Translations under genes and position numbers: made by a program
Shown: positions 1 through 64,000 of the stretch, one piece after another
Position numbering within the stretch: the first letter of the stretch is position 1
How the letters are laid out: each line of letters starts with the position of its first letter
Assembly (NCBI GenBank): GCA_903928075.1
Contig: CAIYPD010000052.1
Span: 11,876-75,875 of the forward strand
From: Candidatus Firestoneibacteriota bacterium
GTDB lineage: Bacteria; Oederibacteriota; D2-FULL-39-29
Length of the DNA stretch: 64,000 nt
Direction: 5' to 3'
The notes under the pieces: model-generated
Database searches by the model: none
What the model saw: only the letters and a program-made list of their open reading frames with translations
Told to the model about the DNA's origin: nothing

Positions 1-2152
1 CAAGAAACTGCAGGTACTCATTATGGGCATGATGCTGTACTCTGGTAAAGTTTCCAATTGAACCGCCGACAGGGAAATAGTATTTTGGCACCACATCTTT
101 GTAGGTATTCAGCCCAAAACCTGTAAAGGGCTTTTCCCTATAAAGTTTAATCGCACTCCCCCAGATCTTAGTCCGGGAGTAAGCCGCTTCATCGGTTACA
201 CCCAGGGTCATGGCCCGTTTCATAATGGGATTTAAAGGGGTAAGAGAAACAGCAAGCAGAGCAAGCAGTCCCAGAGTAAGATTTCTTCTATATCTCCCGG
301 AGACCGCTTTTTTGCCCGCCAAAATGTTTATCAGTATTATAAACAGGCAAATACTGCAGACCGCAACGAGTAGACCGCCCCTCGATTTTGTCAGAACCAG
401 GCAGAACAAAGAGGCAGCAGAAGCAATAATAAATAAGACTCTATCCCGGCCTCTTGCTTTAACAATTTGGAATAATAAAAAGCCGAAACCCGAAGCAAGA
501 AAACCTCCGAGTAGATTAGGATTGGTAAACAAGCCGAAGGACCTTTGCGCGCCGCTGTAATAATACCCGGCTATGCCGGAAAGCGCAAGCCCGAGACAGA
601 GCCAGGAAATAAAATAAAACACAAAATTAGTATCTCCATCCTTTTTAATAGAGTTGGCTGTAGAATAAAAGAGCATAAAACAACCCAGAAGCAGAAAAAT
701 ACTCTGAAAAGAAGCAAAGCGGTTCACGGAAAATACGCAAGAAAGTAAGGCTAAAAGCAAAAAACACATAAGCGGAATATCCAGGGCTGTTTTAATAAAC
801 TTTTCCCTGTTATATATTACCATCAGAAAGAGTATCGCACTTAGGATTGCAAACAAGAAGAGAGACACATTCTCCTGCCTGGCGAATAAAATAGCACTCC
901 CCATAGCCGTCATAAGCAACACAGGAAAATACTTTTTTAATTCTACCCGGGCGCACGAAGTCGTCACACCGGCAAAGAAGAAGGCGATTATCGAATTCTG
1001 CCAGTAATTGCTGTCCACATCAAACATATTGTGAACAAGAAAAGAAATAAAGCCCGCAAAGATACCGGCAAAAATATATTTTTCTGAACCTCCCAGCTTT
1101 TTAAGTACCACTATTCCCTCTTTGAGAATCCCTGCAAGAAATAAAATAAGCAGCCCGAATCCAAGCACTCCATTTTCAGTTAAAGTCTGCAGGTACCAGT
1201 TATGCGGATATTTGACTCCGGTTCCTGCAAGTTCCCCGTAAGAGCCGATGCCACTCCCCAAAAGCGGATTTTTCAGGAACACTACTGAACTTTCTTTGAA
1301 ATACGCTAAACGGTTGATTATCGAGTTATCCTCTTTTGCAAAATTTAAAAATTCCGGCCGCATAAGAAGTATGGCTAAGACAAAAACCGCGGTCAAAGAA
1401 AAACTGACAAGAATTAATCTGTTCTTCTCTTTAACAATATAAAACAGATAGATTATAAGGCCTATTACCGCCGAAACAAAACCCCCTGCCGACTTTGTCA
1501 GGACTAAAGCAGTAAGCAATGTCAAAAAACAAAGGCCGGTTCCGGCTCTTAATTTAATATTTTTGTAATTTACAAGAAACAGGCCTAATGACACAGGCAA
1601 GGCCATTGCCAGAAAACCTGCAAAAACATTGGCATTTACGAAAAAGGAAAAGACCCTGCCGGAATCTATGCTTTTTTGTATTTCAACAGCTATTCTTTGA
1701 TCCTTAATCAGGTCTGTGTTTAAAGCGAGATACCCGGCCAGGTCTTGCAGGCCAAAAATACGCTGGTAGAAGGCAAAAAGAGCCGCGAGCATAGCCCCGG
1801 CTACGATTACATAAGCGGCTTTTTCCCTGTCTTTCGCGCTCGTAAAAGAATGCGCCGCAACAATAAAGAAGACTGAAAGAAAAAGTATTTTGATATTAAA
1901 AAGATTAAAAGCCGCAGTTCCGGAAAGTATCGTCGAAAGCAGGGCAACAGAAGACAAGAACAGGAGATAAAGAACGGGTTTTGACCATGAAAATAGGGGC
2001 CTTTTGCCAAATAACCGTAAACAGGCAAAACAAAGACCTATAAACAATATCAGTACCGGAAAGACGGTATTCAAAAAATGGAGTCTTTCGGGAGAAAACA
2101 GCGGGATAAGAAAAACAAAGACCAGAAGGCTCCAACGCAGGATTTTATCCAC
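1..2152 (-). CDS. O-antigen ligase (Wzy_C/WaaL-like) family membrane protein with two tandem ligase domains; 3' end beyond window
   Basis: Not in the ORF track, consistent with no in-window stop. Manual reading: GTG at 2152 just after the aroQ stop, hydrophobic helices, and two in-frame WaaL-type His motifs (YPHNWYLQ near 1190-1210 and HAHNEYLQ near 8-31). Confidence 0.85.
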   Translation of the reverse strand, partial: MDKILRWSLLVFVFLIPLFSPERLHFLNTVFPVLILFIGLCFACLRLFGKRPLFSWSKPVLYLLFLSSVALLSTILSGTAAFNLFNIKILFLSVFFIVAAHSFTSAKDREKAAYVIVAGAMLAALFAFYQRIFGLQDLAGYLALNTDLIKDQRIAVEIQKSIDSGRVFSFFVNANVFAGFLAMALPVSLGLFLVNYKNIKLRAGTGLCFLTLLTALVLTKSAGGFVSAVIGLIIYLFYIVKEKNRLILVSFSLTAVFVLAILLMRPEFLNFAKEDNSIINRLAYFKESSVVFLKNPLLGSGIGSYGELAGTGVKYPHNWYLQTLTENGVLGFGLLILFLAGILKEGIVVLKKLGGSEKYIFAGIFAGFISFLVHNMFDVDSNYWQNSIIAFFFAGVTTSCARVELKKYFPVLLMTAMGSAILFARQENVSLFLFAILSAILFLMVIYNREKFIKTALDIPLMCFLLLALLSCVFSVNRFASFQSIFLLLGCFMLFYSTANSIKKDGDTNFVFYFISWLCLGLALSGIAGYYYSGAQRSFGLFTNPNLLGGFLASGFGFLLFQIVKARGRDRVLFIIASAASLFCLVLTKSRGGLLVAVCSICLFIILINILAGKKAVSGRYRRNLTLGLLALLAVSLTPLNPIMKRAMTLGVTDEAAYSRTKIWGSAIKLYREKPFTGFGLNTYKDVVPKYYFPVGGSIGNFTRVQHHAHNEYLQFL

Positions 2153-2157
2153 ACCCC

Positions 2158-2601
2158 TTACCTTTTTTTAACGAGGCTTAAGGCGGCCAGAAAACCCAGC
2201 AGATAGCTGTCTTTGCCGAAACCGAAGATGCCGCCGGCCGCAACCGGAGAAATAAAGGATTTGTGCCTGAACTCTTCGCGTTTAAAAATATTTGAAAGGT
2301 GCACCTCAACGGCAGGAATTTTAACCGCAGATATTGCTTCACGGATGGCCAGGCTGGTATGGGTATAGGCGGCAGGATTAATTAAAAGCGCATCGGCCCA
2401 GCTCTCGGACTCTTTCTGTATAATATTTACTATTTCCCCTTCCGTATTGGTCTGAAATATTTTAATTCCGGCTTTGTTCTTCTTTGCCAGCGCTTGCAGT
2501 TCTTTATTTATCGCGGCAAGCGTAACCTTGCCATAGATGCCGGGTTCGCGTTTCCCGAGCAGATTCAAATTAGGTCCGTGGATTACCAGGATATTTGCCA
2601 T
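2158..2601 (-). CDS. aroQ: Type II 3-dehydroquinate dehydratase
   Basis: HGPNLNLLGKREPGIYG, NPAAYTHTS and EVHLSN signatures. Confidence 0.97.
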   Translation of the reverse strand: MANILVIHGPNLNLLGKREPGIYGKVTLAAINKELQALAKKNKAGIKIFQTNTEGEIVNIIQKESESWADALLINPAAYTHTSLAIREAISAVKIPAVEVHLSNIFKREEFRHKSFISPVAAGGIFGFGKDSYLLGFLAALSLVKKR

Positions 2602-2647
2602 TGCAGCTCCGTTATTTCAGATATTTTTATTACTTACATTGGTAGCC

Positions 2648-2686
2648 AGTCTATAAAGTCCATAAAGTTCGTAAGGTCTAAAATCC
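2648..2686. repeat. Degenerate 9-bp tandem array (AGTCTATAA AGTCCATAA AGTTCGTAA GGTCTAAAA)
   Basis: Read directly; the reverse complement matches arrays at 17602, 27691 and 59961. Confidence 0.8.
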
Positions 2687-2717
2687 TTGTATTTATATTA
2701 TAAGCAATCAGTTATTA

Positions 2718-2752
2718 GTCCACCTACGGTGAGATCTCGCCATTAGGCGGAC
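2718..2752. repeat. REP-like double-hairpin element, copy A
   Basis: GTCCACCTACGGTGAGATCTCGCCATTAGGCGGAC; its reverse complement matches 44592-44626 at 32/35 positions. Confidence 0.85.
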
Positions 2753-2759
2753 AATCGTG

Positions 2760-3833
2760 CTAGTATGCCCCAGGATAGGAGCCTAAAATCTTGACGGTAT
2801 GCCCCGCTTTTCTTAGATCAGCAAGCGCCGCCTTTACCTTGGCATCTTCCTTGTGACCTGACATATCCACAAAGAAAAAATACTCCCAGGCTTTTTTCCT
2901 GGAAGGCCTCGACTCAATGCTGGTCAGATTTATTTTTCTTCTCTTAAACGGCAGGAGCATGGAATAGAGCGCCCCAACCTTGTCCTTGAGGGAAACCAGC
3001 ACGGAAGTTTTATCATTACCTGTCCTGGCTACCTCTTTTTTGCCTATAACCAGAAAACGCGTGAAATTGTCAGGCACATCCTCGATTTTCACCGCCAGAG
3101 TATTAAGCCCATAAATTTCGCCGGCTAAAGAATTTGCTATGGCCGCACTGCTCTTATCTTTTGCAGCAAGGCGGGCCGATTCTGCGGTGTTTTTTGCCTC
3201 AATTACCTCTAACTCCGGGAGATTGGTCTCTACCCAGTTACGGCACTGCGCCAGCGGCTGCTGAAACACATACAGGCGCTTTAAATCTTCTATCTTCTTT
3301 GACTTGCTTAATAAACAGTAGGATATTTTGGAGAGCGTTTCCGCGCAAATCTTCAGCTCAGATTCAATAAAAATATCAAGCGTGTGATTTACAACGCCTT
3401 CGGTTGAATTTTCAATCGGGATAACTCCGTAATCGGCCCGCCCGTTTTCAACTTCGGTAAATATATCCGAGAGATTTTTTATAGCGACATAAGAAACAGC
3501 CTGCCCGAAATGAGAAAGAGCGGCAAGATGCGTAAAGGTGGCCTCGGGGCCCCAGTAAGCGATTTTCAAGGGCGACTGAAGCGCCCGGGAAGCAGAGATA
3601 ATCTCTCTAAACACCGCCCGAACTGAATCATCCGGAAAAGGTCCTTTGTTTTTTCCGATTATTTTACCAAAAACCTCGGCCTCGCGCTCCGGAACATAGA
3701 CATTGCTTGTTTGCCCGCTTTTTTCTTTTTTTACTTCAAGCGCAAGATTTGCTCTTTGATTAAGTAACGCAAGAAGTTTTTTATCGGTGTCGTCTATTTT
3801 ATTTCTTATTACTTTTAGTTTCTTTTTATCCAT
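2760..3833 (-). CDS. pheA: Bifunctional chorismate mutase/prephenate dehydratase (P-protein)
   Basis: N-terminal CM helix (IRNKIDDTD..LLNQR), PIENSTEG, NFTRF and ACT-domain IESRP. Start moved to ATG 3833, which overlaps the upstream stop. Confidence 0.96.
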   Translation of the reverse strand: MDKKKLKVIRNKIDDTDKKLLALLNQRANLALEVKKEKSGQTSNVYVPEREAEVFGKIIGKNKGPFPDDSVRAVFREIISASRALQSPLKIAYWGPEATFTHLAALSHFGQAVSYVAIKNLSDIFTEVENGRADYGVIPIENSTEGVVNHTLDIFIESELKICAETLSKISYCLLSKSKKIEDLKRLYVFQQPLAQCRNWVETNLPELEVIEAKNTAESARLAAKDKSSAAIANSLAGEIYGLNTLAVKIEDVPDNFTRFLVIGKKEVARTGNDKTSVLVSLKDKVGALYSMLLPFKRRKINLTSIESRPSRKKAWEYFFFVDMSGHKEDAKVKAALADLRKAGHTVKILGSYPGAY

Positions 3834-4614
3834 TTCTTTCCTTTTCTTTTTTCCCGGCATACAGCATATCGACCATTACTTCGTCGGAGGCTCTGAGCCG
3901 GCGGGTCAGGATACCGATAAATAACCAGAGGAGTTTGAGAGAAAGCAAATTATTATTGCTTAAAGTTTTCTTAAAATCGTCCCGGGTGACCATAAAGAGA
4001 CTTGCGTGTTCTGAAGCAACTGCGCTTGCAGATCTAAAACCGTGGTCTAAAAGCGCAATTTCCCCGAAAAAATCCCCTTCTTTTAAGGTTGCGAGAACTT
4101 CAGTTTTGCCCTGCAGGTTCTTTTTAATAATATTAACCTTGCCGTTTATAACAATATAGAGGGCTTTGCCTTCGGAACCCTCCTCAAAGATGCTCTGTCC
4201 CGCCTTAAAATATACCTCACTGCAAATCTTTCTTATATACCAGGATTCTTCATCATTTAAGGTACTAAAGGGCTTTATCGTTTTTAGAAACAAGACCGAG
4301 CCGGTATAAACCGAGATTTCTCTGGCCTTTTCCTGAGAGAGGCTATTAAAAGTTACTGCCGAGAAGAACTTATCCTCAACTTCAAAAGAGCGGGTTACCA
4401 GACCTGGCACATTTTCCTGTTTTTTCCCTTCCTGGAGCTCAAAATTCAGGAGAATTTTGGTTCCCTGCGGTAGAAAAGTATTTAGGACCAACCCGATGCC
4501 GTCAGCCCCTATGTTTACTATGGTACCGGCAAAGAACCGGTCGCCAAGTTCTTTAACAACAACTCTGACAGGAATTTTAATTTCAATCCTCTGCACTTTT
4601 CTTCTTTCATTCAT
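3826..4614 (-). CDS. PilZ + cyclic nucleotide-binding domain protein (no HTH)
   Basis: RRKVQR (RxxxR) and NIGADG in the PilZ part; FFGEIALLDHGFRSASA phosphate-binding cassette. Confidence 0.85.
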   Translation of the reverse strand: MNERRKVQRIEIKIPVRVVVKELGDRFFAGTIVNIGADGIGLVLNTFLPQGTKILLNFELQEGKKQENVPGLVTRSFEVEDKFFSAVTFNSLSQEKAREISVYTGSVLFLKTIKPFSTLNDEESWYIRKICSEVYFKAGQSIFEEGSEGKALYIVINGKVNIIKKNLQGKTEVLATLKEGDFFGEIALLDHGFRSASAVASEHASLFMVTRDDFKKTLSNNNLLSLKLLWLFIGILTRRLRASDEVMVDMLYAGKKEKERNG

Positions 4615-4627
4615 AGGTTTTTCTCCC

Positions 4628-5428
4628 TTATTTTATTTCATTGAGAGCGGCTTCGCTGAAAAGCAGATCAACCATCTCCTGATTCATTGCCTTTAATCGT
4701 TTTGAGAGAGTACGCACAAAACCCAGAAGTATTTTTATCGCAAGGAGTTGATTATTTTTTATAAGCCCGTTGAACTGCTCTACGGTAATCGTAAAAAGCT
4801 CGCAGTCGGTATGCGCAACGGCATTCGCAGTACGGAGGCCTTCGTCAAAGAGAGCCATTTCGCCGAAGAACTCGCCCTCCCGCACCAGAGCTAAAACTTC
4901 TTCATTCGCGGCATCTATATTGGATTTTTTGCTTATGCGTACTTTACCCTTGATAACCGCATAAAAAGCATCACCGTCTTCCCCCTCGACAAAAATCGTT
5001 TTTCCGTCAGGAAAGCCGTTTTCTTTACCTACATTTTTCAAAATAAGCGCTTCGGCGTCAGAGAGGACGGAAAATAATTTAATTCTTTTTATGAAACTAA
5101 TACTGTCGGTCAGGGCATTAATTTTTCCCGCACCTTCCCGCGGCAAGTTCAGGAATTCCAAACCATAATTAAAGTGATCTTCCAGGTCTTCGGTCCTGAG
5201 AATCTTTGCTGTTATGTTTTCAAAAACCAGGCCCTCCTGAATCTTAAAGGATATTAACAGATTTCTGCCGAGCGGAATAAAACCCTCTATAGCCACGGTC
5301 ATGCCGCTCGCGCTAAGGTTGACGGTGGTACCTTTGATAACCTTACCGGCATCACTGACAATTACCGCTACCGCCAGCTCGAGGCTTACTCTTTTGTATT
5401 TTCTGCGTTCAGAAATATCTTCAGACAC
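4628..5428 (-). CDS. PilZ + cyclic nucleotide-binding domain protein (paralog)
   Basis: RRKYKR and NLSASG PilZ motifs; FFGEMALFDEGLRTANA cNMP cassette. Confidence 0.87.
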   Translation of the reverse strand: MSEDISERRKYKRVSLELAVAVIVSDAGKVIKGTTVNLSASGMTVAIEGFIPLGRNLLISFKIQEGLVFENITAKILRTEDLEDHFNYGLEFLNLPREGAGKINALTDSISFIKRIKLFSVLSDAEALILKNVGKENGFPDGKTIFVEGEDGDAFYAVIKGKVRISKKSNIDAANEEVLALVREGEFFGEMALFDEGLRTANAVAHTDCELFTITVEQFNGLIKNNQLLAIKILLGFVRTLSKRLKAMNQEMVDLLFSEAALNEIK

Positions 5429-5966
5429 CCGTTTCTTCTCCGGTTTTTCCTATAAGCTCTTCGATTTTCGGCATTTCGGTAAGATCCTTTAAACCGAAAT
5501 ACCTGAGAAATTCCTTTGTGGTTCCGTATAAAAGCGGGCGGCCAATAACATCTTTCCGTCCTTTAATAGCGGCTAAGTCCCTTGCCAGAAGTGTATCCAG
5601 CACACCTTCAACACTTACACCCCGGATGGCCTCTATCTCAAGCTTAGTTATCGGCTGCCGGTAAGCAATTATCGAAAGCGTTTCCAACGCAGGCTTTGAG
5701 AGCCGGTGCGTGAGCTTGCTTTTATACAATAACTTTATCCACTGTGCGAACTGCGGCCGGGTAACTATCTGGAAACCTTCTGCTATTTCTGTTATAGCGT
5801 AGGCCCTTCCTGTAGTTTCATATTCCAGAGCCAGATCAGAAATCTGTTTTCTAATCTCTTCTTCTTTAAGCTCGGTAAGCACGGTCCTGATAGTTTTGAC
5901 CGGTAACGGCTCATCCGCCACAAAAAGAAGTGCTTCTATTATAGATTTTGAGTAACTACTTTCCAT
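5421..5966 (-). CDS. scpB: SMC-Scp complex subunit ScpB
   Basis: IEALLF, LETLSIIAYRQPITKLEIEAIRGV and GRPLLYGTTKEFLRYFGL motifs. Confidence 0.96.
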   Translation of the reverse strand: MESSYSKSIIEALLFVADEPLPVKTIRTVLTELKEEEIRKQISDLALEYETTGRAYAITEIAEGFQIVTRPQFAQWIKLLYKSKLTHRLSKPALETLSIIAYRQPITKLEIEAIRGVSVEGVLDTLLARDLAAIKGRKDVIGRPLLYGTTKEFLRYFGLKDLTEMPKIEELIGKTGEETGV

Positions 5967-6016
5967 ATATTATCCCTTTCCAGTAAGCAACACTTTCAAC
6001 CTTTCTACAATGCATT

Positions 6017-6044
6017 ATTATAGCAGATAAAATAAATAAAACAA
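6017..6044 (-). promoter_or_regulatory. Putative sigma70 promoter for the scpB-PilZ/cNMP-pheA run
   Basis: Minus strand TTGTTT-N16-TATAAT with TGn extended -10, in an AT-rich gap about 50 bp upstream of scpB. Confidence 0.55.
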
Positions 6045-6115
6045 TAAATAATGAATGTAGTATGATAATTCTCAAAAAAACAAAGAGGAATTAGTCTTTT
6101 ATTAGCTGTCAGTTA

Positions 6116-7768
6116 TCATTTCTTAGCAATTATAGTAGGCAATATCAATCTCGAGGGATAACTCTTGGAATGGTGTATAACCGTCCGGGCTATTTTGGGC
6201 TTTATTTCCCTGTATATTTCGCCGCCGGTGTTTAGATTCCTGGCAAAGCGCGGGAAACAACTGCTTGTGAGCTCAAGCCTGATTTTATGCCCCGGAAGAA
6301 ATACATTTGCGGTCACATCCATTTCAATCTCTATTTTGTAAACTTTATCTTTTTCCAGCATAACCTCGCGTTCAAAACCCTCCCTGAAACGCGCGCGCGC
6401 AATACCGTCACAAAGATTTATAGATTTTCCGTCGGGAGAAACATCACATAACCTGGCTATAAAATCGGTATCCAAAACATCCGTTGAGATAAACAACTCC
6501 ATTTTCACAAAACCGGTAACTTCAAGCGGCTTTCTGAGTTCTTCAGTGGTATAGATAAGCATATCGTTTCTTCTTTCCATAGAACTTTGATCAAAAGCGC
6601 CTGCGGGACAGGCCGGAATCAGAGAACTGCCGCCGATACTCGTGACCGGATCCAGGGGGTCATAAACATAGCTGTCTTCCCCTCGGCCCGGGGCCGGTTC
6701 GTTTGAAAGAAAACCGTCACCGTATAAACTATTGGCTGCTTTTTTACAGCCCGGATAATAAGAGATATTTTTTGTCTTTTTTAACGGCCAGCTCTCCTCC
6801 TCCCGCCATTCATTTATTCCCATTACAAATATTCTTACAGGTTTTTCCGTATCCATGCCGTTTTTTTGATCTTTTAAATACCGATCCAACCATTTCTTTT
6901 TAGACACCTCTATATCAATCACTGAGGCCCCGCCGTAATCCATCTGCCCGCCGACCCGGCCGGCAGACAAACCGTGGGTCCATGGCCCGACAAGTAATTT
7001 GGCCTTTTTGCCGGCCTTCACCAGTTTGCAAAATACTTCTATAAGGGCCGCGGAATATTTATCATACCAGCCCCCGAGCAGGAAAACCGGCGCGTTTATG
7101 TTATTATAATAACCGTCCAGAGATCTTCTTTTCCAGTAACTGTCATAGACCGGATGTTTCAGCATTTCCTTAAAAATGGGGCTATCAAAACCAGCAGCCG
7201 CATCAAGGTTGCTCAGGGGAAGGGTTTTATAAAATTCATTCCAGTTAAGTAGCGGCAGAGGTTTATCGGTCCGGCCGGTATTACAAATCTGCCAGGCAAT
7301 GCTCCCAAGCTGAGGCACTCCGCTTTTAAGAGAACCGCATTTAAACATATCCCCGCCCATAACCGAGGGGGTTATTGCCAGGAGATGTTTGGGCCCGAGT
7401 TTTGCAGCCGCAAGCTGGGTCAGCCCGCAGTAGGAGGCCCCGCTCATTCCGACTTTGCCGTTACACCAGGACTGTGTGGCAAGCCACTCTACGGTATCAT
7501 ACCCGTCTTCTTCTTCATCATAAGCTGAAAACTCGCCTTCAGAATCATATTTACCCCTTACATCCTGGGTGACATAGGCATAGCCGGCGTCAAGGTATAG
7601 TTTTAGAAGCCTTTCATTTTCAGGAGTTCCGGAAACATTATTATTATAAGGATTCCTGACCAGCACTGCGGGGAAGGGTCCCCATTTTTCCGGCAATCGG
7701 ATATCTAAAGAAAGTTTGACGCCGTCCCGCATTTTCGCCATTACATTGATTTTCTGTAAATAGCTCAT
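6116..7768 (-). CDS. CocE/NonD family serine hydrolase (peptidase S15-like)
   Basis: MRDGVKL, QDVRG, GASYCG nucleophile motif, GWYD, GPWTH and a C-terminal jelly-roll (FPRFARNLNTG). Confidence 0.92.
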   Translation of the reverse strand: MSYLQKINVMAKMRDGVKLSLDIRLPEKWGPFPAVLVRNPYNNNVSGTPENERLLKLYLDAGYAYVTQDVRGKYDSEGEFSAYDEEEDGYDTVEWLATQSWCNGKVGMSGASYCGLTQLAAAKLGPKHLLAITPSVMGGDMFKCGSLKSGVPQLGSIAWQICNTGRTDKPLPLLNWNEFYKTLPLSNLDAAAGFDSPIFKEMLKHPVYDSYWKRRSLDGYYNNINAPVFLLGGWYDKYSAALIEVFCKLVKAGKKAKLLVGPWTHGLSAGRVGGQMDYGGASVIDIEVSKKKWLDRYLKDQKNGMDTEKPVRIFVMGINEWREEESWPLKKTKNISYYPGCKKAANSLYGDGFLSNEPAPGRGEDSYVYDPLDPVTSIGGSSLIPACPAGAFDQSSMERRNDMLIYTTEELRKPLEVTGFVKMELFISTDVLDTDFIARLCDVSPDGKSINLCDGIARARFREGFEREVMLEKDKVYKIEIEMDVTANVFLPGHKIRLELTSSCFPRFARNLNTGGEIYREIKPKIARTVIHHSKSYPSRLILPTIIAKK

Positions 7769-7829
7769 ATTAATATCCCCCGGAATACTTTACTTTATTT
7801 GCTCCGGCTCCGAAGATTTTCTTTGCTTT

Positions 7830-8939
7830 TTATTTTATTGTTTTCGGTTTAACTAAATCGATCGTATCCAGCACTTCATCTTTCTCATTATAGACTATCA
7901 TATGAAAGCTTTTCGGCGTGACATCCATTATCGCATAATTATGTTCTTCCGCGGATTTCTTCACAAAGGGTTTATCATTCTTAGGGGTATACAGCGGAGC
8001 GCCGGCTGAACCTATTACCATATGATGTATTCCTTTCACAATATTATGCTGGTAGAAATGGTCATGCCCGGAGATGGTCATATCAACTTTGTTGGGCTCA
8101 AAGAGCTGCCGGGATATACTTATTAATTTTAAGTTTTCTTTGCGTGTTCCGTCAACATACGGCGGAATATGAGTTATAACCAACTTCCACACCTTCTTAC
8201 TTTTCTCCAGATCTGATTTTACAAATCTATACTGGGCACTTTCGGGAGTGTAGGCTATTTCGGTATTCATAACCAGGACATGCATGTCGCCGTAATCGAG
8301 AGAGTAGTATTTTTGTTCTCCCGAGGCTGAGTCCGGAGATTGGGTAAATGCCTCAGTATTTTTTCCGGCAGTTTCATGGTTCCCCACGGTATTAAAAAAA
8401 GGTACTTCTGCTATTAGCGCCAGTTCATTCTTCAGAAAGAACTCGCTTTTAAAAGAAAGATAGGTGCTATCTTCACATAGATCCCCGCCGTAAAGCGAGA
8501 AAAGTGGCTTCGCTTTTTTTATGTTAGCGGCAATGGCTTCGTGAATGTCCGTTCCGGTCCTGCAGTCGGCCATCCAGGCAAACCGGAAATTTGTGCCCTC
8601 TTCGACGGCTGTATTAAAAGTAAAATCAGGCGAAGCGGCTCCGGACTGCAAAGCCCGGTAATGGTAAAGGGTTCCCGCTTTAAGGCCTGTTAACTTTATC
8701 TTATGTATGTAGGTCGGTTTTTCTAGGAGGGTCGAGGAAACACTCTCAGCAGTAAGTGATTTCCCAAATTTACCGTCCACTCCGTACTCGACGGTAACCG
8801 GATCACGAGTATCAGCTTCCACCAGAACATATATACTGTCTTTTTTCACGGCCTGCAGATAAGGCGTCATTAGCATCGCAGAATAAGCAAAAGAACCTAA
8901 ACACATAATGAGTAAGGCAGTTAAAATTGTTTTTTTCAT
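7830..8939 (-). CDS. Secreted purple-acid-phosphatase-like metallophosphoesterase with N-terminal FN3-like domain
   Basis: Signal peptide; ADCR, GGDL, GNHE and SGHDH metal-binding motifs. Confidence 0.88.
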   Translation of the reverse strand: MKKTILTALLIMCLGSFAYSAMLMTPYLQAVKKDSIYVLVEADTRDPVTVEYGVDGKFGKSLTAESVSSTLLEKPTYIHKIKLTGLKAGTLYHYRALQSGAASPDFTFNTAVEEGTNFRFAWMADCRTGTDIHEAIAANIKKAKPLFSLYGGDLCEDSTYLSFKSEFFLKNELALIAEVPFFNTVGNHETAGKNTEAFTQSPDSASGEQKYYSLDYGDMHVLVMNTEIAYTPESAQYRFVKSDLEKSKKVWKLVITHIPPYVDGTRKENLKLISISRQLFEPNKVDMTISGHDHFYQHNIVKGIHHMVIGSAGAPLYTPKNDKPFVKKSAEEHNYAIMDVTPKSFHMIVYNEKDEVLDTIDLVKPKTIK

Positions 8940-9011
8940 ATTCTCTCCGTATTGTAAGCATACAAGCTAGCAAGACTACAAGCAATAAACTCGTTTATCA
9001 TCTATCATATA

Positions 9012-10136
9012 TTATTTGTTGTTTATTTTATTCGGTTTGACTAAATCCAGCGTATCCAGGACTTTTTCTTTTTCATTATATACGACCATATGTAGACTTT
9101 TAGGCGTAACATCCACTATCGCATAATTGTACTCTTTAACAGATTTTATTACATAAGGTTTATCATTTTTTGGCGTGGCCAGGGGAGCGCCGGCTGAACC
9201 GATTATCATATGGTGTATGCCGTTCACGAAATTATGCTGATATAAATGCGAATGACCGGAGATAACCATATCGACTTTATTCGGCTCAAACAAATCTGAG
9301 GTCATTTTTTTTAATTTTTTATCCTCCTCATAATTCCCGTCAATATAAGCCGGAACATGAGTTATAACTATTTTCCATTTTTTTTTGCAGGCTTCAAGGT
9401 CGGCTTTTGCGAATTTATACTGGGCATTTTCGGCAGCAACGGATAATTCCGTGTTTAAAGCAAGCACATGAATATCCCCGTAATCAAAGGAATAGTATTT
9501 TTGCAGGCCGGAAGCTGATTCCGGGGCTTCCGTAAAAGAGTAGGTGTTTCTGCCGTTTCCTTCATGATTGCCGACAGTATTAAAAAAAGGCACCTCCGCT
9601 ATCAAGGCAAGTTCATTTTTAAGAAAAAACTCATTTTTAAAAAAATCATAACTGCCGTTCTGGCAAAGATCCCCGCCATAAAGCGAAAACCGTGGCTTTG
9701 CTTTCTTAATATTTGCGGCAATGATATCGTGAATCTCTGTACCGGTCCTGCAGTCAGCCATCCAGGCAAACCGGAAATTAACGCCTTCTTCCACGGCTGT
9801 ATTAAAGGTATAGTCCTGTGATGCCTCTTTTGCCTGCAACGCCCTATAATGATACAGTTTTCCAGGCTTTAATCCTTTCAACTTAACCTTGTGGACATAA
9901 GTGACTTTTTCCGCCAGGGTTGTAGAAATACTCGCTGCTGTCTGCAAGCTGCCATATTTATTGTCCGGGCCGTACTCAACTGTTGCTACTTCCGGGCTGT
10001 CGCATTCAACAAGAATATAAATACTGTCTTTTTGAACAGCCTGAAGGTAGGGGCTCATGAGCATAGAGGAAAGCGCATTCGACGAGAAAAGCAGAATTAA
10101 AAGTAATATCAAGGTATTAGAAATACTTTGTTTCAT
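9012..10136 (-). CDS. Secreted purple-acid-phosphatase-like metallophosphoesterase (tandem paralog)
   Basis: Same motifs (ADCR, GGDL, GNHE, SGHSH); long peptide stretches identical to 7830-8939. Confidence 0.88.
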   Translation of the reverse strand: MKQSISNTLILLLILLFSSNALSSMLMSPYLQAVQKDSIYILVECDSPEVATVEYGPDNKYGSLQTAASISTTLAEKVTYVHKVKLKGLKPGKLYHYRALQAKEASQDYTFNTAVEEGVNFRFAWMADCRTGTEIHDIIAANIKKAKPRFSLYGGDLCQNGSYDFFKNEFFLKNELALIAEVPFFNTVGNHEGNGRNTYSFTEAPESASGLQKYYSFDYGDIHVLALNTELSVAAENAQYKFAKADLEACKKKWKIVITHVPAYIDGNYEEDKKLKKMTSDLFEPNKVDMVISGHSHLYQHNFVNGIHHMIIGSAGAPLATPKNDKPYVIKSVKEYNYAIVDVTPKSLHMVVYNEKEKVLDTLDLVKPNKINNK

Positions 10137-10165
10137 AGACTTCCTTGCCGGGTGTTTTAATCCGG

Positions 10166-11092
10166 CTAATTTAGCGGCTTGCCGGCCAGAGGCGGGTCTA
10201 ATTTATCAAGCGCAATGTTAAACTGCTTAAGTATGGTGGGTGTTATATCGGCCTGGGTCCCGCTATTTTTAACTGTTTTGTCATTTGTAGCCAGAAAAAT
10301 ATCAGGCGCATCCGGATGATTATTCGTCCCTTCATTAAATCCGTGATCAGCAGTAACATAAATAAGGGTCTTGCCGTAAATATTTAACACTTTAAGCTTT
10401 GAGATTATTTTTCCGACCAGAAGATCGCAGTTAACAAGGGCCCCGGTATAATCCGCAGAACCTTCCCCGAAGGAATGTCCGGAGGTATCCGGATCGGCAA
10501 AATGAAAAAACATAAAAAACCTTTTATCTTTATAGTTTTCAATGTATTCAAGGCCCTTGCCGGTCACAGTTTCGGCGTCATTTACAGAGCCCCCAAACCA
10601 GGAATCCAGCTGTTTTTTTGCGTTAAAGTAAGGTTCACCTTTTTGAAGATACTTCGGCAGCTTTTTATCCTGAAGTGCCTCCGGGCCCAGCGCCCCGAGA
10701 TATTTCGATTTCCCCATCAGAGCCACGGCGACAATGTTTTCTTTTCCCAGACCCTTTTTAAGTCTTTCAAATATAGTGTACCCTTCCGGAATGGGCTCGT
10801 ACCTTTCATTATTGGTAATTTTATTTACCTTACTGGTAAGTCCCGTCAACATTTGCGCATGCCCGGCGCTGGTAACCGTGCCATGCCCCGTAACCTGAAT
10901 AGAAACAAAAGCGCCTTCTTCTTTCAGGGTTTGCAGGGCCGGTAATTTTTTTTCAGCCATAAGCGCTTCGACACGCTTCCTTCCGGCACCGTCCCAGGAA
11001 ACGAGAATTGCATTATAGGTCTCAGCCGATACAAAAACTACAAGAAGTAGAAATAGAAGCAGCGACTTTACAAAATCATAACGCAGTTTCAC
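10166..11092 (-). CDS. Alkaline phosphatase superfamily protein
   Basis: SWDG, TVTSAGH (Thr nucleophile), DTSGH and TADHG. Start proposed at GTG 11092 behind AAGGA; the ORF track start is 11155. Confidence 0.8.
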   Translation of the reverse strand: MKLRYDFVKSLLLFLLLVVFVSAETYNAILVSWDGAGRKRVEALMAEKKLPALQTLKEEGAFVSIQVTGHGTVTSAGHAQMLTGLTSKVNKITNNERYEPIPEGYTIFERLKKGLGKENIVAVALMGKSKYLGALGPEALQDKKLPKYLQKGEPYFNAKKQLDSWFGGSVNDAETVTGKGLEYIENYKDKRFFMFFHFADPDTSGHSFGEGSADYTGALVNCDLLVGKIISKLKVLNIYGKTLIYVTADHGFNEGTNNHPDAPDIFLATNDKTVKNSGTQADITPTILKQFNIALDKLDPPLAGKPLN

Positions 11093-11185
11093 AATAAGTT
11101 TCCTTTTAGAGAAGATGACAAGAACACAAGACTGAAGCAAGAAAATTAATTTCACATATTTTTTGATATCTTTTATTCTTCTTTT

Positions 11186-12007
11186 CTAATAAATCTTCAA
11201 TACTTTCTTCATTAGAAGGGAAAAGGGTATTACCAGAATCATATAACCTACGATCCAGGCCTGCATAACCCATATTCCCGGAACAAAGCCGAATAATTTA
11301 TATTCTTTTGAAACACTCTCAATTACATCAATTCCGCCGTCAGAATAAAACATTACAGGCTCGGCGTACTTTAATCCGTCGACGATAAGTTCTTTGTTGA
11401 AAGTTTTACCGTTAAAACGGAGGACCAGAGAATAAGGCTTGCTTGTTTTTTCACAGAGCAACTTCCACTCCGCAACCCCGTTAATTACCGCCCCTGTGGT
11501 TTTATCTACATCTTCTTTCACCTTTTCTATCCAGCCATTCTCAGGTTTTACTCCGTTTTGAGGAAGCATATGAACATAAGAACCGATACTTGAAACAGGA
11601 AAGTAGGCCTTGACAGCTACAGGTTTTGACGGGTCTGATGGTAGATAGGCAATACGGGTAAAACACCAGATTGCCACAAGCGAAATAGGAATAAGCGAAG
11701 CCAGCAGGGGCTTTCCTTCCGCTTGAAAGATCTTCATTTCAACCTGCTGTTTGGTCGAACGGTATCTAGCCAGGGCTTCTTTATCTTTTTTCTTTTTGGC
11801 TTCCTTGATAAGCGCCGCAAGGCGAATCTTGTCCTCATCGCTGCGTTTTAAGTGTTCCTGGTTTGTAGAAAATAACCTGACCAGCGTAAGGATAAGCGCA
11901 GTACCGGTGCCTACAATAAACAGTGTTAAATCTCTCGGCAGATAGAGTAACCAGCCAAAAAGAAAATCAGTAATAGACATACAGATTATCGTAAGGGTGT
12001 TAAGCAT
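11186..12007 (-). CDS. EMC3/TMCO1 (DUF106)-like membrane protein, Oxa1 superfamily candidate
   Basis: TM helix, basic coiled coil (EDKIRLAALIKEAKKKKDKEALARYRSTKQQ), TM KPLLASLIPISLVAIW, soluble insert and terminal TM WIVGYMILVIPFSLLMKKVL. ATG 12007 has an AAGGAGG RBS. Confidence 0.65.
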   Translation of the reverse strand: MLNTLTIICMSITDFLFGWLLYLPRDLTLFIVGTGTALILTLVRLFSTNQEHLKRSDEDKIRLAALIKEAKKKKDKEALARYRSTKQQVEMKIFQAEGKPLLASLIPISLVAIWCFTRIAYLPSDPSKPVAVKAYFPVSSIGSYVHMLPQNGVKPENGWIEKVKEDVDKTTGAVINGVAEWKLLCEKTSKPYSLVLRFNGKTFNKELIVDGLKYAEPVMFYSDGGIDVIESVSKEYKLFGFVPGIWVMQAWIVGYMILVIPFSLLMKKVLKIY

Positions 12008-14786
12008 TGCCTTCCTCCTTGATAATGGAAATGTGTCCCGTGTCACCGTTTACCTGGACTTTGGAGCCGTCTTTAATAATTGAGGTGGCATCCGAACAAG
12101 CCACAGCAGGTATGCCAAAATCCCGGGCCGTAATAGCCCCGTGGGAAAGTATTCCGCCGCGGTCCACCACGAGCCCTTTTATCGTAATAAAGAGCGCCGT
12201 CCAGCTGGGATCAGTCGAGGGGCAGACCAGGATACAATCGTCGCCCAGGTTTTTTGCGTCCCCGGGATGATAAATAATATGTGCCGTTCCCACAACCACA
12301 CCGCCGGAAAGCGAAACACCGGTCATCTCATTTGTGGAAGCAAATACCCTGGGAAGGCCGAGTTCGTCCAGCTTTGCGGAATTAATAACATCCGGAAGAT
12401 CCAGTTGTTGATAGGCTTCCCAGCGCACTTTCCGTTTTTCTATTTCTTCCGTCAGTTTTTCCGTATTAGCCTCAAAACCGGTAAGTTCGTTAAGCTGAAG
12501 ATAAAATACATCGTTACCGATGTTCCAGCGCCGGCCGAGTTCCAGGAGAACCATACGAATCTGCTCATAACCCTGCATAAGATAATGTTTGCCGATTTCG
12601 CGGTATGGCAATAAAGTCTGCGCCTCTCTCGCAAGTTCTTCTATATCTTCCCGGAGGGAACTGGCCCCGAGCGGGGCAAGCACCGTTTGCAGGGTTTTCA
12701 TCGCTTCTTCCCTTTTTTCTTTTCCTGTTTCGTGCATTTTTTCCGGGGAATAACCTTCATTTGTTTTCTGGCTTTCGATTATCTGTTTTAAATAACCCGC
12801 ATCTTCGTTCCAGCGGGGTTCTGCAAGTTCCATCTCCCCGACTGCGCGGTGGCCGAATTTTTCCAGAAAATCTTTCAGTTCCGCCTTACCTTTTGAAACT
12901 TTATAGAGCATTATATTTTGCTCCATCGTAGAGTCGTTCTCCAGGCCCGAAGTAAGCACCTGGCAGTACTTTGGCCCTTCAACGGTTCCCATTATCTGAA
13001 CCAGCATATTTTCCAGCTGGGCCAGCGCAGTACCGCCGAAAAATCCCGGCTTTAAGGACTCCTTTCCAAAATCCGTCATAATATGCGAGATACGGTACTG
13101 CAGCTCTTTTACAACTTCAGCAGTTTTTAATTTTGTCAGATTCTGTTTTTCTTTTTCTTTAAGATAAGCAACATACGCGGGCAAAATCTCTTTATCAAAG
13201 ATCTCCCGGGAATGAAGTCTTGCTTTTTTCATTATTCTGGACGAACGGATCATCGCTATAACCGTTCCCGGCAAGCGGAGCAAGAAGGCCTGATCTGCTT
13301 TTTTTGCATCAAATTTCTTAGGCGCAGCCTGGAGAATGAGAGGATCATTTAAAACCTCTTCCTGGTCATAGTAAAACGGGAAACCCTTCCAGAAGAGCTC
13401 GGGAACCCGGTCTGAATCTGCGTAGATCCTGCCGCAAAGCAAGTCTAAGAAACCTTCTTCACAAACGACCTGGCTGGGACGGTAGCCAAAATCCTGGTAC
13501 ATCATACCAAAACCACCGTTACCGCTCATAAACTCTTTTATAATATCCCAGGTCATAGGCGTGGGTGTAGTCAGGGTCTCAGCAAGATTGTGCACAATCC
13601 AAACCTTGCTTTTTTCTTTCGCCAGTTCCTTTATCCGCGCAACCTCTTCGAGGCGGCTTCTTTCTAAGGCTTTTTTAGCCTCCAGACCTTTAATGGAGCG
13701 GGACTGCAGGAGTGAAAATTTACCGTTTTCGAGGCCCCATTCTATATCTACCGCAACTTTGAAATAGTCTTCCACTTTCAAAGAGATGCAGGCTAGCTCA
13801 GCCACTTGTTCTTCCGTAAGCGATGCCGCATGGGGATCCAGTACCTTCATACTTTGCCCCAGGCCGGCAACAATAAAAGATTTATTTCCCAGGGTGGTTT
13901 CTTTTATCTTCATAGTGGTGCGGTCCAGCACAAATCTATCCGGGGTGACATTACCGGAAACAATGGACTCGCCCAGGCCGTAGGTACTTTCTATAATAAT
14001 CTCATTGGCCTCGGGATTTACCGGATTAGCGGTAAAGGTGATACCCGAAACCTCCGAGTTAAACATCTGTTGAATATTAACCGCTGTGCCTTCCATGTTT
14101 TCCATACCGTGCGCTTTACGGTAAATCTTAGCCCGTTCGTTGTTCCAGGACTCAAAGACCGCATTAACACACTGGAGCAGAGACTCCCAGGGATCTAGCG
14201 GGAATTTTTTGCCGGTTTCTTTTTCATAAAGTTTAATATAACCCAGCGCCGCGGTTTTTTCGGGATCTTTGCCGCTTTTTGCTGCCTTCACGATTTCTTC
14301 GAACGGTTCGGAGGGTAGTTTTGCCACCGTCTCAGCAAATTGCAGGATGAACTGGGCATAGACCGACCAGAACTGGGGCTTATCCGAAACCTCCGCTTCA
14401 AGTTCCGGGCTTAGACCGCAATTTAAAATAGTATCCATCATCCCGGGCATGGATTTCGCCGCGCCTGAACGGACGGAAACCAACAGAGGTTTTTTTCCTT
14501 TACCAAAGGTTTTTCCGGAAACTTTTTCGAGCCGGGCCATATATTTCTTCAGATTTGCTTCAAGTCCTTCAGGCCATTTCTCGTTATTTTCATGATAGTA
14601 TTTACAGCAGTCGATAGAAAGCGTGAAGCCGGGCGGAATAGGAAGTCCGGCCTTACTCATGGAAGCAAGACTTGAGCCTTTCCCTCCCAGCACATGTTTA
14701 TGTTCCGGGTTACCTTCACAGCTCCCTTCGCCAAAAAAGAAGATATTGCCGTTAAAACCGGCTATTTTGTTTTTGGTTTCAGGCAT
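12000..14786 (-). CDS. PEP-utilizer-family dikinase with rifampin phosphotransferase/PigC-type architecture (ATP-grasp, substrate domain, His swivel)
   Basis: GGKG..L, LLVSVRSGA..SMPGMMDT, YGLGESIVSG, DIEW..LLQSR, FGHRAVGEMELAEPRW and C-terminal LSHGAITARDFGIP. No pyruvate-binding barrel. ATG 14786 has an AAGGAGG RBS. Confidence 0.85.
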   Translation of the reverse strand: MPETKNKIAGFNGNIFFFGEGSCEGNPEHKHVLGGKGSSLASMSKAGLPIPPGFTLSIDCCKYYHENNEKWPEGLEANLKKYMARLEKVSGKTFGKGKKPLLVSVRSGAAKSMPGMMDTILNCGLSPELEAEVSDKPQFWSVYAQFILQFAETVAKLPSEPFEEIVKAAKSGKDPEKTAALGYIKLYEKETGKKFPLDPWESLLQCVNAVFESWNNERAKIYRKAHGMENMEGTAVNIQQMFNSEVSGITFTANPVNPEANEIIIESTYGLGESIVSGNVTPDRFVLDRTTMKIKETTLGNKSFIVAGLGQSMKVLDPHAASLTEEQVAELACISLKVEDYFKVAVDIEWGLENGKFSLLQSRSIKGLEAKKALERSRLEEVARIKELAKEKSKVWIVHNLAETLTTPTPMTWDIIKEFMSGNGGFGMMYQDFGYRPSQVVCEEGFLDLLCGRIYADSDRVPELFWKGFPFYYDQEEVLNDPLILQAAPKKFDAKKADQAFLLRLPGTVIAMIRSSRIMKKARLHSREIFDKEILPAYVAYLKEKEKQNLTKLKTAEVVKELQYRISHIMTDFGKESLKPGFFGGTALAQLENMLVQIMGTVEGPKYCQVLTSGLENDSTMEQNIMLYKVSKGKAELKDFLEKFGHRAVGEMELAEPRWNEDAGYLKQIIESQKTNEGYSPEKMHETGKEKREEAMKTLQTVLAPLGASSLREDIEELAREAQTLLPYREIGKHYLMQGYEQIRMVLLELGRRWNIGNDVFYLQLNELTGFEANTEKLTEEIEKRKVRWEAYQQLDLPDVINSAKLDELGLPRVFASTNEMTGVSLSGGVVVGTAHIIYHPGDAKNLGDDCILVCPSTDPSWTALFITIKGLVVDRGGILSHGAITARDFGIPAVACSDATSIIKDGSKVQVNGDTGHISIIKEEGNA

Positions 14787-17416
14787 ATAAAGCCCTCCTT
14801 GTCTGTCGCAAAATAGATACTCGACTCCACCATGATCATGGGGGTCGTCATAACTCCGGGCCAGGAAGCGCGAATCTTTGACCACTGCGCACTCTTTCCC
14901 GATTTCAAATCATAAGCCAGAATAGATTCTTTTGCCCCGTAAAGGAGCATATCCTCAAGAAGTAAAGGCGGGAAGTTGCCGAGAGCTTTTTGATCTTTAA
15001 TCCTTGGCATTTCAATACCCTTCTCGGTATCTATTATAACCACTTCTCCGTTCTCCGTTACACAGGCCAGGCGGTCAAGATTAAAGACCAGAGGGCTGGA
15101 AACAGCGCCGCATTTAATTGAATGAACCAATTTACCGGCAGGTAAGTCATAGCTTCTTACCCCGCCCGTCTCGCCCACCCAAATCAGGCCTTTTGCAAAA
15201 ACCGGCCCGGTTTTAGGTGCAGAAGTAAGAGGCTTTTTCCAAAGTGTCACGCCCGCTTCCAGATCAAGAGCAACAAGCACTGCGTTCTTATCTTTAGTTG
15301 CAACAGCAATTACGATATCTTCGGTAAATGCAGGCGCACCGGTTAAGGCGCCGGCCTCCGTTTTCCACAATTCCTTTTTTACCGCCGGCGTTTTGATATC
15401 CAAACAGGAAAGGCCTTTATTTGTATCGGCAATAAGAAGTTTTTCTTTGGCAATAACAAACTCCCCGCTGCCGTCACCTACGGTATACTGCCAGAGTTCT
15501 TTACCTGTCTTAGGCTCCAAACAATGCAGGGCGCGGTTTTTATCGAAAGCACGGCCGTCGACAAAAAATACCGCTTCCTCGTTTAGCGCTGCGGAAATAT
15601 AGACCGGGTTTTTCGCCGGCGCAAACCACTCGCGGACCGGGGGAGAACCTGCTTTTTCCCCGCTCTTAAGTTTTACCAGACCAAAACCGGTTTTTTCCTT
15701 GGAGGCAAGGTAAAAGGCACCTTTGAGATAAGCGCCCGGAGTATGAATTAAAGACAGACTTTCTTCGGAATCTTTTGGTGCACCCGGATAACCCCAGGCA
15801 TATTCACCTCGCGGGGGAAGCAGGCTTCCGTCCAACCAGCCGGACTTACCCATCCCGCCCAGACTTCCTGCCCAAAGAGCCTTTTTCTCTTCCCCACCCG
15901 GCTGACCTACGCATAAAAGGCCATTATTAGTAGTTCCAATATAGATGTGCCCCAGAGCCACCGCAGGGGAACTCATAGTCGGGGAATTAAGTGCAATGTT
16001 CCAGGCCGGAAGAAAACTTTTCTTGTCTATGCCCCAAATCTGGCCTGCTTCGGTAACTATATAGACATTTTCGGTCCCGATAGCCGGAGAAGTAACAAGC
16101 GGCGCGTGCGCGTTCCACTTGCGGAGCAATTTCCCTTCGGTGGATATGGAATAAATATTTTTATCCCGTGATCCAAAATAAAGAACATCCCCGTCCACGG
16201 CGACAGAACCTAATACCGTGTCAGCAACCGTAAACTTCCAGGCCACCTCGTGACTTAAAAGATCAATACACCAGATCTCGCCGATGGGTTTTATATCCTT
16301 TACTGCTTTTTGAATTTCCGCAGCACTTTTGCCTTCTTTTTCAAGTTTCAATCTGAGATTACTCGCAACAACTTCCGCGGTGTTTACAAAATCTCCGTGC
16401 CCCATTCCGACATATAGTTTATTTTTCGAGATTGAGGGACTGCCAAAGACAGGATACGGCGTTTTTATCTTCCATAGTTCCTTACCGGTAGCAGCATCCG
16501 CGCAAACCACTGCCTGCCCGTCTATACCCAGGCAAAAATACACCTTGCCTTCATATGCCACAGGGGAAGACTCGCAATCAGGATAGTCTTTAGCCTCTAG
16601 GTGCCAGAGAAGCCGGGCATTGCCGTCTTTATCAGGCTCAAGATTAAAGCAGTACAAACCATCACTGCCGGCGCCGACATAAACCTTGCCATCGGCAATA
16701 CAAGGAGAGGATTCGACATGACTCTTAGTCCGGAAAGACCAGAGTTTAACACCTTCGCGTTTTTTTTCGCTTTGTTCTATATCCAGACAAAAGACCCGGG
16801 CATCCGAGACAAAATGCAAACCTTCACCCACAACCAGATATTTGCCAGAAACAGAAGGAGAAGAGAAGGTGGCCCGGTAACCTGCCTGATAAGACCAAAC
16901 CATCTTGCCGGTCTCGGCATCAATGCTATAAATTGCCCCATTATTTTTGAAAAATTCATAACGCGCAGAAGTGCTGTACAAACGGTTACCTATCACACCG
17001 GGCGAAGAATAGAATGTTTTAATACCGTCATACGAAAAGGCCCAGTTAACTTTACCGCTAAGCGGGTCTTTTGCGCCGGGCACCGAACCTTTGCGTTCAA
17101 GGCCGCCGCGAAACATCGACCATTCGGTTTTACCTTCCCCGATTGAGGCCTTTGAAACTGTCCCCTTCCACATAACAGAATAAAACCGGGTGCCGCCAAA
17201 GATAACCAGCACAATAATAACAACCGCTATCTTTTGAGCCCATAGAAGATGCAATAATTTTTTCAGTGTAGAAGGCTTAAAGAGAGAGAGCAGGAGGCTC
17301 CCTATCGCGATCATGATAGCCGGCAGGAGGGCAATAAGCGCCTGCAGTGGGCCTACAAGAATCGGAACAACAGCTACTGAATTTTCAGTCAGCTTCAGCA
17401 CAACAGATAAATTCAT
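14762..17416 (-). CDS. Membrane-anchored PQQ-type (BamB-like) beta-propeller repeat protein, probably two propellers
   Basis: N-terminal hydrophobic helices, WSMFRG.., and many SSP...G.VY.G / DA.TGK.LW repeats; a second propeller begins near WAGSLGG. Confidence 0.85.
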   Translation of the reverse strand: MNLSVVLKLTENSVAVVPILVGPLQALIALLPAIMIAIGSLLLSLFKPSTLKKLLHLLWAQKIAVVIIVLVIFGGTRFYSVMWKGTVSKASIGEGKTEWSMFRGGLERKGSVPGAKDPLSGKVNWAFSYDGIKTFYSSPGVIGNRLYSTSARYEFFKNNGAIYSIDAETGKMVWSYQAGYRATFSSPSVSGKYLVVGEGLHFVSDARVFCLDIEQSEKKREGVKLWSFRTKSHVESSPCIADGKVYVGAGSDGLYCFNLEPDKDGNARLLWHLEAKDYPDCESSPVAYEGKVYFCLGIDGQAVVCADAATGKELWKIKTPYPVFGSPSISKNKLYVGMGHGDFVNTAEVVASNLRLKLEKEGKSAAEIQKAVKDIKPIGEIWCIDLLSHEVAWKFTVADTVLGSVAVDGDVLYFGSRDKNIYSISTEGKLLRKWNAHAPLVTSPAIGTENVYIVTEAGQIWGIDKKSFLPAWNIALNSPTMSSPAVALGHIYIGTTNNGLLCVGQPGGEEKKALWAGSLGGMGKSGWLDGSLLPPRGEYAWGYPGAPKDSEESLSLIHTPGAYLKGAFYLASKEKTGFGLVKLKSGEKAGSPPVREWFAPAKNPVYISAALNEEAVFFVDGRAFDKNRALHCLEPKTGKELWQYTVGDGSGEFVIAKEKLLIADTNKGLSCLDIKTPAVKKELWKTEAGALTGAPAFTEDIVIAVATKDKNAVLVALDLEAGVTLWKKPLTSAPKTGPVFAKGLIWVGETGGVRSYDLPAGKLVHSIKCGAVSSPLVFNLDRLACVTENGEVVIIDTEKGIEMPRIKDQKALGNFPPLLLEDMLLYGAKESILAYDLKSGKSAQWSKIRASWPGVMTTPMIMVESSIYFATDKEGFICLKPKTK

Positions 17417-17442
17417 AACTCTTCTCCTTTTAGAACAAGATT

Positions 17443-17476
17443 CTCCGCTCTTGGCGAAATCTCACCAAAGGTGAAC
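17443..17476. repeat. REP-like double-hairpin element, copy B (degenerate)
   Basis: CTCCGCTCTTGGCGAAATCTCACCAAAGGTGAAC; a single hairpin unit TCCGCCCAGGCGGA also lies at 17531-17544. Confidence 0.75.
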
Positions 17477-17484
17477 ACTAAAAA

Positions 17485-17669
17485 AATATCCTACAAAGAT
17501 TTTAAACCTTACGCTGCTAAAAGCGCAGCTTCCGCCCAGGCGGATGCTCAAATATCATAATATTTACATTTTTGAAGGCAGCTACACAAATATCCTTCCA
17601 CGATTTTAGACCTTATAAATCTTACGAACCTTAAAAACCTTATCTCGCTTTGTCAAAGTATTTTGACAT
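17485..17669. repeat. Two copies of AATATCC-N6-GATTTTARACCTTA with a 9-bp array
   Basis: Copies start at 17485 and 17589; the array runs 17602-17643, followed by TATTTTGACAT as at 27710. Confidence 0.75.
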
Positions 17670-17725
17670 CTATATATCATTCCTCTCGAGAAAAGCTTTG
17701 CTTATAAACTTTACTAACTCCGCGT

Positions 17726-19606
17726 CTATTTTATTTTATTAAGTATCACGCGGACTATCCCGCTTTTTACCACTACTTCTTTTTCCTGTTGTTTCCCGTC
17801 AGGAGTTTGCCACCGGAGCGTTACGGGGCCAGCCTCAGGCATTCCTACAAGGGCCCCTGCCTCTCCGGATTTAATCGTCCAGCAACCCAAACATCTTTTA
17901 TCTTTCCAGGCGGTAAAAGTAAGCGGCCCTGAATAAAGTCCGGTAAGAGAAAGAACGGCATTTACAGCCAGAGCGCCTTCCTCTGCCTTGCGAGGAAAAA
18001 GCCAGAACTCCCCGTTATTTAAAACAAGCGCCATATCCAAAGCTCCGTCCCCGTTATAGTCCAAAAGACAGCTTACCTGCTGGCCGTCATTTGACTCGGG
18101 TAAGGCCTGGTCAATATTCAGTTCCCGGGCATGACCAAAACTGCGGAAGCCGCGGTTAAAAAATATCTGGGTAGTCATTGTCGCATAAGAAATAAGGACA
18201 TCCTGCCGGCCGTCGTTGTTTATATCTCCGATTGACACAGCTGTTCCGCCGGGGCGCCACATATAAGAAATCTCGCCGGAAAGTTTTATTAGTTCAGAGA
18301 ATTTTGCGCTTCCCAGGTTCTGCCATATACGGCACTTGTCTTCACTTGCAATAAAAACATCCGGTAACCCATCAGCATCAAAATCTCCCGAACAGGCCGA
18401 AAATCGTCCTTTGCCGGCTTCTATATTAACAGCAACCGGCGAGGCGAATACTCCCGCTGCTTTTCCTTTATAAAACAGGCTGTTTTCCGAAAACACTTGC
18501 AAAATGTCTATTACTCCGTCACCGTCAAAATCTGCGGTCAAACACTGCCCGCCGCCGCCAAAATTCCTCCCTGGAAATTCACCTTCCACCAGAGCTTCGG
18601 CTTTCAGACTGCCGTCAGGCTGCGGAATTAGAAATACAGGAGAAGACCCTGTACTTGCTAAAAGCACGGCACGCCCTTTTTCGCCAAAATCAAGGCAGGT
18701 CAAAGCCACGCATCCGTCCTTTAAAGCGGCTCCAACCGCGCAATTCTTTTTTTCAAAATTCCCGTCTTTTTTTTGATAAAATATATTTATTTCTTTACCA
18801 TTCCAGCTTGCCAGGTCAAGCCGGCCGTCTCCGTTATAATCTCCCCAGGCATAGGCAGTCGAAGCTGAACTCAAACCCAGTTTAGCGGTCACATCCGTGA
18901 AAGTTTTTCCGGTGTTGCGATAAAGCAGGTCTCCGTTTTTCGAGGCCAAAAATAAATCCGCCCGGCCATTTTCCATAACATCCACCGGGAGAATAGAATT
19001 AATTTTATTCTTAATTAGTCCGACTTTTAGTTTATCGTTCCACTCGACGCCCACATTTATGGGTACGGTGGCATCCTGGTCGGACTGAATATAATTTACC
19101 GCACGAATCAACATCTCCGTACTGCCGGACCAGGTCCCGAGCAGGTAGTTTTCAACTTTGACCATATCCCAGATATTATTTTTACCTTTCATGAAATTTA
19201 CCCAGCGCCACGGTGAGTACTGATTACCATAATGAAGAAAACCCGTAGTCTGGTCTCCGGAGCCTTCGACGCCGACATTCTCAACTTTAAAGGTTCCGAT
19301 GAAAACGACTGCCTCGCGCTGCCCCTCTTTTATTCTATTTATGAAATCTTTGCCATCCTCAGGCAGAGCACCGGCCATGAGATCCAGCGTAAGTTCTTTC
19401 TCTTCCGTCTTTCCTTTTAGAACTTTCGTAATTCCGGCAACAGCCTTTCCGTCTTTATCCACGCTTTTAAAATCCAACAGGAGAACCAATTCCGACTGTC
19501 TTACCATATCTACGGGAGTGAAATTAGGATTAATGAAGGCATGAACCGCTCCGCCAAGCATAAAAAAAACAAGCAGAGATACAAACAGTTTTCTAGAATA
19601 TAGCAC
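17726..19606 (-). CDS. Secreted FG-GAP/VCBS repeat protein (Ca-binding beta-propeller, CRTAC1-like)
   Basis: Signal peptide ending AVHA; repeats GDYNGDGRLDL, ADFDGDGVIDI, GDFDADGLPDV, GDINNDGRQDV and DYNGDGALDM. Confidence 0.85.
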   Translation of the reverse strand: MLYSRKLFVSLLVFFMLGGAVHAFINPNFTPVDMVRQSELVLLLDFKSVDKDGKAVAGITKVLKGKTEEKELTLDLMAGALPEDGKDFINRIKEGQREAVVFIGTFKVENVGVEGSGDQTTGFLHYGNQYSPWRWVNFMKGKNNIWDMVKVENYLLGTWSGSTEMLIRAVNYIQSDQDATVPINVGVEWNDKLKVGLIKNKINSILPVDVMENGRADLFLASKNGDLLYRNTGKTFTDVTAKLGLSSASTAYAWGDYNGDGRLDLASWNGKEINIFYQKKDGNFEKKNCAVGAALKDGCVALTCLDFGEKGRAVLLASTGSSPVFLIPQPDGSLKAEALVEGEFPGRNFGGGGQCLTADFDGDGVIDILQVFSENSLFYKGKAAGVFASPVAVNIEAGKGRFSACSGDFDADGLPDVFIASEDKCRIWQNLGSAKFSELIKLSGEISYMWRPGGTAVSIGDINNDGRQDVLISYATMTTQIFFNRGFRSFGHARELNIDQALPESNDGQQVSCLLDYNGDGALDMALVLNNGEFWLFPRKAEEGALAVNAVLSLTGLYSGPLTFTAWKDKRCLGCWTIKSGEAGALVGMPEAGPVTLRWQTPDGKQQEKEVVVKSGIVRVILNKIK

Positions 19607-19726
19607 AAAACTTCTCCCGATACGACCTTTAATATTTTTATTGAACCCGCTGACCCGGGACTCATATAAGCAAAAACAATAATTAATTTCTTTAACTCAG
19701 GAGCCCGTAAAACTTACAAGGCAATT

Positions 19727-19755
19727 ATTATCTCACAGATTTTATTCTAAAACAA
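19727..19755 (-). promoter_or_regulatory. Putative sigma70 promoter upstream of the FG-GAP gene
   Basis: Minus strand TTGTTT-N17-GATAAT with TGn; same -35 hexamer as the scpB promoter candidate. Confidence 0.45.
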
Positions 19756-19774
19756 GATGCAAATGGCACGCTTT

Positions 19775-22492
19775 CTACTTCTTTTTGCCTATTTTCTGTT
19801 CTGCTTCACCTGCCAGAACAAAGAGTTTTTCCGCTTGATTCTGCCAGCCGGACCCGAGAAAATAGTTATGACCCGCAACACCCGGGCCCCACCGCCACAT
19901 ATTGAAACCGCCAAACGCGGTGCTGATTTCCATATTACTTAAGGTTTTCCACATATCGTAAAGCCTTTCATCCAGTAGAGCCTGACTGCGCTTGCAAAGG
20001 TCGGACCCCATCCTGGCTTTTGAACCGCTGTCCAAAAGCGCTTTCTCAAGATAAATTCTGGCCTCGCAGGCCTCCACTCCTTCAATCATCGCGATTAACC
20101 TGTTCGTAGCCTCCGGCCCTTCTGCTCCCGGGGCCAGTATGGGATTACAAAGATTTAAGGCAATGGAAGTACCACCCCAACATCCCTCCCTATAACGGTC
20201 ATGCACATAATTGACCCGGCGACCGTTCTTATCCTTGACGGCCTTCCAGTAGTCGGCGCCGATACGCCCTATACCCCTGAGTTCGCTCGTTATTCCCGTC
20301 TCCGGGAAAAAGTACCAGCGGGTCGCAGGGAAAGTGTCCAGGTTTACATTGCGTTCGAAGACCGCGTCCAACCTGGGATTATTCCAGCCCTTTAAGCTCT
20401 CCGTTACGGGTTCACCAACCTGGTTGGTCTGTTTACAGCCGTCGCCAAAACGAAAGCCGCCCCACACAGTGGCATTATACCCGACATCAGATATACTTTG
20501 AAGTTTGGTAAATAGCCCGTGTCCCTGTTGCACCCAGGGCACCTTTGGTACAATATCAAAGAAAAATTTCACATCCTCGACCGGAGGAATAGCGTCACAG
20601 AACATACCAAGCATAAGAGCTTTTTCCAGCCCGCGTTTTTTTAAACGGGCCTGGACTTGAAAGATAAGTTCTTTCCAGATAGCCTTACTGGCAGAATCGC
20701 TCAGAGCGGGAAGTTTTCCAAACTCTGTTTTTCCCGTGGCAGGGTCAACAAATGTTACCTGGGGATAACCCAGCGCGGCAAAATCCTCGAATCTCTTCTG
20801 CATAGTAGAACGGAAATAGACCTCCCAGACCTGAAGAACCACAATCTTGGGAGTGCCCAGGTTTTTTTGCGCCAGGTCGAGATACTTTTCCATAATGGAA
20901 AAATCCCAGTCATATTTGTTTTTGCCTTTATTTATCCAACGGATCATCGACTCTTCATTACCAAGGTTGGTATGTGCAATAGCAGGAATATAGACGGTCC
21001 TGGTCCCGGCAGCGCTCATAAGCCTGAATGATTCTGCGATCATCTCCAGATGTTTGTCCGACCAAAGCGGCACTTTATATTCTTCCACCAGTGTATCCGG
21101 CGACTGAATAAGATCTACCCAGGTGCGGTAGTCCTGCGCATCGGGCAGGGAAAAGGAAAGCACCTTCAGTTCCACCGGGACAATTATGTCTTTTTCCCCG
21201 GCAGTACTTATAGTAAGGTCTCCGAAATAGATTCCGGGTGAGGCCTCTTTGGGTATTTTCACGGTAAGCCAGACCGGGGCCACGGCGCCGGCAGGGGATT
21301 TGCCCGCCGCTTTTCCGGGAGAGTATTCAGGAAGAGGTTTATTGCTTAAACTGCCCATAAAAGTCGTTGCAGCAAGATACGGATTAGGCTGGGCATGATA
21401 AGTTTGATTTGTTATTATTTCCTGACCCCAGGGGACACCGTAGCGGATTCTGAGAGCATCCGCGGAAATTATCGAAGCGACCCCTTTAAGTTCTCCGGCA
21501 GAAGCAGAAAGTCCTTTAATTGAAGAGGTAGAACCTACGAGTACTTTTCCGGAAAATATTCCATTACGCGGTCCCGTAATTTTAATAGGCTTAAGCGGTT
21601 CAGCCGGATTTCCGAAATCCCGGTCATAATCTCCTGCCAGAATATCGGCGTTCCATACCTGAAGCCCTTTAGGTCTTCCCGGAGTTGCAACCACGCCTTT
21701 TTCAGAAGCAGCGGTCAACTCAAGTTTTATCATACGGCAAGTCGCCCAAAGAAATTCATAAGCTCCGCCGTTTGGTTTTGAGGTATCCACCTTACTAAAG
21801 GCTTTTCCGTACGGCGCCCGGACAACTTCTATACACAGAACATTAGCTCCCTTCTTCAAAGTTCCGGAAGGAATTTTAATAGCCGCTTCCCTCAACCAGA
21901 GCCCGGTACGCCTTATGGATTCCGAGTTATTGGCAGCTTTATTTCCGCTTAATTTTGCGCCGGGCGGCCCCAGCCAGATACCGTTATCTGCGACAAAGGC
22001 CTCTTCGGGATAGTTCTCAGCAAAGATTTGAGCTTTGGGATCGTTCCTTTTATCTTTGGCTATATTATTTCTGCCAATCTCTTCTCCGTTCAAATAAATA
22101 ATTATTCCACCGCGGTATTGCGCGGTGAGCGTTAAATCTCCTGATGCCTCAGGATCGGTAACGGTAAAAACTCCTCTAAGGTAAAGCCGGTCCAGCATTG
22201 AGACATTGGGCGCAAGGGTTACGGGCCCTCTAAGCCAACCGGAATCGTCCATCCCGGATTTATTCCAATCTGCCGGAACTTTAGCCGATGGTGAATCCGC
22301 CCACTTTATTTTAAGCACAACCGGTTTATTTTCAGCCGCGGATTGTATCACCGGCGGTTTTATTACACTAAACATACGCCAATTACTGTGCGTATCCAAA
22401 AGAGTAACCTCGGAGGCCGGCAGAACTGACATGAGTCCAAACAATAAAAGTGACACCGCAAAGAAAATACCTTTTCGAAAAACAGTATTCAT
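19775..22492 (-). CDS. Secreted ~900-aa GH123/DUF4091-like protein, paralog 1
   Basis: Signal peptide, galactose-binding-like N-domain (YRGGIIIYLNGEE), LIQSPDTL..EY, DFSIMEKYLD and C-terminal EGVEACEARI. Start moved to ATG 22492. Confidence 0.65.
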   Translation of the reverse strand: MNTVFRKGIFFAVSLLLFGLMSVLPASEVTLLDTHSNWRMFSVIKPPVIQSAAENKPVVLKIKWADSPSAKVPADWNKSGMDDSGWLRGPVTLAPNVSMLDRLYLRGVFTVTDPEASGDLTLTAQYRGGIIIYLNGEEIGRNNIAKDKRNDPKAQIFAENYPEEAFVADNGIWLGPPGAKLSGNKAANNSESIRRTGLWLREAAIKIPSGTLKKGANVLCIEVVRAPYGKAFSKVDTSKPNGGAYEFLWATCRMIKLELTAASEKGVVATPGRPKGLQVWNADILAGDYDRDFGNPAEPLKPIKITGPRNGIFSGKVLVGSTSSIKGLSASAGELKGVASIISADALRIRYGVPWGQEIITNQTYHAQPNPYLAATTFMGSLSNKPLPEYSPGKAAGKSPAGAVAPVWLTVKIPKEASPGIYFGDLTISTAGEKDIIVPVELKVLSFSLPDAQDYRTWVDLIQSPDTLVEEYKVPLWSDKHLEMIAESFRLMSAAGTRTVYIPAIAHTNLGNEESMIRWINKGKNKYDWDFSIMEKYLDLAQKNLGTPKIVVLQVWEVYFRSTMQKRFEDFAALGYPQVTFVDPATGKTEFGKLPALSDSASKAIWKELIFQVQARLKKRGLEKALMLGMFCDAIPPVEDVKFFFDIVPKVPWVQQGHGLFTKLQSISDVGYNATVWGGFRFGDGCKQTNQVGEPVTESLKGWNNPRLDAVFERNVNLDTFPATRWYFFPETGITSELRGIGRIGADYWKAVKDKNGRRVNYVHDRYREGCWGGTSIALNLCNPILAPGAEGPEATNRLIAMIEGVEACEARIYLEKALLDSGSKARMGSDLCKRSQALLDERLYDMWKTLSNMEISTAFGGFNMWRWGPGVAGHNYFLGSGWQNQAEKLFVLAGEAEQKIGKKK

Positions 22493-22510
22493 AAAATACC
22501 CCCGTAATAT

Positions 22511-22545
22511 AAAGTACAAAGTACGAAGTAAAAAGTACAAAGTAA
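22511..22545. repeat. 7-bp tandem array (AAAGTAC x5, degenerate)
   Basis: aaagtac aaagtac gaagtaa aaagtac aaagtaa. Confidence 0.8.
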
Positions 22546-22643
22546 AAGAAAATAACCAAAGCATTATTTATGATATATAATCGAAAAGCATTTTGTAATA
22601 TTAATTATCATCCATTATGCATTATCCATTGTTATATCTTTTG

Positions 22644-22683
22644 CTAAGCCTCTAAGCATCCAAACCTCTGCCCTTCCAACCCT
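22644..22683. repeat. 8-bp degenerate tandem array (CYAAGCMT-like x5)
   Basis: ctaagcct ctaagcat ccaaacct ctgccctt ccaaccct; same family at 60560-60591. Confidence 0.7.
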
Positions 22684-25416
22684 CTATTTCTTCTCCAGTT
22701 TCTGCTGTATTTCTCCGGCAAGCAGGAAAAGATCTTCTGCTTGTTTTTGCCAGCCTGAGCCGAGGAAATACCTGTGGCCAGAAACTCCGGGAGACCAGCG
22801 CCAGCCGGCAGCGTTAGCATATCCGGGACCGTTAAGCTGCAGATTACTAAGAGTGCGCCACATATTAAGTAGGCGTTCATCCAGGGCGCTTTCACAACGC
22901 CCGGTCAGTTCAGCCCCAAGTTTAGCTTTGCTTTCCAGAAGAGCCTTTTCTATATATATTCTTGCTTCACACGCCTCGACCCCTTCCATAAGCGCTATAA
23001 GGCGGTTCGTGGCTTCGGGCCCGTCTTTTCCGGGCGCAAGCACAGGATTACAGAGGTTAAGAGCAATCGAGGTTCCGCCCCAACAACCTTCTTTGTACCG
23101 GTCATGAACATAGCTGGAGCGGCGGTCGTTTTTATCTTTAACGGCCTTCCAGTAATCACCGCCAATTCGGCCTATGCCTCTAAGCTCACTGGTGACACCC
23201 GTTTCCGGAAAAAAGTACCACCGGCTGGCGGGATAGGTATCAAGTCCCACATTGCGCTCAAAAACAGCGTCCAGCCTTTTATTGTTCCAGCCGCGCAAAC
23301 TCTCGACGATAGGAGTCCCCTTTTGATTGGTCTGTTTACAGCCATCCGCAAAGCGAAAGCCGCCCCACACGGTTGCATTGTAACCCACCTCGGCTATGTC
23401 TTGAAGTTTTGTAAAAAGTCCGTGCCCCTGCTGCACCCATGATAATTTAGGCGCTGCATCCAGAAAGAACTGCACATCCTCTTTGGGGGGTATTGCGTCA
23501 CAAAACATTCCGAGCATCAGGGCCTTATCCAACCCGCGTTTCTTAAGCCTTGCCTGCACCTGTTCAATAAGTTCCCGCCAGACAGCCTTGCTTCCGGGAT
23601 CACTTAGCGGGGGTAGTTTGCCGAACTCCGTTCGTTTTGAGACAGGATCGACAAAGGTGACCTGCGGATAACCCAGGCTGACAAAATCCTCAAATCTCTT
23701 TTGCATCGTGGCGCGCATATAAACTTCCCAGACCTGAAGAACCACAATCTTGGGGTCACCCATATTTTTCTGCGCCAGGTCCAGGTATTTATCCATTATG
23801 GAAAAATCCCAATCGTACTTGTTTTTGCCTTTTTTTATCCAGCGGATCATCGACTCTTCGTTACCAAGATTGGTGTGGGCCAGCGCCGGAATATAAACTA
23901 TTCTCGCACCCGTTCCTCCCAGCAGACTGAAAGATTCCGCAATCATTGCCATATGTTTTTCCGACCAGAGCGGCAGCTTATATTCGAGCGCCAAAGTATC
24001 GGGAGACTGGATAAGGTCGACCCAGGTACTATAGTCTTGCCGGTCCGGCAGCGTATAGGGCAGCACTTTTAATTCCACCGCCGCAGCAATATCTTTCGCA
24101 CCCGATGTTTTAATAGTAACGACACCCGTGTATAGCCCGGCCGGCGCATCCTTGGGAATATTTACCGTAATCCAGACGGGCGCAACCGCTCCGGCCAAAG
24201 AAGATCCGTTTGCCTTGCCCAATGTATATTCTTTCGGCGGATTATTGCTTAAAGAAGCCATAAGTAAACTTCCAACGGAATAAATCGGTCTCTGTTTATA
24301 GTAGGTTGCATCATTTGTACTTTCCATTCCCCACAGCACACCAAAGCGTATCTTTATTGCGGAAGCCGGAATCTCTGCCGGACCTTTAAGTCCACCTGCC
24401 TTTACCGAAAGCCCCGAAATAACCTTCGTAGATCCAACAAGTACTTTGCCCGAGAAAATACCGTTACGGGGTCCGATGATCTGTACAGGCATAAGCGGCT
24501 CTGCCTGGCTTCCGACATCAAGGTCATAATCTCCGGCAAGAATATCTCCATTCCACGCCTGGATTCCCTGCGGTCTGCCGGTATTGGGCACCAGCCCCGA
24601 AGATCCCGCGGCCGTCAACTCCGCTCTCACAATCTGGCAGGTAGCCCACAGGAACTCATGAGGAAAACTATTTACGCGCTTTGGCATCTTTACTTTATTA
24701 AAAGCTTTATCGTAAGCCGTGCGTATAACTTCGATACCCAGTACATTTACGCCTTTTTTTAGAGCTTTTGCCGGAATTTTTATAATCGCACTTCTTTCCC
24801 AGCGTTCCATGCGCTTTTTGGAATCTTCCGTCGGTGGCACTCCATTGGGTTTTCCGTCCAGATATGATCCTTCGGGACCCAAATACATCCCCTTATCTGT
24901 AACAAAAGCTTCTTCAGGGTATTTTTCGGCAAGAATAACCGCCTTGGGATCACTTTTAATATCTTTTGCTATATGTGAACGGCCCGCTTCTTCCCCGTTT
25001 AAATACACAATTATTCCGCCGTGATAATTAACGGATAAATTCAGCGTACCCACGCTTGAAGGATTGGTCACTGTAAATTTACCCCGCAGATATAGCCGCT
25101 CCAGCATAGCCGTCTCGGGTGAAACCGTAAGCGGCCCGCGCAACCAGCCGGAGTCGTCAAGTTCCGGTTTATTCCAGTCCAGAGGTGCCGGGAGAGTATC
25201 GGAATCCAGCCATCTTATTTTTGCTTTGACAATCTCAAGCGCCCCGGCCTCCTGAATTACGGGCGGTTTTATTACACTGTACATCCGCCAGTTACTATAT
25301 GTATCAAGAACAACAGTACCCGCAGCAAAGGAAACTACAGGCAGTAAAATTAGGACAGAGAAAGCGGTTATAAGCATGTTTAAGGTCTTTGAACTTTTGT
25401 TTTTAAATCCCGTCAT
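22684..25416 (-). CDS. Secreted ~900-aa GH123/DUF4091-like protein, paralog 2
   Basis: Very similar to paralog 1; ATG 25416 has a GGAGG RBS (the ORF track start at 25512 is too long). Confidence 0.65.
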   Translation of the reverse strand: MTGFKNKSSKTLNMLITAFSVLILLPVVSFAAGTVVLDTYSNWRMYSVIKPPVIQEAGALEIVKAKIRWLDSDTLPAPLDWNKPELDDSGWLRGPLTVSPETAMLERLYLRGKFTVTNPSSVGTLNLSVNYHGGIIVYLNGEEAGRSHIAKDIKSDPKAVILAEKYPEEAFVTDKGMYLGPEGSYLDGKPNGVPPTEDSKKRMERWERSAIIKIPAKALKKGVNVLGIEVIRTAYDKAFNKVKMPKRVNSFPHEFLWATCQIVRAELTAAGSSGLVPNTGRPQGIQAWNGDILAGDYDLDVGSQAEPLMPVQIIGPRNGIFSGKVLVGSTKVISGLSVKAGGLKGPAEIPASAIKIRFGVLWGMESTNDATYYKQRPIYSVGSLLMASLSNNPPKEYTLGKANGSSLAGAVAPVWITVNIPKDAPAGLYTGVVTIKTSGAKDIAAAVELKVLPYTLPDRQDYSTWVDLIQSPDTLALEYKLPLWSEKHMAMIAESFSLLGGTGARIVYIPALAHTNLGNEESMIRWIKKGKNKYDWDFSIMDKYLDLAQKNMGDPKIVVLQVWEVYMRATMQKRFEDFVSLGYPQVTFVDPVSKRTEFGKLPPLSDPGSKAVWRELIEQVQARLKKRGLDKALMLGMFCDAIPPKEDVQFFLDAAPKLSWVQQGHGLFTKLQDIAEVGYNATVWGGFRFADGCKQTNQKGTPIVESLRGWNNKRLDAVFERNVGLDTYPASRWYFFPETGVTSELRGIGRIGGDYWKAVKDKNDRRSSYVHDRYKEGCWGGTSIALNLCNPVLAPGKDGPEATNRLIALMEGVEACEARIYIEKALLESKAKLGAELTGRCESALDERLLNMWRTLSNLQLNGPGYANAAGWRWSPGVSGHRYFLGSGWQKQAEDLFLLAGEIQQKLEKK

Positions 25417-25497
25417 AAAGGTATTCCTCCTAAAAAAGTTAAAAAACCCTATGCCTTGCAAAGACAAGAAGGCATTGAGCTGTTGATTACCTGTGCA

Positions 25498-25556
25498 GGA
25501 ATATGATTCCAACTTTTACCTTATTATTTTAACACTTACATTATGGAATATGAACG
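25498..25556 (-). promoter_or_regulatory. Candidate promoter with a paired operator-like GGAATATGA repeat
   Basis: Minus strand TTCATA-N17-TAAAAT. GGAATATGA occurs at 25498 (inside the palindrome GGAATATGATTCC) and at 25545. Confidence 0.4.
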
Positions 25557-25587
25557 CATTTTTTTCACTTAAACCTGCTCATATCCC

Positions 25588-26982
25588 CTAATCCTCGGCA
25601 CCTAAAACCGGTATCCACTTGATATCGTTGCCGACCTTCAAATAGCTTTCCGTATTTTTAATAAGTTGTTCCGTAACTTCGTTTGAGATAAACAGGGGCA
25701 CATTGGAGATGGGGACTTTAATCTTATTATCCTTAACCGTATAGACTACGCCGCCAAACAATTCCCTGTTATACAGCGCGACATTTTTTTCTTTCAGACC
25801 GCCCAGTTCATATATAAAAGGTTTTCCGGAAGTCCACGCAATTATAACCTCGCTGTTATTCCTGCCTTTAAACTTATAACAGAAATACGGACTGTCTTTG
25901 TACGGCTCATAAGAACTTTTTACGGGTTCCGGGTTAGGGGTCTGCCCGTCGCTTATCACGCTAAGTAGCTCCGGTTCGGGTAATAGCTCAATCATTAACT
26001 TTATTGCTTTAGCGGCAATCCGCATCTTCCCCTCCCGGCTGTAGATGCCGTAACCTTTGAACCTGCCGGAAACGGAATATTGATCTTCGGGATAAGTTAA
26101 AGTCACCGTTTGAACGCCGTGTCTTGCACATAAAGCTAAAAACCTTACAAAATTATCGGCGGCCTGGTCTTTCGTATAGACAAAAGGGTTGGCCATTCCG
26201 TAAGACAGGGGAAAGCCCATCTCCGTGCACCAGATAGGTTTTTCTCCGCCGTTACTTTTTGTCTCTTCTTTTAGCCATTTGAATACTTCCTGCACTCCGC
26301 CTACATCCGGCGGCATAGGGTAGGTAAAAGGATGTACATCTATACAGTCGTAAAGTGAAGCGCCGCCGTATTTGTGCACCCCTTTGATAAAAGCGTAAGG
26401 CCCCATTACTTTCTGTTTTTTATTAATAGTGTCCCGTGAAAGCGCGCCGGCGTAGGTCCCGATAGGCGACATGGCTACAATTTTAAGTTCTTTATCGTAG
26501 GCCCGTATCTCCTCGCTTGCTGCTTTAAGCATTTGATAATAGGCTTCATCCGGCAGCATCTCACCCGGAGGATTTAGTTCCGTTCCCGGCTCTCCCCAAA
26601 TAACATAATACCTTACCGGCCGGGCCGGCAGGTCTTTATTCTCACTCCAAAAACTGCCGTTTGGCCCGTATCGTCTTAAACTCTTATTAACCAGCGTACG
26701 CCACCCTTTCAGGTCCATATTCTTATTAACAAAACTGTTACAGGTTAAAATCCCTGCTACTTCTATGTCGTTTTTCGCGGCGCACCTAAAACCTTTTTCG
26801 GTATCATCCTCGTTTAAAGGCATGCTTATCAATTTAAAACCTGTTTCTTTTATTAATTTTATATTTTTTTCAAACTCGCCCCCGAAAGTATAAAGACCGT
26901 ATAGCGGAGGAGCTTTTTTTATTTCGCCACCATAGAGAGATGAAACAAAGAAAACAAGTATAAGCAATTTTAGCGTCTTCAC
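25588..26982 (-). CDS. Secreted clan GH-A glycoside hydrolase (GH5/GH39-like)
   Basis: Signal peptide; IWGEP (acid/base), DVHPF and WCTEMG (nucleophile). Confidence 0.72.
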   Translation of the reverse strand: MKTLKLLILVFFVSSLYGGEIKKAPPLYGLYTFGGEFEKNIKLIKETGFKLISMPLNEDDTEKGFRCAAKNDIEVAGILTCNSFVNKNMDLKGWRTLVNKSLRRYGPNGSFWSENKDLPARPVRYYVIWGEPGTELNPPGEMLPDEAYYQMLKAASEEIRAYDKELKIVAMSPIGTYAGALSRDTINKKQKVMGPYAFIKGVHKYGGASLYDCIDVHPFTYPMPPDVGGVQEVFKWLKEETKSNGGEKPIWCTEMGFPLSYGMANPFVYTKDQAADNFVRFLALCARHGVQTVTLTYPEDQYSVSGRFKGYGIYSREGKMRIAAKAIKLMIELLPEPELLSVISDGQTPNPEPVKSSYEPYKDSPYFCYKFKGRNNSEVIIAWTSGKPFIYELGGLKEKNVALYNRELFGGVVYTVKDNKIKVPISNVPLFISNEVTEQLIKNTESYLKVGNDIKWIPVLGAED

Positions 26983-26995
26983 TGTTCCTCCCCGG

Positions 26996-27661
26996 TTACT
27001 TTGCCGCGTCCTTAAGGTCTATCTCAAGATCATCATAATAAAACTTTTCATTCTTCGCGCCAAGATCATCCCCGCCGCCGAAACAAACGCCATTGGCGCC
27101 TTTTTTGAAAAATTCTTTTTTAACATCAACTTCGCCAGCTTCCTTATCATCATCCGCAACGATACTTAAGCTCTTGTCATCCAAAAATGTGAAGGTAAAT
27201 TTTCTCCAGCCGGCTTCAGGCCGCTTTATTGCCGAGTGCCATTTGTCAAACCACTGGTTTTCCGCGGTAAAACACACAGCATAGTCATTGGGCTTTATAT
27301 TTTTACTCCAGACGGGAAAAAGAACAACTTTATCGTCATCGCTGTTTATCAGTCCGAAATACGGACCTTTCCAGGCCTTATTCGGGGTTGAAGCCTTATT
27401 ATTTACACAACTATCATAGACCCAGAGAGTTACAGAACCGTATTTATTTTCGGCGCCGAAACGGAGTGCGGCCGTCGCTTTAGGCGGCAGATAAAGTGAA
27501 TTTTCTCCGCTATGTTTTTGATCCGTAGAGAGCGCCGCATCGCCTTCAACTTCCATTTTCTTCAAAATCGCTTTATCCTCAAAGCCCTGCGTTATTTTTT
27601 CCGCAAAGACCATAGAAGATATACCCGCAACTACCACCAACAGCAATATCTTTTTACACAT
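26996..27661 (-). CDS. Secreted hypothetical protein, possible beta-sandwich carbohydrate-binding fold
   Basis: Signal peptide; GFED..., HSGENSL and terminal YYDDLEI typical of CBM-like jelly rolls. Confidence 0.45.
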   Translation of the reverse strand: MCKKILLLVVVAGISSMVFAEKITQGFEDKAILKKMEVEGDAALSTDQKHSGENSLYLPPKATAALRFGAENKYGSVTLWVYDSCVNNKASTPNKAWKGPYFGLINSDDDKVVLFPVWSKNIKPNDYAVCFTAENQWFDKWHSAIKRPEAGWRKFTFTFLDDKSLSIVADDDKEAGEVDVKKEFFKKGANGVCFGGGDDLGAKNEKFYYDDLEIDLKDAAK

Positions 27662-27677
27662 ATTTTCCTCCCGGAAT

Positions 27678-27720
27678 AATATCCATCAAAGATTTTAGAC
27701 CTTATAAACTATTTTGACAT
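27678..27720. repeat. AATATCC-N6-GATTTTAGACCTTA motif plus TATTTTGACAT
   Basis: Matches the copies at 17485 and 17589. Confidence 0.75.
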
Positions 27721-27734
27721 TTTTTTCAACAATT

Positions 27735-27768
27735 CTCCGCCCTTGGCGAGATCTCTCCGCAGGTGGAC
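27735..27768. repeat. REP-like double-hairpin element, copy C
   Basis: CTCCGCCCTTGGCGAGATCTCTCCGCAGGTGGAC. Confidence 0.8.
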
Positions 27769-27828
27769 GCTTTCGCCGCAAAAAGTTGGCGGACTGCCCC
27801 GCTTAAAACCAGGCTCGCAGGTTATTTT

Positions 27829-29025
27829 TTACTTTTCTATTACATATATATGTGTGGCATGTTCCGAAAATTTATCCGAGAACTCCCGGTTGCCGGCCGT
27901 AATACTTCTGTTTTCCTCGTCGACGGCTATTTTTACGTTTGATTTCAAGTCCGGAACTTTAAATTTCACCGTGCAACTGCTTCTTTTCATATTGACCGCA
28001 AAAATATAAATCTTTCCCTCATTTTCCTTTACCATTATTTCCACATCTCCCCCGGCGGCCTCTTTAGTTACTTTACCCAAAATATCAGGAGAGCAAATAG
28101 CCGGTGTCAACCGGGTAATCTGGTTGTTGATTTTTGTGAGTTCTTTTTTGTTCTCTTCCGGCACGCCGAACTGGGTGTAGAACTTATTTGTCTTATCTTC
28201 AGCCATTCTTTTTTTCATATTAGGATTTCCGATATTTTCCTGTGAAACCCAGGCATGGGTAAAATAGGCTATGCCCTTGACCCCTCTTACGATAGCCATC
28301 CAAACCTCGCATCTTATTTCATAAGGAAAAGGATGCCGCATACGGGAAGGGCTTATCCACTTGCTCCCCGCGTTTGTTTCAATAAAAGCATAGGCGGGTT
28401 TCCCCTTGTAGAGCCTTTGGAGTTCTGTAACACCCGAGGCGACCCACCAAAGCTTCTCCACGCTCATACTACCAAAAATAGGATAAATATCATAGCCAAT
28501 TATATCCGTTGCTTTATTGTAGTCCTTGTAAAAAGAAATATCATAATTTACTTTTTCAATATTGGGGTCAAACTTGGGAGTTAAGGTTAAAAACATGGGA
28601 TGCTCCCGGTCCATCGCCCGGGCTTTTTCATATATAGCTATAGATTCGGCTGTGGGAATCCTCGGGGCTTTTTTGTCTTTTCCCGGCATATCAGGTTCAT
28701 CCTTATACAACCAGCCCAGCAGTGCGGGGCTTTGTCTGACCGCCTCCACTTGTTCCTCTTTAAAAGCGGTTACCACAAATAGGCCAAGTCTTGCTGCTTC
28801 CGCTGCGTACTCGACCGCCGTAGATTCATCACCCTGGCCAAAAAAAGTATTAATCCCATATTTCTTTTGTTCTTCCATTTTAGTTTTGCTCTGCGCCCAC
28901 TGCATAATCGGGAAAAATGGCTTGCCGTCAACTATTATTTCCAGATCTTTTCCTATCTCCACTTTTGTCGCATAGAGCGGCAAACTGAGTGCCAGTATGC
29001 AGAAAAAAAAGAATATCTTTTTCAT
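27829..29025 (-). CDS. Secreted TIM-barrel glycoside-hydrolase-like protein
   Basis: Signal peptide; VDGKPFFP, WLYKDEPD, YDIYP and AFIE; paralog of 43357-44562. Confidence 0.62.
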   Translation of the reverse strand: MKKIFFFFCILALSLPLYATKVEIGKDLEIIVDGKPFFPIMQWAQSKTKMEEQKKYGINTFFGQGDESTAVEYAAEAARLGLFVVTAFKEEQVEAVRQSPALLGWLYKDEPDMPGKDKKAPRIPTAESIAIYEKARAMDREHPMFLTLTPKFDPNIEKVNYDISFYKDYNKATDIIGYDIYPIFGSMSVEKLWWVASGVTELQRLYKGKPAYAFIETNAGSKWISPSRMRHPFPYEIRCEVWMAIVRGVKGIAYFTHAWVSQENIGNPNMKKRMAEDKTNKFYTQFGVPEENKKELTKINNQITRLTPAICSPDILGKVTKEAAGGDVEIMVKENEGKIYIFAVNMKRSSCTVKFKVPDLKSNVKIAVDEENRSITAGNREFSDKFSEHATHIYVIEK

Positions 29026-29067
29026 TTTACTTCTCCCTGCCGGAGGCAGTCCGGCTTCAATGATTTC

Positions 29068-30198
29068 CTAACCTTTATGGTTTAAGCAGACATAATTATG
29101 CGGCCCGCTTACGCCAAATTTATTTTTTGTAGTAGCTGTTATTTTATTTATACCGGGCTTTAATTTCCATTTAAACCCGGAAGCTGTTTTTTTCCAGGCA
29201 CCGTTATTTAGTTTAACAAGAAAATGGGAAAAATTAGGAGTTTGCGTCGTGAGCTTTATGGCGACATTTCTGCCGTTTTTGGGAAGAAGTTCGATATGTG
29301 CCTCGCCCAGCGACCAATAAATATCCCGGATATTTTTAGCTGCTACCACACATTTTTTGTGCCATTTTACTTTTTTGTTGTATTTATCAATTATCATAAA
29401 AGAACCGTCTTTATCATTGTTTAAGGAAGAAATACCGCCTTTGAAAAGCATATACGGATGGGCATTTATCGAATCATCCAACCAGCGGGCACTCCCGGCA
29501 AATATCATATTAGCGTGCTTGGCCAGGCTTATTGCGGAAAAACTTATAGTTGTGTTGCTGGGAGGATGATAAAACGGCAGGTCTTTAAGTGTGTATTTCT
29601 TTTTCTGCTTCCCTGAGATAAAGATCAGGTCTTTTCCTCCGTTTCTAAAGAGTTCTTTCCTGATTTCAAAAGCGCTCAAAGGAATGCCGGGAGTGCTTTC
29701 TGTCACAAAATAGACCATATGCGTGGGGTCCAGCTCTATCCATTTTCTGAACTGGTTGGACCAGATTTCACAGATGGTATGTTCAACTCCGGTAACCGAA
29801 GGCAACGCTTTTAACTGCAAGCCCCGGGCGACCCAGCCTAAACTATAAGCCGCCGAAAGAAATACCGCGGCAAAATGAGCACAGTAAAAAGAACCACCCC
29901 GGTCTATTTCCTCAAGGATAGAAAGCGCATTATGGACAGGCAAAGTGGGCTGGCCGAATTTTTTAAAACGGTGCATAACCCAGTCATTTAACAGCTGCAT
30001 CTTTTCCAGTTCGGTCTTCCCGCTCTTAATAACTCTTCTTAAAGCGTATTTCTTTTCTAATTTTATAAGTTTAGGATTATTGCGGCGGTCGTATTTAAAC
30101 CGCTTAGAATATTTACTTATAACTATTTTCGGATTAAGAGACCCGGTTTCCTTGAGCGTAATGTTTTTAAGGAGCAGTCCTTTTCTTAAAATGCTCAC
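29068..30198 (-). CDS. Transglutaminase-like domain protein (no evident signal peptide)
   Basis: Cys-His-Asp triad motifs FYCAHFA, EHTICEIW and ELDPT. Confidence 0.78.
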   Translation of the reverse strand: MSILRKGLLLKNITLKETGSLNPKIVISKYSKRFKYDRRNNPKLIKLEKKYALRRVIKSGKTELEKMQLLNDWVMHRFKKFGQPTLPVHNALSILEEIDRGGSFYCAHFAAVFLSAAYSLGWVARGLQLKALPSVTGVEHTICEIWSNQFRKWIELDPTHMVYFVTESTPGIPLSAFEIRKELFRNGGKDLIFISGKQKKKYTLKDLPFYHPPSNTTISFSAISLAKHANMIFAGSARWLDDSINAHPYMLFKGGISSLNNDKDGSFMIIDKYNKKVKWHKKCVVAAKNIRDIYWSLGEAHIELLPKNGRNVAIKLTTQTPNFSHFLVKLNNGAWKKTASGFKWKLKPGINKITATTKNKFGVSGPHNYVCLNHKG

Positions 30199-31349
30199 TT
30201 GAACTCCAGTTCAATAAAATTATCCGGCCCGTAAACCCCGAACTTGTTCCTTACGGTTGCGGTCAGTTTATTTCTGCCTTTATGAAGCAGCCAGGTGAAT
30301 TTCTCGCTGCTCTTCTGCCATTCCTTGCCATCGTCCATTTTAATAACAAAGGTGTCGAAGTTAGGGGTCTCGGTGGTAAAACTGACTTCAAGTTTATCTT
30401 TGTCCCCTGCGGCCACTTGCATTTTTGCTTCACCCAGAGTCCAGTATATATCCTGTATATCCCCGGGAATTTCTCTTTTGTGCCACTTAAAACCTTTTGT
30501 TCGCTCATCGTTTATCATGAAATTGTCGCTGCCATAATCAACCTTATTATCCAGCAGCCGCATATCAGAGGTAAACAGAAGAAGCGCAAACTGCTCTGTT
30601 CTCTTTTCGTCAAAACCAAAATACCCCGCCGCGCCCGGTCTCTTTGCGGGCAAATCGGAATAATTGTATTTTTTATTTTCCTTCCCGGCATAAATAACTA
30701 TATCTTTCCCCTTATTTCTGAAATATTCTTCCCTTGCTTCGTTGGCACTGAGATAAACCCCTGGATTGCCGGCTTTTGCCAGCCTGTAATTATGCGTGGG
30801 GTCCATAACTATCCATTTCCTATATTGATTGGACCACATCTCGACATTCGTGTGCTCTGTGAGGCCCGGCTCTATGGCTTTCATCCCGAAGACCCTAGCC
30901 ACCCAGCCCAGACTGTAGGCGCAGGAATTAAAAACAGCGCCATATTGAATACAAAAAGCGCTTCCGCCGTCTTCGACCATTTTTAATATTTCCAAAGCAT
31001 TTGAGGTAGCCTTTGTGGGCTGATCAAATTTTTTAAAATAATGAAACACCCAGTCTTCCAGCAGGCACATCCGTTCGTATTCCGTTTTCCCGCTTTTAAT
31101 TACTTCCTCTAGTTTATATTTAGTCCTGAGCTCTTTTAATTTCGGGTTATCAAAACTTTCATATTTGAAACGCTTTGAGAATTTACTTTTGATAAGATCC
31201 GGATTTTGTATGCTCAAAATTTCAATAGTACCTCCGGTTATGGCTGCTTTCTCCCCTTTCTTGAGTCCGGCAATATCCTTGCTTTCCGCAAATCCTGGTG
31301 CGCAAGCCAATAGTAAAAAGCATCCCGGCATTAAAAGTTTTCTTAACAT
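30195..31349 (-). CDS. Secreted transglutaminase-like domain protein (paralog)
   Basis: Signal peptide; AFCIQYG, EHTNVEMW and VMDPT; 4-bp GTGA overlap with the downstream paralog. Confidence 0.78.
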   Translation of the reverse strand: MLRKLLMPGCFLLLACAPGFAESKDIAGLKKGEKAAITGGTIEILSIQNPDLIKSKFSKRFKYESFDNPKLKELRTKYKLEEVIKSGKTEYERMCLLEDWVFHYFKKFDQPTKATSNALEILKMVEDGGSAFCIQYGAVFNSCAYSLGWVARVFGMKAIEPGLTEHTNVEMWSNQYRKWIVMDPTHNYRLAKAGNPGVYLSANEAREEYFRNKGKDIVIYAGKENKKYNYSDLPAKRPGAAGYFGFDEKRTEQFALLLFTSDMRLLDNKVDYGSDNFMINDERTKGFKWHKREIPGDIQDIYWTLGEAKMQVAAGDKDKLEVSFTTETPNFDTFVIKMDDGKEWQKSSEKFTWLLHKGRNKLTATVRNKFGVYGPDNFIELEFK

Positions 31350-31439
31350 ACTCCTGCCTCACTGCATAAAAAACGGATTTTTCGATTATTGTAGCTTATA
31401 CTGCCGGTTATTTCAGTAAAAAACTCAAGTGAGAGCCTT

Positions 31440-32435
31440 TTACTTAAAAACCCCGAATTCCTGCGCGGCTTTTACCATCGCAAGATAGTTTTCAGGTGGA
31501 ACAGAATCTATTATTGAGTGACTTGAACAAACCACATAGCTTCCGTCTTTGGCCAAACGCTCAATATGATCCCTAACGCTTTCACGAACCTCGGCCGGCG
31601 TGCCGAAAGACAAGACCCCCGCCACATCAATGTTTCCGACCAGCGTAAGTTTATTTCCGTATTTAACTCTTATCGCGTAGATATCATTTGCTACGGGCTG
31701 TATGGGATGCACGGCATTGACTCCCCATTCAAGCATATAAGGCAAAATAGGCGCCTGTACTCCGCAGCAATGAAATATTATAGGCCGGCCGGTCGCCTGC
31801 GCCGTATTGATAAGCAGCTTTGTTTTCGGAACCCAGAACTCGTTCATACTCTCGGGGCTTATAAGCGGTCCGGCGGTTGAGCCTATATCATCGCCGATAT
31901 AGTAAAAATGGTAGGGCAGGTCTTTTATCGCTTCAATAAGCCTCATATGATAATCGAGGAAAAGATCCATGAGCCGTTTTACCAAAGCGGGATCATCATA
32001 TAAAAGATACATAAAGGATTGAATCGGCACGGGACCTAAGGCCATATAGGTCAAAGTCATTATTCCGCTTAATCTCGCGCATACCCCCATCTCCGTCCCT
32101 TTGACGGCTTTCAGGTAGGCCTCAAGTTTTTCCCGGGCCACCGCCGGGTCCGGAGGAATAACTTTATCCAGATCTTTCCCGCTTAAAATACTCCCTTCTT
32201 CCAGGCTCCAGGTAAGACTACAAACAATCGAATCTTGTCCGACCGCCCGGGCTACTTTGACTGCGTCCGCCGGAGGCACGGACCAGGTTGTTTCGCGGGG
32301 CCCGCCTTGAGGGCGCTTAAGTATATACTTCAAAGACCGGTCGTCAACCAGAACATCCCAGTTGGGAACACGGTCGCCCTTTTTGTGATTTAAAGCCGCC
32401 AGCAGCCGGCTTATTTTCGGTTCCGTATATCCCAT
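31440..32435 (-). CDS. Uroporphyrinogen decarboxylase/MtaA-CmuA superfamily protein
   Basis: GDRVP, GDDIG...LISP, FHCCG, GNIDV...GTPAEV and SSHSI..VPPEN. Confidence 0.88.
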   Translation of the reverse strand: MGYTEPKISRLLAALNHKKGDRVPNWDVLVDDRSLKYILKRPQGGPRETTWSVPPADAVKVARAVGQDSIVCSLTWSLEEGSILSGKDLDKVIPPDPAVAREKLEAYLKAVKGTEMGVCARLSGIMTLTYMALGPVPIQSFMYLLYDDPALVKRLMDLFLDYHMRLIEAIKDLPYHFYYIGDDIGSTAGPLISPESMNEFWVPKTKLLINTAQATGRPIIFHCCGVQAPILPYMLEWGVNAVHPIQPVANDIYAIRVKYGNKLTLVGNIDVAGVLSFGTPAEVRESVRDHIERLAKDGSYVVCSSHSIIDSVPPENYLAMVKAAQEFGVFK

Positions 32436-32476
32436 GTTTTATCTCCATTTTTTTTCAATTATTTTTAATATCCGGA

Positions 32477-35233
32477 CTATTTCCCTTCTAACTTCTTCTG
32501 CACTTCACCTGCCAGAAGATAAAGAGACCTGCTGCGCTCTTCCCAGCCGGAACTCTGGAACCAGGCATGACCGGCCACACCTGTCTGCCACATCCAGTTC
32601 CACGGAGTATTATAACCGTAACAATTTACCTCAAGATTTGCCACTCCCCGCTGCACGCAAAGAGTGCGCTCATCCAGTATTTTCTCGCAACGCCCGGCCA
32701 GTTCACTGCCAAGTTTTATGCGTAGGCCTCTATCGGTAAGAGCCTGTTCTATAAAGATACGCGCCTCACACTCCTGAACTCCTTCCCGGAGCTGTTCAAA
32801 GCGGGCCGTAACCAGCGCACCCTCCTGTCCAGGCGCCAAAAGAGAATTACGCAGTCCCAGATTAAACCAGGAACTCTGGGGATACCGTTCATAAACTTTG
32901 CCAATCCTGTTTCCGCTCTTATCCTTTAGCGCTTCCCAGTAATCGCCTCCCAGCCGGCCAAAACCCCGCTGACCGCCAGAAATATTTATCTCCCCCATAC
33001 TTCGCATCAGAGATCCGGGAACCTTACCCAGTTCTGGCGAGCGGATGTTTTGCGCGTGGATGACAGGATTTTTCCAGCCATAACTCCGTCCTTTTTCCGG
33101 TCCCTGGGAAAAAGCAACATCGTAGACCGAGGTCATGTAACCTATTTTAAAAGTGTTTAACACACTTGCAAAATAGCTTGTATTGAAAGCCGCCTGGTGT
33201 GCATGCGTGACCCAGGGAAGATCTCCGGTTACCTCTTTCCAAAAGAAAACCGCTTCCTTGGGAGGCTTGCTATCACACATCCAGCCCATTGTCATGGCTT
33301 TTTCCAGCCCGCGCTTTTTCATTCTGGCGCGAATTTCCGTAAAGAGAGCCTGCCAGACAGGCTTCATAGCAGGATTGTTATAATTTGGAACAAATACATT
33401 CTCTACTTTTTTAGTGACGGGATTAAGAATAGAGACCGCCGGTTGGGCCACCCTGTTTGGATTTTTTTTGTTAATATCATTCATCAACCTGTCATCGCTT
33501 CCCTTGGGCTGAAGGTAAACCTCCCAGGCAATAAAACAGACCAGCTTGGGTTTTCCAAGGTTTTTTTCTGCAACATCCAGGTATTTATCCATAACAGAAA
33601 AATCAAAATCATATTTATTTTCGCCCTTTTTGATCCAGCGGACCATGGACTCTGAGTTGCCATAGTTGGTCTCGGCAATAAGAGGGATATAGAGCACCCC
33701 GCTGCCCGCTTCTCTTATCAGGCTCATAGAACGCGCAATAAGGTTAAAATGCTTATCCGACCAGGCTTCCACGCCGTATTCCAACTGGAGGGTATCCGGA
33801 GACTGTATAAGTTCTATCCAGGTCTTAAAATCATCGGGGTTGGGCAGTTTCCAGTCCAACACCTCAAGTTTCACGGGGACCAAGACCGGTTTTTCCGAAT
33901 CGGTCTTTATGGTAAGCGTACCCTCGTAAGAACCGGCCGAAGCATCTGCAGGTACATTTACCGTGATCCAGATAGGGACCACCGAACCTTCTTTGCTCCC
34001 GCTCTGCAGCTCCGTCTCCCGGGGGGGTATATCGTTGAGTACATTTAGTCCGGGCTTTATATTTTTTGATTTCTGTAATTCAAATGTTTCCTGGGTTATC
34101 CCGTATTCACCGGTTCCTTCTTTCCCGTACCGGATTCGCAGGGCAGTAACGGGAATAGTTCCGGCAGCACTTTTTAATTCCGTGACTGAGGCTTTAAGTC
34201 CTTTTATAATTTTAGTTGAACCCGCCACAACTTTGCCGGAAAAAATACCGTTTTTCACCCCCGTAAGAATTATGGGTCGTAGTATTTCACAGGGATCACA
34301 GAAGTCAGTAGTGTAATCCCCGCGTAAAACGCTGCCATTCCAGACCCGGAAACCCTGCGGGCGGGAAACACCGGATTCTATTTTTTCCTGGAGCGCGGTC
34401 GCAAGACGGATCTCGCGCAATTCACAGGTATTCCATTGCAGGTCATATACAAAATCCTCGCCCCCCGGACCGCCTCCGCTCTTCGTTTTTTTCTCGTCAA
34501 CCGCCTTATTATAGGGAGCCCGGATGATCTCTACCGCCAGAACATTCAGCCCTTTTTTTAAAAGTTTACCCGGCAGTTCAAGATTAGTAAGAGCGCGGTT
34601 TTGCGATTGCAGCCGGGGAATATCCCCTCCTCCCGGTTTGGCGGCCCGGATCATTTTTCCGCCTGACATAACAAAACTGCCTTCCTCGGCAACCAGGTTA
34701 CCTTTTGTATCGACAAAAGCCTCCGCTGGATAGGCTTCGGCTATTACCGGACTGGCGCCTGCCGGCAGCTGCGCGCGTTTTATCTCTTCGCCGTTAAGAT
34801 AGACGATAATGCCTCCGTGATAGGATATATTCAGAACAAGATTTTTTACCCTGGAAGGCTCGCTAATATTAAATTTGCCGCGGAAAAAGGAGCGGGAAAC
34901 AAAGGGAGTTTTGCAGCTCATAGAAACCGGGCCCTTTAGCCAGGATGCGTCATCAAAATCAGGACTTACCCAGTCTTTTGAAGGCGCGGCGCTTTCTTTA
35001 TTCAACCAGTATTTATCATAGGCTATGGGTTTTACGCCTGAAGAAAAACCTATCTCGGGAGGCTTAAGCACTGAGAACATTCTCCAGGAACTGTAAGTAT
35101 CCAGGACAGCGGTTCCAAAGGCCTTTTCTTCGGCAAAAAGTCCGGAAAATGCTGAGCAGGAAAGGCAAAAGTAAAGGACTGCACAGAAATAGACTTTTAG
35201 CACCGGTTTACAGAATACTTTTATTAACTTCAT
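32477..35233 (-). CDS. Secreted ~900-aa GH123/DUF4091-like protein, paralog 3
   Basis: LIQSPDTLQLEY, DFSVMDKYLD and RFEQLREGVQECEARI. Confidence 0.65.
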   Translation of the reverse strand: MKLIKVFCKPVLKVYFCAVLYFCLSCSAFSGLFAEEKAFGTAVLDTYSSWRMFSVLKPPEIGFSSGVKPIAYDKYWLNKESAAPSKDWVSPDFDDASWLKGPVSMSCKTPFVSRSFFRGKFNISEPSRVKNLVLNISYHGGIIVYLNGEEIKRAQLPAGASPVIAEAYPAEAFVDTKGNLVAEEGSFVMSGGKMIRAAKPGGGDIPRLQSQNRALTNLELPGKLLKKGLNVLAVEIIRAPYNKAVDEKKTKSGGGPGGEDFVYDLQWNTCELREIRLATALQEKIESGVSRPQGFRVWNGSVLRGDYTTDFCDPCEILRPIILTGVKNGIFSGKVVAGSTKIIKGLKASVTELKSAAGTIPVTALRIRYGKEGTGEYGITQETFELQKSKNIKPGLNVLNDIPPRETELQSGSKEGSVVPIWITVNVPADASAGSYEGTLTIKTDSEKPVLVPVKLEVLDWKLPNPDDFKTWIELIQSPDTLQLEYGVEAWSDKHFNLIARSMSLIREAGSGVLYIPLIAETNYGNSESMVRWIKKGENKYDFDFSVMDKYLDVAEKNLGKPKLVCFIAWEVYLQPKGSDDRLMNDINKKNPNRVAQPAVSILNPVTKKVENVFVPNYNNPAMKPVWQALFTEIRARMKKRGLEKAMTMGWMCDSKPPKEAVFFWKEVTGDLPWVTHAHQAAFNTSYFASVLNTFKIGYMTSVYDVAFSQGPEKGRSYGWKNPVIHAQNIRSPELGKVPGSLMRSMGEINISGGQRGFGRLGGDYWEALKDKSGNRIGKVYERYPQSSWFNLGLRNSLLAPGQEGALVTARFEQLREGVQECEARIFIEQALTDRGLRIKLGSELAGRCEKILDERTLCVQRGVANLEVNCYGYNTPWNWMWQTGVAGHAWFQSSGWEERSRSLYLLAGEVQKKLEGK

Positions 35234-35259
35234 TTTTCTTGCCTCCCGTAGATAATGTT

Positions 35260-36039
35260 TTAGTCTTTGACTTTTGCTTCCGGAATAATTGGTTTCAAGA
35301 TAGAGTCGCCCCGCTGGATCCTGTCATAAAGGGTCGGCATATTTCCTGTGGCTTTATGATAGTATTCCCGGTCGCGGCCTTCGGCGAGCATCCGCAGGGC
35401 TTCCTTTTCCATTTTTGCGGGTTCCTCATTTATCTTTTTAAGACGCTCCGGCATCCCGCAGCAGTCATATTCCCCCCTTTTGAGGATTGCTGCCAGTTCC
35501 GTTTCGTTTTTTGGGGTCGAATGGAGATAACTGTAAAACATCCCCACATTTAATACTCTGTGCCCGTCTGAGTTGCTTATCGGATGAGCATTTGCCAGCC
35601 GTAAAAGCTCTTTGATCTTGTCCTGATTGCTCACTGAAAAAGAGACTTCAATCGCATCCGGCGGATAGGTTTTCACATCTATACCTATTTCCTTCCTGTA
35701 CCGGAAAGGATGGGCCAGTGCCAAAAAGCCGCCCCGTTCTTTTACCAGAGCGTAAAGTTCCGCATAATGCAGACCGGTTTTCTCCAAAGCAGGCTCATAA
35801 AAACCGATGACAAGGAACTCTTCCTTCTCGACAGTATTCACCTCAATACCCTGAAAAACGCGAAACGGGGCAAATTTACTATTTAATTCCCGCACCCGCT
35901 CACCCGGAATATATTTATCGTGATCGGTAAAAACAAGTCCGTTCAGGCCGTAGCCAATGGCAGCGCGAATCATAGCCTCTTCGCCGTCCACCGCGCAGGC
36001 AGAGCGTTCTTTTGAATGAACATGACAATCAATCTTCAT
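35260..36039 (-). CDS. PHP-domain metal-dependent phosphoesterase
   Basis: DCHVHS, FTDH, GIE, LAHP and NSDGH. Confidence 0.85.
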   Translation of the reverse strand: MKIDCHVHSKERSACAVDGEEAMIRAAIGYGLNGLVFTDHDKYIPGERVRELNSKFAPFRVFQGIEVNTVEKEEFLVIGFYEPALEKTGLHYAELYALVKERGGFLALAHPFRYRKEIGIDVKTYPPDAIEVSFSVSNQDKIKELLRLANAHPISNSDGHRVLNVGMFYSYLHSTPKNETELAAILKRGEYDCCGMPERLKKINEEPAKMEKEALRMLAEGRDREYYHKATGNMPTLYDRIQRGDSILKPIIPEAKVKD

Positions 36040-36161
36040 AAGAATAACCCCTTTAAATCAATATTTTCGCAGCAAGAAAATAGAGAACACAACGACAAGA
36101 CCTGAGAAATAACATTACACCAATGTATTTTTTACTAACCTTGTACTTTGTACCTGTTTTT

Positions 36162-38924
36162 CTATTTATTTTTGGCTGTTACGTTTATTACTTCGCCGGC
36201 CAGTTTAAATAGTGTTTCGGTTCGTGTTTCCCAGCCGGAGCTGATAAACCAGTTGTGTGAAGCAATAGATGCCTGTCTCGAATAAGACGGTTCAAAACCC
36301 ATATGATTGGTCAACTGACTGTAGGCAATGTCAATATCCTGCATCCTTTCAGCAAGCGCCTTTTCACACCGTTCTTTCAGGTCCTTCCCCAGAATGGCAG
36401 CTTTTGCCTTGTCAGAGAGGACGCGTTCAATTGCTATACGGGCCTCACACTCCTGTACCCCTTCCAGAAAATTCAGATAGTGGTGATTTGCAGAAGGACC
36501 CGTTGGTCCCGGGGCGAGCAGGGAGCAATAGATATCCAGATTTCGCCAGTTACTTTGAGGATAGCGGTTATATATTCTTCCCTTGCGTTCACCTTTGGCG
36601 TCTCTTAAAACATTCCAGAACTCTCCGCCCAAACGGCCGACACCTCTTTGATTGCCGGTTATGGCCAGCTCTGCGTAGGAACGCCAGGCGCTTGTAGTAT
36701 ATTTGTCAAATTCTCCCAGACGGGTAAAGCGGGCCATAATATTTGGATTTTCTGATTTCCAACCCATCAGGCTTATTTCTTGATTATCTCTTGCCAGACT
36801 TAGCGCCCAGACTTTGGTCTGATAGGCAATGTTTGTTAAATTATAGGCCATCGGCCCGCCGCCAAAATGCGCGTGCACCACCCACGGGACACCCGGGAGA
36901 ATTCCGGCCCAAAAAGCCACTTCAGGCTTTGTCGGCCAGGCGTCATTCATCATCCCCAGCGCCATGGCCTTTTCAAGACCCCGTTTTTTCATACGCAAGC
37001 TTAGCTGCTCCGCAAGAGGCTGCCAAAGAGCGTTACTTAAAGGCTCGGTATATTTGGGGAGCTCGCTACTTACGCTTTTACCCGCTTGCAGCATTGTTAC
37101 TACCGGACCTTTTCCTAAAACAACATTATTTTTTTTCATTGTTTCCAGCATAACATCCTGCTCGCTTTTAACGGTCGCCGCAGACTGATGCCCTTCCTGT
37201 ATCATGTAAATATCCCAAACGAAAAATATTACCATCTTGGGTTTGCCCATATTTGCTTCGGCTAAATCCAGGTATTTATCCATGACCGAGAAATCATACT
37301 CGAACTTGTTCTCACCATTTTTTATCCATCTTACCATAGTCTCGCCGTGGCCGTAATTGGTCTCGGCAATGAGCGGAACATAGAGTATCCGGCTGCCGGA
37401 TTCCCCTATAAGCTTCAGAGCTTTCGCCACGAGTTCCCAGTGCTTTTCGGACCAGAGCGGTACATTATATTCCAGTGCAAGAGTATCCGGCGATTGTATA
37501 ATTTCCACAAAGGTCCTGAAATTATCAGAATCCGGCAGAATCCAATCGGCAACCTTTAGTTCCAAAGGCACAGTAACCGGGCCTTCCCCTTTCAGCTGAA
37601 TATTTATTGCTCCCGAATAAGAACCTGCGGCGGCGTCTTTTGGCACTTTAATTGTTATAAAAATAGGAAGAACCGCGCCCGGAACCGGCGGGACAGGAAT
37701 TACCGGTGTAAATCTTAGCGCCTTATTATTACTTACCGGCACCTTCTCCAAAATATCTTCGGAGATACAGCCCAAAAGATTGGCTTCCGCGGGATACGGC
37801 GATAAAAACGGAGAAGCGCTATAAGGTACAATAAGAAAATCCTGGCCCCAGGGATAGCCAAAGCGGATTCTAACCTGTGCTGACGGAATAACTCCGGCCG
37901 GGCCCTTAAGGTCGGAAACCCTAACTTTAATTCCGGAAAGAGGCCCGGTGGATCCGAGCACAACTTTTCCGGAAAAACTGCCGTTTCTTGTCCCCGTTAT
38001 TTCAACAGGATAGAGTTTTTCATTTTTGTCCCCAAAATCCATATCATAGTCATTGGCTAACAGGTTATTATTCCAGACCTGTAGTCCTTCGGGCCGGGTG
38101 ACATTTGGAATCAAACCTTCAGTGCTTCCGGCAACTACCTCCAGCCGTTCAAGATAGCAGGTATTCCAGCTTAAATTCCAAAAATTCTTTTTCGGATCTT
38201 TTTTTTCATCAACAACCTTATCGTAAGGCGCACGGATAAGTTCACACTCAATAAGATTTACTCCTTTTACCAGAAATTTAGCCGGGACCACAACCCCGTC
38301 CAGAACACGCCTGCGCAAAAGTTTTTTGGGATCCTGCGGTTTCAAAGAACCCTCTTTTTCGGCCAAAAGGAGGGCACCGTTACCGGCTAAAAAAGCTTCG
38401 GCCGGATAGGCCTCGGCCAGGTCTTCACCTTTTATTATATTTGCCCGCGCCACTTCCTGTCCGTTTATATATATTATTGCCCCGCCCTGAAAACTTGCGT
38501 TTATTTTTAAAGTTTTTATTTTGGCAGGCTCGGTGACGGTAAACTTCCCCCGAAAACAGGCCCGCGCAAGATACGAGGTATAACTCGCCATATATATAGA
38601 ACCCCTGAGCCATTTATGATCATCAAAGCCCGGTTTGGTCCAGTCTGAAGCAGGCGCCGGAGTTTCCCGATCCAGCCAGCTTTGATTTAAAAGCAGAGGT
38701 TTTATCTCTTTTCCGTCTTGAATTACAGGCGCCTTAAAAACATTATAGATTCTCCAGGAACTGTAACTGTCGAGGACCTTGACCTCTTCGGCTGAAACAG
38801 CAGAACAGAATATTGCCATTGAAAATAACGGAAGCAAGACAAAAAGGAAGAAAACCCTTAACAATTTATTTGTTCTTACACCTTCTCTTTGGCCGACGAA
38901 TCCTTCTTTTCTTTTCATTCCCAC
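36162..38924 (-). CDS. Secreted ~900-aa GH123/DUF4091-like protein, paralog 4
   Basis: Same conserved blocks (IIQSPDTLALEY, DFSVMDKYLD, EGVQECEARI). Confidence 0.65.
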   Translation of the reverse strand: MGMKRKEGFVGQREGVRTNKLLRVFFLFVLLPLFSMAIFCSAVSAEEVKVLDSYSSWRIYNVFKAPVIQDGKEIKPLLLNQSWLDRETPAPASDWTKPGFDDHKWLRGSIYMASYTSYLARACFRGKFTVTEPAKIKTLKINASFQGGAIIYINGQEVARANIIKGEDLAEAYPAEAFLAGNGALLLAEKEGSLKPQDPKKLLRRRVLDGVVVPAKFLVKGVNLIECELIRAPYDKVVDEKKDPKKNFWNLSWNTCYLERLEVVAGSTEGLIPNVTRPEGLQVWNNNLLANDYDMDFGDKNEKLYPVEITGTRNGSFSGKVVLGSTGPLSGIKVRVSDLKGPAGVIPSAQVRIRFGYPWGQDFLIVPYSASPFLSPYPAEANLLGCISEDILEKVPVSNNKALRFTPVIPVPPVPGAVLPIFITIKVPKDAAAGSYSGAINIQLKGEGPVTVPLELKVADWILPDSDNFRTFVEIIQSPDTLALEYNVPLWSEKHWELVAKALKLIGESGSRILYVPLIAETNYGHGETMVRWIKNGENKFEYDFSVMDKYLDLAEANMGKPKMVIFFVWDIYMIQEGHQSAATVKSEQDVMLETMKKNNVVLGKGPVVTMLQAGKSVSSELPKYTEPLSNALWQPLAEQLSLRMKKRGLEKAMALGMMNDAWPTKPEVAFWAGILPGVPWVVHAHFGGGPMAYNLTNIAYQTKVWALSLARDNQEISLMGWKSENPNIMARFTRLGEFDKYTTSAWRSYAELAITGNQRGVGRLGGEFWNVLRDAKGERKGRIYNRYPQSNWRNLDIYCSLLAPGPTGPSANHHYLNFLEGVQECEARIAIERVLSDKAKAAILGKDLKERCEKALAERMQDIDIAYSQLTNHMGFEPSYSRQASIASHNWFISSGWETRTETLFKLAGEVINVTAKNK

Positions 38925-38953
38925 TCCTTTGATAAATATTCGAAAACATTTTT

Positions 38954-41635
38954 TTACTGTTTCTTTCCGAGTTTTTTCTCTACTTCAGCAGCCAGGGAAA
39001 ACAGTGTTTCGGAACGGGCCTGCCAGCCTGAACCAATAAACCAGCTGTTTGCAGCTATGCCCGGCGGTGTGGTCGGGGCCTGGCCAAAGCGGTTAAACAT
39101 TGAACTGTTGTTTAAACTAACAGCTTGCAGTCTTTCTGAGAGTACTTTTTCACATCTTTCTTTAAGCTCTTTTCCAAGTAAATATTTTTTTGATTCATCA
39201 GAAAGAGCATGTTCAAGAACTATCCTTGCTTCACAATCAAAAACGCCCTCTACCAAAAGGAGGTAATGATTGCAAATACCGGGGCCCCCGGGGCCGGGGG
39301 TAAGCATCGAATTATAAATATCCAGGTTACGCCAGTTGCTTTGCGGATACCGGGAATAGACCCTGCCGCTGCGTTCCCCTTTTTTATCCTTGAGAACCTT
39401 CCAAAAATCACCGCCAATCCTGCCCACTCCTCTTTGATCTCCGGTTATTGCGCGTTCCGCGTAGGAACGCCAGGTGCTGTTGGGATAGTTATCAAATTCC
39501 GAATCCCGGTTGTACCGGCCCAAAAGGTTTACCGCCCCGGACTTCCAGCCCATAAGGCTTTCTGCTGCGGCGTCTTTTATTGACCAAACCCGGGTCTGGT
39601 AAGTTATCGGAGCCAGGCCGTAGGCGTTCGTTCCCGCCCCAAAATGAGCGTGCACAATCCAGGGCACCCCGGGAAGAAGTCCGGCCCAAAAAGCCACTTC
39701 GGGTTTTGTCGGCCAGGCATCATTCATCATGCCCAAAGTCATGACATTCTCGAGCCCTCGTTTCTTCATATTTTTTTTGAGTTCTTCAGTCAGACCCTGC
39801 CAGAGGGCTTTGCTTGAACTATCTGTATACATCGGCAGTATTAGCTTTTCTGTTTTTCCTGCATTAAGAACTGTTACCACAGGCCCGTTTGCTGCAACAT
39901 TTTCTTTTTTGCGTTTTTCAAGAATACGCTCTTCCTCATGCCCGGCCGTAGCCCCGGATTCATGATTGCTCTGCATCATATAGACATCCCAGACAAAAAA
40001 TACGACCATCTTTGGCTTGCCCATATTTTTTTCGGCAAGATCCAGGTATTTATCCATGATCGAAAAATCATAGTCATACTTTTTATCGCCTTTGTTTATC
40101 CAGCGCACCATGGTTTCCCCATGGCCGTAATTGGTCTCGGCAATGAGAGGCACATAGAGCACCCTGCTCCCGGATTCCCCGATGAGTTTCAAGGATTTCC
40201 CGATGAGCTCAAAGTGCTTTTCAGACCAAAGAGGCACATTATACTCCAGTGCCAGGGTGTCGGGTGATTGAATAATCTCCACCCAGGTCTTAAAATTACC
40301 GGTATCAGGAAGGGTCCACTCAGAAACTTTAAGTTCCAGAGGCACCGTGACCGGTTTTTCTCCGGCAACTTTGATATTAATCATACCGGAATAATTGCCG
40401 GTTGCCGCGTCTTTTGGGATTTGAACCGTAAAGTATACCGGCAGGACTGCTCCCGGAATCCGGGGTACCGGCGTTACAGGTGTAAATCTTAGAGCTTTAT
40501 TTTTACTCACCGGAACAGTTACGGGAGAATCTTCCGAGATAGAACCCAACATTACGGTTTCCGCCGGATAGGTAGAAAGAAAGGGTGTGGTATTGGAAAC
40601 TATCTGCATATCCCCGCCCCAGGGGTAGCCATAGCGTATCATTATTTGGGCTGAGGGAATTACTCCCGCCGAGCCTTTTAGGTCTGAGGCGATAACGCTT
40701 ATTCCTGAAAGGGGTTTTGTAGAGCCAAGAACAACCTTCCCGGAAAAACTGCCGTTTTTTGCTCCAGATATCTCAATAGGATAGAGTTTTTCATTGCGGT
40801 CGCCAAAATCCATATCATAGTCATTCGCTAATAGATTATTATTCCATACCTGAAAGCCCTCGGGCCGGGCGACACACGGCACCAACGCTTCCCCGCCAAA
40901 AGAACTAAGTTCCAAACTTTCCAGATAACAGGTATTCCAGGCAAAATTCCAGATTTTATTTTTCTGATTTTTTTTCTCGTCTACAACCGGGGCGTAGGGA
41001 GCCCGTATTATTTCACACTCAATAATATTTACCCCTTTAACCAAAAGACTTGACGGCACAGGCACTGCGGACAAGACGCGCCTACGCATAAGTTTTTTTG
41101 GATCTTCCGGCTTTAAGGAATTTTCTTTTTCAGCAAGCAGGAGCGAACCATCGCCGGCTAAAAAAGCTTCCGGGGGATAAGGCTCCGCTAATTCTGCACC
41201 TTTTTTTATTTTGACCCGCGCCGCCTCCTGTCCGTTAACATATATAACTGCTCCTCCGTGAAACGCGGCATTTATTTTAAGTTCTTTGACCGCGGTAGGG
41301 TCCTTGACCAAAAATTTACCTCGCAGGCAGAGTTTTGAAAGCCAAGGAGTATAACCTGCAGAATAAATAGAACCTCTGGTCCAAAGATGATCATCGAAAT
41401 CACTGCTCAGCCAGTTTGCAGGCGGCGGCTGAGTATCCCGGTCGAGCCAGACCATGTTATGGTTGAGTGATTTTATGCTGCTGCCCGACAGGATAACCGG
41501 CGCTTTAAAAACATTATAAATTCTCCAGGAACTGTAACTGTCGAGGATCACAGTTTTTTCTGCTGCAGTGAGAAGACAGAAGGCCTCTATCAAAAACAAA
41601 AAAATATAAAATACCGACCGGGCAAATCTTTTCAT
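38954..41635 (-). CDS. Secreted ~900-aa GH123/DUF4091-like protein, paralog 5
   Basis: Closest to paralog 4; shares long identical peptides (QVWNNNLLANDYDMDFGD, LGMMNDAWPTKPEVAFWAG). Confidence 0.65.
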   Translation of the reverse strand: MKRFARSVFYIFLFLIEAFCLLTAAEKTVILDSYSSWRIYNVFKAPVILSGSSIKSLNHNMVWLDRDTQPPPANWLSSDFDDHLWTRGSIYSAGYTPWLSKLCLRGKFLVKDPTAVKELKINAAFHGGAVIYVNGQEAARVKIKKGAELAEPYPPEAFLAGDGSLLLAEKENSLKPEDPKKLMRRRVLSAVPVPSSLLVKGVNIIECEIIRAPYAPVVDEKKNQKNKIWNFAWNTCYLESLELSSFGGEALVPCVARPEGFQVWNNNLLANDYDMDFGDRNEKLYPIEISGAKNGSFSGKVVLGSTKPLSGISVIASDLKGSAGVIPSAQIMIRYGYPWGGDMQIVSNTTPFLSTYPAETVMLGSISEDSPVTVPVSKNKALRFTPVTPVPRIPGAVLPVYFTVQIPKDAATGNYSGMINIKVAGEKPVTVPLELKVSEWTLPDTGNFKTWVEIIQSPDTLALEYNVPLWSEKHFELIGKSLKLIGESGSRVLYVPLIAETNYGHGETMVRWINKGDKKYDYDFSIMDKYLDLAEKNMGKPKMVVFFVWDVYMMQSNHESGATAGHEEERILEKRKKENVAANGPVVTVLNAGKTEKLILPMYTDSSSKALWQGLTEELKKNMKKRGLENVMTLGMMNDAWPTKPEVAFWAGLLPGVPWIVHAHFGAGTNAYGLAPITYQTRVWSIKDAAAESLMGWKSGAVNLLGRYNRDSEFDNYPNSTWRSYAERAITGDQRGVGRIGGDFWKVLKDKKGERSGRVYSRYPQSNWRNLDIYNSMLTPGPGGPGICNHYLLLVEGVFDCEARIVLEHALSDESKKYLLGKELKERCEKVLSERLQAVSLNNSSMFNRFGQAPTTPPGIAANSWFIGSGWQARSETLFSLAAEVEKKLGKKQ

Positions 41636-41687
41636 AACCAGACTCTCCTGAAAAATAACAACTACGCGCCGGATACTGTTTGCCTAA

Positions 41688-43001
41688 TTATCTGGGAATA
41701 GTATATTCAAAAGCCCCGATATCATAGCCTTTTCCCTGTGGCCGTTTATTTCCCTCGATATCGATGGGGACCAGGTCCTTTAGGTCCGCCCCGTTATCTA
41801 TTCCCGGTGAGCCGGCCTTTAAATGGAAATCATTATTATCGGGATCAACAAATATTGGCTCTGCAGTGATGTCAGTAGGGTTGTAATTCCTGTTTTTGCA
41901 ATTCCACATCAGGTTATTGCTGATTTCCGGTATTTTGTTGCCTGTTTTATCCAGCCAAACGGCTATCCCGGATTCGGCAGGGGGGTTCTTACCAATCGGC
42001 TTATGCTTATAGTAGGAAATAAGATTATTTTTGACTACAGCGTTTTCACATGCCCGGGCTGTTTGAAACCAGATAGGATAAGCCCCGCAATTTATAAAAG
42101 TATTGTTTACTATCGTGACATCGGTCCAGTCTTTTGGTAAAAGCCCGACATAAACTGTATTTACAAAAAGATTATTTCTATAAGTGATGTGATGTGATTT
42201 TTGTCTTGAGCCTTCAGGTTCTGAGGCATGCGTCGAATTAAAACAACGGTTATTCTCTATAAGAATATTGCTACTGGGTCCTTCGGACTGATCCCAGGTG
42301 CCAAAAAAACAAACACCTTGACTCGCCATTGTTTCCATAGCTGAGCCATGGAAATAATTTCCCCGGAAAGTAATATTCTCTCCGACAAAGAAGGTATATT
42401 TACCTTTTATTTTATCCCCTGCCCTGCCGGTGTATATCAAAGTATCTATCTCATTATTTTCAACAAGAGAAAAACTATTGACATATATACCGGCCCGGAC
42501 GCGTTGCAGTTTATTATCCCTGACCTTCGCGTCGGTTCCGGCTACAATGCCATAATCTTCGATATCATGGATATAATTATCAAGAATTTCACACCCTTTT
42601 TTTGCGGTTTTTTGTCTGTGGGCAATTCCGGCGAAAACGCCTATATCCGTTTCATTCGTTTTTCCATAGGTAATTTCGAAGCCCTTGACCCGGATATAAT
42701 CTCCCTTAAGATCAAACCCCTGCATCTTTGCTTTTCTGCTCTCTGCGGACTGAAAGGTTATAAGTTTGTCTTTTTCCCCGGAAACAGTAACTGTCACCTG
42801 TTCGTCATAGACTCCGGGGAAAACATTGACAACATCCCCGGCTTTTACTGTTTTATTGGCATTTGAAATAGTTTTCCACGGCGAACTTTTTGTGCCCGAA
42901 GCTGAATCAGAGCCATTCGTTGCCACAAAATATTCGGCAGAAAATGCGGCTGTAGCATTTACACTAACAAGTGCGATTATTAAAACTATGACCTTCTTCA
43001 T
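41688..43001 (-). CDS. Secreted right-handed parallel beta-helix protein (DUF1565-like N-terminus)
   Basis: YFVATNGSD..GT..PWKTI, Asn-ladder repeats and terminal DIEGNKRPQGKGYDIGAFEY. Start moved to ATG 43001. Confidence 0.82.
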   Translation of the reverse strand: MKKVIVLIIALVSVNATAAFSAEYFVATNGSDSASGTKSSPWKTISNANKTVKAGDVVNVFPGVYDEQVTVTVSGEKDKLITFQSAESRKAKMQGFDLKGDYIRVKGFEITYGKTNETDIGVFAGIAHRQKTAKKGCEILDNYIHDIEDYGIVAGTDAKVRDNKLQRVRAGIYVNSFSLVENNEIDTLIYTGRAGDKIKGKYTFFVGENITFRGNYFHGSAMETMASQGVCFFGTWDQSEGPSSNILIENNRCFNSTHASEPEGSRQKSHHITYRNNLFVNTVYVGLLPKDWTDVTIVNNTFINCGAYPIWFQTARACENAVVKNNLISYYKHKPIGKNPPAESGIAVWLDKTGNKIPEISNNLMWNCKNRNYNPTDITAEPIFVDPDNNDFHLKAGSPGIDNGADLKDLVPIDIEGNKRPQGKGYDIGAFEYTIPR

Positions 43002-43041
43002 ATTCTCTCTCCTGACTTTCAAATGTTTGATTGTAGAACCT

Positions 43042-43335
43042 TCAGCCCAGACAAATCCACTTAACATTGCTATTTGTCCTTAGTCCGTGTTCCACCCAGG
43101 GCTTTATTATTATCAAAGCGCCTTCTTTTACAATAGTTTCTTTGCCGTCCTCAAAATAAGAGGCTTCGCCTTTTATAATATACCATAACTCCTGTTGTTC
43201 ATGCTTGTGCGGCTTGAAGGGATTCTCCGGCGTGGTATCCCGTGTAACAAAGTGTTTCACCATTACCGAAGTCCCTGCAATATCATATTCCTTCCTACCT
43301 GCTTGTTTTACATCGTTCACACCCTCAACTATCAC
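43042..43335 (-). CDS. Cupin domain protein
   Basis: PHKHEQQELWYIIKG...G....IKPWVEH cupin motifs. Confidence 0.85.
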   Translation of the reverse strand: MIVEGVNDVKQAGRKEYDIAGTSVMVKHFVTRDTTPENPFKPHKHEQQELWYIIKGEASYFEDGKETIVKEGALIIIKPWVEHGLRTNSNVKWICLG

Positions 43336-43356
43336 AAAAAACCTCCTTTCCTTACG

Positions 43357-44562
43357 CTATTTCTCCATCACATATATATGAACATCGTGTTCTTTAAAAT
43401 CATCGTCAAACTCCCCGGGTTTTGCCGCCAGCTCCCGGTTTTCCTCGTCCACAGAAATTTTAGTCTTCTCTTTCAAACCTTTTACCTTAAAAGAAGCTTT
43501 TTCGCTCTGTCTCTTCATATTTACGGCAAACACATACAGTTGCTTCCCGTACTCTTTTACCAGAAATTGAATATTCTTATTATCAGTTTGTACTCTGTCT
43601 TTTATATCAGTTGAACAGAGAGGATTTGTTAATTTTGTTATCTGCTTATTAATTTTTCCGATTTCCTGTTTGTTGTTCTCCGGCACTCCGAACTGACTGT
43701 AGTATTTGCTTTCCCCTCTTTTAACCGTAGACGCCGGATTGCCTATCTGATCCATTGCCACCCAGGTATGGGTAAAGTACCCTATAGCTTTGCAACCGTT
43801 TACTATGGCCATCCAAACCTCGCATCTTATTTCAAAAGGAAGAGGATGTCTCTGTTTTGAGGGGGTAATCCATTTACTGCCGCCGTTCGCTTCTATCCAT
43901 GCATATACAGGTTTTTTGCCTTCCATTAATTTATCAAGTTCAGAGGCAGCATTTGCGACCCAAAAAAGAGATTCAGGCCTGTTATTGCCATAAATGGGAT
44001 AAGTATCATAGCCGATAATATCTGTTGCCTTGGCATACTGTTTATAGAAAGAAAGGTCTTTTCCCTTGTTCCCGGCAGCGTTTGCATCTTCACTCTTCGA
44101 ATAGCCTGTAGTCAAAGTTAAGAACATAGGATGGTCGCTGTCGGCGGCCTTACATTCTTCATAAACAGATATAGACTCGCTCAAGGGCACCCGGGGAGCA
44201 ATCTTGTCCTTACCAGCCATATCCGGTTCATCTTTATAAAACCAGCCCAGCAGAGCAGGATGGACTTTTACTCCGGCAACTTCTTCTTTCTTGTAGCCTA
44301 ACACAGTAAACAAGCCGTTTTTCTTTGCTTCATCACAATATTCCTTAGCCGTTGACTTATCCCCTTGCGCCACATAGGTATTAAAACCCAGTTCCTTCTG
44401 CTGCGGCATATTGGTCTTCTTTTGCAGCCATTGCATAATGGGAAAGAACGGCTTGCCATCTACAAGAAATTCTTTATTTTTTCCTATCTCAACCTTTGCG
44501 GCACTAAGTTCCATAGGCATAAGCAGGCAGAACAAAAGCATTGCGGCTAAGACTTTTTTCAT
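43357..44562 (-). CDS. Secreted TIM-barrel glycoside-hydrolase-like protein (paralog of 27829-29025)
   Basis: VDGKPFFPIMQW, WFYKDEPD, YDTYP, AWIE and EIRCEVWMAIV. Confidence 0.62.
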   Translation of the reverse strand: MKKVLAAMLLFCLLMPMELSAAKVEIGKNKEFLVDGKPFFPIMQWLQKKTNMPQQKELGFNTYVAQGDKSTAKEYCDEAKKNGLFTVLGYKKEEVAGVKVHPALLGWFYKDEPDMAGKDKIAPRVPLSESISVYEECKAADSDHPMFLTLTTGYSKSEDANAAGNKGKDLSFYKQYAKATDIIGYDTYPIYGNNRPESLFWVANAASELDKLMEGKKPVYAWIEANGGSKWITPSKQRHPLPFEIRCEVWMAIVNGCKAIGYFTHTWVAMDQIGNPASTVKRGESKYYSQFGVPENNKQEIGKINKQITKLTNPLCSTDIKDRVQTDNKNIQFLVKEYGKQLYVFAVNMKRQSEKASFKVKGLKEKTKISVDEENRELAAKPGEFDDDFKEHDVHIYVMEK

Positions 44563-44591
44563 AAATTCCCCCTGTTACTTAATTACTGATT

Positions 44592-44626
44592 GTCCGCCTT
44601 AAGGCGAGATCTCACCGCAGGTGGAC
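44592..44626. repeat. REP-like double-hairpin element, copy D
   Basis: GTCCGCCTTAAGGCGAGATCTCACCGCAGGTGGAC, embedded in CTGATTG/CTAATTA heptamers. Confidence 0.85.
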
Positions 44627-44753
44627 TAATTAAACAAATAAAAGCAGAAAATAATTCCCTGCAAAAATTTCTTCATTTTTCATGTCCTGTTTGACACTAC
44701 CATAGCTTCTTTGATTTACAAAATATTCCTGGCAATGTAGTTACACCGGAAAG

Positions 44754-45881
44754 CTATTTCTTAGGAGTAAGTATTATTTTTCCGCGGTCCGGTACCGCTT
44801 TCACCAGCGCGAAATTATTTTTTTCATTTTCAATAAGCTTTACCCCGATCGGCTTGCCGTTCTGCTCCGCTTCGGCCGCTTTCCAGTTTTCCGGCAGGCG
44901 CACCTTTAAGGTCAACGGATAATCATATAACTTATCGTCCATACCGTCGGTTAAATTCAGGACGATTCTGTCCGCGCTACTCTCTTCCGTCTTTAAAGAC
45001 GCGGTGTCCCGCTCGGCGCAATAGAGCGAAATATTCCCGTAAAGGCCGCCCCAGAGCTCTTTCTCATTTTTCTTATAAAATTCAAGGGCTATCTTGGCGG
45101 CTTCCTTCCCTTCGGGCTTGCCGACATAATGAAAAAGCACTATAGCCCAGCCGCGGTAGTTGTTTTTGCTTTTGGGGTCAAGCATGGTCTCGGGATCGAC
45201 CCAGGGTGTCTTAGGATTACCGAAATTAGCTTTGGACATATACTTTATCATGGTATAGTCTATCTGATTTGCGGCGTTAATGCCCGTGCCTCCCCGGGCA
45301 GAAAGAAAATATTTTCCTGCTATTTTAGGGTCATTATATTTCTGCCCCGGTCCGCCCGGGTAGGCCAGGAACCGGATCTTATGCCCGGGAAGCCCGGCTT
45401 CAAGCATTTTTATGGACTCGGTGCATTCCCAATCAAAGCCCTTCCAGCCGGGAGGAGGCGTACCGTCTTTACTAAAATTATGCCAGTGCGAAACCGAATG
45501 TGATTCCGCCTCATGGCCTTCCGCCAGCACTTTTTTCCAGATCTCCCAGGTACCGCCCAGAGCTGCTTTTGGATCATTAACAGTTTCGGCAATAAGGAAC
45601 CAGGTTACTTTAAAATTGAAGAGTTTGGTCTGCTCCAGCCAGAACGGCACATCCCCGGAACAGTTATCATCAATATTAATGCTGTAAGCCGCAAGTTTAT
45701 CGTCTTCCCAGAGGCAAAGAGAAGCTTCTCCGGGCTTCGCAGGCCAGACTTTTTCCGTAACAGCAAACCTGGGTTTTACCGGGTCCCCGGCCAGATTAAA
45801 CCTGCCTTTTTTGGCTTCCTCACCGGATAAGAAACCGGCACCCAGAAGAATACAGCTCAACAAAAATATTTTAAACTTCAT
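44754..45881 (-). CDS. Secreted polysaccharide deacetylase (CE4/NodB-like)
   Basis: Signal peptide; INIDD, HSVSH and AYPGG. Confidence 0.8.
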   Translation of the reverse strand: MKFKIFLLSCILLGAGFLSGEEAKKGRFNLAGDPVKPRFAVTEKVWPAKPGEASLCLWEDDKLAAYSINIDDNCSGDVPFWLEQTKLFNFKVTWFLIAETVNDPKAALGGTWEIWKKVLAEGHEAESHSVSHWHNFSKDGTPPPGWKGFDWECTESIKMLEAGLPGHKIRFLAYPGGPGQKYNDPKIAGKYFLSARGGTGINAANQIDYTMIKYMSKANFGNPKTPWVDPETMLDPKSKNNYRGWAIVLFHYVGKPEGKEAAKIALEFYKKNEKELWGGLYGNISLYCAERDTASLKTEESSADRIVLNLTDGMDDKLYDYPLTLKVRLPENWKAAEAEQNGKPIGVKLIENEKNNFALVKAVPDRGKIILTPKK

Positions 45882-45893
45882 TGCCCCCCCTGT

Positions 45894-48497
45894 TTAATTA
45901 TCCCCGTATTTTTTCAGAAATCTTCTATGCAAAACAAACACCAGTCCCATATAGGAAATTACCATTGCGGCAAGTATCAAGAAGAAACTCAAAGGCGGAG
46001 TTACAAAACCCAATTTTGATGCCCAGGGAGAGAGAATTAGGAATACTCCCGTACCCACCACCGAAAGGGTCGTAAACACAAGAAATTTACTCGGCCGGCT
46101 GTCAACAAAAGGAATCTTTCCCGTCCTTATAACATAGACAATAAAAGTCTGTGTCGCCAGGGATTCAATGAACCAGCCTGTATGAAAAAGATTTTGATTT
46201 TCTGCGGTCTTGCAGTTAAAGACGAACCACATAACACCGAATGTCATAAAATCAAATATGGAGGAGATGGGCCCGATATTTATCATAAACTTCTGAATAG
46301 CTTTTACATCCCATCTTCTTGGTTTTACCAGATACTCTTCATCAACAGTGTCAGTCGCTATCGCGGTCTGCGAAAGATCATAAAGAAAATTATTTAAGAT
46401 CACCTGTATAGGCGACATGGGTAAAAAAGGAAGAAAGAGGCTGGCGCCCGTCATAGAGAACATATTTCCGAAATTAGAACTTGATCCCATTTTTATATAT
46501 TTAATAATATTCCCGAAAGTACGCCGGCCTTCTATAACCCCGTCTTCCAGAACTAAGAGGTTCTTTTTTAATAGAATAATATCCGCGGATTCTTTTGCGA
46601 TATCCGCAGCATTGTTTACGGAAATTCCGACATCGGCAGCTTTTAACGCCAGCGCGTCATTAATACCGTCCCCCAGAAAGCCTACTATTTTACCGTTGGC
46701 GTGTAAGGCTCTTATTATTCTTTCTTTTTGCGCCGGGGAAAGCCGGGCAAAAACATTGGTAACCTTTACCACTTCCTGTAATTCCTTTTCGGTCAGGCTT
46801 TCAATCTGGTCTCCGGTGGCCATACCAAAAATATTCAGGCCGACTTCCAGACAGATTTTTCTGGTTACAAGTTCATTGTCCCCGGTCAGCACCTTATGTT
46901 CAATCCCGAGTTTTCTTATGGCCAATATGGCTTCTCTGGTAGATTCTTTTGGCGGATCCAGAAATGCCACATAGCCCTTTAGAATCAGACCGTTCTCGTC
47001 ATCTTTTGAAAATACTTTATTGTTGTATTCAATGTCTTTATAAGCAATCGCAATAACCCGGAATCCGTCTTTTGACAGATGGTCGTATTCTTCCTTCAGG
47101 TCTGCCGTAATAAGCGGTTCAAAATCCAGAATCTCTCCTTCCAGTTCATATTTTGCACAACGCTTAAAGATTTCTTCCGGCGCGCCTTTTGAAATGATGG
47201 TGTATTTATTTTGCCCTTCCACCACCACCGACATGATCTTTCTTTGAAAATCAAAAGGAATCTCATCAACTTTTTTGTACTGCTTTTCTATTAATTCTTT
47301 CAGGTTTGCGGCCTTGTTTAAAATTGCTTTGTCCAGGAGGTTTTTGAGGCCGGTCTGGAATCGGCTGTTAATGAAGGCGTATTTCAGAACTTCTTCGTTT
47401 TCTTCTTTTACTACATTACAATACTTTTCCAGAATGATTTTGTCCATAGTAAGCGTGCCGGTTTTATCCGTACAGAGCACATCCATCGCGCCGAAATTCT
47501 GGATGGAATTCAAACGCTTGACAATGACCTGTTTTTTAGACATTGCCAACGCGCCTTTTGAAAGATTTATAGTGACTATCAGAGGCAGCATTTCAGGCGC
47601 CAGCCCCACGGCCACCGCAATAGAAAAGAGGAAAGCTTCAAGTACATCACCCTTAAAAAAAGCATTTATAGTAAAAATACAGATTACCAGCAGGATCATA
47701 ATGCGGATCATAATTATTACAAACTTGTTAACGCCTTTTTCAAAACTGGTTTCGACCATTATTGAAGCAAGCCGGGAGGCGAGTGCGCCAAATTGCGTGA
47801 ACTGACCTGTTTTAACAACAACGCCTATAGAGGTACCGCTCACCACGGAAGAACCCATAAACACGATATTCTCCATATCCGTCTGGCTTCTGCTTTTTGC
47901 GGTCGGGGTGGGGGTTTTTTCAATAGGCATCGATTCGCCGGTAAGCGTCGCCTGATTTACAAAAAGGTCTTTGGCGGATATTATTCTTAAGTCAGCGGGC
48001 ACCATATCACCGGCGAAAAGATCAATTATATCTCCCGGCACTATTTCTTTTATGGGTATTTCTTTTGCTTTCCCGTCACGGAAAACCGTAACATTAGTAC
48101 GGACTAATTCAGATAGTTTTTCAGCGGCTTTATTTGACCGGTACTCCTGGAAATAAGTAAGCCCGACACTTAAAAAAATCATAACAAAAACAATTTCCGC
48201 GCTTATCTTCTCTCCGAAAAAATATGAAAATAGTCCTATAACCAGCAGGACAAGTACCAGAGGGTTGAAAAACTTCGAAAGTATATCCAGAACCATCGCG
48301 CGCTTTTTTTTCTTCGAAGGCTCGTTGTATCCGTAAACCTCAAGGCGGGCCCTGGCCTCTTTGCCTGTAAGGCCTTTTTCGGAAGTTTTAAGTTTTTCAA
48401 AGAGCTCGGAAAAAGGACAGGCAATATAATCAAAATCCAATACTTGTGACTTCAATTTAGCTTGTATGGAAAGTGCTTTTTTATTTTTCATTTGCAT
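45894..48497 (-). CDS. mgtA: Magnesium-translocating P-type ATPase
   Basis: TGES, PEMLP, DKTGT, GDGIND and SSNFGNMFS motifs. Confidence 0.95.
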   Translation of the reverse strand: MQMKNKKALSIQAKLKSQVLDFDYIACPFSELFEKLKTSEKGLTGKEARARLEVYGYNEPSKKKKRAMVLDILSKFFNPLVLVLLVIGLFSYFFGEKISAEIVFVMIFLSVGLTYFQEYRSNKAAEKLSELVRTNVTVFRDGKAKEIPIKEIVPGDIIDLFAGDMVPADLRIISAKDLFVNQATLTGESMPIEKTPTPTAKSRSQTDMENIVFMGSSVVSGTSIGVVVKTGQFTQFGALASRLASIMVETSFEKGVNKFVIIMIRIMILLVICIFTINAFFKGDVLEAFLFSIAVAVGLAPEMLPLIVTINLSKGALAMSKKQVIVKRLNSIQNFGAMDVLCTDKTGTLTMDKIILEKYCNVVKEENEEVLKYAFINSRFQTGLKNLLDKAILNKAANLKELIEKQYKKVDEIPFDFQRKIMSVVVEGQNKYTIISKGAPEEIFKRCAKYELEGEILDFEPLITADLKEEYDHLSKDGFRVIAIAYKDIEYNNKVFSKDDENGLILKGYVAFLDPPKESTREAILAIRKLGIEHKVLTGDNELVTRKICLEVGLNIFGMATGDQIESLTEKELQEVVKVTNVFARLSPAQKERIIRALHANGKIVGFLGDGINDALALKAADVGISVNNAADIAKESADIILLKKNLLVLEDGVIEGRRTFGNIIKYIKMGSSSNFGNMFSMTGASLFLPFLPMSPIQVILNNFLYDLSQTAIATDTVDEEYLVKPRRWDVKAIQKFMINIGPISSIFDFMTFGVMWFVFNCKTAENQNLFHTGWFIESLATQTFIVYVIRTGKIPFVDSRPSKFLVFTTLSVVGTGVFLILSPWASKLGFVTPPLSFFLILAAMVISYMGLVFVLHRRFLKKYGDN

Positions 48498-48578
48498 GAA
48501 TCAGCGTTTCCTGTTTTTTGGATTTATTATTAAAATTTCTTCTGTTGAGTTATTTTATATCAAAGGGATAGATATATT

Positions 48579-49460
48579 TTATTCCCGGAAAAAAGGCTGT
48601 GTCCAGGAAATCTTGCCGGCGCTGCCCAGGCATTCGACACGGATGTATTGAAACCTTGGATCCTTTCTGCTAAAAGTTAATTTTGCAGACCTGGCATAAA
48701 CTTTTTTTATTGTAGTTCCGTAAAAGCCTATGAACCTTATGAGACCGGCATTCCTTGTTTTTACTGAAATTGTATCTTCAGTGCGCTTTATTTCCGTAAT
48801 ATAGACGCCGTTAAAGGAGTAGAAATTGCCTTCTTCTATTGAGCGAAGAATACCTTTTGCTGTCTTTTGTTTCACATTCACTACAATAGCGGTTTCTGAA
48901 AGGTCGCACTCAAAGTGAAAATCCTGCGAAGCAAAACCTAAGCAACGGTGACCTGAAGAAAGAAGCCTGTCCCATTTTGCAGTGGAAAGGGGAGAACCTG
49001 CAAGATGCTCAATAACCGCATTAAAAATCTCAATGCCCGTAAAATTTCTATATTTTTTGAGTTCATCTATTGTGTAATGCTCCCGTTCCTGCCAGTCCGG
49101 ATGATTGAGAGTTACAACTGCGCCTCTTTTTATGTTTTTATCTATCAGAACTTGATGGGAAAGGGACTTTTTATAAACAATATTTTCTTTGGACGTGTTT
49201 ATGATACATTTATGTTTTTTTCCTTTTATATCTACTTCTATTCCCGGGAGAATAATGAGATCCTTGTGTAGAGTGGCTTGGTCAAAAATAAGCCAGTGGT
49301 CGGATATGGCAAGAAAGTCAAAACCTTTTTTGGCAAACAGTTCAAACACCCTGTTTATCTCTACTCTGCCGCAGGGACTCTTATTGGTATGAGTGTGAAG
49401 ATTCCCTTTTAGCCAAAAACTGCCCTTATTTTTATAAGGATTAGTCCAATTAACTTTCAT
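48579..49460 (-). CDS. PHP-like metallohydrolase (CehA/McbA-like)
   Basis: WLKGNLHTHT, ISDH, LNHP, DFH and terminal YIRVEC...SWTQP. Confidence 0.8.
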   Translation of the reverse strand: MKVNWTNPYKNKGSFWLKGNLHTHTNKSPCGRVEINRVFELFAKKGFDFLAISDHWLIFDQATLHKDLIILPGIEVDIKGKKHKCIINTSKENIVYKKSLSHQVLIDKNIKRGAVVTLNHPDWQEREHYTIDELKKYRNFTGIEIFNAVIEHLAGSPLSTAKWDRLLSSGHRCLGFASQDFHFECDLSETAIVVNVKQKTAKGILRSIEEGNFYSFNGVYITEIKRTEDTISVKTRNAGLIRFIGFYGTTIKKVYARSAKLTFSRKDPRFQYIRVECLGSAGKISWTQPFFRE

Positions 49461-49525
49461 ATTTTGCCAGCCTTGCGGAGCAGAAAATATATTCTCTTTT
49501 CCTTACGGATCACAAAAAATAATAT

Positions 49526-52213
49526 CTAGTCTTCATTAATCCCGCAGCATTTTTTGTACTTCTTCCCGCTGCCGCAGGGACAAGGATCATTTCTCCCGAC
49601 TTTTGGTGCTTCGCGTTTTATAGGCGTGGTTCGGGGTGTCTGGTTCATCTCGGGTCTTTCGCCAAGACGGCCGCCCATAGGGTCCATCGGGCCTTGTTGA
49701 GCCTGCATTTCCCGCTGTTTCTTCCGGGCTGCGTCTTCCGCTGCGCCAAACTGGTTAACTTCACGGTGCGAATAATTTATCCTTGCTGCGGTCGGCCTTG
49801 CTGTTTTTACCGCGCTTTCAAGTTCTTTCTTTTCTTCCTCTTCACTTTTTCTTAGCTGGACTTTAAAGACCATCCGCAGAGTATCTTCCTTTATGCGCTC
49901 TATCATCTCAGAAAACATCAAAAAGCCCTCTTTTTTGTACTCCAAAAGAGGGTCTTTGCCGCCGTAGGCGCGCAGTCCGATGCCGTCCCGAAGCTGATCC
50001 ATCGCATAGAGATGGTCCTTCCATTTGCCGTCTATCGTCTGCAGCATGATCATGCGTTCAACAAATTTGAAAAGCTTGCCATAGTGCTCCGCTTTTTTAT
50101 TGTAAAAATCAGCCACTTTTTCTGAAAGTTCAGCCCTTAAAGCCTCTCTCCTCATTAATTGCAGAGCTTCTTTTTCTATTTTTATTTCCACGCCGAAAAT
50201 ATCCAGCATTCTTAGATTCAGATTTTCAAGATCCCACTCATAAGAGGACAACGCTTCGGCGGCATAGGTATCCATGATCCAGTCCAAAATGTCATTTATC
50301 CAGAGCTCAATATTATCTTTAAGATCCTCACCTTCAAGAATCTTTCTTCTTTGCCCGTAGACTACTTCGCGTTGTTTGTTCATTACATCATCATACTCGA
50401 GAAGATGTTTTCTCGCTTCGAAATTAAAACCCTCGACTTTCTTTTGCGCCCCTTCTATGGCTTTCGAAATCCAGGGATGCACAATAGGCTGGTCTTCTTC
50501 CATTCCCATCCTGTCCATAAGGTTAAATATTTTTTCCCCGCCGAAGATCCGCATAAGATCGTCTTCAAGCGAAATATAGAACTTGGTAGAACCTTTATCG
50601 CCCTGCCGGCCGCAACGCCCGCGGAGCTGATTATCGATACGCCTCGCTTCGTGCCTTTCGGTGCCGATAACATGCAGGCCTCCGAGAGTGGCCACGCCTT
50701 CCCCGAGTACAATGTCGGTTCCCCGCCCGGCCATATTGGTAGCAACGGTCACCCCTGCATACGCTCCGGCCGCCGCTATTATATCTGCTTCTTTTTCATG
50801 GAATTTTGCGTTCAGCAACTGGTGTTTTATGCCCCGTTTACTCAGCTGGTTGGAAAGCTCTTCATTTTTTTCAATGGAGATGGTACCCACGAGAACCGGC
50901 CGGCCAAGTTTATTTAGTTCGGCTATCTCGTTAACGACCGCTTTTATTTTTTCCTTCCTGGTTTTGTATATTTCATCAGGGAAGTCCTCTCTGACCATAG
51001 GTTTATTTGTGGGAATAACCAGAACATCAATATTGTAGGTATGTGCAAACTCTTCGGCCTCGGTATCGGCGGTTCCCGTCATACCGGCCAGTTTGCTGTA
51101 CATTTTAAAATAGTTTTGAAGAGTTATTGTGGCCAGGGTCTGATTCTCCCGTTTTATCTTAACGCCTTCTTTGGCTTCCACAGCCTGGTGCAAACCGTCA
51201 CTCCAGCGCCTCCCCGGCATCAAACGGCCGGTAAATTCATCTACAATCAGAACTTCATCGCCTTTTACAATATAATGATCTTCGCGTTTAAAAAGCACAT
51301 GTGCTTTAAGGGCGTTATTCACATAATGCGCCCAGTCCATATTGACCCCTTCGTACATATTCTCAACGCCTAAAAGTTTCTCGGCTTTGGAAACACCGGG
51401 TTCGGTAAGCACTACCGTGCGGCTCTTTTCATCCACCTTATAGTCAGTTTCTTTTATAAATTCCGGGACAATCTTGTTGGCCCGGTAATACTTGTCCGTA
51501 GATTCTTCGGCCGGACCGGAGATAATAAGGGGGGTTCTGGCTTCATCGATAAGAATGCTGTCCACTTCGTCAACGATGGCAAAATTTTTCGGGCGCTGCT
51601 GGACCAGATCTTCAAGCGCCGTAGCCATATTATCCCTGAGATAATCAAAACCAAATTCGTTATTCGTCCCGTAAGTTATATCGGCATCATAAGCGGCTCT
51701 TCGGTCCTCATTAGAGGAATCATTTTTAATACAGCCAAAAGTCAGGCCTAAAAAAGAATAGATATTTCCCATACCTTTAAAATTGCCTTTGCCAAAACTG
51801 TCTCTTTCCGCCAGATAGTCGTTTACGGTAACAACATGAACGCCTTTTCCTGAAAGCGCGTTCAAGTAGATCGGAAGCGAAGCCACCAGAGTTTTACCTT
51901 CACCGGTCTTCATTTCCGCAATTTTTCCTTCATGCAGAACAATACCGCCGATAAGCTGGGTGTCGTAGTGTCTCTGGCCTATCGTCCTTATTGCTGTTTC
52001 CCGGACCACGGCAAATGCTTCTGGAAGAAGCGCATCGAGGGTTTCGCCTTTGCTGATACGGTCCCTGAACTCGACCGTCTTCATCTTCAATTGCGCATCC
52101 CAGAGTTTCTTAACCGCAGCCTCTTCGGCATTTATTTTTTCCACTATCAGGGTGAGCCGCTTTATCTCTCTCTCGTTTTTGGTTCCGAATATTTTTTTTA
52201 ACATTTTCAACAT
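49526..52213 (-). CDS. secA: Preprotein translocase ATPase SecA
   Basis: [37 protein letters not shown] and the C-terminal SEC-C motif [13 protein letters not shown]. Confidence 0.99.
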
Positions 52214-52226
52214 ATAAAACTCCTAT

Positions 52227-53183
52227 TTAAAATATAAACCTGAGATGTGCCAGATAGGTCATATTGCCGTAGGCGTTTACCAGTGTGACAGGGAAGGACG
52301 CTCCCGCGCCAAACGAAACTCTATCCCCCAGATATATCTTTGCACCGGCTATTATTTTCACTCTTACGCTTCTTTGAACGGTAAAGTCCGGTGAACCCTG
52401 CGCGATTAGATCCGCAAGCGCGTTTGCCCCGCTATTCATATACTCCGCTCTATTCTCATAGTAAACTTCGCCGTTTAACTCGCCGATAAGCGATAAAAAT
52501 TTTGCGAGCGAAAATTCCGCCCCCACATCATATTTAAGAAGAGTGCCGGGCATAAACTTGACCACCGTCTCTCCGGGACTAATCGAAGAAATATCCCGGC
52601 CGTTGAACCTATTCGCATTAAAACCAAATCTGTACCAAAAGGAGAGTTCGGTATAAAGCAGAAAACCGCTGTTGCTTTCCTGCATGCTCGTGATAGCGCC
52701 GACATCCCAGGTACCGGTACCGGTAGCCAGCGTTCCCGGGTCAAGCCGGAAGATACTTTTTCCTGTAGGAACTTTCAAACCGAGGCCGAGAACCAGAGCT
52801 CCCTGTTGTTTTTTATTCTCATTTGTTTTTGAGCGGCCGGCAATTATCATATCGCCTACACCTTCTGCAGCGAGCGTGGAACCATTTGCGGCGGTATATA
52901 ATAGTTTGTGATATGGCAGAATTATCTCGATATCGCTGTCCCTGCCTGTCCCATATTTCAAATCTATAAGAAAAGAAGTGTCAAGACGCGTGACACCTGC
53001 CGCAAAACTGCTGTAAATCCCATTGTCATCGGCAGACCCGGTGTACTGATTGTAAAACATGTTAACCGTTAGATCGTTTTTTCCCTGGGGAGCAATCGCA
53101 CCGCCGGTCGTGAGAAACGGTGAAGCCAGGGTAACGCCTGCCGCCAGAGCAAGAAATAAAAATACTTTTAACCTTATCCGCAT
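52227..53183 (-). CDS. Outer-membrane beta-barrel, MetA-pathway/SphA (transporter) family-like
   Basis: Signal peptide; GVGD, LKVPTG, TGTGTWD and a terminal Phe. Confidence 0.65.
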   Translation of the reverse strand: MRIRLKVFLFLALAAGVTLASPFLTTGGAIAPQGKNDLTVNMFYNQYTGSADDNGIYSSFAAGVTRLDTSFLIDLKYGTGRDSDIEIILPYHKLLYTAANGSTLAAEGVGDMIIAGRSKTNENKKQQGALVLGLGLKVPTGKSIFRLDPGTLATGTGTWDVGAITSMQESNSGFLLYTELSFWYRFGFNANRFNGRDISSISPGETVVKFMPGTLLKYDVGAEFSLAKFLSLIGELNGEVYYENRAEYMNSGANALADLIAQGSPDFTVQRSVRVKIIAGAKIYLGDRVSFGAGASFPVTLVNAYGNMTYLAHLRFIF

Positions 53184-53252
53184 ACCTGCTCCTTTTTAAA
53201 TTTGAAAATATCTTTCCCTACCGGATTCCATAATAAAACTGTTTGCCCTGAA

Positions 53253-54122
53253 CTAAATGGATTTCAGCATCCGGGTAATATTATGCATGCAATAATCGCT
53301 TGACTCTTTTGCGCCAAAAGACCAGCCGGCGCCGCCGGGTTTTTCTATCGCCATTTTCTTAATCTCGGCTTTATTTATGCGCCAGTGGGTTTCGAGAGAG
53401 CAATAACCGTTATAACCGTCTTCTTTGAGCGCCTTAAACTGTCCCCAGTAGTTGACCTCGCCTTCCCCCATGGGGACACACTCTGCCTTTCCTTCATAAC
53501 CTATATAGAGAGAGTCCTTAAGATGCACATGGCAGATATGATCCTTAACCAGGCGGTAGCCGTTGGGAAAGGGTGCAATACCGTCGATATCGTGAACTTC
53601 ATTTCCCGGATCCCAGATGGCCTTAACCACCGGTGAATTTGCCTTATCAAGAAATACTTTTAGAGTCCGGGCGCAGCCGACAAAAGTCGCCGGTTCATTC
53701 TCTATAGCAAGGGTCATTTTTGCTTTTTTCATAAGCCTTACCGGTTCCGGAAAATACTGCAGAGCATGGTCGAGATTCTCTTCCGCTATAGCGGTTCTCC
53801 AGAAGGTAAAGCCTCTTATAATTTTGCAGCCGTTCTCTCCGGCCAGGTCTATGCAGTTTTTAAGGATATCCAGGTGCTGTTGATACTCTTTTTTATTGTC
53901 AATATTGCATTTAAAGAAAGGGCTCGCAATAGAACAGACATTAAGCCCGTTATCCTTAAGGACACTTTTTATCTGCTTTCTCTCTTCCTTTGAGAAGTTA
54001 TGCGGCCCCTTATTCAGGAGTGTTCTTATTTCCACCGCGCCTATTTTCCATTTTTTACAGAAAGCCGCCAGTTCTTTAGGATACTGGGATACCTCATCCG
54101 AGAATATTGCAAGTTTAAACAT
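53253..54122 (-). CDS. Sugar phosphate isomerase/epimerase (xylose-isomerase-like TIM barrel)
   Basis: AIENE, WDPGN, HVHLKD and SLETH. Confidence 0.88.
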   Translation of the reverse strand: MFKLAIFSDEVSQYPKELAAFCKKWKIGAVEIRTLLNKGPHNFSKEERKQIKSVLKDNGLNVCSIASPFFKCNIDNKKEYQQHLDILKNCIDLAGENGCKIIRGFTFWRTAIAEENLDHALQYFPEPVRLMKKAKMTLAIENEPATFVGCARTLKVFLDKANSPVVKAIWDPGNEVHDIDGIAPFPNGYRLVKDHICHVHLKDSLYIGYEGKAECVPMGEGEVNYWGQFKALKEDGYNGYCSLETHWRINKAEIKKMAIEKPGGAGWSFGAKESSDYCMHNITRMLKSI

Positions 54123-54159
54123 TAACTCCTCCTGGTAAAAATTATTTGCGGCCGTTACT

Positions 54160-54978
54160 TCAAACCGTTCTAGCCATTCTTTGAACCTGTTTGCAATGAT
54201 AACAGGTTTTTATATGTTCCTCGTCGGTGGTCAGGAGCGCATACGGACTCTGTTTTAGTTTCTCCGTCACCACCCGGACCAGCCCTTTTGCATCTATAAG
54301 AAAAGAAAGTTCTTTGTTTAACGACAGTTCCTTGAAAAATCCTGCCTCTTTGAGCCAGGGAATTGCATTAACAAAACCGGCCGAGCAGCCGGGAACAGTT
54401 TTGTAGCTGTAGGGTTTAATCTTGCCGTCTTCTTCATCAATATATTCTGCCTCATATCCCCAGGTCGGGTCATAGTGCTCTTTCAGATAAGGCACCTCGG
54501 CCAGCCACTCGGCAACATGCATAATAGTGGCAGATTGTATAGAGCAGCCCATCAACAAAATAGTGCTTTCCATCTGACTGAATTTTTCAAGCGGCGAACC
54601 GGCACCTTCAGCGTCAACTTTTTCGTGGCCTTTAACCAGTTCCCTGGCCCCGGTTCCCCAGGCGGCAACACTATGGGACGGGTGTAAAGACCTGGCCACT
54701 CTGGGCATTTTTCTGAACGACTCGGTTATGGCTCCGGTTGTGGAAGGCGACCTTCCCGGATTATACGGACCTTTTGCTTTAGGGTGATTCTTGAAATTCA
54801 TGCTATGCGCAGGCATTACGAGCAGCCCTTCGTCTCCGACAGCCTCCATAAATGACTGGCAAACCTCTTCCGGCGCGCCCTCAAAGTCAATGGACTTATA
54901 GGAACTGTGAAGCAATAATTTAGTGCCTCTAATTATCCCGTTATTGTGTAAAGCACTTACCAAATCTGACTTTTTCAT
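54160..54978 (-). CDS. AAC(3)/YokD family N-acetyltransferase
   Basis: LLHSSY, GLLVMPA, TGAITE, RSLHPSHSVAAWG and T..HVAE. Confidence 0.85.
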   Translation of the reverse strand: MKKSDLVSALHNNGIIRGTKLLLHSSYKSIDFEGAPEEVCQSFMEAVGDEGLLVMPAHSMNFKNHPKAKGPYNPGRSPSTTGAITESFRKMPRVARSLHPSHSVAAWGTGARELVKGHEKVDAEGAGSPLEKFSQMESTILLMGCSIQSATIMHVAEWLAEVPYLKEHYDPTWGYEAEYIDEEDGKIKPYSYKTVPGCSAGFVNAIPWLKEAGFFKELSLNKELSFLIDAKGLVRVVTEKLKQSPYALLTTDEEHIKTCYHCKQVQRMARTV

Positions 54979-55141
54979 TAAACCTCCAATAAAAAACAGA
55001 CCAAAAAGAAGAATAGATTTATATTGTATAATATAGTAGGTTAGAAATCAATTAGATAATGAATACCATTAAGGGAATAGATAAAAGACAGAACAATCTG
55101 CCTGACTCAGAAAAACAGAGGCTCCTTCTACATATACTAAA

Positions 55142-55882
55142 TTATTTATTCGGAGGGATGCGTAACCAGCTAAAATCATATTTAGGCTTCCAGTTCAAAC
55201 GCTCGCAGGTATAACGCAAATCCCAGGGAATCATCGCCTCCGGCGTACTCATTACGGTAAATCTCTCAAAGGTAAGATCTTCCCTGTCGAGAAACAATCT
55301 GGCTACTTCGCCTATATCCCGGCGGTCGGTATCAAGAGGCGCGCGTTCTTCGATTTTACGGCCGTACTTATCTACATTTTTATCCCCATCCACAATGTAA
55401 CCTACCCGCAGGCAAGCGACCCTGATTTTGTGTTCCAGGGCAAAAGATTCGGCTATCATTTCCTGGCAAACCTTGCTTAGCCCGTAAAAGCCCCTGGACA
55501 TCGGCGGCAAATCATGAGGCAAATTCTCGCTTTTACAATAATCCATCACCGAAGTACTCGAAATGACAACAACTTTTTTTATTCCGTTTTTGACTGCAGC
55601 ATGGAAAAGATTGGCGGTCCCTTTGACATTTATATCAAACGGCAGGGTAGGAAAATCATACGAGTTATTAGTGCGCGGCGCCATATGAGCTATTACAATG
55701 GCTTCCATCCCGGCGGCGGCCTTCATCACGGTCTCAAGGTCGGCTACATCTCCGATTACAGTTTCATGACGGCTCGAAAAAGAAACTACATCCATAAGCC
55801 GGAGACTGTCGCCTCTTTCCTCAAATGGCACAACCAAACCCCTTCCAAGAAAACCTCCCGCTCCGGTTATCAGCACTTTCAT
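55142..55882 (-). CDS. NAD-dependent epimerase/dehydrogenase (extended SDR)
   Basis: TGAGGFLG, ISST and YGLSK. Confidence 0.9.
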   Translation of the reverse strand: MKVLITGAGGFLGRGLVVPFEERGDSLRLMDVVSFSSRHETVIGDVADLETVMKAAAGMEAIVIAHMAPRTNNSYDFPTLPFDINVKGTANLFHAAVKNGIKKVVVISSTSVMDYCKSENLPHDLPPMSRGFYGLSKVCQEMIAESFALEHKIRVACLRVGYIVDGDKNVDKYGRKIEERAPLDTDRRDIGEVARLFLDREDLTFERFTVMSTPEAMIPWDLRYTCERLNWKPKYDFSWLRIPPNK

Positions 55883-55910
55883 ATTTTTCTCCTATATACT
55901 CCGGCCCGGG

Positions 55911-56438
55911 TCATTTAAAACCGTACGGGCGTCCGTTCAGCAATAATTGTTTTATTACCGCGTTGCCGGCTTTACCTACGGCAACCTCCACGGTTATTTT
56001 ATCTTTATTTCCGCGTCTTATGATTTCCTCTATCTTTTTTCCTTTACCTTCGGGTACAAAGTAACTTTCAATGCCATACTCCACCCTGTTGTCAAAACGG
56101 CCGCCGCCCTTTATTATGCCCTGCATAAATATTCCTGTATCCGCCGGGAGTCGGGGATAGGCTTTTTTAACTTCCCAGTACCTGCCTCTTTTTTCAAGTT
56201 TTACAAATACTTCTTTGCCGGGAGAAACTGTTCCAAAGTCCTTATCAAAGTTTACACCATTAATTTGATAATTTAAAACTACATAATCACCTCGCAGCAG
56301 GTCTCGCGGATCCACTGGCCGTGTTTCAAGCTCTATCAAAGTCCCTTCATTCAGCACCTTTTCTTTGGAATAAATCATCATTAGTGCTATGGCTACGAAT
56401 AAAAAGGATGTGATAATAAGGACAATTCTATTTCTCAT
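55911..56438 (-). CDS. GDYXXLXY domain protein
   Basis: PVDPRDLLRGDYVVLNY and YGIESYFVPEG. Confidence 0.92.
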   Translation of the reverse strand: MRNRIVLIITSFLFVAIALMMIYSKEKVLNEGTLIELETRPVDPRDLLRGDYVVLNYQINGVNFDKDFGTVSPGKEVFVKLEKRGRYWEVKKAYPRLPADTGIFMQGIIKGGGRFDNRVEYGIESYFVPEGKGKKIEEIIRRGNKDKITVEVAVGKAGNAVIKQLLLNGRPYGFK

Positions 56439-58128
56439 CTTTCATCCTCCTTACAATTTCTCTTCTTTTTTTCTCCAGGTAACTGCCCCCGGCAATAAAC
56501 AATATACCGCTTATTATGAAAAATAAAGATTTTTCTTTGAGCTTCCAGAATACATCCAGGTACCTTACAATAATAAATAGTATCAAAGCCGCAATGCCGG
56601 AATTAAATATTTTTGGCGACTGGCCCTCCAGGCCGAAAAACAACATTGTTACGGAAATAACGACTATCATCGCATTAATAACATAAGAATTGGCTTCCGG
56701 ATAGCCCGTATTCAACAATATAAAAAGAGTACCAACCATAACCGCCAGAATCGCGGTTAATTCGAGTTTAGCCTGCTTTGTCTTCAAGTGGTTCTTTGCG
56801 AGTAAATAAGAAAGAATAAGCATGCCGGCCGCCGGCAGACAAAAGAGGATATATGTTACAGGATTTAATTTTAGCATATCCTTAGTTTCTATTTTATATG
56901 AAGAAAGAAAATAGAAGGCACCCAAAACAAATATAAAACCGAAGACTTTATACAAAATACCGTATTCTTTGTCCTCTTTTTTGTTTTCATGGAGCATGCC
57001 GGTCAGATAGAGCAGTATCCCGTAAAATATTTGAAAACTTGAATTAACAAGTACTCCCGCCGGATACTTGTGTACATTAATTAGTGCCGCGATAATAAAA
57101 TTAAACCAGACCAGTACATTCAAAATATTTATTCCGAGGCTGGCTTTTGCGTTCTTTTTATACACCAAAAAGAAGACCAGAACCAGCGGGAGCAGCATGT
57201 AAATATTCGGGTCTTTGAAATCCGAAAAAAAATTATACCCGATATTCCAGGCCAGCAAAGCAACGCTTGCGCAAAAAAGAAATAATTCCTCGCCTACCGG
57301 CGGTTTTAGTATATTTACAAGATAGTAAAATATGAATCCTACGAAAATACCGAGAGGAATATAAAGATATTTCAAAGCCATAGCGTAAAAAGCACCGATA
57401 AGGAGGCCGGCAATATTAAGGACCATCCCCCGGGCAAATTTCTTAGCCAGGGGGAAGAGAAAGATGAAAACTATAGCGGGATAATAATAGTTGGGCAGGC
57501 TTTTTCCTACACTGAAGGAAATATTCCAGATGCCGAGTACGACTGAGGCAAGGATAAAAACAAATTCATTCTCAAGAAAATAAGCCAGCGGAAGTAGCGG
57601 CAGGGTCCACAAAATAAGGATTATCCAACTGCCATCTGAACTCAGATTATAGATTTGTGCAATAAGCGCCAGGGTAGCGCCCCAAAGTATAGCCGCCAAA
57701 ACTATCAAACTCTTGCCGAGAACAGGATATTTCCCTTTTTCAAAAGAAAGAAAGTACCCAACCCAGAGTGTTCCTATAGTAAGCAGTAGAAGCGCCGCCG
57801 TCCTCAGGTACTTTGGTATCTCCTGCCAGTTACTGGCAATAAGAAATATGAACCCTATCCCTATAAATACTGCTCCAAACAGGGTTATTATTTTTATCAT
57901 GTCTATCTTCTTTTTCGGCGCCGCTCTGTTGATTTTACTCATCTCAGCCATTAGTCCGGCCTGTTCGGGAGAGATAAGTTTATTTTCCTCCCAGAGCAGA
58001 AGTTGTTTTTGAAGCCAGGAGGCCCGTGATTTCGTCATGATAATTCTGGTTATAACATATACAATAACGGCCGGCAGGACTAAAGAAAATAATACCGCAA
58101 AAATATAAATCCAGATATAGTCGCTCAC
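56428..58128 (-). CDS. DUF2157 domain multi-pass membrane protein
   Basis: W....LIS..Q, IASNWQEIP and LIAQIY motifs; usual partner of GDYXXLXY genes. Confidence 0.85.
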   Translation of the reverse strand: MSDYIWIYIFAVLFSLVLPAVIVYVITRIIMTKSRASWLQKQLLLWEENKLISPEQAGLMAEMSKINRAAPKKKIDMIKIITLFGAVFIGIGFIFLIASNWQEIPKYLRTAALLLLTIGTLWVGYFLSFEKGKYPVLGKSLIVLAAILWGATLALIAQIYNLSSDGSWIILILWTLPLLPLAYFLENEFVFILASVVLGIWNISFSVGKSLPNYYYPAIVFIFLFPLAKKFARGMVLNIAGLLIGAFYAMALKYLYIPLGIFVGFIFYYLVNILKPPVGEELFLFCASVALLAWNIGYNFFSDFKDPNIYMLLPLVLVFFLVYKKNAKASLGINILNVLVWFNFIIAALINVHKYPAGVLVNSSFQIFYGILLYLTGMLHENKKEDKEYGILYKVFGFIFVLGAFYFLSSYKIETKDMLKLNPVTYILFCLPAAGMLILSYLLAKNHLKTKQAKLELTAILAVMVGTLFILLNTGYPEANSYVINAMIVVISVTMLFFGLEGQSPKIFNSGIAALILFIIVRYLDVFWKLKEKSLFFIISGILFIAGGSYLEKKRREIVRRMKDEK

Positions 58129-58142
58129 AAAACCTCCTGGTT

Positions 58143-58163
58143 CTAATTACTAATTGCTGATTG
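58143..58163. repeat. 7-bp array CTAATTA CTAATTG CTGATTG without a hairpin insert
   Basis: Same heptamers flank REP-like copies A and D. Confidence 0.55.
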
Positions 58164-58191
58164 AAAAAAGTGGCCAGAGCCTATTTAATTC

Positions 58192-59376
58192 CTATTCTAC
58201 TTTGACTTGTATTTCTCTTGAATTCTTTTTGGCATCTTCAATTTGTATGAAATAATTCCCGGTCTCGACAGGATTGCCTGAAGAATCAGTTAAATCCCAC
58301 AAAACCAATGGAGCTTTTATGTCCAAGTTCCTGACCGGTTTGTTTTGTGAATTCATAATTTTAATAGTAAGCTTACCGCCCGGAAGATTCAAAAAGCCAA
58401 CCTTACCTTTGCCTTTCAGATACGGACCGCCGTAGATCTTTATTTTTTCAAGCGGAGCCGTCCCGCCGGTCCCGGCAAAAGCTGCTTCTGCAGCCGTCGA
58501 TTCTATTATAGCTTCAAAGTCACCCATCTGCAAGGATTCCAGCGTAGCAAGATCCCCGTCATTCCATCTTTCGTCAAGAGTGCCGTATATATATGGAAGG
58601 CGTCCTCTATCTGCAATGATAAAGCCGTATTTTTTTAAACCGACCGCAATAATCTGTGCTTGCGGCCCGAGCTTTGAGATATCTACGGAGTCCTTGAGAC
58701 GGAACCTCTGACCCATTGCCGGGAGCTTAGGGTCCTTATTTAGGGCCGGTGAATTTCTGGCCGGATAAACATATCTGTCATCAATGCGGTTGACGACTGC
58801 CCTAACAGCGTGATCCAGGCTGCCTTTTGTTATATCTTGATACCGGACAAGTCCCGGAAGAATAGCCATCCCGGCAGGGTCGGCGGAATAGGCTTTTTCC
58901 TTGCGTAAATCATTTGAATCTAAATTAAAGATAGCGGCAGAAAAAACAAACCAGGTGTTCGGCCGGCCGGTAAGCCCTGTTTGTCCGTTTAGAAACTCAT
59001 AGAGTAAATGACTTTTTGTATCTACAACTATAACCCGGGGATTCTCACCCGCTTCCTTTTGCGCGTCAAAAGGAATCTTATAGGGCCCTTTATCACTGTC
59101 TTCCGGTTTGCCGTTATCATTAATTTCCACAGGATATTCTTTGCCGTTACTTACCAGCGAATAGGGAATGCCCCGGGCCGAACCAAACCAGGGTTTTAAG
59201 GAGTTCTTCCGACCTATAGACTCTATATAATCGTTGGAGTTTTTATTAACCTCTACCTTGGAAATATTTTGATTCCACGGATTATTTTTAGGAAATATCT
59301 GAATAGGAATATCGGGGCATTGATACGCAGATAAAACTGCTCCGGTTATCAAAAACACTGCTATTGTTTTTAACAT
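58192..59376 (-). CDS. Secreted conserved hypothetical protein with C-terminal FlgD-Ig-like domain
   Basis: Signal peptide from ATG 59376; PWNQ.I, AGMAILPGL, HAVR and MGQRFRL core; terminal WDLTDSSGNPVETGNYFIQI. Confidence 0.6.
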   Translation of the reverse strand: MLKTIAVFLITGAVLSAYQCPDIPIQIFPKNNPWNQNISKVEVNKNSNDYIESIGRKNSLKPWFGSARGIPYSLVSNGKEYPVEINDNGKPEDSDKGPYKIPFDAQKEAGENPRVIVVDTKSHLLYEFLNGQTGLTGRPNTWFVFSAAIFNLDSNDLRKEKAYSADPAGMAILPGLVRYQDITKGSLDHAVRAVVNRIDDRYVYPARNSPALNKDPKLPAMGQRFRLKDSVDISKLGPQAQIIAVGLKKYGFIIADRGRLPYIYGTLDERWNDGDLATLESLQMGDFEAIIESTAAEAAFAGTGGTAPLEKIKIYGGPYLKGKGKVGFLNLPGGKLTIKIMNSQNKPVRNLDIKAPLVLWDLTDSSGNPVETGNYFIQIEDAKKNSREIQVKVE

Positions 59377-59396
59377 ATTCACCCAGAAATGCGTTA

Positions 59397-59426
59397 GTTT
59401 GTAAAGTTCATAAAGTTTGTAAAGTC
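59397..59426. repeat. 9-bp array, left arm of an inverted pair
   Basis: Reverse complement GACTTTACAAACTTTATGAACTTTACAAAC matches 59961-59990 at 26/30 positions. Confidence 0.8.
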
Positions 59427-59456
59427 TCATAATCGTTGAAATATATTATATAAAAA

Positions 59457-59933
59457 CTACTTTGCCTTTAATCCTGATGGAGTTGTAGGTTTTTGTTTAA
59501 ACGAATGCTTTATTGTATCAATTGGCGGCTCTATATCATCATCTGAATTTTCTTTGCCGTCCGGGCCATTGCTTCCAAGTAAATAATTAATTGCTTTTCC
59601 TTTACTATCTTTTTCAAATATTGGTTGATACTTAAGTTTATTTCCCCAATTATCAAAGTGCCATTTTTTGTCAAGATATTCTTCTTTTATCAATACTTCT
59701 AAATTTACAGGATAGTTTTTATAATGACTAAAATACAAATCCAATGACGACTGCACCCCTCGCAGACTTGCATTGCAAGCCGCAATTTCAGCCTCTTTAA
59801 GACGACTAGGATTATACTCTGGCATAATCAGCCATATAATTACTGCCATAGATACAATGGACAAGGCAATTACTTGGATTGTTTGGACTATTTTTGCTCT
59901 CATTCTTTCAATTCCTTGAACTATACCAATCAA
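59457..59933 (-). CDS. GspG-like (T2SS pseudopilin C-terminal domain) protein
   Basis: One N-terminal TM helix; LDLY....YP..LE.L, DNWGN and SNGPDG...DDDI. Confidence 0.7.
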   Translation of the reverse strand: MIGIVQGIERMRAKIVQTIQVIALSIVSMAVIIWLIMPEYNPSRLKEAEIAACNASLRGVQSSLDLYFSHYKNYPVNLEVLIKEEYLDKKWHFDNWGNKLKYQPIFEKDSKGKAINYLLGSNGPDGKENSDDDIEPPIDTIKHSFKQKPTTPSGLKAK

Positions 59934-59960
59934 ATAAAATTAAATACCACCTTAGCGTAA

Positions 59961-60004
59961 GACTTTACAAACCTTACGAACTTTATAGACCTTATAGACC
60001 GAAC
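59961..60004. repeat. 9-bp array, right arm of an inverted pair
   Basis: gactttaca aaccttacg aactttata gaccttata gacc. Confidence 0.8.
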
Positions 60005-60520
60005 TTAGAACTTTTCGTAATGCACCATTTCTTTTAACTCTTTTCTTATCCGGACTGCCGGTTCTCCGGCAGGAAAACCCAGAGGGGTTAAAGCAACTAC
60101 TTTGATATTCGACGGTACCCGGAGAATTTTCTCCGCGACAGCAGGATTGAAAGCGCAGACCCAGCAGGTTCCAAGACCCTCATTGGCGGCAGCAAGTATC
60201 AGGTGATCAAAAGCTATAGTCAGATCTACAAAAGCAGCATTAAAATTATCATAGGACCGTTTCCAGGCAGCCTCAATATCAACACAGCCCGCGATAATAA
60301 CCGGAGCAGTAAAAAACCATTCCCGGCTATAAGCTTCTTTCAATTCTTCTTTTACTTTTTTATCTCTAATAACAATAAGATGCACCGGCTGAATATTGCA
60401 GGCAGAAGGCGCAAGCCTTGCCGCCTCCAGAACTTTGCTCAGGACTTTCTCAGATACCGGCTTAGAAAGATCATACTTTCTTATACTTCTTCTTTTATTT
60501 ATCAATTCAGTATATTCCAT
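60005..60520 (-). CDS. Nitroreductase family protein
   Basis: RRSIRKY, APSACNIQP and GLGTCW. Start moved to ATG 60520. Confidence 0.92.
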   Translation of the reverse strand: MEYTELINKRRSIRKYDLSKPVSEKVLSKVLEAARLAPSACNIQPVHLIVIRDKKVKEELKEAYSREWFFTAPVIIAGCVDIEAAWKRSYDNFNAAFVDLTIAFDHLILAAANEGLGTCWVCAFNPAVAEKILRVPSNIKVVALTPLGFPAGEPAVRIRKELKEMVHYEKF

Positions 60521-60583
60521 ATATTTTTCCCCCGCGTTCAACCTCGTTTTTTGTACTTGCTAACCCTCCGACCATCCAAGCCT

Positions 60584-61285
60584 CTAAGCATCTGTAATAA
60601 TGCCGGAGACCATCCTACCCGCCCTCTTTCCTTCCCTTCTATATGAGTAGTACTTTTCCGGTTGACAGCAGGTACAGCTTTTAGTGTCTTTAATATTTTT
60701 AGCAGGTATTTTTGCTATTTTCAATTGCTCTTTTAAAATATCCGGGAGAGAAAAATATATTAGCCCCCTCCATGTGTAAATACCGGTTTTTCCGTATCGT
60801 CTCTCAAAACGCCTGACAAATGAAGGACTAACCTCATAACAGCATTCTCGGATTCCCGGCCCTAAAATGAATCTTAAATCCGCCGTTTTTGAACCTTTTT
60901 TAATTAATTTTCTAATAGCATTTTTGACAATTTCTTTGTGTACGCCCTTCCACCCGCAATGAGCAAGAGCAATATATCTTTTTTTCGTATCATAGATAAA
61001 TACGGGAAGACAGTCAGCCGTAAATATCAAGAGCATACAGCCGGGAGTATAAGAAACAAAACCATCCGCGGCCTGCGGAATTTTTTCTCCGCAATTCTTT
61101 GCCTCCCTTATTCTTCTTCCGTGAATCTGTTTTCCAAAAACCGTCTTCAGCGGCGTTACCCGCAGGAATTTTAATAAAGACCTGTAATTCGTTTCAAATT
61201 TCCGCTCTTTAAAGTTTAAAGGCCTTAGCGAGGTAAAGCACAAAAGGCCGTTTTTTTGTTTTTTCCAGATCATACCCTTTTTCAT
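60584..61285 (-). CDS. pgeF: Peptidoglycan editing factor PgeF (YfiH, laccase domain)
   Basis: QIHG, ADG, TADCLP, AHCGWKG, GPGI..CCYEV, CT.C and YSYRR. Confidence 0.9.
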   Translation of the reverse strand: MKKGMIWKKQKNGLLCFTSLRPLNFKERKFETNYRSLLKFLRVTPLKTVFGKQIHGRRIREAKNCGEKIPQAADGFVSYTPGCMLLIFTADCLPVFIYDTKKRYIALAHCGWKGVHKEIVKNAIRKLIKKGSKTADLRFILGPGIRECCYEVSPSFVRRFERRYGKTGIYTWRGLIYFSLPDILKEQLKIAKIPAKNIKDTKSCTCCQPEKYYSYRREGKRAGRMVSGIITDA

Positions 61286-62553
61286 TGTTCCTTGGAACCT
61301 TCCTTTGACTCTTCTGCCGGTAATTTCACCGAGACGGTAGGCGCAATTTCTGTTTCGGGGGCACTTGTCGCGCTTATAAAATCTGCCAGGCCAAAAGTTA
61401 CCGCCTTGGCTATGCTATTTTTAAATTCGCTCTCCCTGAGTTTTTTCTCCTCCGCAGGATTCGTAATAAAAGCTACTTCTAAAAGAACTGCCGGCATATT
61501 TGCGTGAGCGATAACATAAAAAGGTGCCCTGAGGATCATATTTTTATTCCGGCTCTCCACATCCGCATAACCGGTGACATTATCAAGTATATTCCCCGCC
61601 AGCAAGATACTCAGGTAATCATTGGATTTTGAACTCAACTCGCTTAAAATGGAGCTGACCCCGCCGGTCTTCGCATATTCCATATTTTCCCTTAACGCCA
61701 GACCCCCGGATTTTTTATCCGTCGGTTCCGTATTATATATATAAACTTCCGTTCCCGTGGCTTCCCGGTCCGTGCTTGCATTTATATGGATGGACACAAA
61801 TATGTCGCCTTTACCGCTATTGGCAATGGCAGAGCGCTCCTGCAAACTAATATACTCGTCTTTGGTCCGGGTTAGCACTACTTCTTTTTTTAAACTTTCT
61901 TTTATCATTTTTGCCGTCAGCAGTGCCAGCTCCAGTGTTATCTGTTTTTCCTGGAGGCCGCTTTTACTCACTGCGCCCGGGTCTTTCCCCCCGTGACCGG
62001 CGTCTATAACAATCCGGTCTACTTTAAACTTTTCCCCTTTTAAAACAGGCACGCTTCGGATATTTAATCCTGGAGGTTCGGGTTTTTCCGTCTTGGGCCG
62101 GGTTTTTTTGGCCGTTTCCGCCGGTTTATTTGGCGTTTCATAAGAAACGATAAGAAGTTTATTTTTTTTATCGGCTTTTACCGAACCTTTAAGCAGGCTT
62201 GCGAAAATATAATTCAAACCCTCCGGCGAAAGAAAATATTTATTTTCCGAAAAAATATAGAAATCCTTTAATTTGCTCTCGGCACCGACAGTTAACCTGA
62301 GAGAATTGACACCCCGGCTTAATAGAACCCGTTTCTTGGCGGGCACATAGGAGAAGGAAATATCATAAGCGGCACAAATACCTTTAAGATGATAATAAGT
62401 GTCAAAACCCCGCGCGGCCGTAAATATTTTGATTTTCCTGGCCTGACCGTTTTCGCTGATTTTGACTTCAGAAAAGACAATTCTCTCCCTCAAGCTCTGC
62501 GCACCAAGGCAAAACAGGGCAAGCACAAGCAGAAAAAATATTTTAATCCGCAT
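61282..62553 (-). CDS. N-acetylmuramoyl-L-alanine amidase (Amidase_3)
   Basis: IDAGHGGKDPGA, EK, SIHINA and LLEVAF; signal peptide from ATG 62553. Confidence 0.93.
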   Translation of the reverse strand: MRIKIFFLLVLALFCLGAQSLRERIVFSEVKISENGQARKIKIFTAARGFDTYYHLKGICAAYDISFSYVPAKKRVLLSRGVNSLRLTVGAESKLKDFYIFSENKYFLSPEGLNYIFASLLKGSVKADKKNKLLIVSYETPNKPAETAKKTRPKTEKPEPPGLNIRSVPVLKGEKFKVDRIVIDAGHGGKDPGAVSKSGLQEKQITLELALLTAKMIKESLKKEVVLTRTKDEYISLQERSAIANSGKGDIFVSIHINASTDREATGTEVYIYNTEPTDKKSGGLALRENMEYAKTGGVSSILSELSSKSNDYLSILLAGNILDNVTGYADVESRNKNMILRAPFYVIAHANMPAVLLEVAFITNPAEEKKLRESEFKNSIAKAVTFGLADFISATSAPETEIAPTVSVKLPAEESKEGSKEQ

Positions 62554-63568
62554 ATTCTCGGGGGTCATCTTTTACCTTAACGGTAAAAATCTCCTCAAAC
62601 TTCTTTAGAGTATGGTCATTAAAAACACCTCTGCGCCTCAAGGCATAAGGATTGGTAAAAACCGTATTTTTATCCCATTGGACCGTTACCGAGGCCTTAT
62701 AACCGCTTTCTTTTAAAAGCCCGATAACCGTAGCATTATAGCCGCCGTAAGGATACGCAAAATACAAAACTTTTTTATTTAGTTTTTCCTCAATTATGTT
62801 TTTTGAGTCCACAAGTTCTTTGCGAATCCTGGCTTCGTAGGCCTCCTGGGTCTCGTTTTTAAGCATCCTGTTCAGATGCGGGTGAGAAATAGAATGTGAT
62901 TCTATTTCCATAAGCCCTTCGTCGTGCAATAATTTGATAGTGTCCCACTTCATGGCCGTCTTATCCAACTTCAAAGCATTGATATGTAAAAACAAGGTTG
63001 CCGGCAGATTATATTTTTTCAGCACGGGGTAGGCAATCTTGTAAATTGTCTCGTCTGCTCCGTCAAAGGTTATGATTACTGCGTTTTCTCCGTAGGGCTG
63101 TTTTTTTTCGATTCTCTCCGCAAAATCCGAAAAAGACACCACTTTATAGTTTTTGGAGAGAAAGTCCATTTGTTTTTCGAAATTTTCCGCACTTACTATA
63201 AGCTTGCGGTCTGAGGGTTTGGTAAATCTGTTGAGTTTGGGATCTTCACTTTTTAAATAAGCCTCGGGAAAAATTGCATGATAGTTGAGAATTTTAACCC
63301 AGACAGAAGAGTCCTTCTCCTGCGGCCGGCTCTTCGTATTTGCTTTACCATTAATTCGAGTCTTTCCGCCGGACTTTTTACCGCTGTCCTGTTTTTCCTG
63401 CTCCGCCGGCAAAGGCGCCAAAAGAGCGGCAGCTTTACCCTCTTCTGCCGTGCCCGCCCGTGGCAAAGGAGTCTTAACCGTTTTATTTTGCTGCTTAGTG
63501 TAAAAAAATAAGCCCAGACAGAGAAATAGCAGTATCAACAATAGCCCGATCTTACCTGTATTCTTCAT
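62543..63568 (-). CDS. Membrane-anchored polysaccharide deacetylase (IcaB/PgaB-like CE4)
   Basis: ILNYH, ITFDG, HSISH and FAYPYG. Confidence 0.85.
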   Translation of the reverse strand: MKNTGKIGLLLILLFLCLGLFFYTKQQNKTVKTPLPRAGTAEEGKAAALLAPLPAEQEKQDSGKKSGGKTRINGKANTKSRPQEKDSSVWVKILNYHAIFPEAYLKSEDPKLNRFTKPSDRKLIVSAENFEKQMDFLSKNYKVVSFSDFAERIEKKQPYGENAVIITFDGADETIYKIAYPVLKKYNLPATLFLHINALKLDKTAMKWDTIKLLHDEGLMEIESHSISHPHLNRMLKNETQEAYEARIRKELVDSKNIIEEKLNKKVLYFAYPYGGYNATVIGLLKESGYKASVTVQWDKNTVFTNPYALRRRGVFNDHTLKKFEEIFTVKVKDDPREYAD

Positions 63569-64000
63569 GCTCTATCTCCAAAGATTTATCTATATCGGTA
63601 TTCTTAAACATATCCACAAAATCCGTAAACTTGTATTTTTCAGGAATGAGCCTTCTTTTTAATCTAAAAAGGTCGGTACTTGAAACAAAATTCCGGTCCC
63701 AGGCTGTACCCACGGCAGCGGTATAGCCCGCACTGGCCGCTTCTTTTTCCACAGTTTCATTTTGCCTGCCATAGGGATAGTTCAAATAAAGCACCGGCTG
63801 GCCTATTTTTTCTTCAATTACTTTTTTTGATTCTATCAGTTCACATCTTATCCGCTCCAGATATTTTTCCCGGGTTTCTCCGGTTTTTTGCTCCGTAAGA
63901 TTGATATGGTGTACGGTATGCGACCCGATGCTGATGCCGTTTTTTGACATCTCTATTACTTCTGCCCAGCTGACCCCGCCTTTACCCGGAAAATCCGTGT
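63552..64000 (-). CDS. Polysaccharide deacetylase, C-terminal part; 5' end beyond window
   Basis: Frame open to the window edge (..GVSWAEVIEM..); GSHTVHH and NYPYG. Confidence 0.82.
   Translation of the reverse strand, partial: TDFPGKGGVSWAEVIEMSKNGISIGSHTVHHINLTEQKTGETREKYLERIRCELIESKKVIEEKIGQPVLYLNYPYGRQNETVEKEAASAGYTAAVGTAWDRNFVSSTDLFRLKRRLIPEKYKFTDFVDMFKNTDIDKSLEIEHEEYR

What the first reader, a model, noticed from the sequence alone, without database searches (positions are those of the whole stretch)
11186..19606. Candidate undescribed system: FG-GAP propeller, membrane double propeller, orphan dikinase and EMC3/TMCO1-like protein
Seen: the propeller stop overlaps the dikinase start by 25 bp and the dikinase stop overlaps the DUF106-like start (ATGCTTAA), each start with an AAGGAGG RBS, indicating translational coupling. 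The FG-GAP gene lies just upstream behind a promoter candidate. Known: RPH/PigC-type enzymes phosphorylate or activate non-pyruvate substrates via phospho-His; EMC3/TMCO1/Get1 are Oxa1-superfamily insertases, and in eukaryotic EMC the EMC3 subunit partners the propeller protein EMC1. Inference: an envelope-spanning machine in which an insertase-like subunit and an extracytoplasmic propeller work with an ATP-driven modifying enzyme on a lipid, peptide or glycan. I know of no characterised system with this combination.
Basis: partly seen in the sequence, partly recalled or inferred. Interest (0 to 1): 0.85.

Follow-up and report, generated by a model that had tools for sequence, protein, structure and literature searches.

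The report
Dikinase, Oxa1-like, propeller membrane module
A block of genes shared by a minority of Planctomycetota, and apparently passed on to this freshwater bacterium, seems to build an undescribed membrane machine that joins an ATP-driven phosphorylating enzyme to an insertase-like membrane protein and outward-facing propeller proteins.

Summary
Four co-directional minus-strand genes encode a secreted FG-GAP propeller, a membrane-anchored double PQQ-like propeller (PROP), a rifampin-phosphotransferase-type dikinase without the PEP/pyruvate barrel (DIK), and a DUF106/EMC3/TMCO1-type membrane protein. The last three overlap and have AAGGAGG ribosome sites.

The grouping is not chance. In 41 other loci, DIK lies within 300 bp of the DUF106-like gene in 41/41. 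PROP lies within 4 kb in 33/33 loci with enough contig.

In a 401-genome Planctomycetota sample the DUF106-like gene occurs in 29. FG-GAP orthologs (21) and this GH123-like subfamily (23) occur only in those 29. In the window's own phylum the set is confined to its genus, and its DIK nests inside the Planctomycetota-labelled sequences. This suggests transfer as a cassette.

In a sister clade DIK and the DUF106-like domain are one polypeptide, linked by one extra membrane helix (6 of 8 loci; 19 database proteins).

My best reading is a dikinase docked on an Oxa1-type groove protein, phosphorylating a membrane-borne acceptor that periplasmic propellers and GH123-like proteins then handle. The acceptor is unknown. 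My paper searches found no description of this system.

The parts
22684..25512 (-). GH123-like secreted protein, paralog a (accessory, multi-copy family)
   Evidence: Pfam GH123_cat E 7e-15, plus GH123 N-terminal domains. It has a hydrophobic signal-like N-terminus. The start codon is uncertain: the ORF is listed from a TTG.
19775..22564 (-). GH123-like secreted protein, paralog b, directly upstream of FG-GAP (accessory)
   Evidence: Pfam GH123_cat E 3.2e-18. Orthologs lie upstream of FG-GAP in L003-L009. The subfamily is found in 23/401 Planctomycetota genomes, all of them DUF106-like carriers. Matches to solved GH123 enzymes stop before the catalytic pair.
17726..19606 (-). Secreted FG-GAP/VCBS-type propeller protein (accessory, 1-5 copies per genome)
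   Evidence: Pfam FG-GAP_3 E 1.2e-35. It has a signal-peptide-like N-terminus. The ortholog is present in 21/29 carrier genomes and 0/372 non-carriers.
17417..17725 (.). 309-bp AT-rich spacer between FG-GAP and PROP
   Evidence: Sequence read. In the sister genome L003 the two genes are only about 20-40 bp apart. Promoter-like sites in the region are not above chance.
14762..17416 (-). PROP: two N-terminal membrane helices followed by two PQQ-like beta-propeller regions, predicted to be periplasmic
   Evidence: Pfam PQQ_2 and Beta-prop_ACSF4 in four stretches each. Hydrophobic segments at residues 12-49 and 53-83. Within 4 kb of the DUF106-like gene in 33/33 loci with enough contig.
17168..17383 (-). 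PROP N-terminal membrane hairpin (residues about 12-83) with a very conserved Pro/Gly/Gln-rich first helix and a basic loop
   Evidence: Ortholog N-termini were printed. In several orthologs the motif directly follows a signal-peptide-like segment ending Ala-x-Ala. This implies an N-terminus facing outward.
12000..14786 (-). DIK: three-domain phosphohistidine dikinase of RPH architecture (ATP-grasp 1-375, central domain about 376-848, swivel His domain 849-928)
   Evidence: Pfam. PDB sequence hits to RPH and PPDK. AF2 model with pLDDT 87.8. Foldseek top hit is RPH 5hv1, E 1.4e-37. No PEP-utilizers_C.
12141..12143 (-). Codon of the swivel histidine H882 (coordinates computed from the start at 14786)
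   Evidence: H882 and its neighbours S881 and G883 are invariant in 33 orthologs. H882 aligns with the His of the RPH His domain.
14762..14786 (-). 25-bp overlap of the PROP stop with the DIK start; AAGGAGG lies 7 nt upstream of the ATG
11186..12007 (-). DUF106/EMC3/TMCO1-type (Oxa1-superfamily) membrane protein with a periplasmic beta-sandwich inserted between TM2 and TM3
   Evidence: Pfam 26.9 bits against a cut-off of 27.1. The family profile hits MJ0480 (5c8j), E 1.9e-5. AF2 model pLDDT 89.7. Best structural match 7tut chain 8, Z 11.5.
11699..11860 (-). Basic cytoplasmic coiled-coil hairpin of the DUF106-like protein (residues 50-103)
   Evidence: Helices 50-72 and 76-103. Net charge +6 here, median +8 in 22 relatives.
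11270..11647 (-). Beta-sandwich insert (residues about 121-246), predicted to be periplasmic
   Evidence: The AF2 model has only strands in this stretch. H146, W159, W181 and Y214 are invariant or nearly invariant. The fold was not searched on its own.
12000..12007 (-). ATGCTTAA: the DIK stop lies inside the DUF106-like start codon region

Best explanation
The window holds one copy of a conserved envelope module that appears to have been transferred between phyla.

Its invariant core has three parts:
(i) PROP, a periplasmic double PQQ-like propeller held in the inner membrane by an N-terminal helical hairpin.
(ii) DIK, a cytoplasmic phosphohistidine dikinase with the three-domain layout of rifampin phosphotransferase.
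(iii) A DUF106/EMC3/TMCO1-type (Oxa1-superfamily) three-helix membrane protein, with a basic cytoplasmic coiled coil and a periplasmic beta-sandwich.

In the main clade the core comes with secreted FG-GAP propellers and an expanded family of secreted GH123-like proteins.

Proposed mechanism. DIK is docked on the cytoplasmic face of the DUF106-like subunit; in a sister clade the two are literally fused. As in other water dikinases, it takes the beta-phosphate of ATP onto its swivel His (ATP -> AMP + Pi). It then passes that phosphate to an acceptor that is membrane-borne or presented in the hydrophilic groove of the Oxa1-type subunit. The most likely acceptor is the head group of a lipid or a lipid-linked glycan. 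The groove then exposes or flips the product to the periplasmic side. There the beta-sandwich, the propellers and the GH123-like proteins bind or process it.

Shown: gene content, order, coupling, conservation, genome-level co-occurrence, the fusion, the folds, and the intact catalytic His and ATP-grasp motifs.
Inferred: the physical complex in the unfused form, membrane docking, the nature of the acceptor, and the direction of transport.

I put about 0.95 on the claim that this is a real, self-contained functional module whose DIK and DUF106-like parts work as one unit. The figure given under 'confidence' is for the specific mechanism.
For: Conservation of the core.
- 41 non-redundant loci were examined (14 from named MAG records, 27 from the Planctomycetota sample). 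DIK is within 300 bp of the DUF106-like gene in 41/41. PROP is within 4 kb in 33/33 loci that have at least 4.8 kb upstream.
- One locus (L053) has the order PROP-DUF106-DIK and is still contiguous.

Phyletic pattern in one 401-genome Planctomycetota sample.
- DUF106-like: 29/401.
- FG-GAP ortholog: 21/401, all among the 29.
- GH123-like subfamily: 23/401, all among the 29.
- DIK central region: found in all 29 at E <= 4e-55, plus 12 weaker hits.

Own-phylum sample of 41 genomes.
- DUF106-like 2/41 and FG-GAP 2/41; both are the window's genome and its congener.
- GH123-like 3/41.

Fusion.
- Of the 12 weaker DIK genomes I fetched 8 loci. In 6 of them DIK runs in one open frame of 1048-1259 aa into an extra membrane helix plus a DUF106-like domain.
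- hhalign of 6 such extensions against the DUF106-like family gives probability 98.2%, E 2.8e-14, over 264 columns.
- 19 database proteins of 1174-1221 aa have the same build.
- The one extra helix is what is needed to join a cytoplasmic enzyme to an N-out membrane protein.

Predicted complex (DIK 376-928 with the DUF106-like protein).
- Verdict: weak support. Score 0.56; best of 3 controls 0.00.
- The mark was reached by 58 of 80 solved complexes and 2 of 110 mismatched pairs. At 0.60 or under it was reached by only 7 of those 80, and by both of the mismatches that passed.
- The runs agree in at least 97% of contacts. Partner pLDDT is at least 79.
- My own alignments were used, so these counts hold only roughly.

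Enzyme.
- H882 and the ATP-grasp motifs are invariant in 33 orthologs.
- The fold matches RPH over the full length (5hv1, E 1.4e-37).
- Helix 499-547 is amphipathic and basic. The hairpin 499-599 has a median net charge of +5 in 33 orthologs, which fits membrane apposition. That reading is an inference.

Membrane subunit.
- The family profile hits the archaeal YidC-like MJ0480, E 1.9e-5.
- The AF2 model (pLDDT 89.7) best matches 7tut chain 8: Z 11.5, rmsd 2.9, 136 residues aligned across TM1 to TM3. The next row scores 9.2.
- R44 at the cytoplasmic end of TM1 is invariant.

Topology.
- The FG-GAP and GH123-like proteins have signal-peptide-like N-termini.
- The conserved first helix of PROP follows a signal-peptide-like Ala-x-Ala segment in several orthologs.

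Background.
- Insertases of this superfamily are reported to scramble lipids (bioRxiv 10.1101/2023.09.01.555937; I saw only the listing and the start of the abstract).
- From my own recollection, GH123 founding members act on glycosphingolipids.
Against: - No acceptor was identified, and nothing in the loci encodes an obvious lipid- or glycan-carrier enzyme.
- The complex prediction is only 'weak support' and gave no contact list.
- The GH123-like family cannot be shown to be catalytic. Alignments to solved GH123 enzymes end before the catalytic pair. The 10-sequence alignment has no invariant adjacent Asp-Glu.
- All known members of the DUF106/Oxa1 superfamily are protein insertases, which favours the rival below.
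- FG-GAP and GH123-like genes are adjacent in only 13/24 and 12/26 loci. The sister clade lacks close orthologs of both at the thresholds used, so they are not needed by the core.
- Related genomes are not independent samples, so the 21/29 against 0/372 type of contrast overstates the statistical weight.
- No RNA evidence was available.
Confidence: 0.35

Rival explanations
1. Dedicated EMC-like insertase or assembly machine. The DUF106-like protein is a true Oxa1-type insertase, acquired in addition to YidC. It inserts or holds the unusual N-out hairpin of PROP, or matures the co-occurring FG-GAP and GH123-like proteins as cargo. The periplasmic propellers act as a chaperone platform. DIK modifies the client or gates the machine.
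For: - All characterised relatives (Ylp1/MJ0480, EMC3, TMCO1, Get1, YidC) are insertases (passages of PMC5868721).
- An N-out first helix with a short translocated tail is the classic substrate type for this superfamily. That is general knowledge, and the same paper's passages speak of 'small translocated regions'.
- The pattern of a single-copy triad with multi-copy FG-GAP and GH123-like families restricted to carrier genomes resembles sorting-enzyme and cargo systems.
- The arrangement of an Oxa1-type subunit with a membrane-anchored exoplasmic double propeller recalls EMC3 and EMC1. Pfam gives a weak Beta-prop_EMC1_N hit: E 0.0047 for PROP and 5.9e-5 for a sister-clade propeller. Both are under the cut-off.
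Against: - No insertase is known to need a phosphohistidine dikinase, yet DIK is the most tightly linked partner (41/41 loci) and is fused to the membrane domain in the sister clade.
- The genome keeps a canonical YidC.
- The FG-GAP and GH123-like proteins have ordinary signal-peptide-like N-termini. The FG-GAP protein has no hydrophobic C-terminal segment; the GH123-like C-termini were not inspected for motifs.
- PROP does not meet the EMC1 family criteria.
Confidence: 0.2
2. Capture or uptake module, similar to group translocation. The secreted GH123-like and FG-GAP proteins release a product from external or envelope glycans. The propellers and beta-sandwich bind it, the membrane subunits pass it inward, and DIK traps it by phosphorylation in the cytoplasm.
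For: - The window is rich in glycan-active neighbours: 5 GH123-like paralogs, a beta-helix protein and a polysaccharide deacetylase.
- The GH123-like subfamily is expanded in carrier genomes, with 23 matching stretches in the window's 2.7-Mb genome.
- The swivel His domain is homologous to that of PTS Enzyme I (weak NCBIfam PTS_I hits), which is a precedent for phosphorylation coupled to a membrane step.
- Plant glucan water dikinases phosphorylate glycans (recalled).
Against: - Oxa1-type proteins have a groove, not a through-channel, and none is known to import solutes.
- The core occurs without close GH123-like or FG-GAP orthologs in the sister clade.
- No catalytic residues could be verified in the GH123-like family.
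Confidence: 0.15
3. Transmembrane sensing. PROP and the beta-sandwich sense a periplasmic ligand. Through the DUF106-like subunit they switch on a cytoplasmic dikinase whose substrate is a soluble metabolite or xenobiotic, for example a detoxifying phosphorylation like that of RPH.
For: - PQQ-like propellers serve as sensor domains in Ser/Thr kinases such as AfsK (NCBIfam partial hit E 1.1e-22, far under the cut-off).
- RPH-type enzymes act on soluble small molecules (PDB titles).
Against: - There is no precedent for an Oxa1-fold protein as a signal transducer.
- In the fused forms the His domain is followed directly by a membrane helix. That places catalysis at the membrane rather than in the bulk cytoplasm.
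- This reading does not explain the co-occurring secreted families.
Confidence: 0.1
4. There is no system: an ordinary PPDK or PEP synthase gene that happens to sit among envelope genes.
For: Automated source names for relatives include 'pyruvate,water dikinase'.
Against: - DIK has no PEP-utilizers_C domain.
- Every NCBIfam PPDK and PEP-synthase model scores far below its cut-off, for example 265.5 against 843.
- A true PPDK, with PPDK_N and PEP-utilizers_C in one 914-aa frame, lies on contig C12.
- Synteny, the phyletic pattern and the fusion all argue against coincidence.
Confidence: 0.01

Closest known systems
Rifampin phosphotransferase (RPH-Lm; PDB 5hv1, 5fbs)
   Same: - The same three-domain order: ATP-grasp, helical central domain, C-terminal swivel His domain.
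- Best sequence hit in the PDB, E about 1e-59.
- Best fold hit, E 1.4e-37 over about 1000 alignment columns.
- The catalytic His is conserved.
   Different: - Only 20-22% identity.
- The NCBIfam RPH equivalog scores 257 against a cut-off of 999.
- Residues about 380-620 have no sequence match in the PDB.
- The N-terminal domain resembles PPDK more than RPH.
- DIK is always next to, or fused with, a membrane protein. RPH is a free cytoplasmic enzyme (recalled).
Archaeal YidC-like protein Ylp1/MJ0480 and eukaryotic TMCO1/EMC3 (DUF106, Oxa1 superfamily)
   Same: - A three-helix core with a cytoplasmic coiled coil between TM1 and TM2.
- The family profile hits MJ0480, E 1.9e-5.
- The top structural match is a 177-residue chain of the metazoan multipass translocon 7tut, Z 11.5. 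That entry is the multipass translocon (passage read). That chain 8 is TMCO1 is my inference.
   Different: - This protein is bacterial. The Pfam model rings only in the 3 archaeal genomes among 14 control genomes, and the literature passages describe DUF106 as archaeal and eukaryotic.
- It carries a beta-sandwich of about 125 residues between TM2 and TM3.
- It is coupled or fused to a dikinase.
- It coexists with a canonical YidC.
ER membrane protein complex (EMC1 with EMC3)
   Same: An Oxa1-type subunit together with a membrane-anchored protein bearing two PQQ-like propellers on the non-cytoplasmic side, plus a cytoplasmic partner on the coiled coil. The comparison with EMC architecture is recalled.
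   Different: - PROP is anchored at its N-terminus, not its C-terminus.
- The Pfam EMC1 propeller model scores 17.1 bits against a cut-off of 34.
- EMC has no kinase.
- No other EMC subunits were seen.
Other non-pyruvate dikinases: phenylphosphate synthase/HpeHI, PigC/RedH, plant glucan water dikinase
   Same: - ATP-grasp plus swivel His chemistry applied to acceptors other than pyruvate.
- HpeI appears among the fold hits (9goj, E 1.8e-13).
- The PigC and RedH NCBIfam models give partial hits.
   Different: All score far below their family cut-offs (for example PigC 232.8 against 1300). None is known to be membrane-coupled (recalled).
PTS Enzyme I / group translocation
   Same: A homologous phospho-His mobile domain (weak PTS_I hits), and phosphorylation functionally tied to a membrane component.
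   Different: The phosphate donor here is ATP through an ATP-grasp domain, not PEP. There are no HPr or EII genes in the loci. The membrane partner has a different fold.
BamB
   Same: A PQQ-like propeller. This is the label under which automated annotation would file PROP (PQQ_2 is described as 'Outer membrane protein assembly factor BamB').
   Different: - TIGR03300 scores 111 against a cut-off of 285.
- PROP is 884 aa with two propeller regions and an N-terminal membrane hairpin.
- By recollection, BamB is a lipoprotein of about 390 aa with a single propeller.

Membership tests
DUF106 / EMC3_TMCO1 (PF01956), Oxa1 superfamily | Scores over the Pfam gathering threshold | tested here: inconclusive
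   26.9 bits against a cut-off of 27.1 for the window protein, and 24.1 bits in the six-frame search. Many close relatives carry a precomputed PF01956 assignment.
DUF106 / EMC3_TMCO1 (PF01956), Oxa1 superfamily | Three membrane helices with a cytoplasmic coiled-coil hairpin between TM1 and TM2 | tested here: met
   AF2 model with pLDDT 89.7: helices 25-47, 50-72/76-103, 105-118 and 250-269.
DUF106 / EMC3_TMCO1 (PF01956), Oxa1 superfamily | Detectable homology or fold match to a solved member | tested here: met
   The profile hits MJ0480 (5c8j), E 1.9e-5. VIA-align top hit is 7tut chain 8: Z 11.5, rmsd 2.9, 136 residues aligned, with the next row at 9.2. Foldseek alone found nothing with E <= 0.001.
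DUF106 / EMC3_TMCO1 (PF01956), Oxa1 superfamily | Conserved positive charge in the hydrophilic groove | tested here: inconclusive
   R44 is invariant in 22 relatives and aligns with a Lys of MJ0480. I could not inspect coordinates, so its position in the groove is not shown.
DUF106 / EMC3_TMCO1 (PF01956), Oxa1 superfamily | Membrane protein insertase activity | not testable with these tools
   This needs biochemistry or a complementation test.
RPH-type three-domain dikinase | N-terminal ATP-grasp (PPDK_N) and C-terminal swivel His domain with the catalytic His | tested here: met
   Pfam E 4.4e-58 and 7.4e-20. H882 is invariant in 33 orthologs and aligns to the RPH His domain.
RPH-type three-domain dikinase | A helical central acceptor-binding domain in place of a PEP/pyruvate TIM barrel | tested here: met
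   No PF02896 match. Full-length Foldseek match to RPH.
Rifampin phosphotransferase proper (NCBIfam NF041857 equivalog) | Scores over the equivalog cut-off | tested here: not met
   257.3 bits against a cut-off of 999. DIK has the RPH architecture but is not an RPH ortholog.
PPDK / PEP synthase | C-terminal PEP-utilizers_C TIM-barrel domain | tested here: not met
   Absent from DIK. In this genome the domain is found only on contigs C12 and C101.
EMC1 | Pfam EMC1 propeller model over the cut-off, and a single C-terminal membrane helix after the propellers | tested here: not met
   17.1 bits against a cut-off of 34. The hydrophobic segments are N-terminal only.
BamB | Equivalog score, and a single-propeller lipoprotein of about 390 aa | tested here: not met
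   TIGR03300 scores 111 against 285.2, and NF008351 scores 92.8 against 423. PROP is 884 aa with two propeller regions.
Glycoside hydrolase family 123 | GH123 catalytic-domain model over the cut-off | tested here: met
   66.6 bits against a cut-off of 23.1, though only model positions 2-159 of 324 are matched. The profile hits 5l7v, E 6.3e-28.
Glycoside hydrolase family 123 | Catalytic adjacent Asp-Glu pair (recalled from the literature) | tested here: inconclusive
   Alignments to 5fqe and 5l7v end near chain residues 288-291, before the pair. There is no invariant adjacent D-E in the 10-sequence alignment.
FG-GAP / VCBS propeller | FG-GAP_3 repeats over the cut-off | tested here: met
   122.4 bits against a cut-off of 26.9, in 4 stretches.
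Known anti-phage defence systems (PADLOC) | Any component matching a PADLOC model | tested here: not met
   0 families matched for the 5 proteins at E <= 0.001.

The most novel reading that the evidence does not exclude
This is a bacterial machine of a kind not yet described. An archaeal/eukaryotic-type Oxa1-superfamily (DUF106/EMC3/TMCO1) groove protein has been recruited as the membrane half of a phosphotransfer enzyme rather than as a general insertase. A phosphohistidine dikinase, docked on it or fused to it, phosphorylates a lipid or lipid-linked glycan at the groove. The groove flips the product to an EMC1-like periplasmic propeller platform that serves a large family of GH123-like envelope proteins. 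If true, it would be the first enzymatically coupled Oxa1-fold lipid or glycolipid transporter. It would also be a prokaryotic counterpart of the EMC3-EMC1 arrangement, and one that moves between phyla as a cassette.
Probability: 0.25. Interest if true: 0.9.

Novelty: categorically new. Interest (0 to 1): 0.82.

Why it matters
Every part belongs to a known superfamily, but the combination matches no characterised system that my searches found.

- **Where DUF106 proteins occur.** DUF106/EMC3/TMCO1 proteins are described as archaeal and eukaryotic insertases. Here a bacterial branch of several hundred sequence clusters is always tied to, and sometimes fused with, an RPH-type dikinase and a periplasmic propeller.
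- **A testable question about the Oxa1 fold.** This makes it possible to test whether Oxa1-fold grooves can serve enzymatic or lipid-handling roles beyond protein insertion.
- **A handle on unnamed proteins.** It gives a functional lead on a large, unnamed family of 'PEP/pyruvate-binding' proteins and on the expanded GH123-like proteins of Planctomycetota.
- **Comparative material.** It offers a prokaryotic arrangement to set beside the EMC3-EMC1 core.
- **A discrete unit.** The apparent cassette transfer into a Firestonebacteria genus suggests that the set works as a portable unit.

Tried and rejected
- **Foldseek on the DUF106-like model.** No PDB match with E <= 0.001, only scattered beta-sandwich rows. 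The Oxa1-type match came only from the exhaustive VIA-align search.
- **Promoters and terminators.** Promoter-like sites: 12 against 11.5 expected. Terminator-like sites: 18 against 11.8 +/- 3.5 expected, all inside genes. No operon boundaries can be drawn from this.
- **Defence system.** 0 PADLOC families for 5 proteins.
- **Fusion in the main clade.** A 936-aa open frame reported over the DUF106-like match of G224 is high-GC read-through upstream of a normal 270-aa gene. It is not a fusion.
- **Extra gene between PROP and DIK in divergent loci.** None. PROP is simply longer there, at 1227-1304 aa.
- **Conserved gene downstream of the DUF106-like gene.** None. The only recurrence among the first 14 loci is an esterase-like ORF shared by L010 and L011. 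The phosphodiesterase at 10166-11155 is missing from the sister genome.
- **RNA evidence.** No RNA holder is listed for 11186-17416. The DNA holders are freshwater or lake metagenomes from 6 studies, and 2 rows may be the source sample. I did not lay reads.
- **Literature.**
  - 'DUF106' + 'Planctomycetes': 1 unrelated paper.
  - 'EMC3' + 'Planctomycetota': 0.
  - 'DUF106' + 'bacteria' + 'Oxa1 superfamily': 5 papers, none on this system by listing.
  - 'Firestonebacteria': 19 papers, 12 listed, none relevant by title.
  - The RPH/PEP-synthase search returned 15 papers, 10 listed, none on a membrane-coupled form by title or abstract start.
  - The library covers only open PMC papers and bioRxiv.
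- **PF27448.** Relatives carry a precomputed Pfam family PF27448.1. It is not in the local Pfam copy, so I do not know its name. It may be a recent curated model of the central domain.
- **Rows dropped before the counts.**
  - L001 and L002 (own genome and a short copy of the sister locus).
  - L017-L045 (short versions, later re-fetched as L046-L073).
  - L046 (the same contig as L010).
  - tblastn pieces under 100 aa or with E > 1e-6.
- **Sister clade sampling.** 8 of the 12 genomes were fetched. G261, G406, G289 and G064 were not.
- **Control.** It used 5 non-carrier genomes that I chose for their large size.

Full report
**What is in the window.** All genes in the 64-kb window run on the minus strand. 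At the reported place, reading 5' to 3' on that strand, are:
- two GH123-like ORFs, 22684-25512 and 19775-22564;
- an FG-GAP protein, 17726-19606, 626 aa;
- a 309-bp AT-rich spacer;
- PROP, 14762-17416, 884 aa;
- DIK, 12000-14786, 928 aa;
- a DUF106-like protein, 11186-12007, 273 aa.

The PROP stop lies 25 bp inside DIK, and AAGGAGG sits 7 nt before the DIK ATG. The DIK stop lies inside ATGCTTAA, the DUF106-like start, which also follows AAGGAGG. Only the 'promoter candidate' has no statistical weight: 12 promoter-like sites against 11.5 expected.

**Domain content.**
- FG-GAP carries FG-GAP_3 repeats, E 1.2e-35.
- PROP has two regions of PQQ-like propeller (PQQ_2, E 1.4e-48). It falls far below the BamB, AfsK and quinoprotein family cut-offs.
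- DIK has PPDK_N (residues 32-374) and the mobile phospho-His domain (849-917), but no PEP-utilizers_C. All NCBIfam models for PPDK, PEP synthase, RPH, PigC and RedH score far under their cut-offs.
- The DUF106-like protein scores 26.9 bits on EMC3_TMCO1, against a cut-off of 27.1.

The genome also holds three related housekeeping genes:
- a canonical YidC;
- a true PPDK on contig C12, with PPDK_N and PEP-utilizers_C in one 914-aa frame;
- an Enzyme-I-like gene on C101.

So DIK and the DUF106-like gene are additions to the housekeeping set, not replacements.

**Topology (sequence-based).**
- The FG-GAP protein, all five GH123-like paralogs and the downstream phosphoesterases have signal-peptide-like N-termini.
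- DIK has no hydrophobic segment.
- PROP begins with two hydrophobic segments separated by a basic loop.
- The first PROP helix is rich in Pro, Gly and Gln and is strikingly conserved.
- In several orthologs that helix follows directly after a signal-peptide-like stretch ending Ala-x-Ala.
- This implies an outward-facing N-terminus, a cytoplasmic loop and periplasmic propellers.

**Structures.**
- **DUF106-like protein** (22-sequence alignment): pLDDT 89.7.
  - Elements: TM1 25-47, coiled-coil hairpin 50-103, TM2 105-118, an all-beta domain at about 121-246, and TM3 250-269.
  - Foldseek found nothing with E <= 0.001.
  - The exhaustive VIA-align search put a 177-residue chain of the metazoan multipass translocon first: 7tut chain 8, Z 11.5, rmsd 2.9, 136 residues aligned, spanning model residues 21-273. 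The next row scores 9.2.
  - The entry's identity is confirmed by a passage in PMC12572126. That chain 8 is TMCO1 is my inference.
  - The family profile also hits the archaeal YidC-like MJ0480 (5c8j), E 1.9e-5.
  - The Pfam model rings in 3 of 14 control genomes, all archaea.
- **DIK** (33 orthologs): pLDDT 87.8.
  - It matches rifampin phosphotransferase over its whole length: 5hv1, E 1.4e-37, 22% identity.
  - By sequence, its N-terminal domain is nearer to PPDK, and residues about 380-620 match nothing solved.
  - The swivel His (H882) and the ATP-grasp motifs are invariant.
  - A long helical hairpin (499-599) begins with an amphipathic basic helix and has a median net charge of +5 across orthologs.

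**Conservation of the locus.**
- The DUF106-like protein has 61 relatives in the 90%-clustered collection. With a profile there are 281, 637 and 978 representatives at E <= 1e-30, 1e-10 and 1e-3.
- A scan of one genome per species returned 14 loci:
  - one is labelled Candidatus Firestonebacteria, the window's congener at 83% identity;
  - eleven carry names of Planctomycetota lineages;
  - one is labelled Anaerolineaceae;
  - one is labelled only 'bacterium'.
- In a sample of 401 Planctomycetota genomes, 29 have the gene.
- I widened the fetched regions and removed duplicates, leaving 41 loci. The counts are:
  - DIK within 300 bp of the DUF106-like gene: 41/41.
  - PROP within 4 kb: 33/33 loci with at least 4.8 kb upstream.
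  - FG-GAP within 8 kb: 13/24.
  - A GH123-like gene within 10.5 kb: 12/26.
- The order PROP-DIK-DUF106 holds everywhere except L053, which has PROP-DUF106-DIK.

**Genome-level co-occurrence.** The same handles recur in each run, so I take the four searches to cover the same 401 genomes.
- FG-GAP orthologs (E <= 1e-40) occur in 21 genomes and the GH123-like subfamily in 23. Every one of these is among the 29 carriers, giving 21/29 and 23/29 against 0/372.
- Five carriers without an adjacent FG-GAP gene all have full-length orthologs elsewhere in the genome (5/5). Five large non-carriers that I picked have none (0/5).
- The DIK central region is found in all 29 carriers at E <= 4e-55, and more weakly in 12 further genomes.
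- In the window's own phylum (41 genomes):
  - the DUF106-like gene and FG-GAP occur only in the window's genome and its congener (2/41 each);
  - the GH123-like subfamily occurs in 3/41, with 23 matching stretches in the window's 2.7-Mb genome.
- Related genomes are not independent, so these contrasts describe a pattern rather than a test.

**Evidence for transfer.** In a FastTree of 33 DIK orthologs (midpoint rooted, supports not inspected), the Firestonebacteria pair sits as a tip clade inside the Planctomycetota-labelled sequences. G+C at 12-26 kb is 0.455-0.495, against about 0.42 at 8-12 kb. Together these suggest acquisition of the whole cassette.

**The fusion.** The 12 weaker DIK genomes form a sister clade. 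I fetched 8 of their loci.
- In 6 loci (L074, L076, L077, L078, L080, L081) DIK continues without a stop into a C-terminal region of about 330-400 aa. The open frames are 1048-1259 aa.
- That region contains one extra hydrophobic helix followed by a DUF106-like domain.
- Of the other two loci, L075 is cut by a contig end and L079 showed no such region.
- hhalign of the six extensions against the DUF106-like family gives 98.2% probability, E 2.8e-14, over 264 columns covering TM1 to TM3.
- Independent gene calls in public collections give 19 proteins of 1174-1221 aa with the same domains. One is labelled Verrucomicrobiota.
- The extra helix is what topology demands when a cytoplasmic enzyme is joined to a membrane protein whose N-terminus faces outward.
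- PQQ-like propeller genes flank the fused gene in 7/8 loci. True FG-GAP proteins are present in 3/8.

The minimal core shared by both clades is therefore propeller + dikinase + DUF106-like domain.

**Predicted complex.** DIK 376-928 with the DUF106-like protein gave 'weak support'.
- The score is 0.56, and the best of 3 controls is 0.00.
- The mark was reached by 58 of 80 solved complexes and 2 of 110 mismatched pairs.
- At 0.60 or under it was reached by only 7 of those 80, and by both of the mismatches that passed.
- The runs agree in at least 97% of contacts, and partner pLDDT is at least 79.
- My own alignments were used, so the calibration holds only roughly.

On its own this result is not persuasive. 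It agrees with the fusion.

**Mechanism.** What is shown:
- an intact phosphohistidine dikinase physically tied to an Oxa1-fold membrane domain;
- a His domain that, in the fused forms, is followed almost directly by a membrane helix;
- obligate periplasmic propeller partners.

What follows from established knowledge of the family (RPH, PEP synthase): ATP is split to AMP and Pi, and the beta-phosphate goes through the His to a hydroxyl or enolate acceptor.

My inference is that the acceptor sits at the membrane surface or in the hydrophilic groove, most likely as a lipid or lipid-linked glycan head group. The groove then exposes or flips it to the periplasmic side for the beta-sandwich, the propellers and the GH123-like proteins. 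Insertases of this superfamily are reported to scramble lipids (10.1101/2023.09.01.555937; listing and abstract start only).

I rate this mechanism at 0.35. The rivals are:
- an EMC-like dedicated insertase or assembly machine, 0.2;
- a capture or uptake module, 0.15;
- transmembrane sensing, 0.1;
- a plain PPDK with chance neighbours, 0.01.

About 0.2 is left unassigned. The weakest points are that no acceptor is known and that the GH123-like family cannot be shown to be catalytic.

**Comparison with known systems and novelty.**
- DIK works like RPH in architecture but is not an RPH, PigC, PPDK or PEP synthase by the curated thresholds.
- The membrane subunit is a DUF106/Oxa1-superfamily member by fold and profile, and borderline by the Pfam score.
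- PROP is a generic PQQ-like double propeller. It is not a member of the BamB or EMC1 families.
- My searches of open literature found no description of the combination. PADLOC has no match.

I therefore rate the system as categorically new. Two caveats apply: its function is inferred, and the literature library is incomplete.

Noticed in passing
window 19775-41635; also G000 contigs C38, C103, C90, C70, C47, C18, C84, C96, C14: The ~900-aa GH123-like family is massively expanded. There are five paralogs in the window (19775, 22684, 32477, 36162, 38954). The 2.7-Mb genome has 23 matching stretches at E <= 1e-40. On contig C38 a second FG-GAP copy sits beside an array of four shorter GH123-like genes.
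   Followed up: partly
window 7830-11155; L010:877-2292; L048:14892-15770; L069:9965-10696: Secreted phosphoesterases recur near the module. In the window these are two purple-acid-phosphatase-like genes and an alkaline-phosphatase/phosphodiesterase-family gene. L010 has a PhoX, and L048 and L069 have weak PAP-like or PDE-like hits. They are not conserved across loci, but they are suggestive if the module's product is a phosphoester.
   Followed up: partly
proteins P0062-P0181 and P0327-P0345: All DIK relatives carry a precomputed Pfam family PF27448.1 that is absent from the local Pfam copy. Its name and definition could not be retrieved.
   Followed up: partly
L072:8535-12449, L073:8205-11888: In the most divergent unfused loci PROP is 1227-1304 aa, with insertions and a long C-terminal extension.
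   Followed up: no
window 17726-19606 and orthologs: The mature N-terminus of the FG-GAP protein starts with a short motif conserved across phyla, directly after the predicted signal-peptide cleavage site. This could be a docking or sorting element.
   Followed up: no
window 3826-5428: Two tandem paralogs, each combining a PilZ domain with a cyclic-nucleotide-binding domain.
   Followed up: no
window 29068-31349: Two overlapping tandem transglutaminase-like genes (weak Pfam hits just under the cut-off), next to a URO-D-like gene at 31440-32435.
   Followed up: no
window 12001-26000 against 8001-12000: G+C is about 0.46-0.50 over the module and the GH123-like genes, against about 0.42 in the flanks. 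This is consistent with foreign origin but was not tested.
   Followed up: no
G000:C24:18453-18680: A second, very weak EMC3_TMCO1 match (18.2 bits, E 0.002) in a 529-aa frame elsewhere in the genome. It is probably noise.
   Followed up: no
L004 (record labelled Anaerolineaceae): This locus is nearly collinear with, and very similar to, L007 (labelled Phycisphaerae). The taxonomic label of L004 may be a binning or labelling issue.
   Followed up: no
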